A DNA stretch of 64,000 nucleotides from Stegostoma tigrinum. Its lineage: Eukaryota. The stretch spans positions 22,358,818 to 22,422,817 of the forward strand of contig NC_081384.1 in NCBI RefSeq assembly GCF_030684315.1. The letters run 5' to 3'. The translations under genes and the position numbers were made by a program. A model generated the notes under the pieces. It was not told the DNA's origin, searched no databases, and was given only the letters and a program-made list of their open reading frames with translations. This document shows, one piece after another, positions 1-64,000 of the stretch. The first letter of the stretch is position 1; every line of letters starts with the position of its first letter.

Positions 1-729
1 AAAACATAACTGATAAACCATTTCATCTCCATTCAGACTTCTTGTATTCAAGCAGCACCCCACATTGATGCCACTGGCATCAACAATAGATTAAATGGCT
101 TCTCATAATTCAGTGCTGCTAAAACTGATACCATTTTCAGCACAGTTTTCTGTTATCAAAAGTACTTTGGCATTCTTGTGCTCATTCAAACAATTAATAA
201 TAAAAATAGAACTTGCTGGAAAAACTCAGCAATTCCAAACAATTAATGCATTTGTCACATGAGCCACTTATAGTGCTGATGTCCTGGATAAACTTCCACT
301 AAAAGGCATTCATGCTGACACATGACATAATTTCACATATTGTCCCGGTTAAGAGAAAATCCAAAATAGTCATTATTTTCACTTCTCTAGATTTTACCTG
401 GCTTGTCCCAAATGTGGCTGAAATAAGCCATTTTTACATTGGCAAATTCATTTTGTGTCAGATTCATGACAAGTATGGTCTATTTGTAACAAATCAAAAC
501 AGTTTGGTAAAGTGATATAATTGTCCTTACCATGTTTTACCGAATATAATAAGTTATTAATTTAAACCATGCGGTTATGTAATCTTTCAAAGACTTTATT
601 GGTGAATCATTGGAATATTGTTGTTGCATTTTTCATTTGAAATTAATATAGATGTGCTTATATGGAAAGCATGATATTTTATTTTCCAGAAAATAATCAA
701 AGAGACTTACAAACTCTATTGTAGATCAT

Positions 730-866
730 AGATAACGAGGTGTAGAACTGGATGAACACGGCAGGCCAAGCAGCATCAGAGGAGCAGGAAAGCTGAGGTT
801 TTGGGTCTGGACTCAAAGGTCTAGCATCAGCAGATTCTCCAGCATTGGCAGTTCCCACCATCTCTG
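730..866. mobile_element. Degenerate miniature Penelope-like (PLE) inverted-end element
   Basis: GATAAC..CTGGATGAACAC.GCAGGCCAAGCAGCATC matches the minus-strand PLE 3' end at 4464-4530. It is followed by the plus-strand tail GATTCTCCAGCAT.GCAGTTCCCA..ATCTCT. Confidence 0.75.
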
Positions 867-1310
867 AGGATGATATATTGATTTGTGTGAATAAGCTCAG
901 AAAAAAAAAATCTTTGACTATTTGTGTAGAAGAAGGGGGTTATCATGTTATTTGCAAAAAAAATTTACAGACCAAATTCATAAAAGATAATTTCATTATG
1001 GAATGAGATTGATGGAATATTGACAGTCTATCTCAATGTAGGGAGCATTTTACTTCAATTTTTATGTTTTTTACAAGTGGTACAGTGAGTTTCTTGCTCG
1101 GCAACAGTGAGTTCCCAGTTAAGAGATTATTACTTGTTACACAGCTTCACGATTACACAATGCATCTCGTTGATGAAAAATTATACTGACCCATTGTACT
1201 AGAGTTCATCTATCATGATGATACAGAAACTGAATGGGTCTCAAAAATTCTCTATTGATTATGCTGAAGTCAATGTGTAGGTAAAAACTGATTCAAATTT
1301 TATTCCACAA

Positions 1311-1381
1311 CAGAACATAGAACATAGAACAATACAGCGCAGAACAGGCCCTTCGGCCCTCGATATTGTACCAACCTGTGA
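1311..1381 (-). mobile_element. CR1/HER1-type LINE extreme 3' end
   Basis: Repeated (AGAACAT)n tail followed by CAGGCCCTTCGGCCC, the typical shark CR1 3' stem-loop on the minus strand. Confidence 0.7.
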
Positions 1382-1454
1382 CTTAGGATTGGGGGACTCT
1401 ATTGAAATAATTGGACATGCATGATTTGATCACAAAAATTGACTTGTTGAAATA

Positions 1455-1673
1455 ATATCGGGAAATTCTGGAACTGGCTGCTGGAGGTAATGGTGGATGT
1501 AAGTACAATTTTGTCATTGAAGAAATATTTGTATAGATACATGGATGGAATAGGTATGTAGGGATATGGACCAAACACAGTCAAAATGGGACTAGATTGA
1601 TTGTGAAAACTGGCAGCATGGAGAAGTTGGGCTGAAGAGCCTATTTCCATGCTGTAAACGTCTATGACTCTAA
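1455..1673 (+). mobile_element. CR1/HER1-type LINE 3' fragment
   Basis: Decayed WN.LP..VV end of ORF2. The 3' end TTGGGCTGAAGAGCCTATTTCCATGCTGT..TCTATGACTCT is shared with the HE1 SINE tail. Confidence 0.7.
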
Positions 1674-3150
1674 GTTCCACTGATTGATAATGCCAGAGAA
1701 GTATCATACTTTGTAATACCAGACTTTATCAATAAAAAGAAACTTTTGCACTGAGATAGCTGTACTTGCCTTGAACTGTCCTATACTCTTCTTCAAGTGT
1801 GAAACATCTTTTTCTAACCACAGTCAGATCTTGTCTGTATTATCCTGAAACTTTAAATCTGAGCTTCCTAAGCTAAAATCAATCTTTTATTACTTTGAAG
1901 CAAAAACAAACTAATAGCTTTCAATATTTGCCTCACCGATTGTAAATCACCCAAGTATAAACAATTTCCTATTAATAGTCCAAGGTGTCCCTGCTCTCTG
2001 ACACATTCTGGATTAGGTCACCTTGCTAGAAGAACGGTCTAACCTAGCATTTTTTAAAAATCTTCAATAAACTAACCACTCAATATACCATTGCTTTAAA
2101 TTCTCAACTCTAAAAATGAAAGTGTATGTAACTTACATACCTTTCGCCACAGTTGTTAATCTTTCCGCTTTTGGAAAAAATGGTCAGGATCTTGCTTTTT
2201 GGTTGTGGCCCTGGGATACATGGGAAAACATGGTCTGCAACCCCACACTGTATAGAGAGCAGTCATCTGACTGTGAGCTTTCCCTGATTGGCCAATTGCC
2301 CAGAGATCATGTTCACTGTCCAATTAAAGATGGTGAATGGGGTCTAGAAGATGAGGGGCTAGTTGGGATTGCAGGGGGCTGCTGTAGGTAAAGGAGAAAG
2401 TGAGCACTTCTCTACTGCGCTATCCTCTCAGCAACTTTAACAAATATAATTAAAAACATTTATATGGGGCTAACTGAACCATGGTGGAGAAGTCAGGGGG
2501 TCACTTCACTTGGTAGCCTGTGACCATAGATGTAGCCAAGGAAGAAAGAAGGGTCTCAAAGCCATGCTGAAGCACTGTCACCTTCTGCCTATCACTGAGA
2601 GAACCCACAGGCAGCTGGCTTCTTCCCAGAACCATTATTGGATGTGGGAGAGTGACGGAGGTACTGTAGGCCCCTAAAATAAATAAGTCTGGAAATTGTT
2701 ATTAAACATACCCATTTTACTATCTGCCACTAACATTTGGATAACCCTTGTGTCTCCATGAAGTTGAATGCAGTGTGATAGAGCAAACTGGCATTCCAGC
2801 TGGTAGCTTGTAATTACTTGCCCGGTCCTTGGTAATCTACAATATGCTGTCCTGTGTCTCCTTACTTAAGCTATCATAGCTTTTGCCAATTATTGATAAT
2901 CTGTTCAACCTGTCCTTGACATTTGCTGCTTTAATGAGAAGAATCAGATCTTCTCTCTGCTCTCTACTTGATGGAAAAAGTAATTGAGACAAGTGCAAAA
3001 TTTGCAAGGTTACTTTAAATGTTTATCATTACCTAACTTTGGACAATACCAGAAAATGCTAACAAATATGCATTTCAACCATGCAAAATTAGAGCTGAAA
3101 CACATAACTAACTGCTGCACATTTATATTAAATGAGATATTTTAAGTGAC

Positions 3151-3617
3151 TGTGTAGGATGGGCTGAAGGGAAAAAATTATTGATGATATTTAACACCTG
3201 CATGACCTTGAATGATCCGTGTGAACATTACTGTATATGCCAAAGGTGGCATATACAAAGTTGCTTTTTTGTACTGATTTGTTTGTTACGCTGTATAAAA
3301 GGGAAAATTTTGTTCCAAGTCTTTAGACTTTAGCTTGGACTGGGATCATGGACCGTGCCAGGAACAACTTTAGCCTCCAGACCAGCCATCGCTTGATGGG
3401 TTCCCAATGGGCAGAAGGGCATGAGACTTATTGTTTTTTGTTTCCTTTCTTTTTCATTCTTTTTATTTATTTAAAACATGTTCCTTTCCTTTTTCATCTT
3501 TTATTAATACTTAATAAATGTTCATATTTCAGCAAATTGCTGTAGTTGAGCATTATCTTAACTACATTTAACTGAATCCAAAAAGAACTGCTTGGATACA
3601 TTCGGTGATCCAAGACA
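3151..3617 (+). repeat. 5' LTR
   Basis: TGTGTAGGATGGGCTGAAGGG...GATCCAAGACA, with TATAAAA at 3294-3300 and AATAAA at 3513-3518. Homologous to 8831-9290. Confidence 0.92.
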
Positions 3618-3622
3618 TTTTT

Positions 3623-3640
3623 TTGTCATTAGGATGGGAT
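3623..3640 (+). promoter_or_regulatory. Decayed primer-binding site, most similar to tRNA-Ser(GCU)
   Basis: TTGTCATTAGGATGGGAT versus TGGCGACGAGGATGGGAT (recalled Ser PBS): 13/18 match, last 10 identical. Lies a few nt after the 5' LTR. Confidence 0.55.
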
Positions 3641-3821
3641 TTGGGAACATGTGTAAGGGAAGGGAAAAGCAGCTTAATGCTTCGGAGACCTTCCGTATTC
3701 CAGGGCGGAGTGCAGCAGACTCTGGATTTGGTCTGTAGCTAATGTTAGCACAATTAGGACCCCTGAAAGGATGGGGAGCAGTTGTAACTAGAAAAAGAGA
3801 GAACGGGAGGCAAGATTTCTG

Positions 3822-4002
3822 CGATAATAGCAGGCCAAAGCACCATCAGAGGAGCAGGAAGGCTGATGTTTCGGGCCAAGGGGTCGAGGCCCGAAATGTC
3901 ATTCTTCCTGCTCCTCTGAATGTGTTCGGCCTGCTGTGTTCATCCAGCTATACACCTTGTTATCTTAGATTCTCCAGCATCTGCAGTTCCTATTATCTCT
4001 GG
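3822..4002. mobile_element. Miniature palindromic PLE insertion inside the ERV leader
   Basis: Inverted arms around ~3880, tail on the right arm only. 13-bp TSD GGCAAGATTTCTG at 3809-3821 and 4003-4015. Confidence 0.88.
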
Positions 4003-4524
4003 GGCAAGATTTCTGTGCTGTGCAAGTACACTGAACCTTGTGGAAGTGTTAATTCTTTGTGGTCTGGTTTGAATGCAATTTTGTTATTTGGTTGCTAAAT
4101 GTCATTCTGTACAGTTTATGTCTTTTTGTTGCCTGGAAGTTGAGATCTGGGGATAATTTGATGTTTTAGTTTGCATTTTGGGAATGTATGTTGATTTGAA
4201 AGTGTCTTTTGTACATGGTTAATGCAATGTCCTTTTAAGAAACAATCAGTGGTTGTGTAAAGCAAAATATCTATGAAAAGTTGATTTAAAAATTTGATTC
4301 ATAAAGCTTGAACAATTTATCTTTTGGAGTTGTTTCTGTTTTGTATTTGGAATGGGTATCTTTTAATTCCAGAAATTAACATATTTGGAGTTTTATTTTC
4401 TAGTCAGTGAACTTCCAAATACTATCAGAGATAATGGGAACTGCAGATGCTGGAGATTCCAAGATAATAAAATGTGAGGCTGGATGAACACAGCAGGCCA
4501 AGCAGCATCTCAGGAGCACAAAAG

Positions 4525-4556
4525 CTGACGTTTCGGGCCGAGACCCTTCATCAGAG
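4525..4556 (-). ncRNA. Minimal type I hammerhead ribozyme motif (PLE-associated), core intact
   Basis: The minus strand reads CU-CUGAUGA-A-GGGUC-UC-GGCCC-GAAA-CGUC-AG: both catalytic boxes, stem II, palindromic ACGU stem III and a GUC cleavage triplet. Confidence 0.75.
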
Positions 4557-4777
4557 AGGGGGATGGGGGGAGGGAACTGGAATAAATAGGGAGAGGGGGG
4601 AGGCGGACCGAAGATGGAGAGTAAAGAAGATAGGTGGAGAGAGTGTAGGTGGGGAGGTAGGGAGGGGATAGATCAGTCCAGGGAAGACGGACAGGTCAAG
4701 GAGGTGGGATGAGGTTAGTAGGTAGCTGGGGCTGCGGCTTGGGGTGGGAGGAAGGGATGGGTGAGAGGAAGAACCGG

Positions 4778-5164
4778 TTAGGGAGGCAGAGACAGGTTGG
4801 ACTGGTTTTGGGATGCATTGGGTGGGGGGGAAGAGCTGGGCTGGTTGTGTGGTGCAGTGGGGGGAGGGGATGAACTGGGCTGGTTTAGGGATGCAGTAGG
4901 GGAAGGGGAGATTTTGAAACTGGTGAAGTCCACATTGATGCCATATGGCTGCAGGGTTCCCAGGCGGAATATGAGTTGCTGTTCCTGCAACCTTCGGGTG
5001 GCATCATTGTGGCAGTGCAGGAGGCCCATGATGGACATGTCATCAAGAGAATGGGAGGGGGCGTGGAAATGGTTTGCGACTGGGAGGTGCAGTTGTTTGT
5101 TGCGAACTGAGCGGAGGTGTTCTGCAAAGCGGTCCCCAAGCCTCCGCTTGGTTTCCCCAATGTA
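4778..5164 (-). pseudogene. PLE GIY-YIG endonuclease C-terminal fragment (inverted arm)
   Basis: YIGETKRRLGDRFAEH...RRLQEQQLIFRLGTLQPYGIN, nearly identical to the plus arm. Confidence 0.9.
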
Positions 5165-5166
5165 TA

Positions 5167-6150
5167 GAATACACCTCCTCCCACCCACCCTCCTGCAAAA
5201 ATTCCATCCCCTATTCCCAATTCCTCCGCCTCCGCCGCCTCTACTCCCACGATAAGACATTCCACTCCCGCACATCCCAGATGTCCAAGTTCTTTAAGGA
5301 CCGCAACTTTCCCCCCACGGTGATCGAGAACGCCCTTGACCGCGTCTCCCGCATTTCCCGCGACACATCCCTCACACCCCGCCCCCGCCACAACCGCCCC
5401 AAGAGGATCCCCCTCGTTCTCACACACCACCCTACCAACCTCCGGATACAACGCATTATCCTCTGACACTTCCGCCATTTACAATCCGACCCCACCACCC
5501 AAGACATTTTTCCATCCCCTCCCCTGTCTGCTTTCCGGAGAGACCACTCTCTCCGTGACTCCCTTGTTCGCTCCACACTGCCCTCCAACCCCACCACACC
5601 CGGCACCTTCCCCTGCAACCGCAGGAAATGCTACACTTGTCCCCACACCTCCTCCCTCACCCCCATCCCAGGCCCCAAAATGACATTCCACATTAAGCAG
5701 AGGTTCACCTGCACATCTGCCAATGTGGTATACTGCATCCACTGTACCCGGTGCGGCTTCCTCTACATTGGGGAAACCAAGCGGAGGCTTGGGGACCGCT
5801 TTGCAGAACACCTCCGCTCAGTTCGCAACAAACAACTGCACCTCCCAGTCGCAAACCATTTCCACTCCCCCTCCCATTCTCTTGATGACATGTCCATCAT
5901 GGGCCTCCTGCACTGCCACAATGATGCCACCCGAAGGTTGCAGGAACAGCAACTCATATTCCGCCTGGGAACCCTGCAGCCATATGGCATCAATGTGGAT
6001 TTCACCAGTTTCAAAATCTCCCCTTCCCCCACTGCATCCCTAAACCAGCCCAGTTCATCCCCTCCCCCCACTGCACCACACAACCAGCCCAGCTCTTCCC
6101 CCCCACCCACTGCATCCCAAAACCAGTCCAACCTGTCTCTGCCTCCCTAA
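5167..6150 (+). pseudogene. PLE polyprotein 3' part: RT thumb, Cys-rich linker and GIY-YIG endonuclease (5'-truncated, one in-frame stop)
   Basis: SSHPPSCKNSIPYSQFLRLRR (PLE thumb), GTFPCNRRKCYTCP (Neptune-type linker), NVVYCIHCTRCGFLYIGETKRRL..RFAEH (GIY-YIG). In-frame TGA at 5464-5466. Confidence 0.92.
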
Positions 6151-6372
6151 CCGGTTCTTCCTCTCACCCATCCCTTCCTCCCACTCCAAGCCGCAGCCCC
6201 AGCTACCTACTAACCTCATCCCACCTCCTTGACCTGTCCGTCTTCCCTGGACTGACCTATCCCCTCCCTACCTCCCCACCTACACTCTCTCCACCTATCT
6301 TCTTTACTCTCCATCTTCGGTCCGCCTCCCCCTCTCTCCCTATTTATTCCAGTTCCCTCCCCCCATCCCCCT

Positions 6373-6404
6373 CTCTGATGAAGGGTCTAGGCCCAAAACG
6401 TCAG
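6373..6404 (+). ncRNA. Minimal hammerhead motif with GAAA mutated to AAAA (probably inactive)
   Basis: CTCTGATGAAGGGTCTAGGCCCAAAACGTCAG; differs from the left-arm copy at the conserved G, a CpG-type transition. Confidence 0.65.
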
Positions 6405-6777
6405 CTTTTGTGCTCCTGAGATGCTGCTTGGCCTGCTGTGTTCATCCAGCCTCACATTTTATTCTCTTGGAACTTCCAAATACTGTTTGAATACAATAGA
6501 ATCTTTGATTCCGGACAATAAGGTTGTCTCATTGTTAATATCCAAGTGATAGGGACATTGGAACGTTGAAAATGCAACTCCCTGAGTGCGAGGAGCTTAG
6601 GAAAGGCAAATTTAACAAAGAGGTGGGCTTTTCAGTTCTTTTAAGGAAGAGGAGAGACAGATGATGTAATTGCATGCAGGAGTTTACACCCTATGGTCTT
6701 TTTGAATCTGTGGTAGATTAATACTAATTAACCCATTCTCTTGACTTGGAGTGAATGGAATTTGTTCTTTATTTTAG

Positions 6778-8510
6778 AGATTGGAGACACTGAGGGCTGA
6801 ACCCATTTGCAGAATTTCAACATTGCAACATAGTGATGAATGAGGGACATGCAACCTGTCAAGTCATTCATCAATAACATATTTCAGTGTTGGGGAAGTG
6901 CTGTGGAAATATTAATTGTAGTCAATGTCAGGGATCTCAAAACCACTAAGCCTGAGTATACTTAAACATATCATGACATAACTAATTAAGACTCACTTGA
7001 GCTGGTGTTCTAAAACATTTAAATGGGATAGTTACATGAAGATTTAAATGGTCTCTGGGAAATGATAAAGTGCATGCTCACAGTCTTGTGGTTTCAATGC
7101 ATACAAAAATGATTATTAACTTTAAGGGAGAAAACAGAATATTGAATTTGGACAAACTTACATAGAGATATATCAATTATCCAACTGAGTTACCAATTAC
7201 CTTTAAAAAAAAGTGGATCATCTTAGAAAAAGAACAAACTAAATATGCTGTGCCTGAATCAAATCAAATGTTTGATTTCTGTTTTAAAATATTATAAGAT
7301 TATGTTCCATGGATTACAAATTTCTACGGATCTCCGGAATTAGAAATGGTGGTAACAGTTAAGTTGTAAATTTGGATGAGAAATAATTAAATCTGGGGGC
7401 TGATGGCCAAAGACAAAAAAATTAGAATAATGAGATGAAATGGCAATCCAGATTAAAATATTATCGTAGTGAAAAGGACGTTTAGAAGACAGCATTTAAC
7501 GCAAAATTTTCTCTTGGTGATGTTTAGGCCCTTGTCTTTCCTTTTGAGACAATTGAATTGGTGATCAAGCCACTACCTGAGGCATTCGGAACATGCATGG
7601 CGGGTTCAGTTAAACCTCATAGATCATTTGATAAGATCATGTGGGAGTCAAGAATGCATGACATGCCCTTTGTATTCCGATGAAAATGTGCAAAAGTGAA
7701 TGTTACCTCGGAGCTAACAAACACGAGATGGTAAAAAGCATGCACTGAAGAACAGATCTCAGACATGTACCTCTACTTGACAAAAAGATTAATGTGACTT
7801 CGAAGAGCACAAAAACATAATTTAAATGATAAAACACTGACAGAAAATTCAGAGAGAAACTGACTTTAAAACAATTAAAGTAGTAGTAATGAAAGGCATA
7901 TAAGAAGAATTAGAATCAAAACAGAGATTATGATTGGTTATTGTGTCAAAATGTTACAGAAATGAAAAAAATATAGACTCTGGAAGGAGTAATGGTGGAT
8001 TGAGTGGAAGAGCCCATCAAATGACGTACAGATACCGCATCTTGAGCATTTGTATGATGCACGTACTCCCGTGTTTAAACCATTAGGTGAAATTTTAATA
8101 TGTTAGGACAGTTAGTGTACATGAAAGAAGGTCAAGCTAAGACTCAGGTGGTGTAGAAGTCTGTGGTAAGTAAACCCTAGAAAAAATAAAAGGTGGGAAG
8201 CATAAGCTGAAGGTAAAGCCAGATGAATGTTAGACCTATCTTGTTTGATAACATGTATATCGCAACTCAAAAGGAGGTACTTGCATTTGGAGGTTGTTAC
8301 CACTTAATGATACAATCATTCATAAAATCAGCAAGGAGGAAACATATTACAGAAGTATCCTCAAGATGGATACAGATGAAGAGAGCTAGAGGAACTAGAG
8401 TCAATGTTAGTGAAAGTGATTTGTGGGTAGGGAACTGGAGAATTAAAAAAACCCCAGAAATTAAAGAACCTGAATCTGGAACATATGGAACTTTCGAGCA
8501 AATTGTGTAA
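6778..8510 (+). pseudogene. Decayed, unidentified ORF(s) in the ERV internal region
   Basis: A-rich protein-like frames with scattered stops, e.g. from 7109 MIINFKGENRILNLDKLT*RYINYPTELPITFKKKW.... Two H-xn-CG-x3-C-x2-C motifs at 6878-6928 and 7625-7666. Acceptor-like TTTGTTCTTTATTTTAG ends at 6777. Confidence 0.45.
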
Positions 8511-8606
8511 ATAGATCAACTGAAAAAAAGGTAGACGGTATTCTGATCGCCTCAGTCAGGTTGCATGACTTGCTGGTTCCACCGTGGCCTTGACTGTACA
8601 TCAGAG

Positions 8607-8728
8607 TGGGATATATATTTAAGGGTAGGTCCCCAAAGGCCACTGTGATCATTAATTTGCTTATATGTCCTATTGTTATATTATTCATATTTATGCTAGT
8701 TATTTTCATTGTAATTTTAATCTTCTAG
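8607..8728 (+). pseudogene. Env C-terminal membrane-proximal and transmembrane remnant
   Basis: WDI-(2-nt slip)-FKGRSPKATVIINLLICPIVILFIFMLVIFIVILIF*. A long hydrophobic run just upstream of the PPT and 3' LTR. Confidence 0.6.
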
Positions 8729-8830
8729 TGTAGGTTACATGCTCTTATTATATGTTCTTGCATAGCTGTTGCTGATTTGCATCTACATTTTCAATTGTAA
8801 CGCGCTCTGTCAAATAGCATCGGGGCGGAT

Positions 8831-9290
8831 TGTATAGGATGGGCTGAAGGGTTAAACCAACTGCATGACTTTGAATAGGTCCTATGAACATTCCTGTATG
8901 TGTCATAGATGGCATAATCAAATTTGCTTTTCTGTACTTTTTTTCTGTATTGGCTGTTCATTACACTGTGTAAGAGGGAGAATTTTGTTCCAAGTTGTCA
9001 GACATCCGCTCAGACTGGCATCACGAATGGTGTGAGGAAACAACCTTAGCCCCCAGATCAGCTGTCAATTGAGAGGTCCCCAATGGGCAGAAGGGCCTGA
9101 GGCTTACTGATTTTTCCCCCTCTTTTTCATTTTTTTTATTTACTTAACAAATTTTCCTTTCTTTATTCATCCTCCTTCATTACTCAATTAATGTTTGTAT
9201 TTAAGCAAGTTGCTATTGCCGAGCCTTCTCTTAACTACATTTAACCAAATCTGAAAAGAACCACTTAGATACACTCTGCGATCCAAGACA
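8831..9290 (+). repeat. 3' LTR
   Basis: TGTATAGGATGGGCTGAAGGG...GATCCAAGACA, preceded by a purine-rich GGGGCGGAT (8822-8830) and followed by the TSD GTGAC. Confidence 0.92.
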
Positions 9291-10119
9291 GTGACAAAAA
9301 ACAGCAACAGTCAAAATCCCTCGTGGGATTAAAAACAAACAGCAGCCACAAGAAGTGTTAAAGCGTGATGCAGCTCAGTTATGCTACAATATGATCCGTT
9401 GGTGTGATGTGGAACCACCATTGTCAAGGGCAACGAGATTCTAAAGTATGCCATCTGCACAATTTGAAGTGTAGCCTTGACAACGGTCTCTAAGCAAGCT
9501 ACATTCATTCTAAGAAAACACCAACTTTCACAATCTGGGGGCATAACAACAACATAAACAAAGAGAAGTTTGAAGCTTTTAGATCTCAGGCACATTGCAA
9601 AACAAGAACTGCTGAACAAAAAAAAACCACGGTTTGTGTCATTTACCTTCCAACATTTTGCTACTTACGTAAGAGTACAATAATAGGGTGCATTTTGTGA
9701 TGTCAGTAGCAGGGATGAATTTTAGCACCTGGATGCCAGAGGGGGCCTGCAACTTGTAGAATTGGACATGGGTGCCTTCGTGTGCTAATCCAAAAGTGCA
9801 GGAGATCAGCTGCATCAAAGGCAAATAAGAATCCAGTGCCAATTTGTGCTAATTGCCCGCTAATTCCATAGTAATAACACTTTAAACTTTTACATCATTA
9901 TTTTCAAATATTAGATGCCTCCTCTCAATTCACGACATATAATGAAAAGACTCAAGAAGTTAACATTGATCGCATTTTAAACATAGAAACTTTAAAAAGT
10001 TTGGCCAATCTTGTAAAATAAGAACTGATGAAGTATTAACATTTTGTATAAGACTTTCTAAGTGTTATTTTTTTAAAATGACTCCTGACCAAAATGCTGA
10101 AACAACACTTTTAAAACCC

Positions 10120-10515
10120 AAAATAAAAATGGCTGGAGAAACCCAACAGTTCTGGCTGCATCTGCGGAATGAAAGAAGAGATCATGTTTTGAGTCCAGTG
10201 ACCCTTCTTCTGAGCCAATAGTAGTTTGGGGTAAGTGATAAGCTAGATAAGGAGAAAAGCTGATAATGGGGATCACCTGTAGGTGAAAATGGCTTGGCTG
10301 TGCTGAAAGCGGCCCATGTTATGGCAGGGCCATCTATCGACTTACTCCTTTCTATCCCCACCCATGGTCTTCACCTTTTTATAACTACTAACACTTCTGA
10401 AGAGGGCTCATTGGAACTAAAACATTAACTCTGCTTTCTCTCCACACATGTAGTGACACCTGTTGACATTCTCCGGTAGGATTGTTTCTGTTTCAGATCT
10501 TCAGCATCTACTGTG
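10120..10515. mobile_element. Old PLE subfamily, inverted pair of 3' ends
   Basis: Minus arm (GCTGGAGAAACCCAACAG..GCATCTG..GAGTCCAGTGACCCTTCTTC) and plus arm (CTTCTGAAGAGGG..AAACATTAACTCTG..CAGCATC), both with decayed hammerhead cores. Confidence 0.65.
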
Positions 10516-10967
10516 TATCGATTCAATTTAATACCTTCTAAAATATGTTTGAATATTTTGAATCCTGTAAATTCAATTATGTCCTCTCCCATTATGGTTT
10601 TGTCATGCTGTTTTTTTTTGTAGTAGAAACCTCTGTGATTCAGTTTTTGTGGCTTATTGATTATAAGCCATGTCCACAACTAACTGCCATTTCCACTTGC
10701 ATGAGCCCGAATTACACAATAGGCTGGGAAGGAATCCTTGCTCAAGGCAGGTAAAATTCTCACCATGGAACTCAAGGCTATTTGTGATAAGGTGTATTTA
10801 GTGTCAATGGTGAGTGTTATCTGACTGCAGCCTATGTCCGCACTTGAGTTGTTGGCTATATATGGTGCTATGATCCGATTAGATCTGGTGCACTGATTAT
10901 TTTCTGAGATCCACTCTTTCACTGATCACAACTAAGTCTGAATTTAATCAGTGTTGTGGTATTGTTA

Positions 10968-11239
10968 TAAAAACAAAAACAAAAATTGCTGGAAAAACTC
11001 AACAGGTCTGGTAGCATCTGTGGAGAGAAATCAGAGTTAATGTTTCAGGTCTAGTGAACCTTCTTCATAATAGTTCTGAAATTCTGAACTCCAGTTCTAA
11101 GAAGGTCACTGGACCTGAAATGTTAAGCCTGATCTGTCTCCACAGATGCTGCCAGACTCGCTCCTTTTTACCAAATGTATCTGTTTTTTTTGTTTCTGAT
11201 TTCAGGCATCCACAGTTCTTTTAATTTTTTGTTTGGCGA
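10968..11239. mobile_element. Old miniature palindromic PLE
   Basis: Arms CAGGTCTGGTAGCATCTGTGGAGA and TCTCCACAGATGCTGCCAGAC. Flanking repeat TATTGTTA at 10960-10967 and 11240-11247. Confidence 0.75.
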
Positions 11240-11804
11240 TATTGTTAATCATGTGGGTGTCTGACTGAACTAAGTTTGGTATTACAAACAAATCTGCTTT
11301 TTTTTAAGGTAACAAATAGCAATTAGTTTATTACAAACAAAATTTACTCAAATGAACATGTAATTATTGTTAACAGGAAGGCTTAGATTGTGCAAATATG
11401 TGTATCAAAACCATATTATGAAAATAACTAGTCATAAAACTAACATTCAGAATTAACATGAGGTAAATATGTATAATAGACAAACCATGGTCATTACCCA
11501 TAGAACACATCAAATAGCAAGTGCTATCAAAATAGATATCATGGAGTTCTCAGCAATCCATGCACACACACCCATCCAGTTATTTGTGACAGTGTGGGTC
11601 ACCAAATCTCATTAAAGCTATTCAAGAAATTCTAATTCTTCCATTTTGAAGACTTAGCTATGGACTTCCCTTAAAAGCTGGCCCTTAAAGAGCTATGTCA
11701 ATGGCTGCTCATGATCAGATAGATCACTTTCCTCACCTGGACTACAGTTTGGATTCTGGAAGTAAAATTCAGTACCTGTCCATGGGCATGACCCCAGCTT
11801 TTCA

Positions 11805-13720
11805 TAGATAATGGAAACTGCAGATGCTGGAGAATCCAAGATAACAAAGTGTGGGGCTGGATGAACACAGCAGGTCAAGCAGCATCTTAGGAGCACAAAA
11901 GTTGATGTTTCAGGCCTAGACCCTTCATCAGAAAAGGGGGATTGGGAGAGGATTCTGAAATAAATAGGGAGAGAGGGGGAGGTGGACTGAAGATGGATAG
12001 AGGAGAAGATAGGTGGAGAGGAGAGTATGGGTGGGGAGGGAGGGAGGGGATAGGTCAGTCTGGGGAGGACAGACAGGTCAAGAGGAGGGATGAGGTTAGT
12101 AAGTAGGAAATGGAGGTGCGGCTTGAGGTGGGAGGAGGGGATAGGTAAGAGGAAGAACAGGTGAGGCAGATGGGGACGAGCTGGACTGGTTTTGGAATGC
12201 AGTGGAGGGAGGGGAGATTTTGAAGCTGGTGAAATCCACGTTGATACCGTTGGGCTGCAGGGTTCCCAATCGGAATATGAGCTGCTGTTCCTGCAACTTA
12301 TGGGTGGTATCATTATGGAACTGCAGGAGGCCCAGGATGGACATGTCGTCTAAGGAATGGGAGGGGGAGTTGAAGTGGTTCGCGACTGGGAGGTGCAGTT
12401 GTTTGCTGCGAACCGAGTGCAGATGTTCTGCAAAGCGGTCCAAAAGCCTCCGCTTGGTTTCTACAATGTAGACGAACCACACCGTGTGCAGCGGATGCAG
12501 TATACCACATTGGCGGATGTGCAGGTGAACATCTGCTTGATGTGCAATGTCATCTTGGGGCCTAGGATGGGGGTGAGGGAGGAGGTGTGGGGGCAGATGT
12601 AGCACTTCCTGCGGTTGCAGGGGAAGGTGCCGGGTGTGGTGGGGTTGGAGGGGAGTGTAGAGCGGACGAGGGAATCCCAGAGAGAGTGGTCTCTCCGGAA
12701 GGCAGACAAGGGTGGGGTTGGAAAAATGTCTTGGGTGGGGGGGTCGGATTGTAGATGGCAGAAGTGCTGGAGGATGATACATTGTATCCGGAGGTTGGTG
12801 GGGTGGTATGTGAGGACTAGAGGGATTCTCTTAGGGCGGTTCATTGTGAGAGTGGGGTGTGAGGGATGTGTTGTGGAAAATGCGGGAGACACGGCCGATG
12901 GCGTTCTCGACCACTGCAGGGGGAGGTTGCGGTCCTTGAAGAACGAGGACATCTGGGATGTGCAGCAGTGGAGTACCTCATCCTGGGAGCAGATGCAGCG
13001 GAGGCGAAGGAATTGGGAATAGGGGATGGAATTTTTGCAGGAAGGTGGGTGGGAGGAGGCGTATTCCAGGTAGCTGTGGGAGTTGGTGGGCTTGAAATGG
13101 ACATCAGTTTGTAAGTGGATGCCTGAGAGGGAGATAGAAAGGTCCAGGAAAGTGAGGGATGTGCTGGAGATGGTCCAGGTGAACCATTTCAACTCCCCCT
13201 TCCATTCCTTAGACGACATGTCCATCCTGGGCCTCCTGCAGTTCCATAATATGCCACCCGTAGGTTGCAGGAGCAGCAACTCATATTCCGCTTGAGAACC
13301 CTGCAGTCCAATGGAATCAATGTGGATTTCACCAGCTTTAAAATCCCCCCTCCCCCCACTGCATCCCAAAACCAGCCCAGCTTGTCCCCGCCTGCCTACC
13401 CTGTTCTTCCTCTCACCTATCCCCTCCTCCCACCTCAAATCACACCCCCATTTCTGACCTACTAACCTCATCCTGCCCCCTTGACCTGTCCGTCCTCCCC
13501 AGACTGACCTATCCCCTCTCTACCTCCCCACCCATACTCTCCTCTCCACCTACCTTCTCCTCTATCCATCTTCAGCCCGCCTCCCCCCTCTCACTATTTA
13601 TATCAGAACCCTCTCCCAATCCCTCTTTTCTGATGAAGGGTCTAGGCCTGAAATTTCAACTTTTGTGCTCCGAAGATGCTGCTTGACCTGCTGTGTTCAT
13701 CCAGCCCCACACTTTGTTAT
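11805..13720. mobile_element. Second head-to-head PLE (minus arm 11805-13183 with tail, plus arm 13181-13720 without tail); related subfamily, more diverged
   Basis: About 540 bp of inverted repeat, GAA microhomology at the junction, 12-bp TSD CCCAGCTTTTCA at 11793-11804 and 13721-13732. Hammerhead-like cores at ~11902-11933 (-) and ~13628-13660 (+). Confidence 0.93.
12096..13183 (-). pseudogene. PLE RT C-terminus, linker and GIY-YIG (frameshifted)
   Basis: FTWTISSTSLTFLDL..QTDVHFKPTNSHSYLEYASSHPPSCKNSIPYSQFLRL (RT end and thumb), CNRRKCYICP, NVVYCIRCTRC, YIVETKRRL. Confidence 0.9.
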
Positions 13721-16700
13721 CCCAGCTTTTCACAGTCAGTTACATTCACCAAGCTAGTATTGCTCTGAGATTTCTTTGAGCCTTAATCTTACTCAGATAC
13801 ACCAGGCAAATACTGCTTGTGTACTAGTTTCAAATTTACTCCTTACTCTACTGGGCTATTAATTGATCACAGGCTTCCTTCAAACTCTAAATGGCGCACA
13901 GGACCTCTCCCAATTTTTAGTTGAATAGAGCGAATAAACAGTTCTGGGACTTCCTCCTGAGTCCCAACTACACTGGATTAGTGGTCTTCAAATTTTTTCT
14001 CAGCAGCTCGGATTAAGTGTACGTTTCCTCCAGAAAGTTTCCTCCCGGTATATCCTCTTTATCACTGTCAACATGTGTCTGAATTCAATGGTTTTGGATG
14101 GTCTATGGAAAAATATTGCAACAATACCTGCCCCTGTGGCTAGGCAAAATTAAATATAATTATTATTGGAATCACAGATTCACTGAATGTTACAAGTTTC
14201 CAGATTGCCTGTTTATTCTGTTTGAATGGCTGCTGGAGAAAACAAAAATGATTTTCATCACAATTGAATTTTTTTCCATCCATTAGTTTACAACTGATAC
14301 ATACACAATAATGCAAGGAAAACCTCAGATGTGGACAACTTTTGGTTCTTTAATTTCAATGTCTCCCAACCTCCTCATATTTATTAATTTATGTTCATTT
14401 CTCCGTCCATAAAAAGCAGAGATCCAAATTGAAAAATGCCTTTGAAAATGGTGTTATTAAATAAAAGTAATTTTCTTGTAGCTACATATTGTAACCACTG
14501 TGTGAAAACTATTGCGTTGTAATAGTTCAATAGGGAGATCTCCACTTTCTTCACAGATTATCTGGAGGTGGACACTAGCCAATATTGCCCACAGCCATGG
14601 AACAAGTGTTCTTTTTTAACAGTTGTTTCAAGAAGATAGCTTGTTTCTTTTTTCACAGCAGACCAAAACAATTTACAAGACTGCTTTAAATATCCAGTCA
14701 ATGTGTCTTGTGAAGACACTTATTCTAATTATTGTTGGCCATGACGTAAATGATACTTATATTCAGAACATATATGTATATTTTTAACTTATTTCTTTTC
14801 ACGTTGTGCACCCTGTAATCATCTGAGTTACATCTGGTGCCACCATGCTGATTCAGGTCTCAGCTTTGCATTTCTGAGTATATTCAGTATATGACATCAT
14901 CGATCTTTTGATGTGCTTTCTTAAAGATAAAATTATGCAGATTATACCAATACGTTTTTGCAAAGTGATAACTACGTAGTCAACAGGAATCCGTCTTATA
15001 ATAGATTTTGTGCCTTTGTTCTTAAAAGTTAGATGAAATGTCAGAATAAAACCCATTTTTTTTCAAAATTTAACACAGTTTTAACAGCAATCCCAAAATG
15101 TATTACATTGATATGTAAAGTACTTGCTTCCAGACTGAAAGGTGAAAAATGGTGTTACAGCTGATGAGGTTTTCTTGTCTTGTTTTCAATTGGAACAGGT
15201 ACAATTTACTGTGGAATTAAGATGCATAAATCTGTCTTTGAGTCATGCAGATGTGAAGTTTCTCAAAGCATTCTTTTTGAAGTAAAATAGTTAGCATGTA
15301 GGCATCCCTTGCTGCTTCTCCAAAAATTTGACAGTTCTCACAATAAACATAACATCAAAAAAAAGGGAACATTATATGTTCACAGTCTGCATTGCTAAAC
15401 TTCATTTTAAGCCAAGTTAAGACTTTTCCCCTGATACACTATGTGTCAAATCATCCTTGTTGTCTGTGTCATAGTCAATGTGGATAGTGTAAATAAAATG
15501 TGACCCTGGCATCTAATCCTCTTCGTCTAACTATAGCATTGTGCTGCAGCAGCAGGCACTCTCTAAGCATCCATTAAGGGCTCCAGTGTTTCAGTCTAAA
15601 AACATGTCTCTGCCACAAAGGCCCCTCCTCCTGGTTTTTCTTATTGCATGAATTCTTGGGACTTTTTCCATTTCCAGAAAGCTGGAGGATAGCCTAAAGT
15701 GCGACCCAGATGTTTATGTCTAGGTCATACAGGGCAACAGGAAAAAGGCAAAAAATAGGGCAAGGAATTCAGGAGGTCATTTCTTGTACAGAAAATAGAA
15801 TGACAACAACAACAAAAATCACCCGTGACCTACCCTGACACAAGAGAAATTTTACAGGCGTCTGCTGCTGTACAGCTGAGACAAAAATCCAAACAGGTGC
15901 AACTTAAGAAACAAGGCTGGTGGGAAAGGTTCTGTAAGGCAACTTGGTAAGAAAAACAAGCAGAGGCTGTGAGGACAGAGCAGTAATGGTAACTACATCC
16001 CTACCTAGTAAATAGAGTTTGCTATTTCTGTCTGGCCAGTTAAGAGGGCACTGAATTGAGGGACCTTTGTCTGGGTGGCGCATTCCACAAAATGACCATA
16101 TGTCACCTAACTACATGTTTTTCTTCCACTTTCACAATTACAGTTTTCTCTTATTGCAGATGGCAGCTATCCCCAATTTCCAGGGAAGATTAATGTCACA
16201 GGTGGCGTGCCAAGTGCACGTGTGTAGAGTACAAAAGACTTCAGTATATCTTGATTATTTTTTTAAAGTGGAGTGATTTTACATTTAATTGTGTTCAGAA
16301 TCTACAATAACCTAGGCGAAAAAAGATTCTTATGAAGAAACTTGTAGATTTGGTCTGCAACAGAAACTGCATTAAGGTAAAGGGGAGCTATCTTCCGGAC
16401 AGACAGCCAGCTGCAGATCCGAGAAATTTTAAAAATTCAGTTTTAACAGCTGCATGTTGTCTGACAGAATATCCAGGCATAGTGACTCAGTGGGCACTGC
16501 ATGGTAAATGGTTCAGCATTCTGATGGGGAACCCCTTTCCTCACATATGTTTGAAGGATGTTGATGCATAACTAATACTTATTAGTCAAATATAATAATG
16601 TTGTAGGCACGAAGATGAAGAGAAATCTAAGATACACAGATTAACATAAACTTTGTGAAATTTTATTTAACAATAGAATAGGATGGGGAGAAACAAAACC

Positions 16701-18329
16701 AAAAGTAGTCATGGAAACAAATAATGTTTGTGCAGGACCTGAGAAAATTCTGATGCAAGACAACAGGAGTACTAATAAAAGATATGAATGTTTTCAAGGA
16801 AAATAAAACCATGCTTGTGCAACTGAAAATAGTGCATGTTGCTAGGAAGATATTGATAATTGAGAGGTTGCATGATCGACTTACAGAAGAGTGCAATGCA
16901 GTGTTATTTCTCAGATTTAATTTGTGTCACTTTTTTTGCACTTCTGGCCATGAGTTGCTCTCATTACAATGTAAGGTGTCATCACAAGTGTTTGTCTTAA
17001 GATCTTGCCTGGCAAGTGTTTTTCACAATTTACATACAATTTTGTGACAATATTGTCCAGAAGAAACCCATACAAGCACTTTTTCATTACTGAGCAATTC
17101 TCTTTCTAAAAGGCTGTTGTGGTAGATGGGAGTAACTTGTTGGAGCATGATACAGATATGGGTCCAAGCCTTTGAATAGTCAGTGACCAGATATACCTTG
17201 AAAGTTGTGAGTTGAGACCATTTTGAAATCCAGAGGCACTGAATACATAAATTCATATGGGTTAATAACCAGCACTTGGAATTCTCCAATTAAGTTAAAG
17301 ACTGGGTTTTTTTAATCACATATATTAATTTCCCTAGTATCAATATTCTTGGTTCTCAGTTAACAGTTCTCAGATGGAAGGGATGAGGGTGCTGGACTAA
17401 TACAATTGGTTCTTCTGTCACGCAGAGTGAGAAGGAAGACAAATGCATTTATTGTCTCATTGCAATATGATGAAAACCACTGGAAAATCGAAGTATGAGT
17501 TGTATCAAGTACCATTTTGATACTGACCACAGTTAAATAGCTTCTAACACTCATTGATTTGGTCAAGTTGGCTACGGGCCAGTTAAATGGACTGGAACTT
17601 TGCTGAAACCTCCACATTCAAAACAGAATGGGAATGAAGAGATGAAAATCAAGCAAAAAATATTAACAGGCCACAGATCTCATTTTTTCTCAACAGTGAA
17701 GTTGACCACTTCTTTTTCAGCACATTTATTTCAAGTAGGAGTCAAAATTTAAGACCAGTGGTAGCAATATTACTTCCTCCACATCGTCCTAGACTGTATA
17801 ACATCATTCATATGGTTTGTAAATAGCCATAAAATCAATGATGGTAATTAAACATGGTGTTGTACCCACTCTCACACAACTCACATGTATTGATATGTTA
17901 ATCTGTTCAAAAACTAATCTTTCTGCTAAACATTTCTGTGCCTAATGAGCTTTGTTGACAAGTGTTAACTCCATTCTTAAAAAGAAAGATTACATGTGAT
18001 TTTCAGCCTGTACCAAAGTAATGCATATCCACTTGTTTTTCTGATGACCCAGAAACAAAGGTTACAGTATGAATAAAAGCAAAAAAAAACTATCAAGGCT
18101 GAAATTCTGAAATAAAACAGGATGAATGGCAAATACATTCAGCTCTAACAGTTGGTCACATGGTTCATTCAAATGGCGAATGCACTTTTGAAGGTTTCAC
18201 TTTCTACTTATGAAATTATTGGGGTAAATTTAAGGAGAAACCAATCTCAAAACTATCAGCTCCGATAAAACAAGAGGATAATGAAGGCTTCAGGTTTGTC
18301 TCGCATCTCTTCAAGAGCCAATTAACATC

Positions 18330-18730
18330 ATGCAGCACAGAAGGAGATCAATCAGCCCATAAACCCTATCCTAGCTCTGTGATAGAGCAGTTCAAATAGC
18401 CATATTGCCTTGCTTTTCCCCCTCAGGAATTTTTTTATGTTTACATATGTATCCAATTCCATTTTGAAAGTTACTGCTTGGTCTGTTTTCATTATCCTCT
18501 CAGGCAGTGCATTCTAGATTATATAAAAAATTGCATTAAAAATATTCACAGCACTGTTCCTCCTCATGGTTTTGCCAGATCTTTTAAATCTATACGGAAG
18601 ACCTTGCTACCACTGAAAATTGTTTCTCATTATCTATTCTGTCAAAACCCGTCATAATTGTGAACTCCTCTATTTATTGTCCCCTGAATCTTTCTGTTCT
18701 AAGAAGAACAATTCAGTTTCTCTAGTCTAT
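18330..18730 (-). mobile_element. Old CR1 LINE 3' fragment
   Basis: GCACAGAAGGAGATCAATCAGCCCAT end and decayed CR1-like sequence (CAGGCAGTGCATTCTAGAT). Confidence 0.5.
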
Positions 18731-19623
18731 CCTTAGGCATAAATGCAGGAACACTTTGAAGTAGTGACCAATGATTTACAAACAGCATGAAAATGCTTTG
18801 TAAATCAGTACAAACCCAAGAATTGTCTTTTTTAAATTGTCCTGTTAATACTTAAAACCTTGCAACAGCACTGTTGCAATTGTTCTGTGCTTAATTTGAA
18901 GATTTTCTTAAGCAACAATTCATAATTTATGTAAATACATAAAAACTATTTAGCATTAAGAGCTCAACATTGTAAAGAAAATGAGTGAATGCACTATAGC
19001 TATGCACAAAATGAGATGTGTAAAACAGTAGAATATTCTCTTAGTCTCTAAAGCACTTACACTCCAATAACAATGTTTTTTCCATTTTCACCAAGACCAC
19101 AGCATGTAGCATGATTGAGTCTATAATCACAATTATTCATAAATGGACAAGTACTCCAGGCAGTTATATTGTTTTCTGCAATATCTTTGGTTGGAAGTTG
19201 TGTTATCTGTGCCATGGACAACGCTTAGAATGGTCTCCTATGGAAAGGTTTCCTTATTCTGACTTCTTCCAATGTATGCTAAAAATTGTTTTATCAAATA
19301 ATAGTCCTATTCCATGTCAAGCTAAATCTGGTTTATTGAAGGGAAACAAATTTCAATGTTAAAAGTGAATTGAAAATGTGAAATTGAAATAAAGAAGGTA
19401 AGAACAGGCAAGGTTACTGACACAAAATTAAATTTGCACACAACAGCACTCATTGGAGCAATTTGTAATTGCCAGTACTCAGTTTGGGAAATATCTGCAT
19501 ATAAATTTCAGATTCAAAGTCCATCAGCCTTACATATGAATTATTGGGAGTCAGAGGGTTTAATTAAAAAGAAATGCTGATCATAATCTCACCACTCAAC
19601 CATGCCAGAGAGTTGAACTAATG

Positions 19624-19838
19624 CACAAAAACAGAAGTTGCGTAAAAAGCTCAGCAAGCCTGGTAACATCTGAGAAGAAAAAATCAGAGTTAACTTCTGC
19701 AATTCTGAGGAAGAGTCAACGGATCCGAAATGTTAACTCTGAGTTTTTCTTCACAGATACTGTGAGACCTGCTGAGCTTTTCCGGCCACTTCTGTTTTTG
19801 TTCCTGATTTACAGTAAGTGCAGTTCTTTCTGTTTTAT
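19624..19838. mobile_element. Old miniature palindromic PLE with a hammerhead-like core
   Basis: Arms CAAAAACAGAAGT..AAAAGCTCAGCA and TGCTGAGCTTTT..ACTTCTGTTTTTG. CTGAGGA..GAAA at 19705-19730. TSD TTGAAC(T/C)AATG at 19613-19623 and 19839-19849. Confidence 0.8.
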
Positions 19839-19905
19839 TTGAACCAATGATGCTGGCCAACAATTCAGTGCAGTACTGAAGGAGTGCTGGGCTGCTAGTT
19901 ATATC

Positions 19906-20999
19906 AGGCTGAATTTAGTGTTAGCAACAGGGGCCCCAGCAGGTAGTTGGAGAACTACTGGGGACCCTGCATCATTTCTCTCTCAGACGCTTGACATTAT
20001 TAGGTAAGAAGACACTTATCTGGACAACACCATGACTCCCATGTAATTAGGTAATTTCTAGTGAAATGGAGGTGCTGCCCACAAGATCTTCAGCCAGTCA
20101 TAAGTTGGTGGTTCTGTCGTGTAGGGAGGAATGATGGCTGCTGCTAGAATTACATTTATGTCTAACTTGGGGATGACTACAGAATTGCCAGTTAAATGTG
20201 AGTGAGAATGAAATTGGAATCACAAGTATAGGGTAGTCAATGCAGTTGAATGCTGGTGATTCATAAATCAGATACATGAGGAGCATGGAATGGTTTTAAT
20301 CAGGGCCCTCCATTCTCTCCACTGGGTCCTCAGATTGGCACACAGTACCTGTGAATAAGGGATCTCCTTTAAAGAAAGCTGCAGACAAACTCTACAGAAT
20401 TTGTTGTGTGATCTCTCCACATATCCCTACACATCTAGGGTGGCATGGTGGCTCAGTGGTTAGCATTACTGCCTCACAGTGCCAGAGACCCAGCTTCAAT
20501 TCCACCCATGGTTGACAGTCTGTATGGAGTTTACACATTCTCCCAGTGTCTGTGTGGGTTTCTTCTCGGTGCTCTGGTTTTCTCCCACAGTCCAAAGATG
20601 TGCAGGTTAGGTGGATTGGCCATGCTAAATTGCCTGTAGTGTTCAGGGATGTGTAGCTTAGGCGGTTTAGAGGGGGTTGGATCTGGGTGGGATGCTCTGA
20701 GGGTTGGTGTGGATGTGTTGGGCTGAAGGGGCTGTTTCCACACTGTAGGGACTCTATGATCCTCAGTCTCCTGTATGCTGCTCGGTGAGTAACAGCTGCT
20801 GCAGAATTCCCTGACTATTTAAGGCCTTTACTGGTGTCCGGGCAGTAGGATGCTCCCTACCTTCACGAGCTGGAGACCAATTGAAGTCGGGGTGAGGTAG
20901 GATTATAAAATTGCAGGTCTCCAAATCTTCTACCTCCATGCCCAACCAAACAATCTCACTCTCTTCCAAACTTGTTTCTGTATGCTTTAAATTCTGCCC
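19906..20999. mobile_element. Possible old non-autonomous DNA transposon (Harbinger-like MITE) hosting an HE1 SINE
   Basis: Imperfect terminal inverted repeats AGGCTGAATTTA (19906-19917) and TAAATTCTGCCC (20988-20999), 10/12 match. Confidence 0.35.
20438..20760 (+). mobile_element. HE1-type tRNA-derived SINE (V-SINE family)
   Basis: A box TGGCTCAGTGG, B-box-like GCTTCAATTCC, central CCCACAGTCCAAAGATGTGCAGGTTAGG and a CR1-like tail. Confidence 0.9.
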
Positions 21000-21109
21000 A
21001 TCATCATTCATGTTAGGCAGTAAAATCTTGTGTGGCTTTCCATCTGGATAGGAAAAATGCTGTGTAAATATTCAAGAAAAGGAATGGCAGTTTCTGCTAA
21101 TATCCTAGC

Positions 21110-21308
21110 AAACAGTGATTCCACAACTGATGTTGCTAAATCAGATTATCTGTCCATTGATCTTTTGTTTTGTTTGTGGAACCCTGGTCTCTGTGCTGCC
21201 TACATTTAAACATTGACTATATTTCAAAAGCACATGAAGGCTGTGAAGCAGTTTGGGATATCCTCAGGATATGAAAGGTGCTGTATCAATGCAAATTCTT
21301 TCTTTATT
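21110..21308 (+). mobile_element. Ancient DeuSINE/SacSINE-like 3' part
   Basis: CAGATTATCTGTCCATT...TGAAAGGTGCTGTATCAATGCAAATTCTTTCTTT ending. Confidence 0.55.
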
Positions 21309-22003
21309 TAATCCAGAGATAAATCAGGCCCAGATAAACACACAGATGCTCTGATGAAAATGAGATGTGACACAACATTTGGCGAACACATGAGCCTGTT
21401 GAAGTTGAATTGAATAGATCCTCTATTTATATCAAATTACAATATGCATGTCTTTTTTTTATAAATGAGAAAGTGAGATCAATTAACTGTGGGCAATATT
21501 CGCTCTATGAAAAGAGAAAATTGAACATAGTAACTATTTCACCATTCTCATCGTTTTGGGTATTTTTTATTCACTACCATTTTGTTATGCACAATAAGTG
21601 GTTGGACGCAACCTAACATACGGAACAAATTATATACAGTATGTGATTAATAGGTACATATTAGTAGCTCCATAGATTCTTCCAATCTCTGCAGTTGCAA
21701 AGTTTTCCAAGCACTCCTTCCTTAATAAATCAAGCATTTCCTATGTGGTAAGTTGATTTTGAACTGATGCATTTCCTGTTAAATTCAAGTAATACCTTTA
21801 AATGTAAGAGAAGGTCAGAGGCTGAGAGAGATGCTGGTGAAATCTCTTTTCGCGTGTACATTTTTACCATCAAGGCGCATGTGATATAATTTGCATAAAC
21901 ATTACGCTCTCTTTTACTGAAGTGCTGCATCCTTGTTAATGTTCCTGGTGGCACAATATTACTTGAATTCATGTTTACTGACTATGCCTTTCTTTCAGCT
22001 CCG

Positions 22004-22110
22004 TATGAGTCACTACTGCCACCTTACACTAATATGAATGCTTTGTCTTTATGTACATATGAGTCACTACTGCAGTTTTACCCTAATATTCATACTTGGT
22101 CTTTGTGCTT
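22004..22110. repeat. Two-copy 54-bp tandem duplication
   Basis: TATGAGTCACTACTGC at 22004 and 22058, with similar downstream sequence. Confidence 0.8.
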
Positions 22111-24079
22111 TTCTTTTAAGTTGTGCATCCTGCTAAGACCTCTGACTAGTTGACAGAGTTCACTCTTTTAGTGACAAATTGCTGTACTTAGTGTAGTTAG
22201 AGGTTGTCCTTCCCCACTAGATAATCTGATTGTGACATGATATTACAGAGGCTATTAGTATGCGCAATACCTGCTCACTAAATCAAGCTTATCTCAGTTT
22301 CCCAGAACCATTCTACAGAAACATTACATGGCATAATGCTACACTAACACTTATTGGAGATTTACACCAGGTAAGTGGCTCATTAACTGCTTCGGAAGAT
22401 TTAAAGGCATATTATTGCAGATGCATTGTGATTGGCTGTTATTTTTTAATATGGCTAACAAAATCATATTCTCAGCTATCCCACCTCCAAACTGCACACA
22501 TTTGTGATTTTGTTAAAAGATGGCAAATTACTATCATAAAATGCCTTTTGAACAGAGAGAAAAAGTCAGTCCTCTCTAATTTTATGAAAAATGGCAACAA
22601 TCACAGATACATGGAACATGCTATTATTTGCACAGCAAGAAACAAAGCTGAGACTCAGAAGCAATTTGAATATATTGACATCAACAAAAATTGCTTGTGA
22701 TTTGTTTTATATTCAGATTTGAACACCCACACACCATTCACTGTTTTATCCATTTGCTCACCTTATATCTTCTAAAGATTTTTCAGCAAGGGTTTTTTTT
22801 AAAATGAAGGGTATTGGGGAAATGGGGAAACATTATGGCAGGGGTTCATTCCATCCTCAGCCAACGTCAATACATAGTGACATTTTTCGCTGTCAAATAG
22901 ATTCAAACATGAAAGCAGATCACTTTGGCTGATGTACAGGAAGGTAAGGGATCAAAGGAGAAAAGAAAGCAAAAGAGGGATGTAAGTTGGATCAAAATAT
23001 AAGTAAGTTATACATTAATCAACCTTCAATGAAACAACATACTTGCATGTGTCAAATACGAAGAGGAAATATTAATATAGAATTTTGAAGCATAATTAGC
23101 ACAGTCTTCTAAAACTTTCCCCATAGACATGCTTCTGTATATTGGCACCAGGTGGGAGGTGGATTCTGCTGCACTTTACCCACAGGAGAAATCAAATCAA
23201 ATCCAGACAGTTTAATCCAGGCCATCATTCAAATTTCACCTCAGTCTGTCTCCTTTCAAACTTACTATGAGAAAAGTGATTGGAGCTCAAGCATTATGCT
23301 GTTTACTTATAAGTGAAGCTCATAATCTCACCGTTTGCCAAGGAAAAACAGCATCTGCTACAGACTAAACTCTACAAATTCACAAGAATACCATACCGTG
23401 GTAACTCTAGTTGAATAATTAGGTACTTATACCGTACTTATTCCTGGGATAGAACGTTATCCTCACCTTCTCATTATTAAACATCATCTGGGCACAAAGC
23501 ATTAATGAAATTCTGGCGGGGCAAGTGCTTTCTAGTTATGATAGCACTCAGTTTTCCTTCTATTGATTAAATGAAAGAACACTCAGGTGGGTACTGGAAA
23601 GATTGCACAGTCTGCTGTCAGGGTTCCAGAACAATCCAAAGTTAAATGTCCAGATCACATAAATAAAGGCATCACACCACCTTTAATAAACTGCTACATG
23701 TGTATTTAGAGATTAAATAGACTGGTTTACAAGACCATTTGGACCACTACCAGGAATAATTTTAACTTAACTCATAAATGGGCAATCTGACCAAATTGGA
23801 TCAAATGTCCATTTTATGCTACACCCAATGGTACTTTTCAGTGCAGCCAGAAGACTGTAAAATGAAGGGATGGAGTAGTTAGATAGATGACTAATCCAAT
23901 TCTGGAAATTTTCTTTTGAATGAGTTAGGTCAAATTTACTCCTGTATCATTTCCCCTCTAGAATCTAGACTCAATTCAAACTGTGGTGATGGAATTAAAG
24001 CACCTGCAAAGATTTCCCATTACATGGAACAGAACAGTCTCAGTCAAATTACAGCAGGTGCAAACGCAAAAACCCTGGG

Positions 24080-24152
24080 ATGTCAGCTTTTGTGCTCCTA
24101 AGATGCTGCTTGGCCTGCTGTGTTCATCCAGCCCCACACTTTGTTAGCTTGG
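24080..24152 (+). mobile_element. PLE 3'-end fragment without tail
   Basis: GTCAGCTTTTGTGCTCCTAAGATGCTGCTTGGCCTGCTGTGTTCATCCAGCCCCACACTTTGTTA. Confidence 0.85.
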
Positions 24153-25570
24153 TTTAACTTGCTCTGAAATATCACAGAAGATAGATAAACCTGAACAAAC
24201 ATTCTTTCCAAACGCATGTTGCCCAATAGCCGAAATTCTGTTAACTGATGTATTCATAATAGATCTTTACCATAAAGGAAAACAGAGAATGATTCACCCA
24301 GATTCCAGGAATCTAATGTTTAATAGACTTCAATAAATCAGTTCTTACAAACAAGTGGAGTGGAAATGTTTTCTTTACCAACATTATGCAAATAATCCGA
24401 GAGTTTAAAATAAAATCAATGAAAACAAGAACTCTTTTAGATTTCATAGTGAATCCATGTTTTAGTATTTACTGATATTTCAGATATTGCTGACTGAAAA
24501 AGAATGTTTTCCCAAATAATTCCAGATTAACATAAAACAGCATAGCAAACATCTGCAATGGAAGAGAGGGAAAGACCAGCAGACCTGTACAATATGATGC
24601 AATCAAAAGCATTATTGATCTAACCTTCAACAACATACTTTTCTGGGAGAGGCAGAAAACATCATTACTGATTATACCTCTACTGGTCAACCTTCAATGT
24701 GGATAATATAAGTCACGGAGGACCAGAAAGAGAATCACTTGTTATCAGCATCTAAAATGATTCACACTGCTGACAGTCCCATGGGTTTTATAGGATATTT
24801 CATCAATCATGAGTAATTGCTTTAGTTTGCCGAGAGGTTTACACTCTTTGTAACCAGACTGCCTTATTCAAAGAATACAATAAATAGAAGTTTGCTGTGT
24901 GGTTGAACACTGCTGTCTCTGGAACTAACTTGATTTTTAACATGGGTTTGACAATTTGACATGAAAGGCTACTGTTTGAGCTGGAAGCAAAGAGGGTTCA
25001 GCAGTAAATGGGGAAATTATCTGAGGAGGAGGCAGCTGCTGGTATTATTTGGAGAAGATATGTCAGGGTGGCTGGACCAGGTCCCAGCTACCTTAACTCA
25101 AAAATTCAGATTCAGCAGTTCAACACCAACTGGTCAAATTTTCAGATTGCCACCAAGCCATGGAGATCGTGCAGTTGAGAAGACATCTGAAAAGGTAGTT
25201 TAGAAAAAAATACAAAGAATCAGATAAGCTGTATGAACATGAAGAATACTAACAGATAAATTATGGTACAGTGGAAATAGGAAGCATACATGATGCCTGA
25301 ATACTGTAGGAATATGAAAGGGTAAAGAGTAAAGTGATGTAACTGATGATGTTGAACATTCCTAAATAATAGACTAGGAGTGGGGGAAGTCATGTTCAAT
25401 TGCACAAAGGTCTGGTCAGGCTATACCTTAAGCACCACATTCAGACCTGGCCACCAAAATGACAAAATGTGCAAACTTCTTTAGACTGTTCAGAGGAGAA
25501 CAATTGGACTATCTCTAAAATCATAAGAATAGACAAAAAAAAATTGACAGAAATGAAAGTTGACCGCGTA

Positions 25571-27850
25571 TGTGGGGGCAAGGGTTAACTATACACTTAC
25601 TCTAAGAATAGCTATTGAGCATGTGCACAAGGAGTAATGCCAAAGTGATGTCAGATCATATGGAACTGAGACTTGAAACTGTAGAGTTTCTGTTACTATG
25701 CCTTGCATATAGTTATGTCTATAAATGCCTGTTGATTTTCATTTATGAGTTCACACCTGCTCTTACAACATGGTGCCAATAGTGAACAGGCCTATATAAC
25801 TGGAGGCAAGTGGAAAGAGAGACCTTAAGTGAGGACCAATGACAGCACATGCTATTGGAAGAGACTGACGCCCTCCCAACCTACAAGCCACAAGAGTAAA
25901 AGAAAAGCCAGGGAAAATAGTGCCCATGGTGAAGGAATTAAAGGCCCATTTAGGCACTGAACCAGGGAAGGGCAAACAGTTGAGCATGCGGCAAGCTGCA
26001 AGAAAAATCATTAAACCTTTTTTAGTTTGAGATTTTGTTTTGCAGAGTTGGGGAAGAAAATAGCAGAAAGCTTGCCAGAAGAAAGTGTTTGAAGAAATGG
26101 CACACTGATACCATTAAGAAACCCCACGATCCAGAGCAGGGCCCGGTCAGTATTCTAGCGGGTCAGGAGTGCCAAGCGTGGCAACATTTTAGAGCTAAAT
26201 CAGCAATGTATAAAAGGAGAAACAGACGTCAGCAGTCTGCAAGTGACCAAGTATTAAAAGATACTGAAGAGCAAGATGAGTTCTTTCTGAGATAGATAAC
26301 AGGTCTATAAAAACTTCCAGCTCTCTTCATCTTGTACACCTTCAAGTCAATTTCTTTGGTGCAGATTTCTTGGCTAATGACAAGAAAATTAATGGTAAAT
26401 TGGATATAAACGAAGATGTATCTATTATGGTTGAAACAAAGAAATTCTTAGACCCATCCTCCATTCAATTTTGGGGCAAAGGAGGTATTAAAATGAGAGC
26501 GAGAGCATGGAAGAATGCTAGGCTTTGTTATACTGGATGAAAGATAAGAGAAATATTCCTTTATTAACAGATGCAGCTGGTACCAAAGTTGTCTCAGTAT
26601 TCCAAGAGCCATAAGGTGAAAAAATACAGCAAAGCCTAGGGTGACCTGCAATACGAATGCATCCATAGCTTTATTTTCTCTCTCATGACTAACAGAGAAT
26701 CAACCTAACGCTAGTGTGGTCCATTTAGTGGAAATAGAGGACTGTACTTTTAGAATTGGCTGGCACTATTGGTGAGGTCCACATTGTCTTTGTTTTGTAG
26801 CATTATCATTTTGTTTAAGAAGATAACAGAATTCTCTGTTTATTCCACTTAACCAAAAAAAATCATGCAAATACAATAACAGCAGCAGCAAACAACTAGC
26901 TTAAGAAATTCCGCCCTGTAGTGAAGACTGGAGCACTACAGGAGGTAGAAGCAGATCCACATCTGGAATCTTAGCTGTTATCTGCTGTACTTCTACACTT
27001 GCTACAGAAGAACGGAACCTTGGCAAATTTACAATATCTCACCTGAAGGTAATAGACCTGATGGAGTTATAGGATAAGTGCAAAGAACAGGTTCAAATGA
27101 TAGATTTCCTAACATTTAAAAGCCTGGTAAATGGTGAAGGCCTTATTGAGGTTCAATGATAAGTGAATACAAGCAGAGCTTTAGAATTTTCTACTGTCAG
27201 CTAGATGGCCACAATACTTAAGAATTCTCAGATTATGGAATTTGAAAAGGATCTACAATAAAGCTTAACATGGATCAAAGGACATCATCATAGATTTAGG
27301 ACCATTATTTATCTTTAGGCAGTGTGGATAATTAACCTCTTCCAGAGGCAGAAAGGAACTCTGTGAAACACATTGTTATAAAATATACGAACAACATTGG
27401 GATGAAGATGATGCCTTCCAAGAAAAGCTTTCAACCTTGGAGACAGGTAAAGGAGGTGTAATTCAACAACAGAAAGCAGCTAAAGAAAAACCATCCTGTG
27501 CAAAAGATACTTCCAAGCTTTACTTGGATTATGTTTATTTGGCACATTCATAAATTAATAATCTGCGTAAAAGTCATAAAATGGCTTGGAAATGCTCAAA
27601 GTCTATTTCAGTAAATGGATAAAGGCTCAAACGGCTCTTCGTGCCGAGGAGGACTGTGGGGAAGTTTAAAGATGAACATCAAAAGGTATTTGGATGTTGT
27701 ACCAAATCTTGCTTACTTGTGCAGTCTAATTCACTGAAGATGATTTTTGAATTTAAAGCTTCAGAAATAGAAAAAAAAATTAAATTGCAGAAGATTTCCA
27801 CAAGTCCTGGCTGAGACAGAAATATTACTTACGGAAGAATTATTTCTTAC
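25571..27850 (+). mobile_element. Ancient Ty3/Gypsy remnant: LTR, PBS and decayed gag-pol
   Basis: TGT..GGGTTAA...ACAACA (25571-25770), then TGGTGCCAATAGTG (Leu-like PBS). Decayed Zn-knuckle-like segment near 26130-26200 and protease-like KLDINEDVSIM at 26397-26429. The 3' boundary is uncertain. Confidence 0.55.
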
Positions 27851-28074
27851 TGAAATACTCAGAACACAAAGATTGCTGTGAATTATTAACTGAAGAACAC
27901 ATTTTACCATAATACATTCTTCCTTTATTTAGTAACCTTTAATAAAATCTATTAATATCCACTCACTTGAATGTTGACATTATCCTACTACTAGAGTTAT
28001 AGCAAGTATAGAAAAGACAAAGCAATACACAATTCAAAGAAAAATAGGACAAGAGAATCCAGGTTCAAATTAGG

Positions 28075-28355
28075 GCTAACGTCACCCTCCTATCCAGATC
28101 ATTATCAACTCCTTTGCCTATCAAACTGTTCTTCTTTCTCTTTGGGCTCTATCCTTTATCCTATCATTTACTCCATACCATATCCCCTTCCATCTTTTCT
28201 GCATATAAACCAACATTTTCCTAGCTCCCATCACCAGACCCATAACATTAACTCTGACTTTTTCTTCACAGGTGCTGTCAGACTTATTGAGCTTTTCCCG
28301 AAACTTCTGTTTTTGTTTCAGATTTACAGCATCCACATTTCTTTTGGTTTTTATT
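28075..28355 (+). mobile_element. Old PLE 3' end
   Basis: Pyrimidine-rich UTR, then AACATTAACTCTGAC..CACAGGTGCTGTCAGAC..GAGCTTTTCC..TTTCAGATTTACAGCATC. Confidence 0.65.
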
Positions 28356-28464
28356 CTAATGTCAGGGAGTGTTTATTCAGACAAAAGTAGAATGGCAATT
28401 TGTGTGATGATATAAGCAATTAAAAAAGAATAATGGTACGTAAGTAAAGGGGCAAAATGTTGCT

Positions 28465-29250
28465 AAATTGAGTATAATGTGAAATTGAGTATAATGTGAA
28501 AATATGAAATTGTTCACCTTAGAAGAGAAAACAAAAGAATAGATTATCAATTAAACAGAGAAAAGATGCAGAAAGTTGCATCACAAAGCAACTTGAGGCA
28601 CTTTTTCATGAAACACAGAAAGTTAGTAGTATACATGTTCAGCAGGTAGTCTGGAAACCTGATGGAATGTTAACCGTTGTTCGAAGTGTGAATATAAGAG
28701 TAGGGAAATCTTACTACAGCTATACATGGTGCTAGTGAGACTACATATGGACAACTGTGTATTGTTTTGGTTGTCTTAGTTAGGAAAAGTTATTATTTCC
28801 TTGGAGGTGGTTCAAAGAGGTTGATTAAGTTGATTCATGATTTGGAAAGATGAGCAAAGACTAAACAGGTTGGGACTCTATTCATTGGAACTTATGAGAA
28901 TGAGAGGTGATCTAATTGAAACTTGTAGGATTCTTAAGGGGTTTGACAGAGTAAATGTTGAGAGGATGTTTCCCCTATTGGGAGAGTCTCTGACCAGAAA
29001 ACATCACCTCAGAGTAAAGGGGAACAAGTTTAAAGCTGAGATAAGGAGGAATTGTGAGGATTGAGAGTCTTTGGAGCTCCTTACCACAGAGAGCTGTGGG
29101 CACAGAGTCCTTTTTATTTTTATGGATGAGATAGAGTCTTGATCAGTGGGGAATCAAGAATATTGGATCAGCCACAATACTATTGAATTGTGGAGCAGGT
29201 CTGAGGGGCTGAATGGCCGATTCTTGTTCCTATTTCTTCCAATTTTATGG
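28465..29250 (+). mobile_element. CR1 LINE 3' fragment
   Basis: EQRLNRLGLYSLELMRMRGDLIETCRILKGFDRV (CR1 ORF2 C-terminus). The 3' UTR ends with GGGCTGAATGGCC. Confidence 0.85.
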
Positions 29251-30174
29251 GCTTAAGGGTGGCCAGCAAGTGAAATATATTTCTAGTAGGCTAGTAGCTG
29301 TTCATTTTTGGGTAATATGTGACATGTGATACATGACATCTTGCTGGATTGCTCAGTCTGCCTCGGCAAAAGGATATTTTGCAGCTTTATCTAATTCATT
29401 GCCAAGAAAGTTGCAATCTTAACTGGAAAGCGTCAGTCAGAATCTGTGCCAAATGGTTTTTGTTCCTCTCTTCCCATGGTTGCCTTGTGCAGCCTATCAT
29501 GAGGGTGTCTCCAGTACAGAAGAGGAAACTGTTTATGGAGGACAGAAAGTAATCCTTAAGCATTGTTGAGGTGTTTTTCTTGGAGAGTAAAAGACTGACA
29601 GGATCAAGGGAAGTAATTTTCATTTAAGGCAACTCACTCTCCCACCTGAGGTCTATGTGAAGGGAAAGTGATTAAATAGGAAACATTACAAAAAGCCTTT
29701 AGAAATACAGGTTCCCTGATCTGTACGTTCTCGAGAGTTAAAAAAAAACATCATTTTTGACAGATGTCTTTTGATAGAAACCATGTGCAACCTTTGGAAG
29801 TTTCTGAAGTCTCTGAGCACTCAAAGGATTATTTAAGGAGGTAAAAGATCGTAGTGAGGATTTCTGGTAACGTAAAGCAACACTTGCTAACAGGAATTAG
29901 ACTAATGATTAGGATTTCACTGGTATGTATGACAAATAATAAAATAATTGAGGGTAATTTCAAAATTGTATACATGATGAATAAAAAGGCTTACTTAAAG
30001 ATGAATAGAACATTTGTGGAAGTAATATTTTTCTATCGACATATGGGATTAAAATTATGATATTTCTTTGCTTTTTTTGAGCCATTATATTTTTTGCTGA
30101 ACTCATTCATAACAAACAGAAATCACTTCTGCTTTCACTTAGACATAGAGCACCAATAGAAGATGGCTAATTTT

Positions 30175-30470
30175 TTTTCTTTCATTCATTTGTGGGATGT
30201 GGGCAGCGTTGGCTGGCTAACATGTAGTTCCCCTCTTTTGTTGCCCTTGAGAAGGTGAGCTGCATTCTTGAACCGCTGCAGCCATGTGCTGTGCACTGAC
30301 CCACGATGCCGTTAGAGGGGTCATTCCAAGATTTTGACCCAGCAACAGTGAAGGAATGGTGATGGATTTCCAAGTTACAATGGTGAGTAGCTTTGAGGAG
30401 AACTTGCAGGTGGCGGTGTTCCCATGTACTTGCTGCACTTGTACTTCTAGGTGGAGGTAGTTGTGGACCC
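30175..30470 (-). mobile_element. 3' end of the tRNA-headed LINE family (see 43351-46925)
   Basis: TTCATTCATTTGTGGGATGTGG...CTTGAACCGCTGCAG, the reverse complement of 46690-46922. Confidence 0.8.
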
Positions 30471-30601
30471 AGGTAAAAGTAAGCATTTTTAAAAACTTAG
30501 AATCAAATAGGATTGTCACTTACATGAAATACTATATTTTTCAATGAGAACTTCTTGTCATATGGTGGCCTTAATAATCTCATGATGTCATAAACCATTT
30601 T

Positions 30602-30957
30602 AGAGTGTCATAGAGCCATAGAGGTGTACGATACGGAAACAGACCCTTTCGTCCAACTTGTCCATGCTTACCAAATATCCTCAATTAATCAAGCCAACAT
30701 CTGGTCCATATACTTCTAAACTTTTCTTATTCATACATCCATCCAGAAGCCTTTTAAATGATGTTCTCGTACCAACCTCCACCACTTCCTCTGGCAGCTC
30801 ATTCCATACACAGACCATCATCTGTTTGAAAAATTTGTCCCTTAGGCCCCTTTTAAATCTATCACCTCTTACCTTAAACCTATGCCCTATAGTTTTGGAC
30901 TCACCCACCCTAGGGAAAATACATTGTCTATTTACCCTATCAATGTCCCTCATGATT
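30602..30957 (-). mobile_element. CR1/HER1 LINE 3' fragment
   Basis: ESKTIGHRFKVRGDRFKR..VWNELPEEVVE, with a (CATAGAG) tail. Confidence 0.85.
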
Positions 30958-33900
30958 TGGGTAAAGTACTTTTGAAGTGCTGCATTGTTGTAATATACAG
31001 AGCCACAACAGCTAATTTTCAGATAAGATGCCACAAAAAGCAGTGATATCTACAATCTGGATCTCCATCTGGATATTAGATGTCCCTACCTAGTGTGCTT
31101 TGCATGTCTCGTCACAGCCCAATGTAAGGAGGACGATATTCTCACCCACCTAATCTCCTTACTTTGTGGCTGGGTGCCAAAATCAGCAGAACACTGCTAG
31201 ATGTAAATAAATAATTAAGATCCAGGTGAGTTTGTGAAAAGCTCAATCAACTCCAATATTATGCTGCCTGTACTGTAAAATTATTAGCACGGACAGACAA
31301 GTGGGTGTAGGCAAAACATTTTAATTTCAAACTATTTGTAAAGGCAGAAAGGAAAAGGGTGCTCCTTTGGTGGGTGCCTTGCCCATCAGGACACCCTCAA
31401 GAAGATTCCTCTTCCTTCACATCAGCCTGTAGTATGAAGCCCAAATTCCCATTTCCCTCAAACCCCTTCTCCCAAAGGTATTGAAACCCATTTGTTATGA
31501 TAGTGATCAAAATAATCTTTATTCTGATTGACAAGAGCATTATGTTTTGTTGTGTTGCCTAATACAGGAAAACATGCAAAATTGATAAATCAGTGCTATT
31601 TGAATCCATTCATGGGTTACTATCTCATTTTAATTATCATAATTTTAGCCTATAATGTCGAACCTTATAATGGCCATTGAGAAAAGCTACTGGAAGGCAA
31701 CGAGGTCCATGCAAGTGTTACTCAGTAGAGGTTCGAACCTTTTAAAATCAGTATCGACTGGACAACAGAACTTCAATGGAGGTGCAGCTGGGGCTGAAGT
31801 GATGAGACAAACATTCACATTCATTCAAAATGAAACCCAACATTCATTCAGAGTACTTCAGAATGCACATGATTAGAAGTGCTTAAAACATTTTTTATTC
31901 TACTTGTAAATGTGACTGTAATTTAGTAACAGCCACACTCAATGGATATAGAACACTCCTTAATTTAATTCCTATGTGCGACAGCCGGGCAATCCATTGT
32001 AGCAGACCACTGGCTTGGTGGTGAAGTAAATAAATACCATATAAGCAACAGAACTGAATTGGACACAAGCCAAATACTGTGGTATTGCAGATTTGAAGTA
32101 CAAACTGAGACACACTGAGTCCTCATTTAATATCATAGGTGTACTTCTGAGAAGTGCAGCTTTAATTGAAATGTTTATGTGAGTCAGTTTTTCCCATTAT
32201 AGCTGGAACTAGGACCTATGTCATTAGAAAAAAAATAAAAACATTATACAGTGTAAGTCAAAATACTGTACATTGTTAAATTACTGTATTTACAAATAAA
32301 ATAGCTTACTTAAAAAAAACACAATTAAAAATAAAAAATGAATGTACTTACTTATACTTATTTACCTCCAGTTCTTCACCTGACCAGCCCTCTAGGTGGC
32401 TGCTAATTTGCTTCACTACCTCTGTCTGACAGCCCCAGTAGCTCTCTATGATGGCCACTGAATGTCCTATTTGTTGTCTCCTTCTCTTGCCAATGCTGCC
32501 ATCTAATCACATCTGACCCTTACTGCAAAGCTTGCAAGATGAGAAAAGAGGCAGGAAGAGGAGTTTTGGGTTGCAGGGTTTTAGAGGGAATCTGACAAGC
32601 TGGAGAGGTTGCAAGAGTGTAGGTTAATGGAAAGGAAGGTCAGCAGCAATCAAGACGGTTAACAGCAACAAGGAAGGTCCAGGTAGGGCAGGAGATGCCT
32701 TTCTAAAATCAGCACGGACTGGGTCACATGGCTTTGTGTCAGCATCAAGACATGAAATAACATCAGAATAAATCTCCCCTCACTACCATACATTTGCATT
32801 TCCAGTTTCATTAGGTGATTTTAAAACAGAATAAGGTTAAATGGGGTGAGTTTAAATGGGGACTGATCAAAATCAAAAGGTACCATCTCTGAACAGAGAA
32901 GAAGAGATAACACTCAGGTCACAAATCTTTCATCAAACCAATTTGGAACTTGAAACACTGCCATTCATGTAATAAGATTCTATTACATGCAGCGCTCTTT
33001 GCGATTCCACTTAAACTTGTGAGGACTGAGATGTCTTTGCTGTGCATCTTTTTCGAGAATTGTTTCTTTACCTTGTGCAGACTTCAGAACTTGCATCTTT
33101 CAAAATTTAATTGAACAAAAATATTTTTAGAGATGGTGTTGAAAATAAAACGGGTGCTGGTTCTAAACATGGAAGACTTTAACTTATCAAATGGCTGATA
33201 TTCAAACCCTGTTACGTTGAAAATTAAAGCATTAAGAAATGATTGCCTATGAACCATTATACTCAGGACAAAGCTTCAGTATCAGCAAAAATAGCAAAAT
33301 TAAAATCATTTGTGTTTTTCCCAATATTTCTAATTGCTAATTCACTTTTCCAAAGTGTGAGAGTTTGTGCAAGCATGTGTGTGTGTATGAATCAGATTCA
33401 TAAGGATTACCCTTCATGGTGGGGGAAAATGCTCATTTTATTGGCCAGGTTCACACATGAAGTATAGACATATGTAAGCATCTGGTATCCAGAGATCCAC
33501 ATGCACCATGTGTTACTGCCTTCAGAAGAGGGAAGGAAATTGGAAATTATTTAAAATCCAAGTTAAAGGGGGTCAAAAGAAACATTTTCCAAATTAGGGT
33601 ACTGACAGTCCTCCTATGCAAAACATATTAGACTGCCCCAGAAATTCTTTAATATCATTGAGATGTTATGGGTGTAAAACAGACATCAAAGCATCTGAAG
33701 TGTGTCACACACTATGTTAAAAGGCTGAAATATAGGCACTCACACATGTACTTGAAACAGGCAGTATTCTTCTAATTTATGTGCACTGAATGCCTGACAT
33801 TTCTAGGATACCTTCCTGAAATCATTTGCCGTGAATCTTGCCAGCATTGGTTGGCCTGCTTTCAAGATGTCACCACTAATTCTTCAATGAATGTATTGTA

Positions 33901-36900
33901 ATTTGCCAACAAAATGGTAGTTTAAAAAATATCAGCCTGAAAGTAAGCATGAGCTCTCCTCCTAACCAATTCAACAGCCCACATGTTCTGGCCAGCAGAT
34001 CTTTGTCATACAGTTTCATCCCATCAACTGAAACCCAGCGCTCAAAAATTTGAAAATACATTGAATCTAATTCTCAGAGTAAAGTATGTAAATTCAGAAA
34101 AGCTTTGTTAGAGGTCTTTTAGAAATCAGTAATGACTGATCTTTGGGTTGTCTGAATGGCCTAACATTTCAGTAGGAAGGTAAAAGTTGATGTTTGGACT
34201 CTAAGCCTGAAAAAGAACATCTCTGCGACAGAATAATTACTTAATTTAACTACATTTCATGTTGGGTCTATATCTATCATTAAATCGCATTTTCTTTTCA
34301 AAATATGGTGTTGTAAGTTCATATTGTTTGAAAATAAATCTGCCTAGAGAGGGAAACACCTCTAAATTAGGTGGGATCTGAACCCAGCCTCTACAGCCCA
34401 GAGACAGCAATGCTACCACTGTACCACAAAAGCTCTACCAGTATCAGCTCGTAAAAAAACCCCAATAATCCCCAATTTTCTAATAGCAACAGCACGGAAA
34501 TTATCGATGATTACTTGGAAGGTTAGAATGTTTTGAGATGCAGACCTATGTTTTACTTATGTAATTGGTCATTCTGTTCTAAGGACAGAACTGAAATAAT
34601 CAATGTGTTTGGTTGCTCATTACTTCAAGAATATTGTGAGCAATTACACTCAACATTAGTTGTCCAAGCACAGGGGTTTAGTCAAAACAAATTACTTTGA
34701 ATGACAGGTGGCTCTCACACATGAATTGTCAAAACTTTTTGAATTTTGAGTCAAGTACTTTGGATGCCTTAGAGCGAGATTTATGTCAGTAATATGATAA
34801 GCTTTCATAGCAAGAGGGATATTTCGATACAGGCTCAGGATATCTCAGCTGTACTGCTTCAGTTGATGGCTAGGAACATTAGTTGACAACTCAGGGTGCC
34901 TGAAGGCAAGTTCTATCAATTCACCTGGTAGAGTCCATTATGACACTTGTTTCTGTTCCTAATCTGTGTGAAAATGCAAATTTTTATTTTAACTTCCACT
35001 TAAAAGAAATGAAGAACACCAGACGTTAAATGGATAAGCACATGATTGTGTGGTTAATTTCCAAACGATACTATGCCAAAACAATATTTGTGAAAATGCA
35101 GGGTTAAAGTACAATGTTGACAAATCAATGCTACAATTAACTCTTGATTATCCACCCTGGGTCATAATTATCAAGCACAAAATCTTCATTTACTGCACCC
35201 CTTGACAAGATGATCCCATCTTTATTTTTCCTTTAATCCAGCTAATCAATCAGTCAGGCTAATAATTAGAGTTTCAGTGTCAACGCAAGAACAGAAGCTC
35301 CATTTGGAATTCACTTAATTCAGTGATGATGTCAGTCTTGGAATAACATGCTTGGGGTATAGCCATCCAAAATGTTAACCCCCAGGTCACCCTTAACCCT
35401 GACTTTGGATAAAGTACTTCAGGTAGTACCTGAAACTTCAAGAACATCAAGTAATCAATTAAGAGCATTGCTGCTATTACAAAATTGGTTCCAATTAGGC
35501 TGTCATGCTCAGCTACTTAAAGGTAATTTCCTGACTCTCAATACTTCAGATATTTGCACTATTGCCTACAAAAAGTTCTCTTCAGACAGGCATTGATTTT
35601 GCAGGAAAATACTGACACGGCCTCAAGTTGAAAAGAAAGATGTCTGGCTTGTTCCGAATTAGTGTCTTGGTTCTGACGATAATGGAAGTAACCAAATAAA
35701 GTTTTGACTGTATAATCCAGGCTTCAACTCCTTGCGCTGCATTGCAGATAAGCCTGGACGCTAAGAAGAAGCTTTTACAAAGAAACAGCCTTGATAGTTT
35801 CATCGTACTGGGTGACATTTAGATTGCTGTGTAAACTTGCCTTGATGTACTCTGAGTTGACGTCCACTTATAATGCCAACTTACTTTGTAAGAAATTGTG
35901 ATCATCAATAGACTTCCCTCAAAGGTTAACTTGAGCAAAACTATTTGTTAAATATTCACATTTCCTGGCTTTGCAGATCTGTATTCTCACATGAATAGAA
36001 ATGCCTACAAATGATCAAGAATGTCTTTACAACAGAACGCTTCAACATATTTCAATTTTTTTATTGCTTTAATCAATAAAGTATTTGAAATAAAAGGGCT
36101 AATACCTGTAGTAAAATGCAGATACCTACTTTCAAGTATAAGTATATTTAGCTTTTATATAATAGCAAAAGCTCACAAATTCCATGCTAATGAGTCAAAA
36201 ATCCCAATCATTCACCTAAAAGGTGAAATGAGATAAAATTAACAGATTAACCATTGATTGTTTTATTTGTTTTAAGTATTCTTTTACAAACACACCAATT
36301 GTTTACGTATTAAAATCTGTTGTTGCTTTGAAATTACCATGATTAAACATTGATATGATCTTGTCTTAATGAAGATTACCAATTGATTGTTGCTTGATAT
36401 TAACTATAGGACTTGGATATCCAATGTTTTAGATCTCTCAGTATGACAGAGTCAAATTGGTTTGGAGATATTCTGGCTTCTCTTGAACATTCTCACAAAA
36501 AAAAATTCTCAATAGTTAAAATATCAACTCCCTCTTATCCCATCTTTCCTCACCATTTCCCTGCAGTTTATCAGCTATAAAGTAAAATTTTAAATTGCTA
36601 CTTGACCTTTGCAGCAATTTTTGAAAGCTGTAAAAATCCAAAAGTGTGATGCCACCAACAGAAACAGAAAACATGATCAGGCAGTATTAATAGATGAAAA
36701 TTAGAATCACACCAAGGAAATGAGAATAACTGGTTGATTGAAGGACTTAAACCAAGTCTCCGCTACTGTAGAAGTGATTATCCACTCTTACTTGACTTGT
36801 CTGACTGATTATTGTGTGAAATGTAGTTGAGTTATCCTGTTTTGAAGCAGAAAGAATAGAGGGATTGTGTCAATATGCAACAACATTGTTGGAGGAGATA

Positions 36901-36959
36901 ACATTTAATGGACTGTAAAGAGACACGATATTAGGAACTTCATATAATATTAATATTCA

Positions 36960-37590
36960 GATTAGAGGCAGCAGTAGGCCAGTCAGCAGCTTGAGTTTGC
37001 ACATCCATACAGTGAGATCACGGTGGATCTCATTATTCAACATTTCACATATACCTGATAACATTTCCCTCCTTTGTTTATAAAGAATCTATCAACATCT
37101 GCCTTAAAAATATTCAAAGCCTGTTCTTCCCAAGCCAATTAAGGAAGACAGTTCCAAAGATTCAGGACTCTGTGTGAGAGAAGAAAAAAACTATCCTTAT
37201 CTCTGTCGTATTTACAAGCCGCAAACCTTAGATCCAGATTCTTCAATTAGAGCAAATGTTCTCTTTACATGTTCTTTAATGTATCAAGATCTGTTGGAAT
37301 TAATGTTTAAATCAAATTGCCTCTTAGTTTTTTAAAATCTAGTAGATACAAGCCTAACCTGTCCATCCTTTCAAGACAAACTGCCCATTCCAGGTACTAG
37401 TCGAAAAAATATTCTCTGAACTTCTTCCAATGCTTTTGCTTTCATCCATAAACAAGAAGACCAATCCTGTACATAATTATCCAAACATGGTCTAACCAGA
37501 GCCCTTTATAATTAAAGCATAACGTGCCTACATTTGTGTCCAATTCCTCTCGCAAGAAACAATAACATTCTATTAGTTTCTTCCTTTACT
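36960..37590 (-). mobile_element. Old CR1 LINE 3' fragment
   Basis: GCAGTAGGCCAGTCAGC end, CTGCCTTAAAAATATTCA and GTTCCAAAGATTC, similar to 60288-61088. Confidence 0.6.
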
Positions 37591-39059
37591 TGCAAAAGTT
37601 ACAAGACAAAGTTCTTAAAGACACCAAATTTCATCATGCTGTAGTATGCAAAAGTAAAATCAAACTTCTCCTGACAGTAAATTATACTGACTGTAGGAAG
37701 AATGAATCACTTGAGTGGTTAAGAACTGCACTATCAAGTGCTGCTGCTGTATGAGAATTTGGCAGATCCTAATGCAGCAGGACCAGCTTCTTAGTATCAT
37801 GCCACAATCTTTGGCAAAGGTAAAACAAACTACATGTACAGGGAAACATCTTGATTTTATTTCTTCTGACGACTGCATATCCATTTAATAGTGAATGTTA
37901 CTTACATTACACCATAATAAGAAGGTAATTGCCTGTTGCAGGATTCATTATGTCAGTGTAAAGTATTAGATCTGGGACATCACACATCAAAAGTCTATGA
38001 TCCACTGTCTTTTGTTGGCAATCATACAATGTACAGGGCAAGAGTAAAAACGATTCTGTTATTTGATAGTGTCTTGTCAAATCACATTGGAGTTTCTAGC
38101 CCAATAGTATATTTATACATTCGTAAATAGCCCCTGAGGAAACCTGTCATCCTGTTAAAACAGAGAGCCATTTTAACTGTATATTGAATTTCCAGACTTC
38201 TGTATGTACAGTAACTTTTCCCTTAACTATGTAACTGCTGGAGTTAGTTGAATTTTTCTAAGAATCCTTTTTACTTCGGCATTTTATAAGTTGCTTTGAA
38301 AAGGGCTGTGCAGCCCACATTCTTCTCCAAATCAACAACATTTGGAATTCACCCATTTTGTCAAGACAACCTCTTCAATGAATATAATAACCTTGGGCAG
38401 GCAAGTGATTAAAGGCTGAGCTTACAATATGTTTTCTATTACATTATAGTTCCTAATACAATTTCCACACATTCCTAAAGTTGATTGTACAATATGATCT
38501 CATTGGCGGCCAGGATAGTGTAAAGTGACTGACAGAAAATAAATTCATTGGAGTTTTTTCATCATGGAACAGTAATCAGAATGAGCTTTCCAATCAGAAA
38601 CAAGCAGAATAATGGACACAGAGCCTTTCTTGAGGCTGAGTGAGATGCCGCACGCAACCATTTCAGGTTCCAATGATTATAATAAATTCCATGTTTTATA
38701 CCTTACCATCCAAAAGCCTGTTTATGTTCAAACATATCGTACAATATGATAGCATCATAGTTTGGTATTGGTTGAATTATCTTGCAAATTGAGAGGATCA
38801 TAACCACAGAGCATTTTTAAATTTTTTTGTCTTTCATACAAAGTGGTTTATACTTGTCAACAGCAGATTTTGGCTGCAAAATTTGGCTCCACAGTGAAAT
38901 TAGTCTTGGGGATCAGGAATTTGGGTGCCAAGAAAATGGTAGAGCAAATTTTCCCAGTGCCTTCAAGCAAGACTTGCAATGCTTGCTGTATCCTGAAGGA
39001 TGAATGCGCAGGCATCTTATCATACATTACTGTCTTGTCAATCTGGGCTTGCAGCTACA

Positions 39060-39720
39060 GTGCAGGCTGAAAATGCCATTGTCAGGGTCACTGTTGCCCT
39101 CACTTCCTATTCCAGCAGATTCTCACAGCTTGGAGTTTGCACTGCAACTCGGAAGACACTTCATTCCTGTAAACCAGAAGAAAGAAACTAATTGTTATTT
39201 CTCTAAGCCAAGAAAAATAACAGAAGAATGCAGGTGGCTTTGCCAATTTAAAAAGATTCCTAATGGTACAGTGCCATTGACTGTACTCATATGACTCTGT
39301 AGATACCACATCTCAATGAGGAGATATTCTACAACTGCAAAACACTTGATTTGTGTCCATGCCCAGGCCATTCCACTGGTGAATTGTTGCTAATCTGGCA
39401 GCAGTCCCAGTTCTTTCATTCCACACCAGTCAGTTATTCCAAGCAATTTTGAGCTATTATATTCACCTGGAGTGTAATGGCTGCTGGAAACAAGATGTAT
39501 TCATTGTGCAACTGGCTGATGACTTCCCTCTGCAGCCAACTACTCATGGACATTACTGCTAGAATGACAACCATGCAATGACATGGAATTTTGTGGAGCA
39601 GACTACAATCTTTGCCAATGTTGTATATCTCTGTTTTTCTTCTGCTCAGAAAGTCTTTTCTAGCAACTAAGGGCATCCATTGCAGTCGGCATGGACCTCT
39701 CCTTCTAAAGATGCAATCTG
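39060..39720 (+). pseudogene. PIF/Harbinger DDE transposase (HARBI1-like) fossil
   Basis: VRVTVALTSYSS (cf. VKVTVALNFYASG), AIDCTHM at 39273-39293 (cf. GAIDCTHI) and GNKMYSLCNWLMTSL at 39486-39530 (cf. GDKGYPL..WLMTP), in the correct order and frameshifted. Confidence 0.75.
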
Positions 39721-41639
39721 AGTTTGAGAATTGAAGGATTGCTCTATTTGGTGCTAACCTTACGTAGACCTCAGACTGTTATTTTCGTGTTAGTGCCAGT
39801 GATAGTGTCATGCAGTGCTAGTGTTACAACTTCTGGAACAGAAGGTCAGGCCTCATTTCCAACATTCTCCGTGTATCATAATATGTGGCTAATTAAAACT
39901 ACCTATTGCTTCTCAGCAACTCTGGACTGCACACCAGAATCATAGAAGTGTTCAGGGTGACAGACATTTGTGTGCTGCCTGCATCAATTCCATCTATCGG
40001 ATGGGAAATTGCACACAATAAACAAAGTACTCACTTGCCCCTTTTAGTATTTCCCACCATATCTACAATTTTTCTCTTCCTGTCAATGTGGTTTAAGTTG
40101 CAAATCATGGAAAAGTAGAATTTTAGCCATTGTAATTTGGGTTATTGGTTGCTAGTATCAGTACTGTCTAGTTTTCCAATGGGATTAATGTCCTTTGCTT
40201 AGCTTTTCCTTTAACAAACCATTTGGTTATTCAAGCACAGACTTAGAATCACAGAATAGAATTCAACAGTCATAAAATACTGAGGAGTAACATTCAGCAC
40301 ATTTTTCATGTACCAGCTTTTTGGAAAAGCAATGTGATTAACTTCACACATTCATTATTTCTGCCACTGCCCTACAAATTTTTCGTATTGGCGGATCTTG
40401 AAAGATATAATTTCTGAAAATTACTAGTGAAATCTTGAAGACTGGAACAATGCCTTATTTCACTGTAGAATAGGTACCCACAGAATTGACAATCAACCAT
40501 CCTTACTGGTATATTGTGGAATTGGAACAATAACAATACTCTTTCAGCTTTCTCATTTAAAAAATACTAATAACTTGATATGAGTTTAAAAGCAATGAAC
40601 TTTTTAAATGTTTACTAATTCAGTTAAACATCCTTTGTCTGTGAAGTTGGCAACCCTGTTCTTTAATTTAGCATCTGTGAGAAGCCAGAAATCACACTGC
40701 ATCAACACCAAACGTACCACACAAGAGGGACAAACAAGAGACCTGCTGTACATTTTTTTTAGATAAAGATTCTTATCCTTGTTAATGTATGGATGCATGA
40801 ATTCTGGCAGCTTTTCTACACTTTCACAAATGGCCAGTATTTCTTTTGGAGCTCAGATGGTATTGTGAGGCTGTTCACAAATGGAGGTCACACATGCACT
40901 TTACAATTAAGGCTCACTGGATCATTGTTGGAAACCCTGACTATTTTTCTGTCTATCCTTCACAGCACATTGAAGGGAGGTCTACTTCCAGTGGCATACA
41001 ATACACATACAATATTGCACTCATTGGAGATCAGCACAGAAATGGGAATCAGAGCCAGGATTTGCTGGTTTATATGGTTTAGTTTACATTAAAATAAAGT
41101 GAAATGCCTTAATTTGTAGGCAAAATGAATAATCATGAATCTGCCAATTCATTCTGCCACATGCTCTGCTGTTTACTGAACATTGGATGACCATCATTAA
41201 CTGTGATCTAGATGAGTTAAAGTGATCACAGTGTGAAATGATAATAGCATAATTACTACTTAAATTCAAGTTTGTACAAATGTTCAACTTAATTATTTGG
41301 CATGCCATGTCACACATGCATGAGGTTATAAAATAATGGCAGAAGATAAAACAGAGACATGCTTGCCAGAATACTACTTTAAAAGTTCAGGAGCTGGGTC
41401 CATCTCAGGCTACAGGGATTTACCTAACATACAGAAGCAATTCTTTGGTAGTGTTAAAGCAAAAGACAAAAGCAGAAATAATAATGCTTTTTAGTGCATT
41501 TTGAATATGTCAACATTCTAGAAGAAACTATAGATCGGATTTTATTTAGTCCAGCTATATCTGCACTGTGGTTACAACAGCAGGGCAGAGGCCAGTTACT
41601 TTGATGGCTGACTCACATTTTAAAGCTTTTCCACTGTGT

Positions 41640-42140
41640 AAAGGCTAAAGTCAGGACTGTGATGGAAAATAGACTACTTTTCTGGAAAGTTACAACCTCT
41701 ACTGTTAAGAAGCACAACGTCATCCAAGACAAAAGACTGTGCTATATTGACACCCTTATTATTGGACTTGATAACTATTCCTTTGACACTGGGACATTGT
41801 AGCCACAGTATCTACAATCTACAGCAAGCACTGGTGGAACTCACCAAGAATATTTCAACAAAACTTCCTCACTCTATAACATTACCGTAGAAAGGATTAT
41901 GGAAAGCACCCACACCATCATTTTTGAATCCACTCCATATCACATGCCATTCTGGCTTGGCCATATATTACCATTCTTTCACCACTGTTTAGTCAATATC
42001 ATACAACTCCCCACCCAAATCTAATATTGGAACAACATCACTACAAAACTCCTGAAATTCTAGAAGACCAAACACTATTTCAGAATAACTAAAGATGACT
42101 AATAACTAGAACGTTCCCAGTGGCACCTACAAATCAACAG
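41640..42140 (+). mobile_element. Old 3' fragment of the tRNA-headed LINE family
   Basis: AAAGTCAGGACTGTGATGGAAAAT...ATCTACAGCAAGCACTG, homologous to 46420-46920. Confidence 0.6.
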
Positions 42141-43350
42141 TAGACTATTTTTAAAAATCAGATGTGATGTCAGATCTGTGCGTCTTTCAGGATCCTTTCT
42201 TCAAGCAGCTAAGTGTGTCATGGAGAACATGAAAGCCAGGATCCATGGACCTTCCAGTTAAAATGTAGTGAACAAATTTCTACTTGCACACCACCAGAAA
42301 TAACACTGGCCATCATTCTAATTGCTTTGGCTGGTGCATTTTCTTCGGGGATTAGCAATAGTGGAGCAGCCAAAGTCAATTCTGTGTAATTAGCCTTTAG
42401 TCAAATACCTAAGTGGGATTTAAAACAATAGAGAAAGTTAGATGCAAACAGGAAATGCAGGAATTCAAATTATAATGTAGCGTTCCCAAGTCTGACAAAT
42501 ATGAACATTAAAGCAATGGTTTTCCTGTCATCTCCAATATATGTCCTGAATTGTTAATCATATCCAGAGGGTCTGATAATAGTATATTAAATCACTATTA
42601 TTTCACTATTATCATCATAATCTATTTATAAAGGCAGGGTGCCAATATGTTCAATGACTAACAATGAAAAGTATCTCAGTAATTCTGAAGTAACATGTTT
42701 TACCATTATGAATGGTTTTGTTACAGTTTGGCTCAGAACTATGATTCATGCCTGTAGCTGACAGTTTCATATATCAAGCAAATTAGGAGTCTCAGTACTG
42801 AAGTTACCCTTTCAAATCTATCACTTTCTCATTTATATCACACATGGGGCTGAAGTTTACAGGCAGCCATTCCATTTTAGATTCCACCGCCCCCTGAAAG
42901 GGAAGTTGGCCCTGAGTGAATTGACTCTATACAGGGATACTTTGCAGATACAACATGTGCCGAATGGATTCAACTGAGGAGAAGAGATAGAAGGGGTTTC
43001 TGGGTTTTAAAGGTTAGACAGGAAGGCGTACAATGGCGAAGGTTAGGGGAGATAGGGTTGTAGAGGGTGATCCTCCAATGTATGCAGTACACTCTCCAAA
43101 GGAGTAAACTCCTTTCATCCAGTTTTTCATAAAAGTTGATGAAAAATGCTCTAACCAGTCTCTCGCCAGCAGGGTTTTATGTCAGTGAAGTTGGACTTAA
43201 GTCCTTATGCGGGCAACAATAAGCTACTTAAAGAATCAATAGGCTTATGGGCAGGCAGCTTGAAGGGTGCCCTAGCTAAAGGTTGCAAAGGGTGGCAGGA
43301 AGATAGTGGGCAAGCCACCTAACATATTCGATGTCCTATCTACATAGGGT

Positions 43351-46300
43351 GGGCAATAGCCTCATGGCATTATCGGTAGACTATTAATCCAGAAGCCCAG
43401 CTGATGTTCTGGGATCAGGGAAATCCCACCATGGCAGATGGGGGAATTTGAATTCAAAATTTTTTTTTAAATGTCTGGAATTAAAAATCAACTGATCACC
43501 ATGAAATCATTGCCAATTGTTGGAAAAAAACATCAGGTTCGCTATGGTCCTTCAGGGGAGGAAATCTGCCACCCTCACCTGGCAAAGCCGACACGATACT
43601 CCAAACACACAGCAAATGTGGTTGACTCTCAATTGTCCTCTGAAATGGCCGAGAGAACCACTCAGTTGTACCAACCGCAACAAAGTCTCAGAGAAACGAA
43701 ACTGGGCAGATCACCGGGCATTGACCTAGGCACCGGAAAAGACAACGGCAGAAGCAGCCCTGTCAACCATGCAAATTCTCCCTCACTAACATCTGAGGGT
43801 TACTGCCAAATTGGGACCGCTGTCTGACAGACTGGTTAAGCAACATCCTGACGTACTCATACTCATAGAATCATACCTTGCGGGCAACATCCCTGACACC
43901 ATCATTACCATCCCAGGATATGTCCTGTCCCACAGGCAGGACAAACCCAACAATGTTGGCAACACAGTGGTATACAGTCGGGAGGGTGTTGCTCTAGGAT
44001 TCCTCAACATTGACTCCAGGCCCCATGAAAATAAAGTTAAATGAGGGCAAAGAAACCTCCTGCTGATTATGACATTCTGTCCTCCCTCAGCTGATGAATT
44101 AGTACTCCTCAATGTTGAACAACACGTAGAGGAAGCGCTTGTCATAGCAAGGGCACAAAGTGTACTCTGGGTGGGGGATTTCAAAGCCCACCACCCAGAG
44201 TGGCTCAGCAGCAGTACTACTGATCGAGCTGGTCGGGCCCTATCGGGCATAGCTGCTAGACTGGGTCTCTGGGAGGGGGTGAGGGAACCAACATTAGGGA
44301 AAAAAAACATACTTCAACTTATCCTTATCAATCTGCCAGCTGCGGTTGTACCTGTCCTTGACAATATTGGTAAGTGTGGCCATCTCCACAAGGACTGTGC
44401 AATGAAGTCCTGCCTTCACATTGAGAATAACCTCCATCATGTTGTGTTGCACAATCACTGTGCTAAATGGGACAGACTTTGCACTGATCTAGCAACTCAA
44501 GACTGGACATCCATGAGGTGCTGTGGGCCATCAACAGCAGCAGAATTGTACTCCAGCGCACTCTGTAACCTCATGGCCCGGCATATCCCCCACTCAACCT
44601 TTACCATCAGGCCAGGGGATCAACTCTGGTTCAATGGACAGTTCGGGAGGGGAAGATTGGAGCAGCAACAGGCATACTTGAAGATGAGGTATCAACCAGA
44701 TGAAGCCACCAAACAGGAATACTTGCATGCCAAACGGGGAAAGCAGCAAGTGATAGAAAGAGCTGAGCAATCCCACAACCAACAGATCAGATCTAAGCTC
44801 TGCAGACCTGCCACATCCAGTTGTAAATGGTGGTGGACAATTAAACAACTCACTGGAGGACGAGGCTCCACAAATATCCACATCCTCAATGATGGAAGAG
44901 CCCAGCACAACAGTGCAAAAGCTAAGGCTGAAGCATTTGCAGCAATCTTCAGCCAGAAGTGCTGAGTGGATGAGCCATCTCATTCTCCTTCAGTGGTCCC
45001 CAGCATCACAGATACCAGGCTTCAGCCAATTCGATCACTCCACATGATACCGAGAAATGGTTGGAGACACTGGATACTGCAAAGGCTATGGGCCCTGACA
45101 TTATTCGGGCAAGAGAACTGAAGACTTGTGTTCTAGAACTTAGTCAAGCTGTTCCAGTGTAGGTACAACTCTGGTATCTACTGGCAATGTAGAAAATTCC
45201 GCGAGTGTGTCCTGTACACAAAAGGCAGGACAAAATCAACCCAGCCAATTAATGCTCCATCCGTCTACTCTCAATCTTCAGTAAAGTGATGGAAGGTGTC
45301 ATCAACAGTGTTATCAAGCAGCATCTGCTGAGCAATAACCTGCCCAGAGACACCAATTTTGGAATCCGCCAGGGTCACTCAGCTCCTGACCTCATTACAG
45401 CCTTGGTTCAAACAAGGACACAAGAGCTGAATTCCAGAGGTGAGGCGAGAGTGACAACCTTTGACATCAAGTTTGCATTCGACCGAGTGTGGCACCAAGG
45501 AGCCCTAGCAAAACTGGAATCAATGATTATCGGGGCAAACGGTCTGGTGGTTGGAGTCATACCTGACAAGCAGGAAGATGCTCATGGTTCATAGAATTAT
45601 AAAACCCTACAGTATGGAAACAGGCCCTTTGGCCCAACAAGTCCACACCGAGCCTTGGAACATCCCACCCAGACTCATCCCCTTGTAGCCCACCTAAGCT
45701 ACACATGCCTGAATACTAAGGGAAATTTAGCCTGGCCAATCCACCTAACCTGCACATCTTTGGACTGTGGGAGGAACCTGGAGCACCCAGAGGAAACCCA
45801 CGCAGACCCGGGGACAATGTGCAAACTCCACACAGACAGTTGCCTGAGGGTGAAATTGAACCTGGGTCACTTGCACTGTGTGGCAGCAGTGCTAACCACT
45901 GAGCCACTGTGCAGCCCCGAATGGTTGTTGGAGGTCAATCATCTCAGCCCAGGATATCTCTGCAGGAGTTCCCCAGGGTAATGTCCTCAGCCCAACCAGT
46001 TTCAGCTGCTTCATCAATGACCTTTCCTCCATCATAAGGTCAGAAGTAGGGATGTTTGCTGATGATTGCATAATGTTCAACTATTCATTACTCCTTAGAT
46101 ACTGAAGCAGCCCGTGTTCATATGCAACAAGATTTGGACAATATCCGGCTTGGGCTGACAAGTGGCAAGTGACATTCATGCCACACAAATGCCAGGCTAT
46201 GACCATCACCAATTACAGACATTCTAACCACCATCCCTGGACACTCAATGGTGTTACCATCACTGTATCCCCCACTATCAACATCTTGGGTGTTATCATT

Positions 46301-46925
46301 GACTGGCAACTCAACTGGAGCAACCACATAACACAGTGATTACAAGAGCAGGCCTGAAGCTAAGAATACTGCAGTGAGTAACTCACCTCCTGACTCCTCA
46401 AATTATGTCCACCATCTACAAGGCACAAGTCAGGAGTGTGATGGAATATTCCCCACTTGCCTGGATGAGTGCAGGCCCAACAACAATCAAGAGGCTCCAC
46501 ACATCCAGCACAATGTAGCCTGCTTAATTTGCATTGCTTCCACAAACATCTACTCCCTCTACTACATACACTCAACCACAGCAGCGTATACAATCTACAA
46601 GATGAACTGCAGAAATTCACCAAAGATCCTGAGACAGCACCTTCCAAACCCATGACCACTTCCATCAGAAGGACAAGGGCAGCATACATATGAGAACGCC
46701 ACTGCTTCCAAGTTCCCTTTCAAGACACTCATCATTCTGACTTGGAAACATACGCCATTCCTTCACTGGGTCAAAATCCTGAAATTCCCTGCCCAATAAC
46801 ATTGTGAGTCAACCTACAGCAGGTGGACTGCAGCGGTTCAAGAAGGCAGCTCACAAACACTTTCTCTCGGGATGGGCAAGAAATACTGGCCAGTCAGCAA
46901 CGACCACATCCCATAAATGAATAGA
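43351..46925 (+). mobile_element. Near full-length non-LTR retrotransposon (CR1-group, APE plus RT) with a tRNA-like 5' head
   Basis: APE motifs PDVLILIES and VLWVGDFKAHH. RT motifs FGIRQGHS, FDIKFAFDRVWH, GVPQG and FADD (46055-46066). 3' end CCACATCCCATAAATGAAT. Multiple stops and frameshifts. Confidence 0.92.
45590..45918 (-). mobile_element. HE1-type SINE nested in the LINE RT region
   Basis: Reverse complement of 20438-20760, flanked by ATGGTT at 45584-45589 and 45921-45926. Confidence 0.9.
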
Positions 46926-47093
46926 GAAAAAAAAACCCACTGAACTAATACCCAGTAAGGGTCTATAAGATTGAAGTGCTGATATGAGGAGTTCCCTCTG
47001 TGCCAACAGAGACGGTTTCAAATGAATTTGGTTTCAGTTACTCTATATACCTTTTTGAGCACATGATTCTCTCATATACAAATAATTAGAAAT

Positions 47094-47190
47094 TTCTGAA
47101 GAAGAGTCTAGACCCGAAACATCATCTTTCCTGCTCCTCTGATGCTGCTTGGCCTGCTGCGTTCATCCAGCTCTACACCTTGTTGTCTCA
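47094..47190 (+). mobile_element. PLE 3'-end fragment starting at a hammerhead-like core
   Basis: CTGAAGAAGAGTCTAGACCCGAAACATC (47096-47123), then CCTGCTCCTCTGATGCTGCTTGGCCTGCTG. Confidence 0.8.
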
Positions 47191-47529
47191 CTAACCTGAG
47201 ATTCTGGATTGCTGGACAAGTGACATTCCCACCATACCATCACCAGTCCGGCATCATTGGTAATTTCTAATCAATTAAGCAATGTTATGTGGATGGCTAT
47301 TGCTAGTAATGCAGAAGTCACATTGAATAATCTTTTGAGATCAAGGGTAATAAACTAGAAGGACAGTGCAGGGAAACATACCCTAAATTTTGTTATATAG
47401 ATAGCCATAATTATTTGAAAGGATATTCAAAACAATTCTACTTTGCAATGCAACTGTTCCTCAAGAAGATTAACATCAACCAGAAAGATCTAGAGCTAAC
47501 TACTTCCCACTTGGGTCATGTAATAAATA

Positions 47530-48165
47530 AGATTCTTATTTATTAGAATATCCTTTATTCTCATGTATGCTCAAGTACAGAAGTATATCACCTCTTATGG
47601 TGCCTTGGTACAAATCTTAGATACAAAAGAGGACTAAAACAGGAAAGTAGTTGCATTACTTTACAGTAGTTCATAGCATAAGTTAGTAACATGTCATAGT
47701 TAAGAAGCTAGACATAACAGTCAGATAGACAAATTACAAATAAACATTACACTGCAGTAGCTCAGCGCAGGGGCTTCCACACATGCTGTAACCACCCATG
47801 CCAGACCGCCATCCAAAAACTGTTCCCGCTCCACTCCAAGCCTCCAGTCCACTCCGCATCGATTCTCTCAGTTGTTCTAAAGTAAGTTTTCTCCAGGACT
47901 TGCTTCCCTGTGCTAGCCTCCGCTCCAGAATTCGATTCCCCACACTGGCCTCCACTCGGGGCTCGATTCCCCACTCAGCCTTCTCTCTGGGACTGCTTCC
48001 CCGTACTGGCATCCGCTCGAGAATTTGCCCCTGAGTTCGGCGGCTCCTCCATTTAAGTCCAGGTCAAAAATTGAAAAGAAAAGCACAGAAAAGGAAGAAA
48101 GAAAGTTGGGGTGGGGGGCAAGAAAAAGAATGGGTGGAACAGAGGAGCTCTGGCTGGAAGCAACC
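47530..48165. repeat. Unclassified CpG-rich interspersed repeat
   Basis: Local GC/CpG island with short internal repeats (TCGATTCCCCAC, CTGCTTCCC, CCGCTC.AGAATT) in AT-rich context. No recognisable domain. Confidence 0.35.
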
Positions 48166-48387
48166 TGATATCCCAATGGAATAGTTTCCAGCAAGATATC
48201 AACAACTTTGAAGGCTTAGTATATTAGTGAATAGGACAAACAAACAATGATGCAAAGTGAATCATTTTAATGAAGATCTCAAATGGGAAAGTGAAACTTT
48301 TGTAATTTATTAGTCAATATTTTAAAAGGTTAAAGAAATAAAGTATATTTATTTGTATAGATATTCAGCATTGTCACGCTTGCTTAA

Positions 48388-48560
48388 TAGAGAAAGAGAG
48401 ACAACTGGTGGTGATTTAACCTGAGGGTCATTATGCCTTAGACAACAGGAAGACATTGAGAAAAAGCATCCTTCACGGCAACCTCAGCCAGTGCAGGAAC
48501 TGAACACTATTTGTATCAGTCTTCGTTGCTAACCTGGCAAGTGAGCTAACCAAACCCCAT
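48388..48560 (-). mobile_element. tRNA-derived SINE
   Basis: The minus strand starts GGGGTTTGGTTAGCTCAC and ends ACCACCAGTTGTCTCTCT. Confidence 0.55.
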
Positions 48561-48569
48561 TGCTTTTCA

Positions 48570-48940
48570 GGTATTTTAAAGGTCTTTACAACATTATAGA
48601 TCTTCAATAAAGTATTCACTGTTGATGTTGTAACACAGGAAATATGCCAGTCAGTTTACACATAGCAAGCTCCAACAAATCATGACGAGACAGTCATTAG
48701 ATAATCAATTTTTGTGACATTGATTGGCAGACCCTTGCATCATTTTCTAAAAATGATTCTTGTGGACCAACCTGAGACAGCAAATGGCGTTTGGTATCTT
48801 GTTCCACAGATGGCACTTTCAATAAGTGCAGTACTCTCTCAGAGTGTCGGTGTGGCATATAATTTTTCCACCTTCTGGAATTAGAGGTTAACCCAAGACC
48901 TTCACACTCATGCAAAAGTACTTTTGTTGAGCCACTGCTA
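48570..48940 (-). mobile_element. Ancient DeuSINE-like element
   Basis: GATGGCACTTTCAATAAGTGCAGTACTCTCTCAG central domain, plus a tRNA-like head near 48890-48940. Confidence 0.5.
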
Positions 48941-50094
48941 AACATCAAAAGGCAGCAATAACGTACTAATTCATGACCACATTAGAAACTAATTCAAATG
49001 CCATATTCGCTAAGTTCCCTCCGAAATTAGCTTTTGAGGAAGATGGGTAATTTTACAATGTAAGCACTTGAAAGTTTATAAACTACATTTAATCAAGTAA
49101 TTCATCCAGTTTTCCCATCTTGCAACAACAGCAAATTCAAAACTTTCTTGGGATTGTGTTTTCTTTTATTTTGGCTTAAATAAATTCCTATTCTGGCTGA
49201 ACTTTGTGTAATTTGTGAGCTATTGACTAACATTTTTCAAGGAAAAGAGAAAGCACAAGGGACATTAACAGTCACTGGAAATCAAAGTTTTTCAATCACT
49301 CTGTATACCTAAGTAGAGACTTTCTGCCGCACGGTTGAAATTTGCATGCACAGCCTGTGATTTTTGGTCCATTAGAATTAATGGCTGGAACATGAATGGA
49401 AATCAGCAGTTGAATTGTGCAGTTTTTCATCCTGCATTCATGTGTGACAACAGTGATGAAACAAAAAAATTCCCTGTTTTCATACACTACTTGTTTAAAA
49501 TTAATGGAGCCTATATCATCCATTATAATAGAATCTCCAAGTTTTAGTCTTGCCGATACAATAGAACAAAATCCTCAACCTGGATTGAAGACAAGCACAG
49601 TACAGCTCCAATTTGATTCACCCTGGAGATGAATAGAATATAAAGAACAAAGGAAGCTTCGCAATGTGGAGCCCCAACAAGGCTTTATAACATGCTAATT
49701 TTTTCAGTTGATAGGACTGTGGATTCTGAATTTCCACAATACAGTAGAAATAAGAATTGCTGTTTGGAATGAATGCTTTCAAGCTCTGGATACACCCTCT
49801 CATGGAATTGAGTCTAATTAATGTAAGACCTTATCTACAGATTCTCTGGAGTAACAGCACTAAGAAGGCCAACATTTATTGCCAATCATTATCCTGTGCA
49901 AGCTTGAACAGTTCCACTGTTTTACTGATTCATTCAAATACCAAGAAAACATTTTCAAATATATTGTGACTGAAATGGCTATTATCAATGCAAAAGAGAA
50001 CAATAACTGTATAAAACTACAACGTTTTTCTTTCATTGATTTAAAACTATTCATCTTATATTGTGGTAAACTGCACTGCAGCAATGCACCAATG

Positions 50095-50395
50095 GTCCTT
50101 CAATAACACCTTCTAAAGCCACAAATACGACCAGCAAGAAGAACAAGAAGGACAAACACAAGGGAATATCAGCAGATGCAAGTTTCCCTTCAAGTCATAT
50201 GCTATCTTGACTTGGAAACATTTTGCCATTCCTTCACTGTTACGGGACAAAATTCCTGAAATTCTCTCCCTACTTCACTGTGGAATATCTGCTGCAGGTG
50301 ACTGCAATGGTTCAAGAGGTGATTCAAGAGTAATTAAGGGTGGGCATCACATGCTGGTCTTGCCAGCAAAGCTCACATCCAAAGAATGAATTAAA
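50095..50395 (+). mobile_element. 3' fragment of the tRNA-headed LINE family
   Basis: TGACTTGGAAACA..GCCATTCCTTCACTG...CACATCCAAAGAATGAAT. Confidence 0.7.
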
Positions 50396-50783
50396 AAGAG
50401 AACTGTTGCCTCAGTAATTATTTGAGTACATAAACTGTGATTACTTCACAAACTTAATCGTTCAATCAATTCAGTGGCCAGGAGTGCCACAGCAGCAATG
50501 TTTACCTCCACATGTAGAGGGTAAAGGAAACAATACAAATTCAATAAAACTGCCATTCACTGACATTAAAAAAGGGAGCATTTCCTACATAGTAATCTCA
50601 CCTTGAAACAGAAATAACTCCTATAGGGAGACTTCCTTCACTCATGCAGTTTGCAAATCAATTGATTCCTTTGAGCACAGTCTCCCAGATATTCACTGCT
50701 CCTTATATGCTGGTATTGCCTTTTTCCATCAACTTGAGGTGGACAAAACTGATGCGGAAATGAGCATCCAAAGTCTTTTCAAA

Positions 50784-50995
50784 ATAACAAAGTGTGGGGC
50801 TGGGTGAACACAGCAGGCCAAGCAGCATCTTAGGAGCACAAAAGCTGACGTTTTGGGCCTAGACCCTTCATCAGAAAAGGGTCTAGGCCCGAAATGTCAA
50901 CTTTTGTGTTCCTAAGATGCTGCTTGGCCTGCTGTGTTCATTCAGCTCCACACTTTGTTATCTCGGATTCTCCAGCATCTGCAGTTCCCATTATC
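50784..50995. mobile_element. Young miniature palindromic PLE (about 210 bp)
   Basis: About 85-bp near-perfect inverted arms meet at the hammerhead region, with the tail on the right arm. 10-bp TSD TCTTTTCAAA at 50774-50783 and 50996-51005. Confidence 0.92.
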
Positions 50996-52406
50996 TCTTT
51001 TCAAAGTATAAAACTTTTCAATTAATCTGATTTGTCATTTATAAAGTTGACAAGGAAGGACACTGTCAGGTGTTGATGTTATGAATAACCTTAAAGTTTT
51101 CTATTATTTAGATTTTGTAACTCAAAATCTATTTTCAATGGTGTTCTGTGGCAAAAAGTGGAAGATTGTTGTAAAGTGTTCCTTTGCAATTGTAAGCAAA
51201 ATCCAATGTGTTCAAATTTTCTTCCAGTGACTTGAAGAAATTGGTAAAGTTCACCCCATACAGTACCAGCTCTGACAATTTAGAGAGAAGTGAATTTCAT
51301 GATACCATTGGAAAGTCGTGGCTTTGATAAAATTTCATCAGAAATCTAATGATGGCTCAGAAAAAAGGATCCTAAAAAGACAACCACTTTTATGTCTCAT
51401 GTCATCCAAATGGACCAGATACTTAAAATATGGCAGGAAACTAAGGTGATATTTTACCAAATCTAAGTTAGAACCATCTCTTCCCACCTAACTACTCTGA
51501 ACTCTGACACTTCTGACATACATTCACTAACTTCTGAGCAGCCAATTCTGTACAGAATTATACCATGAATAGAATTTTACTCTGCCTACTTATTCAAAAC
51601 ATGGTTTCAACACATGAACGAGACATGAACTGGTCCTTGGCTTAACCATTATCATTTGGCAACAAATGATACAATGTGACTCATCTAGTCTACTGGTCTA
51701 GATGTCACAAATGTTCCCTTCCTGGGTTGTTATGGCTAGAAAGTTATGTTTCTTGTCAAACAATTCCAATAATCTCAACAATCTTCAGTCATTTCAGTTT
51801 TATAGAACTCTGCCTGGCTTCAAGAGGTAGAAACCTAAAAAAAATGCTTGTATTTTGGACACAAAATTAGTTTCTAAGCTTTCTTTTATTGGTCATTTGA
51901 GTCATCCATGGAAAATCCATTTTACTCCGCTACAGCTCCATAAAACTGAAATCTGAGATCCAGTTCAAGCATTTCCTTTTGCCTCACCATCCTGATGCAG
52001 TCGTTGTATCCAAAATATATATCAACAGTTGACACATCTGCATTCACAGGCTAAGATTCCAAAAAGATTGAGGGAAAATTCAGCTAATTGAAGTGAATTT
52101 ATCAATATTGGAACAAATGATTGTTTTCCTCTCCAGTGACTATATTCTGTAATTGATGGAAACACCATGACTATTTTAATAATGAATTTGCGGTGTACGT
52201 ATTTTAGCTCCTAAAATAAATTGGCGCAATGCCATTTGATCTGCCGATTTGACTGATGCTATGGTGATCCTATTTACATTCATTGCTGTCTCATTAATAA
52301 TCTATGGAATAGGTTAAGATTGCAGTTGGATCAAATAGGCAATTGCTCTTGTTGGTCCTCCTATTCCTCTCCTACACAGGAATGGCATTAGCAAGATAAG
52401 GCAACA

Positions 52407-53167
52407 TTATGGGCCAGACCAGCCACCCTTAAAACATGTCAAGGAGGTAGCCTGGATTCTAACTCTTTCTTGTTTTAAAAACAAGTGCCAGGCATTGCAT
52501 TCTGGATGCAATTTGATTGGTCAAATTACCAGGTTTGAAGCAAAACACTGAAAAACGTACTAACAATCACAGCAGACAAGGCAGCATCCATGTAGTGAAA
52601 GCAAGCTAACGTTTCAAGTCCAGCTGATTCTTCATCAGAGCTGAAATGAAGTGTAGAGTGGGCAATATTTATGCTTTGAAGCAAAGTATACACTATAGCA
52701 ATATAAGCAAAGGAAAGAAAGATTGGAATAATTTAACTCTATTGGAACACAACACAGAATGATAGATTGTTCAACCACTAAACAGCAACTGCTTCAATAT
52801 AGTAACATCCCATAAATACACCCTTGACAAAGGCAAATTCAGCAAAATAGGTTGTTTCACATGCAATTCTAGCAGCAGGAAGAGAACTCCAGCTATTAAC
52901 TGTAACAGAGAGACAATTAAAATCTTCCACTTCCAGCTTCAATACCTCAGCAACTGCAAGTGACGAGTAAACTAAAAGTCCTGGTTCTGTGTGAGTTGAC
53001 TCCACCTATTTACCTATGACCCCTTCTATTGGTCCAACATGTTAAAAAAAAGGGCCCACAGGCTGTTTATTTATTGGCTTTGAGCAGGCCGCTCTATACA
53101 CTTGTTTCAACCTCTCTTCACAAAAAAAAGGACAAAATACTCCTCATAAAACCATCATATCACCACA
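52407..53167. mobile_element. Possible solo LTR interrupted by a PLE fragment
   Basis: Starts TTATGGGCCAGACC and ends ATCACCACA, with LTR-like composition. No partner LTR in the window. Confidence 0.3.
52545..52674 (-). mobile_element. PLE 3'-end fragment of a further subfamily, with a hammerhead-like core
   Basis: Minus strand CTCTGATGAAGAATCAGCTGGACTTGAAACGTTAGC (52605-52640). Flanking repeat TTTGAAGCAAA at 52534-52544 and 52675-52685. Confidence 0.7.
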
Positions 53168-54959
53168 GCAACTACTTGAGATGGGTAATAACAAAAAACT
53201 TGATAAGTCAGAAAAGCACTTAGAGATCATGATTGCAAAATTGTATTTCCGTAAAATGGCACATTTGATGCCATTGATTATGAGCAGCATAACTATGCAA
53301 AACCTGGCATGAAATTACCAACTCAAAATCTGCCCCATGCACAAGGGACTGATTATTTTTGTTCTACAAAATTAATTGATTATTTTGTCAATTTTTCAGA
53401 AGTGGATATAGCTTGTGCACTTTTTAAAACTAATATACAATAATGTGAATGTTGAAGGGAGGGTTAAACATCACACAATCACTGCTAATTTACCACTGAA
53501 ATCACAATGGAATAGAATGGGCACCACAACTGCCAAGCCTATGATGCATGTTAACTACAGGTGTCCATGCAGCAGATTGTATATTATTCTCTTGATGATT
53601 CAGAACATCTACAAACTGAGCTCCTCTGCCGAATCAAATTTAGCATGGCTTTGTGTGTAAATAAAAGTATGCAGGTAGTCAGCTTTGTTCAGTCTGCCTT
53701 TGGGCAGCCTACCCTTGCTGGCAACCCACTTTGCTCCTCTACTTCTTTCATCAAGAAGTTATGGATTAAAATTAAGTGCCCATGCGACAATCTATACTGT
53801 CAGCAGGAAACAAAGGAGGTGGCATGCAGCACAAAGAACCTTGAATTTAATCTCCAGTTTCTTGAAGATGACCTGACATCATTGAGGTGACTATGCACAA
53901 TATTATGAGATTTTCAAGGAAATCAAAATGTAAATGTAAATTAAATTGTGAAATACAATGCACATGTCCACTCACATCAAAGGCCATTTTAGGACTGTTA
54001 TTAGCATATTTTCCTAGATAGAATTGTAAGTGTTCAGAGAAGAATTGAATGCTATAACTGAGAGCTTCAGATCATTCTGGATGGATGAGTTAACATAGGC
54101 AAAATAATATTCTTCATTCGTAATTGTGTTATAATCTTATAACATCATGGATGTTGCGCAAAACAGAATTGTTAAAATATTTGGCATGAAACCTCCTAAA
54201 CAACAAAGTGCTGAAATAGAAATAAATGAACAAACTGTCATGACGATGGGATTAGAACCCTAAAGTGCATGGACGTTTTAACTCTCAACTCCAAAATGTG
54301 ATTTTTAAAAGAAACTGCTGTATCTGAAAATTGGCTATTCGTTCAAATTCAGCACTTTGTCAAAGTCCTGTGTTGGGGACCCATAGAATGCCTATAAACC
54401 TGTTGAGTATTAGATAAATTTCAAACAGAGAAATAACTACAACTGGAATAGATAACAAGGAGGCTAATTATTACCCTCTCTCAGCAGAAAGTCATCTCTC
54501 CCAGAATTGTTGTATTTTGGCTTTCCACAAAATCCAAAAAAGGTTTAAAAACTGACTGCAACACTGGTCCGTGTGCAGTACTAGTTTCCTGATTACTAGT
54601 TTGTGGGCTAATAGGAGAGTCACAGCTTTGATAACATCGATTTAAATACTTATGCGCTGCAGGCATAGAAAGAGAAAAGAATTTCTCTCAGTCTGATTGC
54701 TGCCAGTCAGCCACAATTGAATGGAATCAGGACAAAATAGTTTCAATCATACTAGTGAACCAGAGTGAACCAGGACTTTAAAATCAACGGTGCAACTACC
54801 AAAATCAATGTTAACGGTAGCCTCCAATGCAATGGCTACAACATTCAACTGTATACTCTTCACGAACAACTCAAAAACTGATCAATATTTTGTTTAGCTT
54901 TTGTAATTTCAGATGTTATAAATAGACACTTGGATAATAACGATGCGATTGGCCACAGT

Positions 54960-56285
54960 CAGCCGGGCTTTGCAAGTGGGAAACTGTGTTTGATAAATTT
55001 GTGGCAGCTTTTTGAAGATGTTAGAAATTAATTGATGAAGGAGAACCAATGGATGAAGTGTACTCAGAATGTAATAATGCTCTTGGTAAAATCCCTGAAA
55101 AAGAGATTGGTTAGAAAAATGAAAGCATGTGCGATAGGAGGTAAGTATTGACATGGATTAATGATTAACAGGCATAAAACTAAGAGTAGGAATAAATGTG
55201 TCATTCTTGCATTGGCAGGTTGTGACTAGTAGGGTACTGCAAAGGCCTGTACTTGGGCCCAGGTTCTCACAACATGTATCGATGATCTGGAGGTGGGGAC
55301 CAAATGTAATATTTCTAAATTTATAGATGATAAAAAACTGAATGGTAATATTTGTTCTAAAGATGGTACAAAGTGGCTTCAGTAGGATTTCAGCAAGCTC
55401 AGTGAATGGACAAGATCTGATAGATATTTTCTAATTGACCCTTTCAGATATCTTATTATACATATGTGGAACAGGTGGATTTGAGCCCAGGCCTCCTGGC
55501 TGAAGAAATAATATGTGGAAAACTGTGAGGAACAAATGTGGGTAGTATTTCTTAAATGGCAAGAGGCTAGAAATTGCAGATGTACAAAGGGATCTAAGTG
55601 TCCTTGTCAATAAGTCACTGAAGGCTAACATACAGGTGCAGAAAACTGTCAGGAAAATTAATAGAATCTTGGCCTTGATTACGAGAGATTTGAATACTGG
55701 ATTTGTAAAGTCTTGCTTTAATTTTATCAGAGCTCAGTTAGATTGCACCTGGAATACGATGTCTAATTTGGTCTCCTTATCTCATTAAAGATATTATTGC
55801 CATAGAGGGATTGCAAGAAAGGTTTACCAGACTTGTTCCTGGGATGGTGGGACTGCCCTGTGAAGAGAGTTTGAGCAAACTGGAACTGTATTCTCTAGAG
55901 TTTCAAGATTGAGAAGTGATATCATTGAAACTTACCAAATACTGAAAGGAATAGACAGGGTAAATGCAGGTAAGATGTTTCCCATGGTTAGGAAGTCTAG
56001 AACCAGGCGATAGAACTTATAAATAAGTGGGTTGCCACTCTGGTCCAAGATGAAGGGTTTTTTTTCTGTCAGGTATTGTGAATCTTTGGAATATTCTATC
56101 TCAGAGAGCTGCAGAATCTCAGTCCTTGAGTAGGTTTAAGGTAGTATTGATAGATTTCTGATTTCCAACAGCATACGAGGGATGGGATTGGGGCAGGTAA
56201 ACGATATTGAAGTTTTTGACAAGCCATGATGATATTGAATCATGGAAAAGGCTCAATGGTTTGCATGACCTCATATTCCTATGAT
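54960..56285 (+). mobile_element. Old CR1 LINE (RT to 3' end)
   Basis: Decayed SRVLQRPVLGP (cf. SGVPQGSVLGP), ISKFIDDKKL (cf. SKFADDTKL), KLELYSLE, DIIETYQILKGIDRV. Confidence 0.85.
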
Positions 56286-58728
56286 GCATTTGATTTGTAT
56301 AGCTCTGATATTTATGGTTACCAAATGAGCCATTAAAGTGGCTTTGAACTGTTCTTCTTTCACCTGCAAGAGATCAGATATTGACTGCAAACATAAAATT
56401 GCTTAAAAGGAAGTCACTCATGATGTAACATTTTCTGACCCTTACTTTTTGCCTTTTTATAGTTCAAAGAGAAGACATGTGATTTAGTTAGTCTTGCTAA
56501 AGAGCTAGAAATCTGTTTGAAGCGCTGGTGATTCTATTAGAATATTGAAAGGACTGGTTAAAATGTATGACATCCCTCATAGACTCTTTTCTCTCTTTGA
56601 CCTGTATAAAATTAAAATATAAAGCATAATGCTATTTTTAAGACAATTTATCATTGTTGTTATGACAAACTATTAAATTTCTTTTCATACAATGAGAATT
56701 CTGGCTAAGAAGTCTACTGGTCAATTGAATAATATCTTGCTATGTGATACTTGGAGCTGTGGTTCATGATTAGGGTATCACCAGATGTGCTGTTCACTAT
56801 TTCTGCTGCTTGTTTTGATCTGCAGTATTTCACATCTGTGCAACATTTAACAAATGAGCTCAATCTGAAAACAGATGGTGTTTAACACAGTTTTTCATAT
56901 AGAAAATGCCTTCGTAGAAAACATAAAAAAGTCAGGCATAATAGTACGGTGAGTTGAAAAATGGGTGAAGCTTCTCAGGTAACCATGGATACATGTAGCA
57001 AGGTGAACATTCAATAGATTCAAATAGCTTTTGTGCTGTAGCTGATAAAAGGGAGTACACAACAGTGAGTCAAAATTTTAAGCAATGTTTCTGTATGAAT
57101 AGTTAGCTTCAAATACCTTGCAAATATGAATGTCTGTGCCTTATTAAGACATTTTTGTGTTAGTAGGTGAAGTTAACATCATTCAATTATTTATAAATAC
57201 AGCCCTTTAAGACATTTTTTGATTTGGCACGTGGATCTTAGATGTGTGAATGTTTCCATACAGACATTAAAATAAGATGATTAGTATATGAAGAATGTTT
57301 CTTGAGGGTACTTTAAAAAATAAATGAATTATTATTCTTTTGCTTCACATTCTGGCATACTCTTAGTATGTAGACATCCATCACATTATATATACAACAT
57401 GTGTTTTGAACAATGATGGTATGTTTGAAGTTGCCTTGGAAACAAGACTCGCATCTCCCAGCATGCTCTGTTTGACTGACAGGTCGCCTGCTGAGCTCTA
57501 TTAAACCTTTCTGCTCTGTTACACATTGAAGAATGTGATGAAGGACACACATTTATCTCTATGTCACTCATGTCACATCAGACTGCTCACCGATAAGGAC
57601 TCTTACCCTTCTGCCTCCTTCATCAGAAGGCCCTGTAGCAACTGCAAAGGTGTCCCCACTAAGTCCGCTATCTTAAATAGCGCTATTGTTTACTTCACAA
57701 GACCTTAACAATTGGCCAGAGCTGTCTGTGGGTATTCTAACATTTCAGGCCTACAGACAAACATCGTCCATTTTGGTTCAAATAAAATTTTCATTACAGA
57801 TGTGAAACTTTAGTCAAAGTAAGATTCAGAGATGTTGTCCAGGTGACAATTTAGCTGGGTTGTCACCATTTTTTTGAGATTAAAAACAAATTAACTCTTG
57901 CTCACTGGATTTTCTTTAAAATGGTATTAATTTGGAACAAAAACAGAATCAAGCTAAAACTCACTCTAAAAAAAAATTTCCTGCAGAACAATCTATTGCA
58001 CTGAATAATCATTCTAATCACAAGTTGACCTTAAAATACATTTTAATTGATACAATGGCCTTTAGAGAAGTGAATTAGATGACTTAAAATGCACTAACCT
58101 TTCCATCAGTATTAGTTTCACATCTATACATTTCAAGTAACTTAATGAGAAATTTATTATAATATGATAACAACATATTATTAGATCAATGCAAATCCTA
58201 ACTGCAGACATCTAGCCTTTTAATTATGGTGAACAAACTTAGGTTTTATTTTTCAAAATGTTGTTTACTTCCTCGAAAAACACATTCAAACCACCTCGTA
58301 AAAGAGAGTCACAACAACGTCAGCAGCTTTCGAGCTGTGGTTATGTAAGGTTACTTAAGGACATGTCCTGATTATGAGAGGGTTTACTGCCCTTGTTAGA
58401 TGTTGGGAGCCCTTTTTAACTGATGGTGTGGCTTCATTTTGATCAGTACACAAGGAATGCATGCTTTCTACTGGAATTCAAAGTTGCAAATCAGTAACAA
58501 AGAGATAGGAATGGCATATTTAAACAGCTCCTGCCCCAAATGTAGATAGGACGCTTGTTGGGTGTGCCATGGATATCCAAAGCTGACTCCCACATTTTCA
58601 TGCGCAGGCTCCTTCTCTTTTAGGTTACAAATAAGGCATATCTGCCCAAATTCATCACCCCCTGCAAATCCCACACCCTGCCCCCACCCGCCATTCTTAT
58701 TGCAATGGGACTGCAGGGATTTTTAAAT

Positions 58729-59074
58729 TTCATTCATGGAATGTTGACATTACTGGCAAGGCCAAAATTTATTCTCCATCCTTAATGGCCCAGAAGACAA
58801 TTTAGAGAAAATCACATTGCTCTGAGTTTGGAATCACATATATGCCAGACCAGGTAACGTTAACAGATTTCATTCTCTAAAGCACATTAATGGACTAAAT
58901 GGGTTTTTTTTAACATTCGAAAAGATTGGCATGGTTAAGATGAATTTAGCTTTTTTATTCTGGATTTTTCTGGAGGTTCAGATTTCACCATAGTGGGATT
59001 TGAACATGTCCCCAGACATTAGCCCGGGGTACTGGATTAATAGGGTAGTGGTATTACCACTGCAACATTGTCTC
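58729..59074 (-). mobile_element. SINE made of the 5' ~290 bp and 3' ~70 bp of the tRNA-headed LINE
   Basis: On the minus strand: GCAGTGGTAAT..CTATTAATCCAG..GTTCAAATCCCAC..GAAATCTG..GCAATGTG..AATTGTCTTCTG (as 43351-43642), then GGATGG..AATAAAT..TGGCC..CATTCCATGAATGAA (as 46868-46922). Confidence 0.75.
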
Positions 59075-59909
59075 CATAAATTCTCAATTTGCAAGGATAA
59101 ATGCCACCATTTTATCATTGCAATCTCACTCACATGGCCATCTCTCACATTAAATTTGTCAATGGACACTCATCACACCAAGATGCATGGGGTACTACTC
59201 TCACTATTGCATGCATCATGTCCTTTAACTACATCATCCTCCCAAACTATAAAACCTCCATCACAACTTATTGCTCTTTCATCCACTTCCATCACACTCA
59301 ATTCCTTACTTTGACTCATTTCACGAAAAAATTGGTCAAATCACCAAAGTGGTATTTTCATAGCACAACGACTAAGCTATCCATGATCCCCTAACAGTTT
59401 GCACTGACATGGAAGACTGACTATGGCCCAATCCCTGGATTGTAAGGACGTATATCCCTGAACTTTGATAGAATAAAACATAGAAGAGCTCTGAATGACT
59501 AAAAGGATGGACATGTTGCTCCATGGCAGCTCACAAAGCCAATCTCCTGGAATGAAATCAGATGTGCCCTTTGTTTGATTATGGCAGTACCTGCTGCCTG
59601 ACTGTCATCCCTTTGATCCCAATAATGTTTTCACACCTTGACTGTTAATCATTTGCTTGAAGCACAGTGTTTTTGCTGTGCAAGTTGCTGGCAGGTGTGA
59701 CATTGACACCGTATGGTTCTATACAGGGACATGTCTATCCTCATGTCTGTTCAGTGCCTCCTATGCTGACAAGATGCCAAACTCTCCCTCAGTGCTTAAA
59801 TGCAAAGCAAGCCACAAAGGCTGGTGTCTAAGTAAGTGAAAAGTGAACAAATGTTAAGAAAGAAAGCTCAGAAGCATGAAGTCATGGGTGACCTTGAACT
59901 TCAAAGTGA

Positions 59910-60205
59910 AGAACAAAGAACAAAGAAAATTACAGCTCAGGAACAGGCCCTTTGGCCCTCCAAACCTGTGCCGATCGAAATCCTCTGTCTAAGCCTATCA
60001 TCTACTTTCTAAGGGTCTGTATCCCTTTGCTCTCTGCCCATCATGTACCTGTCCAGATACATCTTAAGAGACACTAACGTGTCTGCGTCTACCACCTCCG
60101 CTGGCAACGCGTTCCAGGCACCCAACACCCTCTGCGTAAAGAACTTTCCATGCATATCTCCCGTAAACTTTCCTCCTCCCACTTTGAACTCGTGATCCCT
60201 AGTAA
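59910..60205 (-). mobile_element. Younger CR1 LINE 3' end
   Basis: (AAGAACA)n tail, GAACAGGCCCTTTGGCCC and GGCAACGCGTTCCAGGCACCC. Confidence 0.85.
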
Positions 60206-60287
60206 CTGAAAGAACTAAAGTGTTGACGTGGTGTATTGGTTAGACAAAACAGGCATGCTGCCATAGTTAAGGTGATGGTTTGGAACA

Positions 60288-61088
60288 CAGGAACAGGTGT
60301 AGGCCATTCAGTGCCATCAACCTGTTCCACCACTTAATGAGATCATGGCTGACCTGTTGCCTAACTTTTTATGGGCCTTATCCCTTCATACCCTTGCTTA
60401 ACAAAACATACCTTAACAAAAAAATTATCCGAGTTTTGAGGAAGCGTCACTGAACCCAAAACTTTAACTCTGATTTCTCTTCACAGACGCTGCCAGACCT
60501 GCTGAGCCTTTCTGGCAATTTCTGTTTTAGTTTCTGACTTCTAGCATCCACAGTTTTTTTCAGTTTGTTAATAAAAATCTATCTCAGATTTGAAACAAAC
60601 AACTGATCTGGCATTATTTGCCATTTGTGGAAGAGAATTCCAAATCCTCTACCACCTTTGTGTGTAGAAGTGCTTCCTAACATCTCTCCTGATTGGTCTG
60701 GCCCTAATTTCCAGACAATGCCCCCTAGGTTCTAGAATCTCCAACCTATGGAAATAGTTTATCTTTATCTGCCCTGTCTTTTCCTGTTATATCTTAACGA
60801 CTTTGATTAGATCATCCTTTAACCTTTTAAATTCTAGAGAAAACAGGCCTGATTTGCAAAATATCTCCCCATAAATTGACACCTGAAGTCTAGGTATGAT
60901 CTCTGTAAATCTATTTTGTACTCCCTCCAAGTTCAATATATCTGTCTTAAAGTGTACTGCCCAGATCTGTTTAAGTGGTGCCCAATCAGACTTTTGAAAG
61001 CTGCAGCATTACTTCTGCATTCCTATAATTCACTCGTCTAGATAGAAAGGCCAGAATTTGGTTAGCTATCTTGATTATTGATTTTCTG
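60288..61088 (-). mobile_element. CR1 LINE 3' fragment interrupted by a PLE end (~60432-60566, +)
   Basis: GGAACAGGTGTAGGCCATTCAG tail. The insert TTGAGGAAGCGTCACTGAACCCAAAAC..CACAGACGCTGCCAGACCTGCTGAG matches the old PLE subfamily. Confidence 0.75.
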
Positions 61089-61114
61089 CTACTGACTTCC
61101 TAACATAGGAAGAT

Positions 61115-61440
61115 AGTTGTGATTATTGGAGGTCAGTTGTTTCAGCTTCAGGGCCTCTCTGTAGGAATTCCTCGAGGTAATGTCCTGTGCCCAATCATCT
61201 TCAGCTGTTTCATCAATGACCTTCCCTCCATCAAAAGAAATGGAGGCATTTGCCAATGATGGAATAATGTTCTGCGCCATTTTAACTCCTTAGATATTGA
61301 AGCAGACCTTACTCAAATGTAACAAAATCTGGACAAAATCAAGGCATGGGCTGACAGGTGGCAAGTAACATTTTTGCCACACGGATGAAAGCCAGTGACG
61401 ATATCCAAAGAGGCAATCTAACTACCACCCGTGCCATGAC
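61115..61440 (+). mobile_element. RT fragment of the tRNA-headed LINE family
   Basis: TTCAGCTGTTTCATCAATGACCTTCCCTCCATCA and TGGGCTGACAGGTGGCAAGT, homologous to 45921-46230. Confidence 0.8.
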
Positions 61441-62299
61441 AAAGAGAAGAAATTTCCACCAAGTATGCTGTGCCACAGTTCTTGCATTTACTTGGTAAAT
61501 GAAATTGAGCCTCCACTCCCTATTAGGCAAGTTTATGGTAATCTCTGTACAGTTTAATTGCCATAATGATAATGGAACGTACACATAATTGGCAAGATGT
61601 CTCGAGAAAGAATGAGCATTGCAAGTGTAAAATCTTCATAAACTCAACAGAAGTCATAGTGATAAGTTCAAAATAATTCAGGTACAACTGTGAGTTATTT
61701 CCAATGAATTTGAGCCTGATTATTCCAAAATGATGTTAAAAGTTTGTTCCAATTGGATGTATGCAACATTCTACAGAGGTACTACCATGTTTCTTAAGGT
61801 TGTGGTTATTTTGTTGGAACCCATTTTTAAAGGGTTTTTATCGTGGACATTCAGAAATATTGCAAAATAAATAAAAATTATCAAATTTTAATCAAACCTC
61901 AATTGTTAGTTCAGTAAGATCTCGTTCATCATGTGATGATTAGGAAAAGGTTTCAAGTCACTCAAGCCCATTGGAAATATAACAATTTCACTGAAATCAG
62001 ACATTTAGCACAAAAATCCTGTAACACATTCCGCCAGAGATAAACCAAGAAATTCACAGCCTCTGTTGATACTGCAGAAAAAAAACTTGCATTTATGAAG
62101 CTGTATTCATGGTCTCAAGATATTCCGCAGCACATTACAGTCTGTGAAATCCCTTTATCTCTAGCCACTACTATAATGTAGGAAACATGTCTCACAATAA
62201 GCCTCAATAAATAAACCTGCGGTGGTCTGACCTTTTCTCAAAGGGACTTGGGTTGGGGAGCAGTTATTGGCCAGAATGCCAAAAAGAATTTTCTATGTC

Positions 62300-63266
62300 T
62301 TTCTTTATGGTAAGCCATCAGTGCTCTATCGAGATGAAATTGTGGTAAAATTAGGAGTAGAATCAAAACAATTATTAAAATTCTATCACAACATTATACT
62401 AGGAAGGGAAGGCCCAGAATATAGCACCAGTCTTACAAAGAAAAATGCAAAAACAAAATCACAATACCGGAAGTGTTCAAGCTACTCTGGTTTATTTGCT
62501 TAATTATAAATATGGCAAAGAGAAAGAAAAATTCAGAATAAGGGGTTGCACAATTAAGACAGAGGTAAGGAAAAAAATTATTTTCTCAGATGATTGTGAA
62601 TCTGCACAACCCTTTACTGCAGAGGGATGTTGAGGTTGGTCATTAAGTATATTCAAAGCTGAAATAGACGGATATTTCATCATGAAGGGTATCAAGGGTC
62701 TATGGGGAATAGGTAGGCAGGTGGATTTGAGAATTATCAGATCAATTTTGAACACATTGAATGGCACAGCTGATCAATGGACCAAATGGCCTACTTCTGC
62801 TCCTATGCTCCATGATTTTATGCCCATCCTCAAGTTGTTCCATGGGATCATGCAGATTCACTCATGAGACACTTTCTGAGAGCTCAACTCATCTGACAGT
62901 TAGCGCCTGTAACAATCACTACGTCTCCATTTTATGCTCAAATCTATAAAGTGATTCTTGAATGCAACCTTCTGACTCAAAGTTGAGAATGCTATTACTG
63001 AACCATATTGGATGTTTAAAAATGAGAAATTTTCTTTATACTAATCCATCAGTGCTCTATAAGGATGAAAGTGTTACAAAATTTTGAGTGCTATCAAACT
63101 AATTATTGTAATTCGATTGCAACATTATTCTAGAAAGGAAATGCCAAGAGGTTTAGCAGCACCAGTCTTATGAAGGAAATACAAAGAATATCATCCAAAT
63201 ACTGGAAATTTTAGATCTACTGTGGGTTACTTATGTAATTATAAACATGGTAAAAGGCAAGAAAAA
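62300..63266 (+). repeat. Diverged ~235-bp direct repeat (62300-62532 and 63031-63266) flanking a CR1 3' end (~62530-62820) and SINE remnants
   Basis: Shared collinear blocks CCATCAGTGCTCTAT, CAACATTAT.CTAG, AGCACCAGTCTTA and TAATTATAAA.ATGG.AAA. Confidence 0.8.
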
Positions 63267-64000
63267 TATAATGCAATTAGCGTAAAATTATTACCTATAT
63301 GCAGGCTAATGTTGTCCCAAGGGTTTTCTGGTCTACAAGTTAAATAAACATGATTGGGAAAGGTTTATGTCATTGATGCAAATAATTTGAAAATGTAATC
63401 AATCTAACTCTTGTCCTTGTATGTTGAGAACACAGTAGAATAATAAAGGATGACTGGGAATGATTAAAAGGTAGTAATTTCATTCAAGAGGTTTAGACAT
63501 TATTAGAAACCATGAATGCAAAGCTGCAGTGGTTTATCATTAACAGCTGAATCCCATGATAAAACAAAAGCCCCCTAGGCCATCTCCATAGCTTTAGAAT
63601 ATTGGCTAAGCTATGGTGGCCTATCTTATTTACTTTTGGATTTATTTATTCTGCTTGCCACTAGAGACTGCCAAAAACATTTTCCAAGAAAGATGAGTTG
63701 CATTGCTGAAAGTTAGGTTCCTGTTTGCTTTCTTTTTGTCCAATTTCTACCATAGATCTCATAGCACAACCTTACCCATTTCCTAATTGCTTTCCTCTTT
63801 GAACTCTCTTACCGTTATACAGTTGTACGGGTGTAGTCCAATGATAGCTATTTACCATTGGTAATTAAGGCTGCTCTCTGTATGTGACTTGAAGCAACAA
63901 TTGTTGGCAGCTCTTCCTGTTGGTGAGCACGTGGTAGGCTACTTTTGCTTTCATATTAATCCTAGCGGTTTAGGTTTACGATGACAACAAAAGCTGCTAC

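Follow-up and report, generated by a model that had tools for sequence, protein, structure and literature searches.

The tetraonine endogenous retrovirus of the ruffed grouse (TERV) has long terminal repeats (LTRs), a gag-like open reading frame (ORF) and a transmembrane (TM) stub, and has no pol (PMC2717909). Printed alignments of Ovex1 ORF3, GGLTR11 and TERV share the membrane-proximal envelope (env) motif G-W-S-P-T-A-T-G-I-F-N...H-P, which runs into the TM helix. The Ovex1-type env family is known from birds and, through the Ovex1-related CrocERV37-39, from crocodilians, and the same tail sits on the class I element GGLTR11, the alpha-like TERV and Ovex1. Among class III-like endogenous retroviruses (ERVs), ERV3 and ERV4 typically show a 5-bp target-site duplication (TSD), which is not exclusive to them, and ERV classes are not wholly uniform in the length of their TSDs; the definition of ERV4 rests on phylogeny of pol and its reverse transcriptase (RT). 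ERV-S.1-Dbi has a tRNA-Ser primer-binding site (PBS) and a 5-nt direct repeat. Of the ERV RT loci in chondrichthyans, more belong to clade III (2843 vs 2018), and the complete elephant-shark ERVs, two CmiERVs dated by Han, have LTR divergences of 0.024-0.033. Here we describe a decayed provirus in a 64-kb window, which is the whole stretch of DNA analysed.

The element lies on the plus strand between two copies of the TSD GTGAC (3146..3150 and 9291..9295), identical at 5/5 positions with a chance probability of ~0.0012. As in the sequence-only reading, these copies flank an LTR element; they directly adjoin the TG...CA ends of its two LTRs, a 5' LTR of 467 nt (3151..3617), with a TATA-like box at 3294 and AATAAA at 3513, and a 3' LTR of 460 nt (8831..9290). 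The LTRs are 79.4% identical (354 of 446 aligned columns) and differ by 59 transitions, 33 transversions and 6 gap events, with a K2P distance of 0.247 (bootstrap 0.197-0.306). A PBS-like stretch of tRNA-Ser(GCT) type begins at 3623, five T past the end of the 5' LTR (3623..3640), and agrees at 13 of 18 positions with the primer sequence printed in PMC9072684, a score reached at 4 of the ~128,000 positions that the window's two strands offer and exceeded at none. This PBS is real but decayed, and becomes weaker when every kind of tRNA is considered. The polypurine tract (PPT) ahead of the 3' LTR is, on direct reading, a weak purine-rich run of 8 nt interrupted by one C (8822..8829). The locus thus shows the marks of a provirus, namely paired TG...CA LTRs with a TSD in the 4-6 bp range and a PBS and a short, imperfect PPT at the expected places; the earlier claim that all cis signals are kept holds, with the Ser-like PBS and the PPT in the reduced form given here.

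Dates derived from the LTR pair vary with the rate used: 56 My at 2.2e-9, 247 My at 0.5e-9 (the rate assumed for catshark; hand calculation) and an implausible 561 My at 2.2e-10. The rate for the epaulette shark is expressed per generation, and we therefore assign no firm age to the element. Its LTR divergence of 0.25 exceeds that of the complete elephant-shark ERVs by a factor of about eight to ten, and it therefore records an older retroviral wave.

Two Penelope-like insertions interrupt the interior, and duplications of 13 and 15 bp uphold the exact limits proposed for them earlier. The first (3822..4015) is a short palindromic element of Penelope origin, together with one copy of the 13-bp duplication (3809/4003); it has 68-83% matches to a dispersed repeat of Penelope-like element (PLE) ends and forms a hairpin of -63.4 kcal/mol (z -11). 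An Rfam search of 3000-9400 found no hammerhead, and its two sub-threshold miRNA matches on this hairpin were rejected as generic hairpin matches. The second insertion (4424..6484, + strand) is a 5'-truncated PLE plus one copy of the 15-bp duplication (4409/6470). It has an ORF for a GIY-YIG endonuclease (E 5e-4 to 8e-4, under the Pfam gathering cut-off) and an inverted 5' terminal repeat with arms identical at 705/717 positions, which identify it as Penelope-like; a second copy of this element lies at ~11802-13721 in the window. With both insertions removed, 2958 nt of native internal DNA remain, in line with the ~3 kb estimated before.

This native DNA, all described on the plus strand, begins with a leader piece that is single-copy in the window and has no Pfam match (3618..3821) and continues with a T-rich leader piece without periodicity, recognised by composition (4016..4423), which may represent a packaging or untranslated region. 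The main part (6485..8590) is A-rich and has no intact or recognisable gene. The motifs YxDD, D(S/T)GA, CCHC and CX6CC were absent from the three plus frames of 6485-8830. Pfam assigned 0 families to 10 native plus-strand translations and none to 14 of 16 pieces of a second set (three of the pieces being whole minus-strand frames), in which one piece had two sub-threshold chance matches (E 0.06, 0.15); the same procedure, in a control that is not age-matched, recovered the decayed RT of a LINE at another place in the window (E 1e-7 and 9e-9). One whole plus frame (stops as X) had 0 phmmer matches at E 0.001 among 1.84 billion representative proteins, word-seeded protein searches with three native pieces retained 0/111, 0/21 and 0/21 candidates at E 10, six pieces had unrelated weak PDB matches only (best E 0.009, a charged nucleolar protein), and two natural open frames of the interior had no usable match in the Atlas. 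Given such decay, these protein-search negatives are weak evidence. ARAGORN predicted 0 tRNAs. The lowest stop density in the interior was within chance (535/1000 shuffles), and a 97-codon open frame at 8217-8507 was likewise set aside as within chance (81/1000). The earlier statement that RT, integrase and protease motifs are lacking agrees with the motif and Pfam results, with the qualification that an HHCC-spaced pattern at 7571..7666, a possible relic of an integrase zinc finger, was reached by 3/1000 shuffles and is one of 9 motifs tried; PDB, Atlas and Pfam gave no support for integrase there. Readings of 7530-7960 as integrase or ERV-L gag, made by eye on the basis of motifs, found no backing in the databases, and we do not claim them. 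No cargo was identified in the interior, and the proposal that structural genes were replaced by unknown cargo is left unsupported.

A broken env tail with a membrane-proximal motif and TM helix lies just before the PPT (8607..8725, + strand; stop at 8726). A frameshift break separates its W-D-I (8607-8615) from the part that runs on, in another frame, from 8618 up to the stop. The single-frame part scored 44 of 78 against the motif given in the sequence-only reading, several positions of which differ; the second-best site across all six frames of the 64-kb window scored 23, and 0/200 shuffles reached 44. Of 1000 local shuffles at each of three window sizes, 0, 3 and 1 attained the TM hydropathy of 3.53, and the proportion of T at codon position 2 in this segment is 0.88. 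Hand counts on printed, gapless alignments gave identities of 12/22 with chicken and zebra finch Ovex1 ORF3, 9/22 with GGLTR11 and 8/22 with TERV, the W-D-I standing opposite Ovex1 W-E-I at equal spacing; in the same register MLV has 7/22 and PERV 8/22 (hand count). On the motif test and the by-eye comparison of alignments, the stub matches the Ovex1 ORF3/GGLTR11/TERV type. The homology was confirmed by none of the database searches (PDB, phmmer, word-seeded, Pfam), Pfam having no match on the stub and TLV_coat none on the native translations; a motif search of the readable files among the crocodilian ERV supplements gave no env match, and a full-text literature search with four 7-residue motif variants returned 0 papers. 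The tail does not fix the retroviral class, because it is shared by GGLTR11, TERV and Ovex1 and because MLV and PERV also reach 7-8/22.

We interpret the locus, at about even odds or a little better (probability roughly 0.52), as the fossil of a non-autonomous ERV whose most likely source is a class III-like virus (ERV3/ERV4, SnRV/Ovex1-adjacent) with an env of Ovex1/GGLTR11 type. A class III-like retrovirus is suggested by the 5-bp TSD and the Ser PBS, in keeping with the TSDs of ERV3 and ERV4, the PBS and repeat of ERV-S.1-Dbi and the clade III majority noted above; lacking an RT, the element has no phylogenetic placement. Under this interpretation the ancestor would have lost pol and most coding function before insertion, keeping the LTRs, PBS, leader and the 3' end of env beside the PPT. 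Its RNA would then have been packaged and, with a tRNA-Ser primer, reverse-transcribed by the proteins of a helper element, on which it presumably depended and whose integrase would have produced the 5-bp TSD. Decay over tens to a few hundred million years would have followed, in which two Penelope-like elements hit the copy. Non-autonomous mobilisation is the likeliest history, at those same odds. Against it, this is a single locus, the window containing neither a second copy of the element nor a helper. The satellite proposed earlier survives as an LTR provirus without recognisable gag or pol, most likely mobilised by a helper, but not as something new, because pol-less families have been described both within Loki (Bik-1/Bik-2) and with the present env tail (TERV). 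The element is now inert, very old and a new member of a known pol-less kind.

Alternatively, though this is unlikely, an autonomous provirus inserted whole and then lost most of gag-pol-env by deletion, with the leader, gene scraps and the env tail left behind. The cis elements would be the same after any one deletion in the centre, and the great age (K2P 0.25) permits much loss; the rarity of the HHCC pattern among shuffles would fit a relic of integrase around 7571-7960, and the composition of 7000-8590, rich in A and of positive GC skew, resembles that of retroviral coding DNA. Leftover genes, however, should resemble ORFs decayed by ~12%, whereas the interior is more broken and lacks periodicity, and no pol domain, integrase included, is supported by Pfam, PDB or Atlas. 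Breakage was assessed with a score-only ORF-decay test, in which each region was compared with its own shuffles and with simulated ORFs decayed at the LTR rate, the simulation leaving out CpG decay and slippage in A-runs. The region 6485-8590 behaved like its shuffles (156/300 and 120/300 at or below the observed value), and 0/200 simulated decayed ORFs were as broken under all six settings. For 7000-8590, 0/200 and 2/200 simulated ORFs were as broken at the measured indel rate; harsher settings matched this region in 4-18/200 simulations and its half 7000-7800 in up to 44/200. These matches, together with slightly less breakage than in shuffles (19-41/300), mean that a decayed gene may remain at 7000-8590. 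Codon periodicity was absent from 7085-8584 (697/1000 shuffles reached the observed value), present in the PLE ORF and the LINE (0/1000) and weak in the TM segment (35/1000). On the ORF-decay and periodicity results, the interior was probably already non-coding when the present copy inserted, and its breakage beyond LTR-rate ORF decay tips the balance modestly, and under the harsher settings not decisively, towards trans-copying of a non-autonomous element rather than post-insertion deletion.

It is quite improbable that a spliced env RNA or env-only derivative integrated, with most of 6485-8725 being a decayed Ovex1-type env. The 2.2 kb before the stop would suit a long env (Ovex1 ORF3 has 873 aa), and by eye several short stretches upstream of the tail (near 7993-8060, 8234-8290 and 8476) resemble the Cys-rich Ovex1 ectodomain in collinear order, but by hand estimate these are within chance (raw BLOSUM62 ~20-22), the simulations reject one continuous ORF over 6485-8590, and a furin-type site is absent from the expected place. 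Odds similarly poor apply to an ordinary gamma-type env end, in an element from a class I or SnRV-like virus with such an env. Both kinds of virus are known in cartilaginous fishes, gamma-type env being reported in 6 species, the SnRV-like CmiERV on scaffold 2 has a gamma-type TM end by our own reading, and MLV and PERV share the register and R-S-P; Ovex1 nevertheless fits better, with the W-x-I register and G, A, I and N positions that are absent from MLV and PERV, ERV1 usually gives 4-bp TSDs, and CX6CC, which with an immunosuppressive domain ahead of the TM marks a gamma-type env, occurs in no plus frame, though decay could have erased such features.

The sequence-only reading had likened the env stub to that of lokiretroviruses (Loki). 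Loki Env is F-like and related to PF00523, and the stub had no Pfam match. In the part of the Wang and Han supplement covered here (PMC7947760), WWD and SPTAT each occurred 0 times, line breaks possibly hiding short words, and WSP occurred 4 times, none in an Env protein (23 'Env protein' headers). The motif, absent there from Loki Env consensus proteins, is the one printed in the Ovex1 ORF3/GGLTR11/TERV alignments; the env-like TM stub itself is real, and the Loki reading of it is largely refuted. Within the same part, some consensuses of which are without LTRs, the Ser(GCT) PBS string occurred 0 times, and two LTR-adjacent PBS-like strings were of another type. Three Loki Env proteins carry D-V-F-K-G, close to the letters at the start of the stub, but in the two of these three Envs that extend to the TM the word lies ~50 residues upstream of it, not ~16, the window's own letters straddle the frame break, and the diagnostic block that follows was absent from the part covered. 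The two PBS-like strings are presumably Ala-like. A shark lokiretrovirus satellite with a Loki-type env stub and foreign cargo is accordingly very unlikely, even though non-autonomous Loki families are known (Bik-1, Bik-2) and Loki screens, relying on RT, would miss pol-less elements, for no cargo was identified and Loki was found in none of the genomes of two shark orders looked up (Orectolobiformes 0/3, Carcharhiniformes 0/1; PMC7947760).

Read as a non-autonomous ERV fossil, the element is one more dead pol-less ERV, of a kind common in vertebrate genomes and invisible to RT-based screens, and the range of lokiretroviruses is not widened by it to include sharks. Should the host be a shark, the env tail hints that the little-studied Ovex1/GGLTR11 envelope family is old and pan-gnathostome; if true, and as far as the literature covered goes, a lineage described from birds and crocodilians would extend to the earliest-branching jawed vertebrates. 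A shallow literature search found no statement of a pan-gnathostome Ovex1/GGLTR11 env, and the family may be annotated in Repbase or Dfam. More doubtfully, the locus could represent a non-autonomous ERV family of cartilaginous fishes that is as yet undescribed and may date from the Mesozoic or earlier, with an Ovex1/GGLTR11-type env on its helper; the family's non-coding interior of 1.5-2 kb might then act as a functional RNA or consist of captured sequence that moves in trans.

Among known systems, lokiretroviruses (PMC7947760) share with the element the form of an LTR retroelement with an env-derived TM segment, but their Env lacks the present motif, their PBS is of another type where seen, and they are not reported in the shark genomes screened. 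The zebrafish non-autonomous lokiretroviruses BHIKHARI Bik-1/Bik-2 are also pol-less LTR elements, thought to be complemented by a partner, but are young and polymorphic with intact gag, Bik-2 lacking env, whereas the element here has no intact ORF or Loki marker. TERV has the same overall plan, with two LTRs, no pol and an env cut to a TM stub bearing the same motif just before the 3' LTR; it differs in its recognisable alpha-like gag and LTRs, whereas the present element has no recognisable gag, is far more decayed and has a TSD and PBS that look class III. Ovex1 itself is a co-opted bird gene with open frames and no LTRs, unlike this element of a probable fish host, in which only ~40 codons of the Ovex1 ORF3/GGLTR11 env family are recognisable, although the match from motif to TM is gapless and CX6CC is lacking as in ORF3. 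Class III-like ERVs (ERV3/ERV-S, ERV4, clade Huo/SnRV-like, CmiERV lineage I) differ in the gamma-type env of the ERV-S and CmiERV examples and, for CmiERV, in an LTR divergence of 0.024-0.033 vs 0.25, and they share with the element the 5-bp TSD, a tRNA-Ser-type PBS a few T past the LTR, a T-rich leader and a short G-rich PPT before TGT.

The provirus occupies positions 3151-9290, as the sequence-only reading had placed it, with LTRs at 3151-3617 and 8831-9290, each of the form TG...CA. The LTRs are identical at 354 of 446 aligned columns (K2P 0.247, bootstrap 0.197-0.306), and the same five bases, GTGAC, stand at both ends of the element (chance about 0.0012), so the element is a single insertion. 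A TATA-like box (3294) and an AATAAA (3513) are found in the 5' LTR, where two copies of a 40-nt T-rich unit (3442-3523), also present in the 3' LTR alignment, lie directly 5' of the AATAAA. Five T past the 5' LTR, the proposed Ser-like PBS was recovered, matching the tRNA-Ser(GCT) primer in the available part of PMC9072684 at 13 of 18 bases, a score reached at just 4 of about 128,000 window positions. The LTR start (3151-3175) resembles the PBS region (3624-3650) in a common 9-nt word followed in both by GGGAA; this may be chance or a partial duplication, and the resemblance means that part of the PBS match could stem from another origin. As PPT there is a short run rich in G. Elsewhere in the window, a direct repeat at 62300-63270 (about 730-nt spacing, 73-77% identity) may represent either an ancient tandem duplication or a further LTR pair.

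Two later insertions, delimited by 13- and 15-bp duplications, were bounded exactly as proposed, at 3822-4015 and 4424-6484; without them the native interior measures 2958 nt. The larger is Penelope-like, with a weak GIY-YIG, a second copy in the window (about 11802-13721, likewise with inverted terminal arms) and arms identical at 705 of 717 positions, so that it must have inserted long after the ERV did. The smaller consists of a palindromic stretch of a Penelope-like end repeat, and short pieces of this repeat, some palindromic, are dispersed near 730, 3830, 24080, 47100 and 50800. The end repeat contains CTGATGA...GAAAC (4512-4552, minus strand; 6376-6405, plus strand), which we take to resemble a hammerhead core; Rfam gave no hammerhead match in it, and it folded no better than shuffles.

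The reported absence of pol motifs was borne out: the plus frames contain neither an RT or protease motif nor a CCHC or CX6CC. Pfam searches of both strands of the native interior, translated with X at stops, returned nothing meaningful; the same method detects the broken RT of a LINE in the window (E 1e-7 and 9e-9), a control that is not age-matched. In this decayed LINE (44045-46400) Pfam recognises an endonuclease and an RT (E 7e-5, 1e-7, 9e-9), and a different dispersed repeat breaks into it near 45595-45950. Larger protein searches, PDB and Atlas gave no match to the native interior, which is weak evidence at such decay. One of nine motifs tried, an HHCC-spaced pattern with integrase-like spacing (7571-7666), was equalled in 3 of 1000 shuffles and had no Pfam, PDB or Atlas support as an integrase.

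Loss of genes after insertion predicts ORF pieces decayed like each LTR, at about 0.125 per site and one indel per 150 nt. In a score-only ORF-decay test, 6485-8590 was as broken as its own shuffles and more so than all 200 simulated ORFs at each of six settings. For 7000-8590, 0-2 of 200 simulated ORFs were equally broken at the measured indel rate and 4-18 of 200 under harsher settings, while 19-41 of 300 shuffles were equally unbroken; each half by itself was less decisive (4-44 of 200 simulations). As controls, the LINE scored as coding and flanking sequence as random. Codon periodicity was seen in the PLE and LINE controls and not in 7085-8584. Together, the decay test and the missing periodicity favour an interior already non-coding at copying, as would be the case for a helper-dependent element; a more heavily decayed gene may still lie there. 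Neither test gave any sign of the unknown cargo once suggested for the interior, and none is demonstrable. We put the probability that the element works like a non-autonomous ERV at roughly 0.5-0.6.

The env stub, a broken env tail with a TM helix (8607-8725), is real. It was scored against a membrane-proximal motif (WWDIFxGWSPxATG..N...HP..IL), and its single-frame part from 8618 reached 44; the next best site in the six-frame window scored 23, and none of 200 shuffles attained 44. The TM helix exceeded local shuffles (0-3 of 1000 as good), and T fills the second position of 88% of its codons. Because the motif may have been chosen after the sequence had been seen, its origin matters. Its attribution to lokiretroviruses (Loki) did not hold: Wang and Han's supplement (PMC7947760), which in the portion searched has 23 headers for Env proteins, contains neither WWD nor SPTAT there, its four WSP matches all fall in Pol or RNase H, and three of its Loki Envs have D-V-F-K-G, though a long way N-terminal to the TM in those that include one. 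The motif does appear in supplementary alignments of the Ovex1 paper (PMC2717909). By gapless hand count over the 22 stub residues in that material, identities number 12 to Ovex1 ORF3, in chicken as in zebra finch, 9 to GGLTR11, 8 each to TERV and PERV and 7 to MLV, and the stub's W-D-I, in a neighbouring frame, faces W-E-I of Ovex1. In these counts Ovex1 leads gamma-type env by a moderate distance, and the Ovex1 paper itself calls the envelope identity of ORF3 uncertain. Gamma-type env occurs in cartilaginous fish (bioRxiv 2021.11.23.469661, PMC13709493, PMC12440569); what the available parts of these sources say on env types and Loki TSD and PBS includes nothing on an Ovex1-type tail.

The insertion would date to 56 My at a mammalian rate and to about 250 My at the rate assumed for catshark in the accessible text of PMC10699275; with Han's rate, a tenth of the mammalian one, the figure becomes an implausible 561 My, and PMC10587355, in the part available, states its rate per generation only. 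Since the element has no RT, phylogenetic placement is impossible, and its features would make it class III-like. An SnRV-like elephant-shark ERV presumably has a Ser-type PBS. In the portions of the sources available, that ERV has its PBS three bases past the LTR, its leader is T-rich and its PPT short (PMC4422223), ERV3 and ERV4 typically have TSDs of 5 bp (PMC4299795), and ERV-S.1-Dbi combines a Ser PBS with a 5-nt repeat (bioRxiv 2024.03.17.585361). Six chondrichthyan genomes hold more clade III than clade I loci (PMC11089739), clade Huo infects all major vertebrate lineages (PMC6001957), and Loki was listed in 0 of 3 and 0 of 1 genomes of the two shark orders looked up (PMC7947760). Against a class III-like assignment, backbones of class I, alpha-like and Ovex1 type all carry this same kind of env tail (PMC2717909).

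The earlier observation is borne out, and its interpretation in part: a pol-less provirus with an env-like stub stands; the Loki derivation fails on env, its sole testable feature. The element is a very old addition to an already known type of defective ERV, known here as one locus, and its main remaining promise is that cartilaginous fishes may have an envelope lineage of the Ovex1/GGLTR11 type. Defective ERVs dependent on helpers are standard, as the consulted part of PMC11905727 describes. Within Loki, the zebrafish Bik-1 and Bik-2 are such helper-dependent defective elements (bioRxiv 2024.03.25.586437, in the part available), and TERV, as presented in the accessible material of PMC2717909, is a helper-dependent defective precedent that bears the stub's own env-tail type.

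Follow-up and report, generated by a model that had tools for sequence, protein, structure and literature searches.

The insertion at positions 4409 to 6484 of a 64,000-nucleotide stretch of the Stegostoma tigrinum genome (hereafter the window, whose numbering is used throughout) is probably an ordinary and fairly young product of retrotransposition by a Neptune-type, endonuclease-bearing (EN+) Penelope-like element (PLE), and we place at roughly one in two the probability that it arose by coordinated priming at both ends of one target cut. The structure as such is known and unsurprising to a PLE specialist: its layout, that is, an inverted copy, a target duplication and a one-sided tail, has already been published (PMC3846280, PMC8557442), and the origin of the inverted copies is named as open in the second of these papers. 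What this locus offers is a tail on the shorter arm, a feature that distinguishes two-ended priming from fold-back.

The insertion is enclosed by a single target site duplication (TSD), GAACTTCCAAATACT, an exact 15-bp repeat found at 4409 to 4423 and at 6470 to 6484 and occurring just twice across the 64-kb window; as a control for chance, none of 20,000 pairs of random 39-nt stretches had 14 nt or more in common. The right copy starts with GAA, which is also the next sequence of the element, and the TSD measures either 15 bp or, if these 3 nt are counted as microhomology, 12 bp; in all, the element matches seven of the first nine target bases at this side. Between the two repeats lie a minus-strand arm of 741 nt (4424 to 5164), which includes a tail of 33 nt (4424 to 4456), and a plus-strand arm of 1305 nt (5165 to 6469), which stops before that tail. 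Both are 5'-truncated copies of the same element, fused head to head at 5164/5165, a position that is set by the loose ends of family contigs. An earlier note on this DNA had described this arrangement, with arms of about 740 bp and 1.3 kb inside one 15-bp TSD, and its description holds throughout, except that the tail, given there as about 35 nt and correctly assigned to the minus arm only, is refined to 33 nt.

The short arm begins within the endonuclease, at its YIG part, and continues across the 3' UTR/pLTR into the tail, and the long arm carries 599 nt of extra 5' sequence of its own (5165 to 5763), covering the RT thumb region and a CX4CxxC linker, with an in-frame stop at 5464 to 5466. 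An open frame follows on the plus strand (5467 to 6150), which takes in the linker, a CCHH motif and the GIY-YIG endonuclease. When the window was compared with itself by BLAST, 696 of 705 aligned positions of the arms were identical (98.7%), with one gap. The nine differing sites comprise five transitions and four transversions, a CpG transition being present at one of them only; considered as evidence on the template, this spectrum is uninformative and does not demonstrate that the RNA was shared. Three 39-nt tandem copies at the end of the ORF are present in both arms (6019 to 6135 and 4781 to 4909); they are absent from an older copy at 11793 to 13732.

Judged from its predicted protein, the element is an EN+ PLE, as the earlier note had held. 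Specifically, the plus arm encodes an RT-thumb region, the linker and a GIY-YIG endonuclease, the RT core having been truncated away at the focal locus. The endonuclease signature consists of VVYCIHCTRCGFLYIG and a His pair downstream, with two Cys between GIY and YIG (CCHH), and the match to PF01541 (E 5e-4) reaches 20.7 bits, below the curated cut-off of 22.6. Full-length proteins that combine RT and GIY-YIG match at 45-48%, the C-terminus of one of them (P0006) being 48% identical over 176 aa, and in P0006 and P0025 PF00078 and PF01541 lie within one ORF. The YIDD core is present in a closer relative, P0001, at 94% identity. Longer relatives number 31 among 770 candidates; the best relatives are annotated proteins of two carpet sharks, at 94% in Stegostoma tigrinum and 93% in Rhincodon typus, and the other shark and ray relatives among the top ten stand at 54-65%. 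In addition, the linker joining RT to EN, CNRRKCYTC, has the form CX4CxxC. Since linkers of the form CX2-5CxxC are common to Neptune and Nematis and absent from Penelope/Poseidon (PMC8557442), the focal linker points to Neptune or Nematis and excludes Penelope/Poseidon; the linker, taken together with the vertebrate host, makes the element a putative Neptune type. Metagenome, prokaryote-genome and viral contigs contained no match to a 22-nt pLTR motif.

Upstream of the tail lies a hammerhead-like core (CTGATGA-A-stem II-GAAACGTC; 4527 to 4554, minus strand), whose helix I, drawn by eye, is of 2 bp only and which, again compared by eye, fits the description of minimal PLE hammerheads in PMC4209133. 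A second such core is present in the long arm (6375 to 6402, plus strand), with its GAAA motif substituted at 6395. Rfam gave two matches at E<=1, neither of them to a hammerhead; both are miRNA matches at 3843 to 3924 and were rejected, as they are far under the gathering scores and reflect the palindrome there.

Two fixed family-wide 3' end sites, as had been proposed, are shown by the contigs of same-species sequencing runs. In both of the runs that were compared (X10 and X11), loose ends with long T-rich flanks pile up at the tail-less and at the tail end of a 3.9-kb copy, the two pile-ups being 36 nt apart; their numbers are at least 1333 versus at least 1286 in X10 and at least 1329 versus at least 1309 in X11, a near 1:1 ratio that is also expected from an independent 50:50 choice. 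In family A, to which the focal insertion belongs, both ends come after a TTATC motif that is repeated 33 nt apart. A small hairpin in the tail was considered as a signal and rejected, because it is not significant (z from -1.8 to +0.6 in six copies). A tail core, CAGCATC..CAGTT, is common to family A and to a second family, B, the rest having diverged, which suggests a conserved recognition signal.

The genome of Stegostoma tigrinum is dense in loci of this kind. BLAST, an inverted-repeat scan and profile searches identified, in the 64-kb window, eight head-to-head pairs and four solo pieces of two related pLTR families, and the head-to-head layout is therefore routine in the window and not special to the focal locus. 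An exact TSD is present at four of the eight pairs, all of family A: the focal one (15 nt), 3809 to 4015 (13 nt), 11793 to 13732 (12 nt) and 50774 to 51005 (10 nt). The fifth family A pair, at about 725 to 867, has no convincing TSD, and the three pairs of family B have imperfect ones, each with one mismatch: 11 nt at 19613 to 19849, 10 nt at 10958 to 11247, and a weak 9 nt at about 10110 to 10535. As for the solo pieces, those of family A (24080 to 24152 and 47093 to 47190) are tail-less with no recognisable TSD, and those of family B (28228 to 28355 and 60425 to 60567) have the tail and no convincing TSD. Family B, with its three pairs and two solos, has its own hammerhead-like core and its own tail. 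A weak match to a further hammerhead-like pLTR, possibly of a third family, lies on the minus strand at 52540 to 52640 and was left out of these counts. The window also holds a decayed LINE at 44045 to 45591 (PF14529, E 1.5e-5, below the cut-off; RT PF00078, E 1.6e-9) and, by self-BLAST, further interspersed repeats of about 230-440 nt (20448 to 20750, 45605 to 46239, 61120 to 61433, 30171 to 30461, 46603 to 46934, 50072 to 50317, 3195 to 3617, 8858 to 9290 and 62300 to 63267).

Exactly one tail is present in seven of the eight pairs. The eighth, 3809 to 4015, is ambiguous: its left arm has no tail sequence, but its terminal 8 nt resemble the tail-end site more closely than they do the tail-less one, and this arm may also have started at the tail site and then suffered a deletion. 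The tail is not bound to one arm length. In the older pair at 11793 to 13732 it lies on the long minus arm, which measures about 1.38 kb and reaches into the end of the RT core, the plus arm being tail-less and 540 nt long, whereas at the focal locus and at 50774 to 51005 (there by 13 nt) the tail arm is the one that reaches less far 5'. Identity between the arms within a locus (98.7% at the focal pair, 91.3% at the older one) is higher than identity between these two long loci (87.6-87.9%), and old pairs with the same layout have arms that differ by 8-15%. The junctions of the five family A pairs are all different, with overlaps, counted by eye, of 0 nt at the focal locus, 2-3 nt at 13181, about 2 nt at 3880 and 5 nt at 50877. 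Three miniature pairs of 140-230 nt (50774 to 51005, 3809 to 4015 and about 725 to 867) are centred on the hammerhead-like motif's self-complementary stem II. Where the arms of these miniature pairs can be aligned, the copy extends 5' of the predicted cleavage site, so that their template was probably uncleaved RNA.

At the centre of the focal insertion, family contigs that pass 5164 continue with GAGG, and those that arrive at 5165 do so with ..CAGCTACC. The join is blunt against the family majority and shows an offset TAGA match (TG-TA/TAGA-AT) and no clean microhomology. The comparison with contigs took in four of the 16 sequencing runs listed, three raw-read runs being bisulfite libraries that did not enter it, and covered the stretch from 2200 to 5755, the right junction lying beyond it. 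The listing shows a minority of 2665 joints, 7470 loose ends and 407,124 pieces, so that an absence from it carries no weight; among the matches listed for this stretch no contig bridges 5164/5165. At the left junction, a contig of X11 spans 4226 to 4443 with no differences, thereby covering the flank, the TSD and 20 nt of the tail, which is under the 31-nt standard for bridging. An apparent contig joint between 5164 and 5753 on opposite strands reflects only the family's own unbroken sequence and was not accepted as evidence for the junction; joints between the tail end and the tail-less end connect neighbouring insertions and were not used as evidence. With regard to an empty site, self-BLAST of the window gave no paralogue of either focal flank, and six-frame translation gave no interrupted ORF in the flanks. 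A candidate empty site for the 3809 to 4015 pair is hinted at by a 444-nt contig (X1, X2), which aligns with 4003 to 4189 and breaks off at base 1 of that pair's right TSD; its flank is moderately repeated and the candidate was not counted.

Where TPRT generates a TSD, two 3' overhangs are implied, with the duplicated sequence on each, and if both overhangs are extended on RNA, two outward-facing 3' ends are expected inside one TSD. In the coordinated pathway that we favour, the endonuclease would make a staggered cut that leaves two 3' overhangs of 12-15 nt, and one RNA-protein complex, plausibly containing a protein dimer, would serve both of them. One overhang would be primed at the upstream start site, where a match of 3-7 nt between target and RNA would help, to give the tail-less arm; the other would be primed at the downstream site, 33 nt away, to give the arm with the tail. 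On this single RNA the trailing RT would displace the leading cDNA, with the result that the same 3' region would be present in both arms. Both cDNAs would then stop early, be joined 3' end to 3' end, at joins that across the loci show 0-5 nt of microhomology, and be filled in. In other words, the process would amount to twin priming with a near-complete internal duplication, and it predicts one TSD, two outward 3' ends and one tail, which may lie on the longer or on the shorter arm. Two syntheses are favoured because each arm has sequence that is missing from the other, namely the tail on one side and 599 nt on the other.

Biochemical support for this pathway comes from another PLE, whose protein nicks and extends both target strands in vitro and is predicted to dimerise (PMC11167929), and copying past an internal primer has a precedent in L1 (10.1101/2024.08.27.596794). 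Also in its favour are the seven one-tailed pairs, the exact TSDs at four pairs, the two end sites in near-equal numbers and the greater likeness of arms within a locus than between the two long loci. Several observations weigh on the other side. The sample is of eight pairs from one window, one of them ambiguous and four without an exact TSD; the displacement needed is of about 700 nt, to be set against a median duplication of 22 bp in L1; the in vitro study, in which two internal RT starts bound the tail, saw no strand difference in the start site (PMC11167929); the focal junction lacks clean microhomology, and the differences between the arms show no shared RNA. Among the matches listed there is, moreover, neither an empty site nor a contig across the central junction. 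A central deletion in a once-symmetric palindrome could also mimic the asymmetry of the arms.

A published hypothesis (PMC3846280, PMC8557442) offers a one-ended route, in which TPRT takes place at one end and snap-back or self-priming comes after it. The first cDNA, or in PMC3846280 an antisense template, would fold over and serve as the source of the second arm, and the tail would be trimmed at one end when the endonuclease resolves the intermediate, as suggested in PMC8557442. A single tail arises naturally in this way, and the route fits both the 11793 to 13732 pair, whose long arm bears the tail, and the short pairs centred at the self-complementary stem II. A second arm that copies part of the first, however, leads one to expect the tail on the longer arm, whereas in the focal insertion 599 nt of the long arm are missing from the arm with the tail, and the tail is missing from the long arm. 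Each arm being incomplete, neither could have been copied from its partner, unless the centre was deleted later or the first-primed end was trimmed; the 50774 to 51005 pair leans in the same direction, more weakly, and on balance we consider the fold-back rather unlikely. Extension of both 3' ends was also the reading of the earlier note, which had, however, assumed two independent TPRT events. This part of its proposal, taken literally as involving two RNAs, one for each overhang, and a separate choice of start site, would give the same geometry as the coordinated model with no need for long strand displacement; the nine arm differences are not CpG-rich, and the 3809 to 4015 pair may contain two tail-site starts. 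Extension of both ends fits the single TSD and the arm-specific sequences and is retained. Independence fares less well: tails distributed at random over no, one or both arms are not what the window shows, as seven or more one-tailed pairs out of eight have a probability of about 0.035 under a 50:50 choice, and in the literature, too, the tail is usually at one end only (PMC8557442). The excess of one-tailed pairs points to coordination, and independent events appear improbable.

More improbable still is a pre-existing palindromic master locus that was read through by transcription and copied in a single pass, or the insertion of a second copy at the 5' end of a first. PLE composite units are indeed mobilised inside one TSD (PMC3846280), but the five family A pairs of the window differ in their junctions, which speaks against a common master, no second TSD marks a serial insertion, and a copy made in a single pass would have no cause to end, on its far side, at a fixed RT start site. 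Finally, palindromes are hard to assemble (PMC8557442) and no contig among the matches listed bridges the central junction, as would suit an artefact of assembly or of library fold-back. We hold such an artefact to be very unlikely, in view of the exact 15-bp TSD, the unlike and unique flanks, the asymmetric arms with nine differing sites and one gap, the recurrence of the layout in old pairs whose arms have diverged by 8-15%, and the partial cover of the left junction by the X11 contig.

If the coordinated model is true, it ties PLE integration to L1 twin priming and is relevant to the use of PLE proteins for two-ended insertion. A broader proposal can be put forward only tentatively, and we think it more probably wrong than right: the inverted pLTRs of PLEs would be the normal product of programmed twin priming, with a dimer, one RNA, two start sites 33 nt apart and displacement over hundreds of bases. 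In that case the one-sided PLE tail would correspond to the poly(A) that an L1 inversion has on one side, and the genomes of carpet sharks, rich in TSD-flanked pairs, would be a ready data set. A two-ended priming model for PLEs was not found in a full-text literature search, whose thin coverage of older subscription papers leaves room for one there; the papers listed that speak of twin priming mention Penelope once each, and the available text of PMC9977147, PMC10191854 and 10.64898/2026.07.22.740005 contains nothing on PLE inversion.

The typical PLE is described as having an adjacent inverted pLTR, a 9-10-bp TSD round the entire insert and an optional 31-bp tail on one of the inverted pLTRs, and its structure has been ascribed to self-priming on an antisense template (PMC3846280). 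The same layout is reported in PMC8557442, where the tail is attributed to endonuclease resolution and the formation of tandem and inverted structures is named as unexplained; PMC2377424 and PMC8969392 agree on it. With the inverted-pLTR insertions of EN+ PLEs, namely Pen2a_Av and its scaffold-304 derivative (PMC3846280), those of the legend to Fig. 2 of PMC8557442 and Penelope of D. virilis (PMC2377424), the focal insertion shares an inverted, 5'-truncated copy at the 5' end, one TSD round the unit and a tail of 30-40 nt at one end only. Unlike them, it has a 5' truncation in each of its copies, lacks an RT core and a direct pLTR, has a TSD of 12-15 bp rather than 9-10 bp, and carries the tail on the shorter arm. 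Poseidon_Ac (PAc) of Anolis, studied in vitro (PMC11167929), likewise has two 3' end sites round the tail, AT-rich flanks and a hammerhead-like motif upstream of the tail. However, PAc belongs to the Penelope/Poseidon clade, whereas the focal element has the CX4CxxC linker, and in place of the AC-rich stem-loop of PAc the context of the focal start sites is a TTATC repeat. In its available text PMC11167929 gives no model for inverted copies, and the later steps of integration are described there as unvalidated.

The closest functional parallel is L1 twin priming, in which one RNA is copied from both nicks and the cDNAs are joined by microcomplementarity (10.1101/2024.08.27.596794). There, as in the present case, one TSD surrounds an inverted 5' part and the 3' terminus is on one arm; both nicks prime and the cDNA made first is able to run past the site of the second primer (10.1101/2024.08.27.596794), as would be so here too. 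The earlier note had drawn a contrast with L1, in which the inverted part was held not to duplicate the 3' end; this was overstated, since the L1 tail is also one-armed and 283 of 1703 inverted L1 insertions have internal duplications (10.1101/2024.08.27.596794). The differences lie elsewhere. The second primer site of L1 is a chance internal one and that of the focal element is fixed, 33 nt from the first; L1 duplications are short (median 22 bp), compared with about 700 nt duplicated here; and L1 employs an APE endonuclease and a poly(A) tail, whereas the focal element has a GIY-YIG endonuclease and no poly(A). On this analysis, the focal insertion would resemble twin priming in the way it works, but it is not an L1 product.
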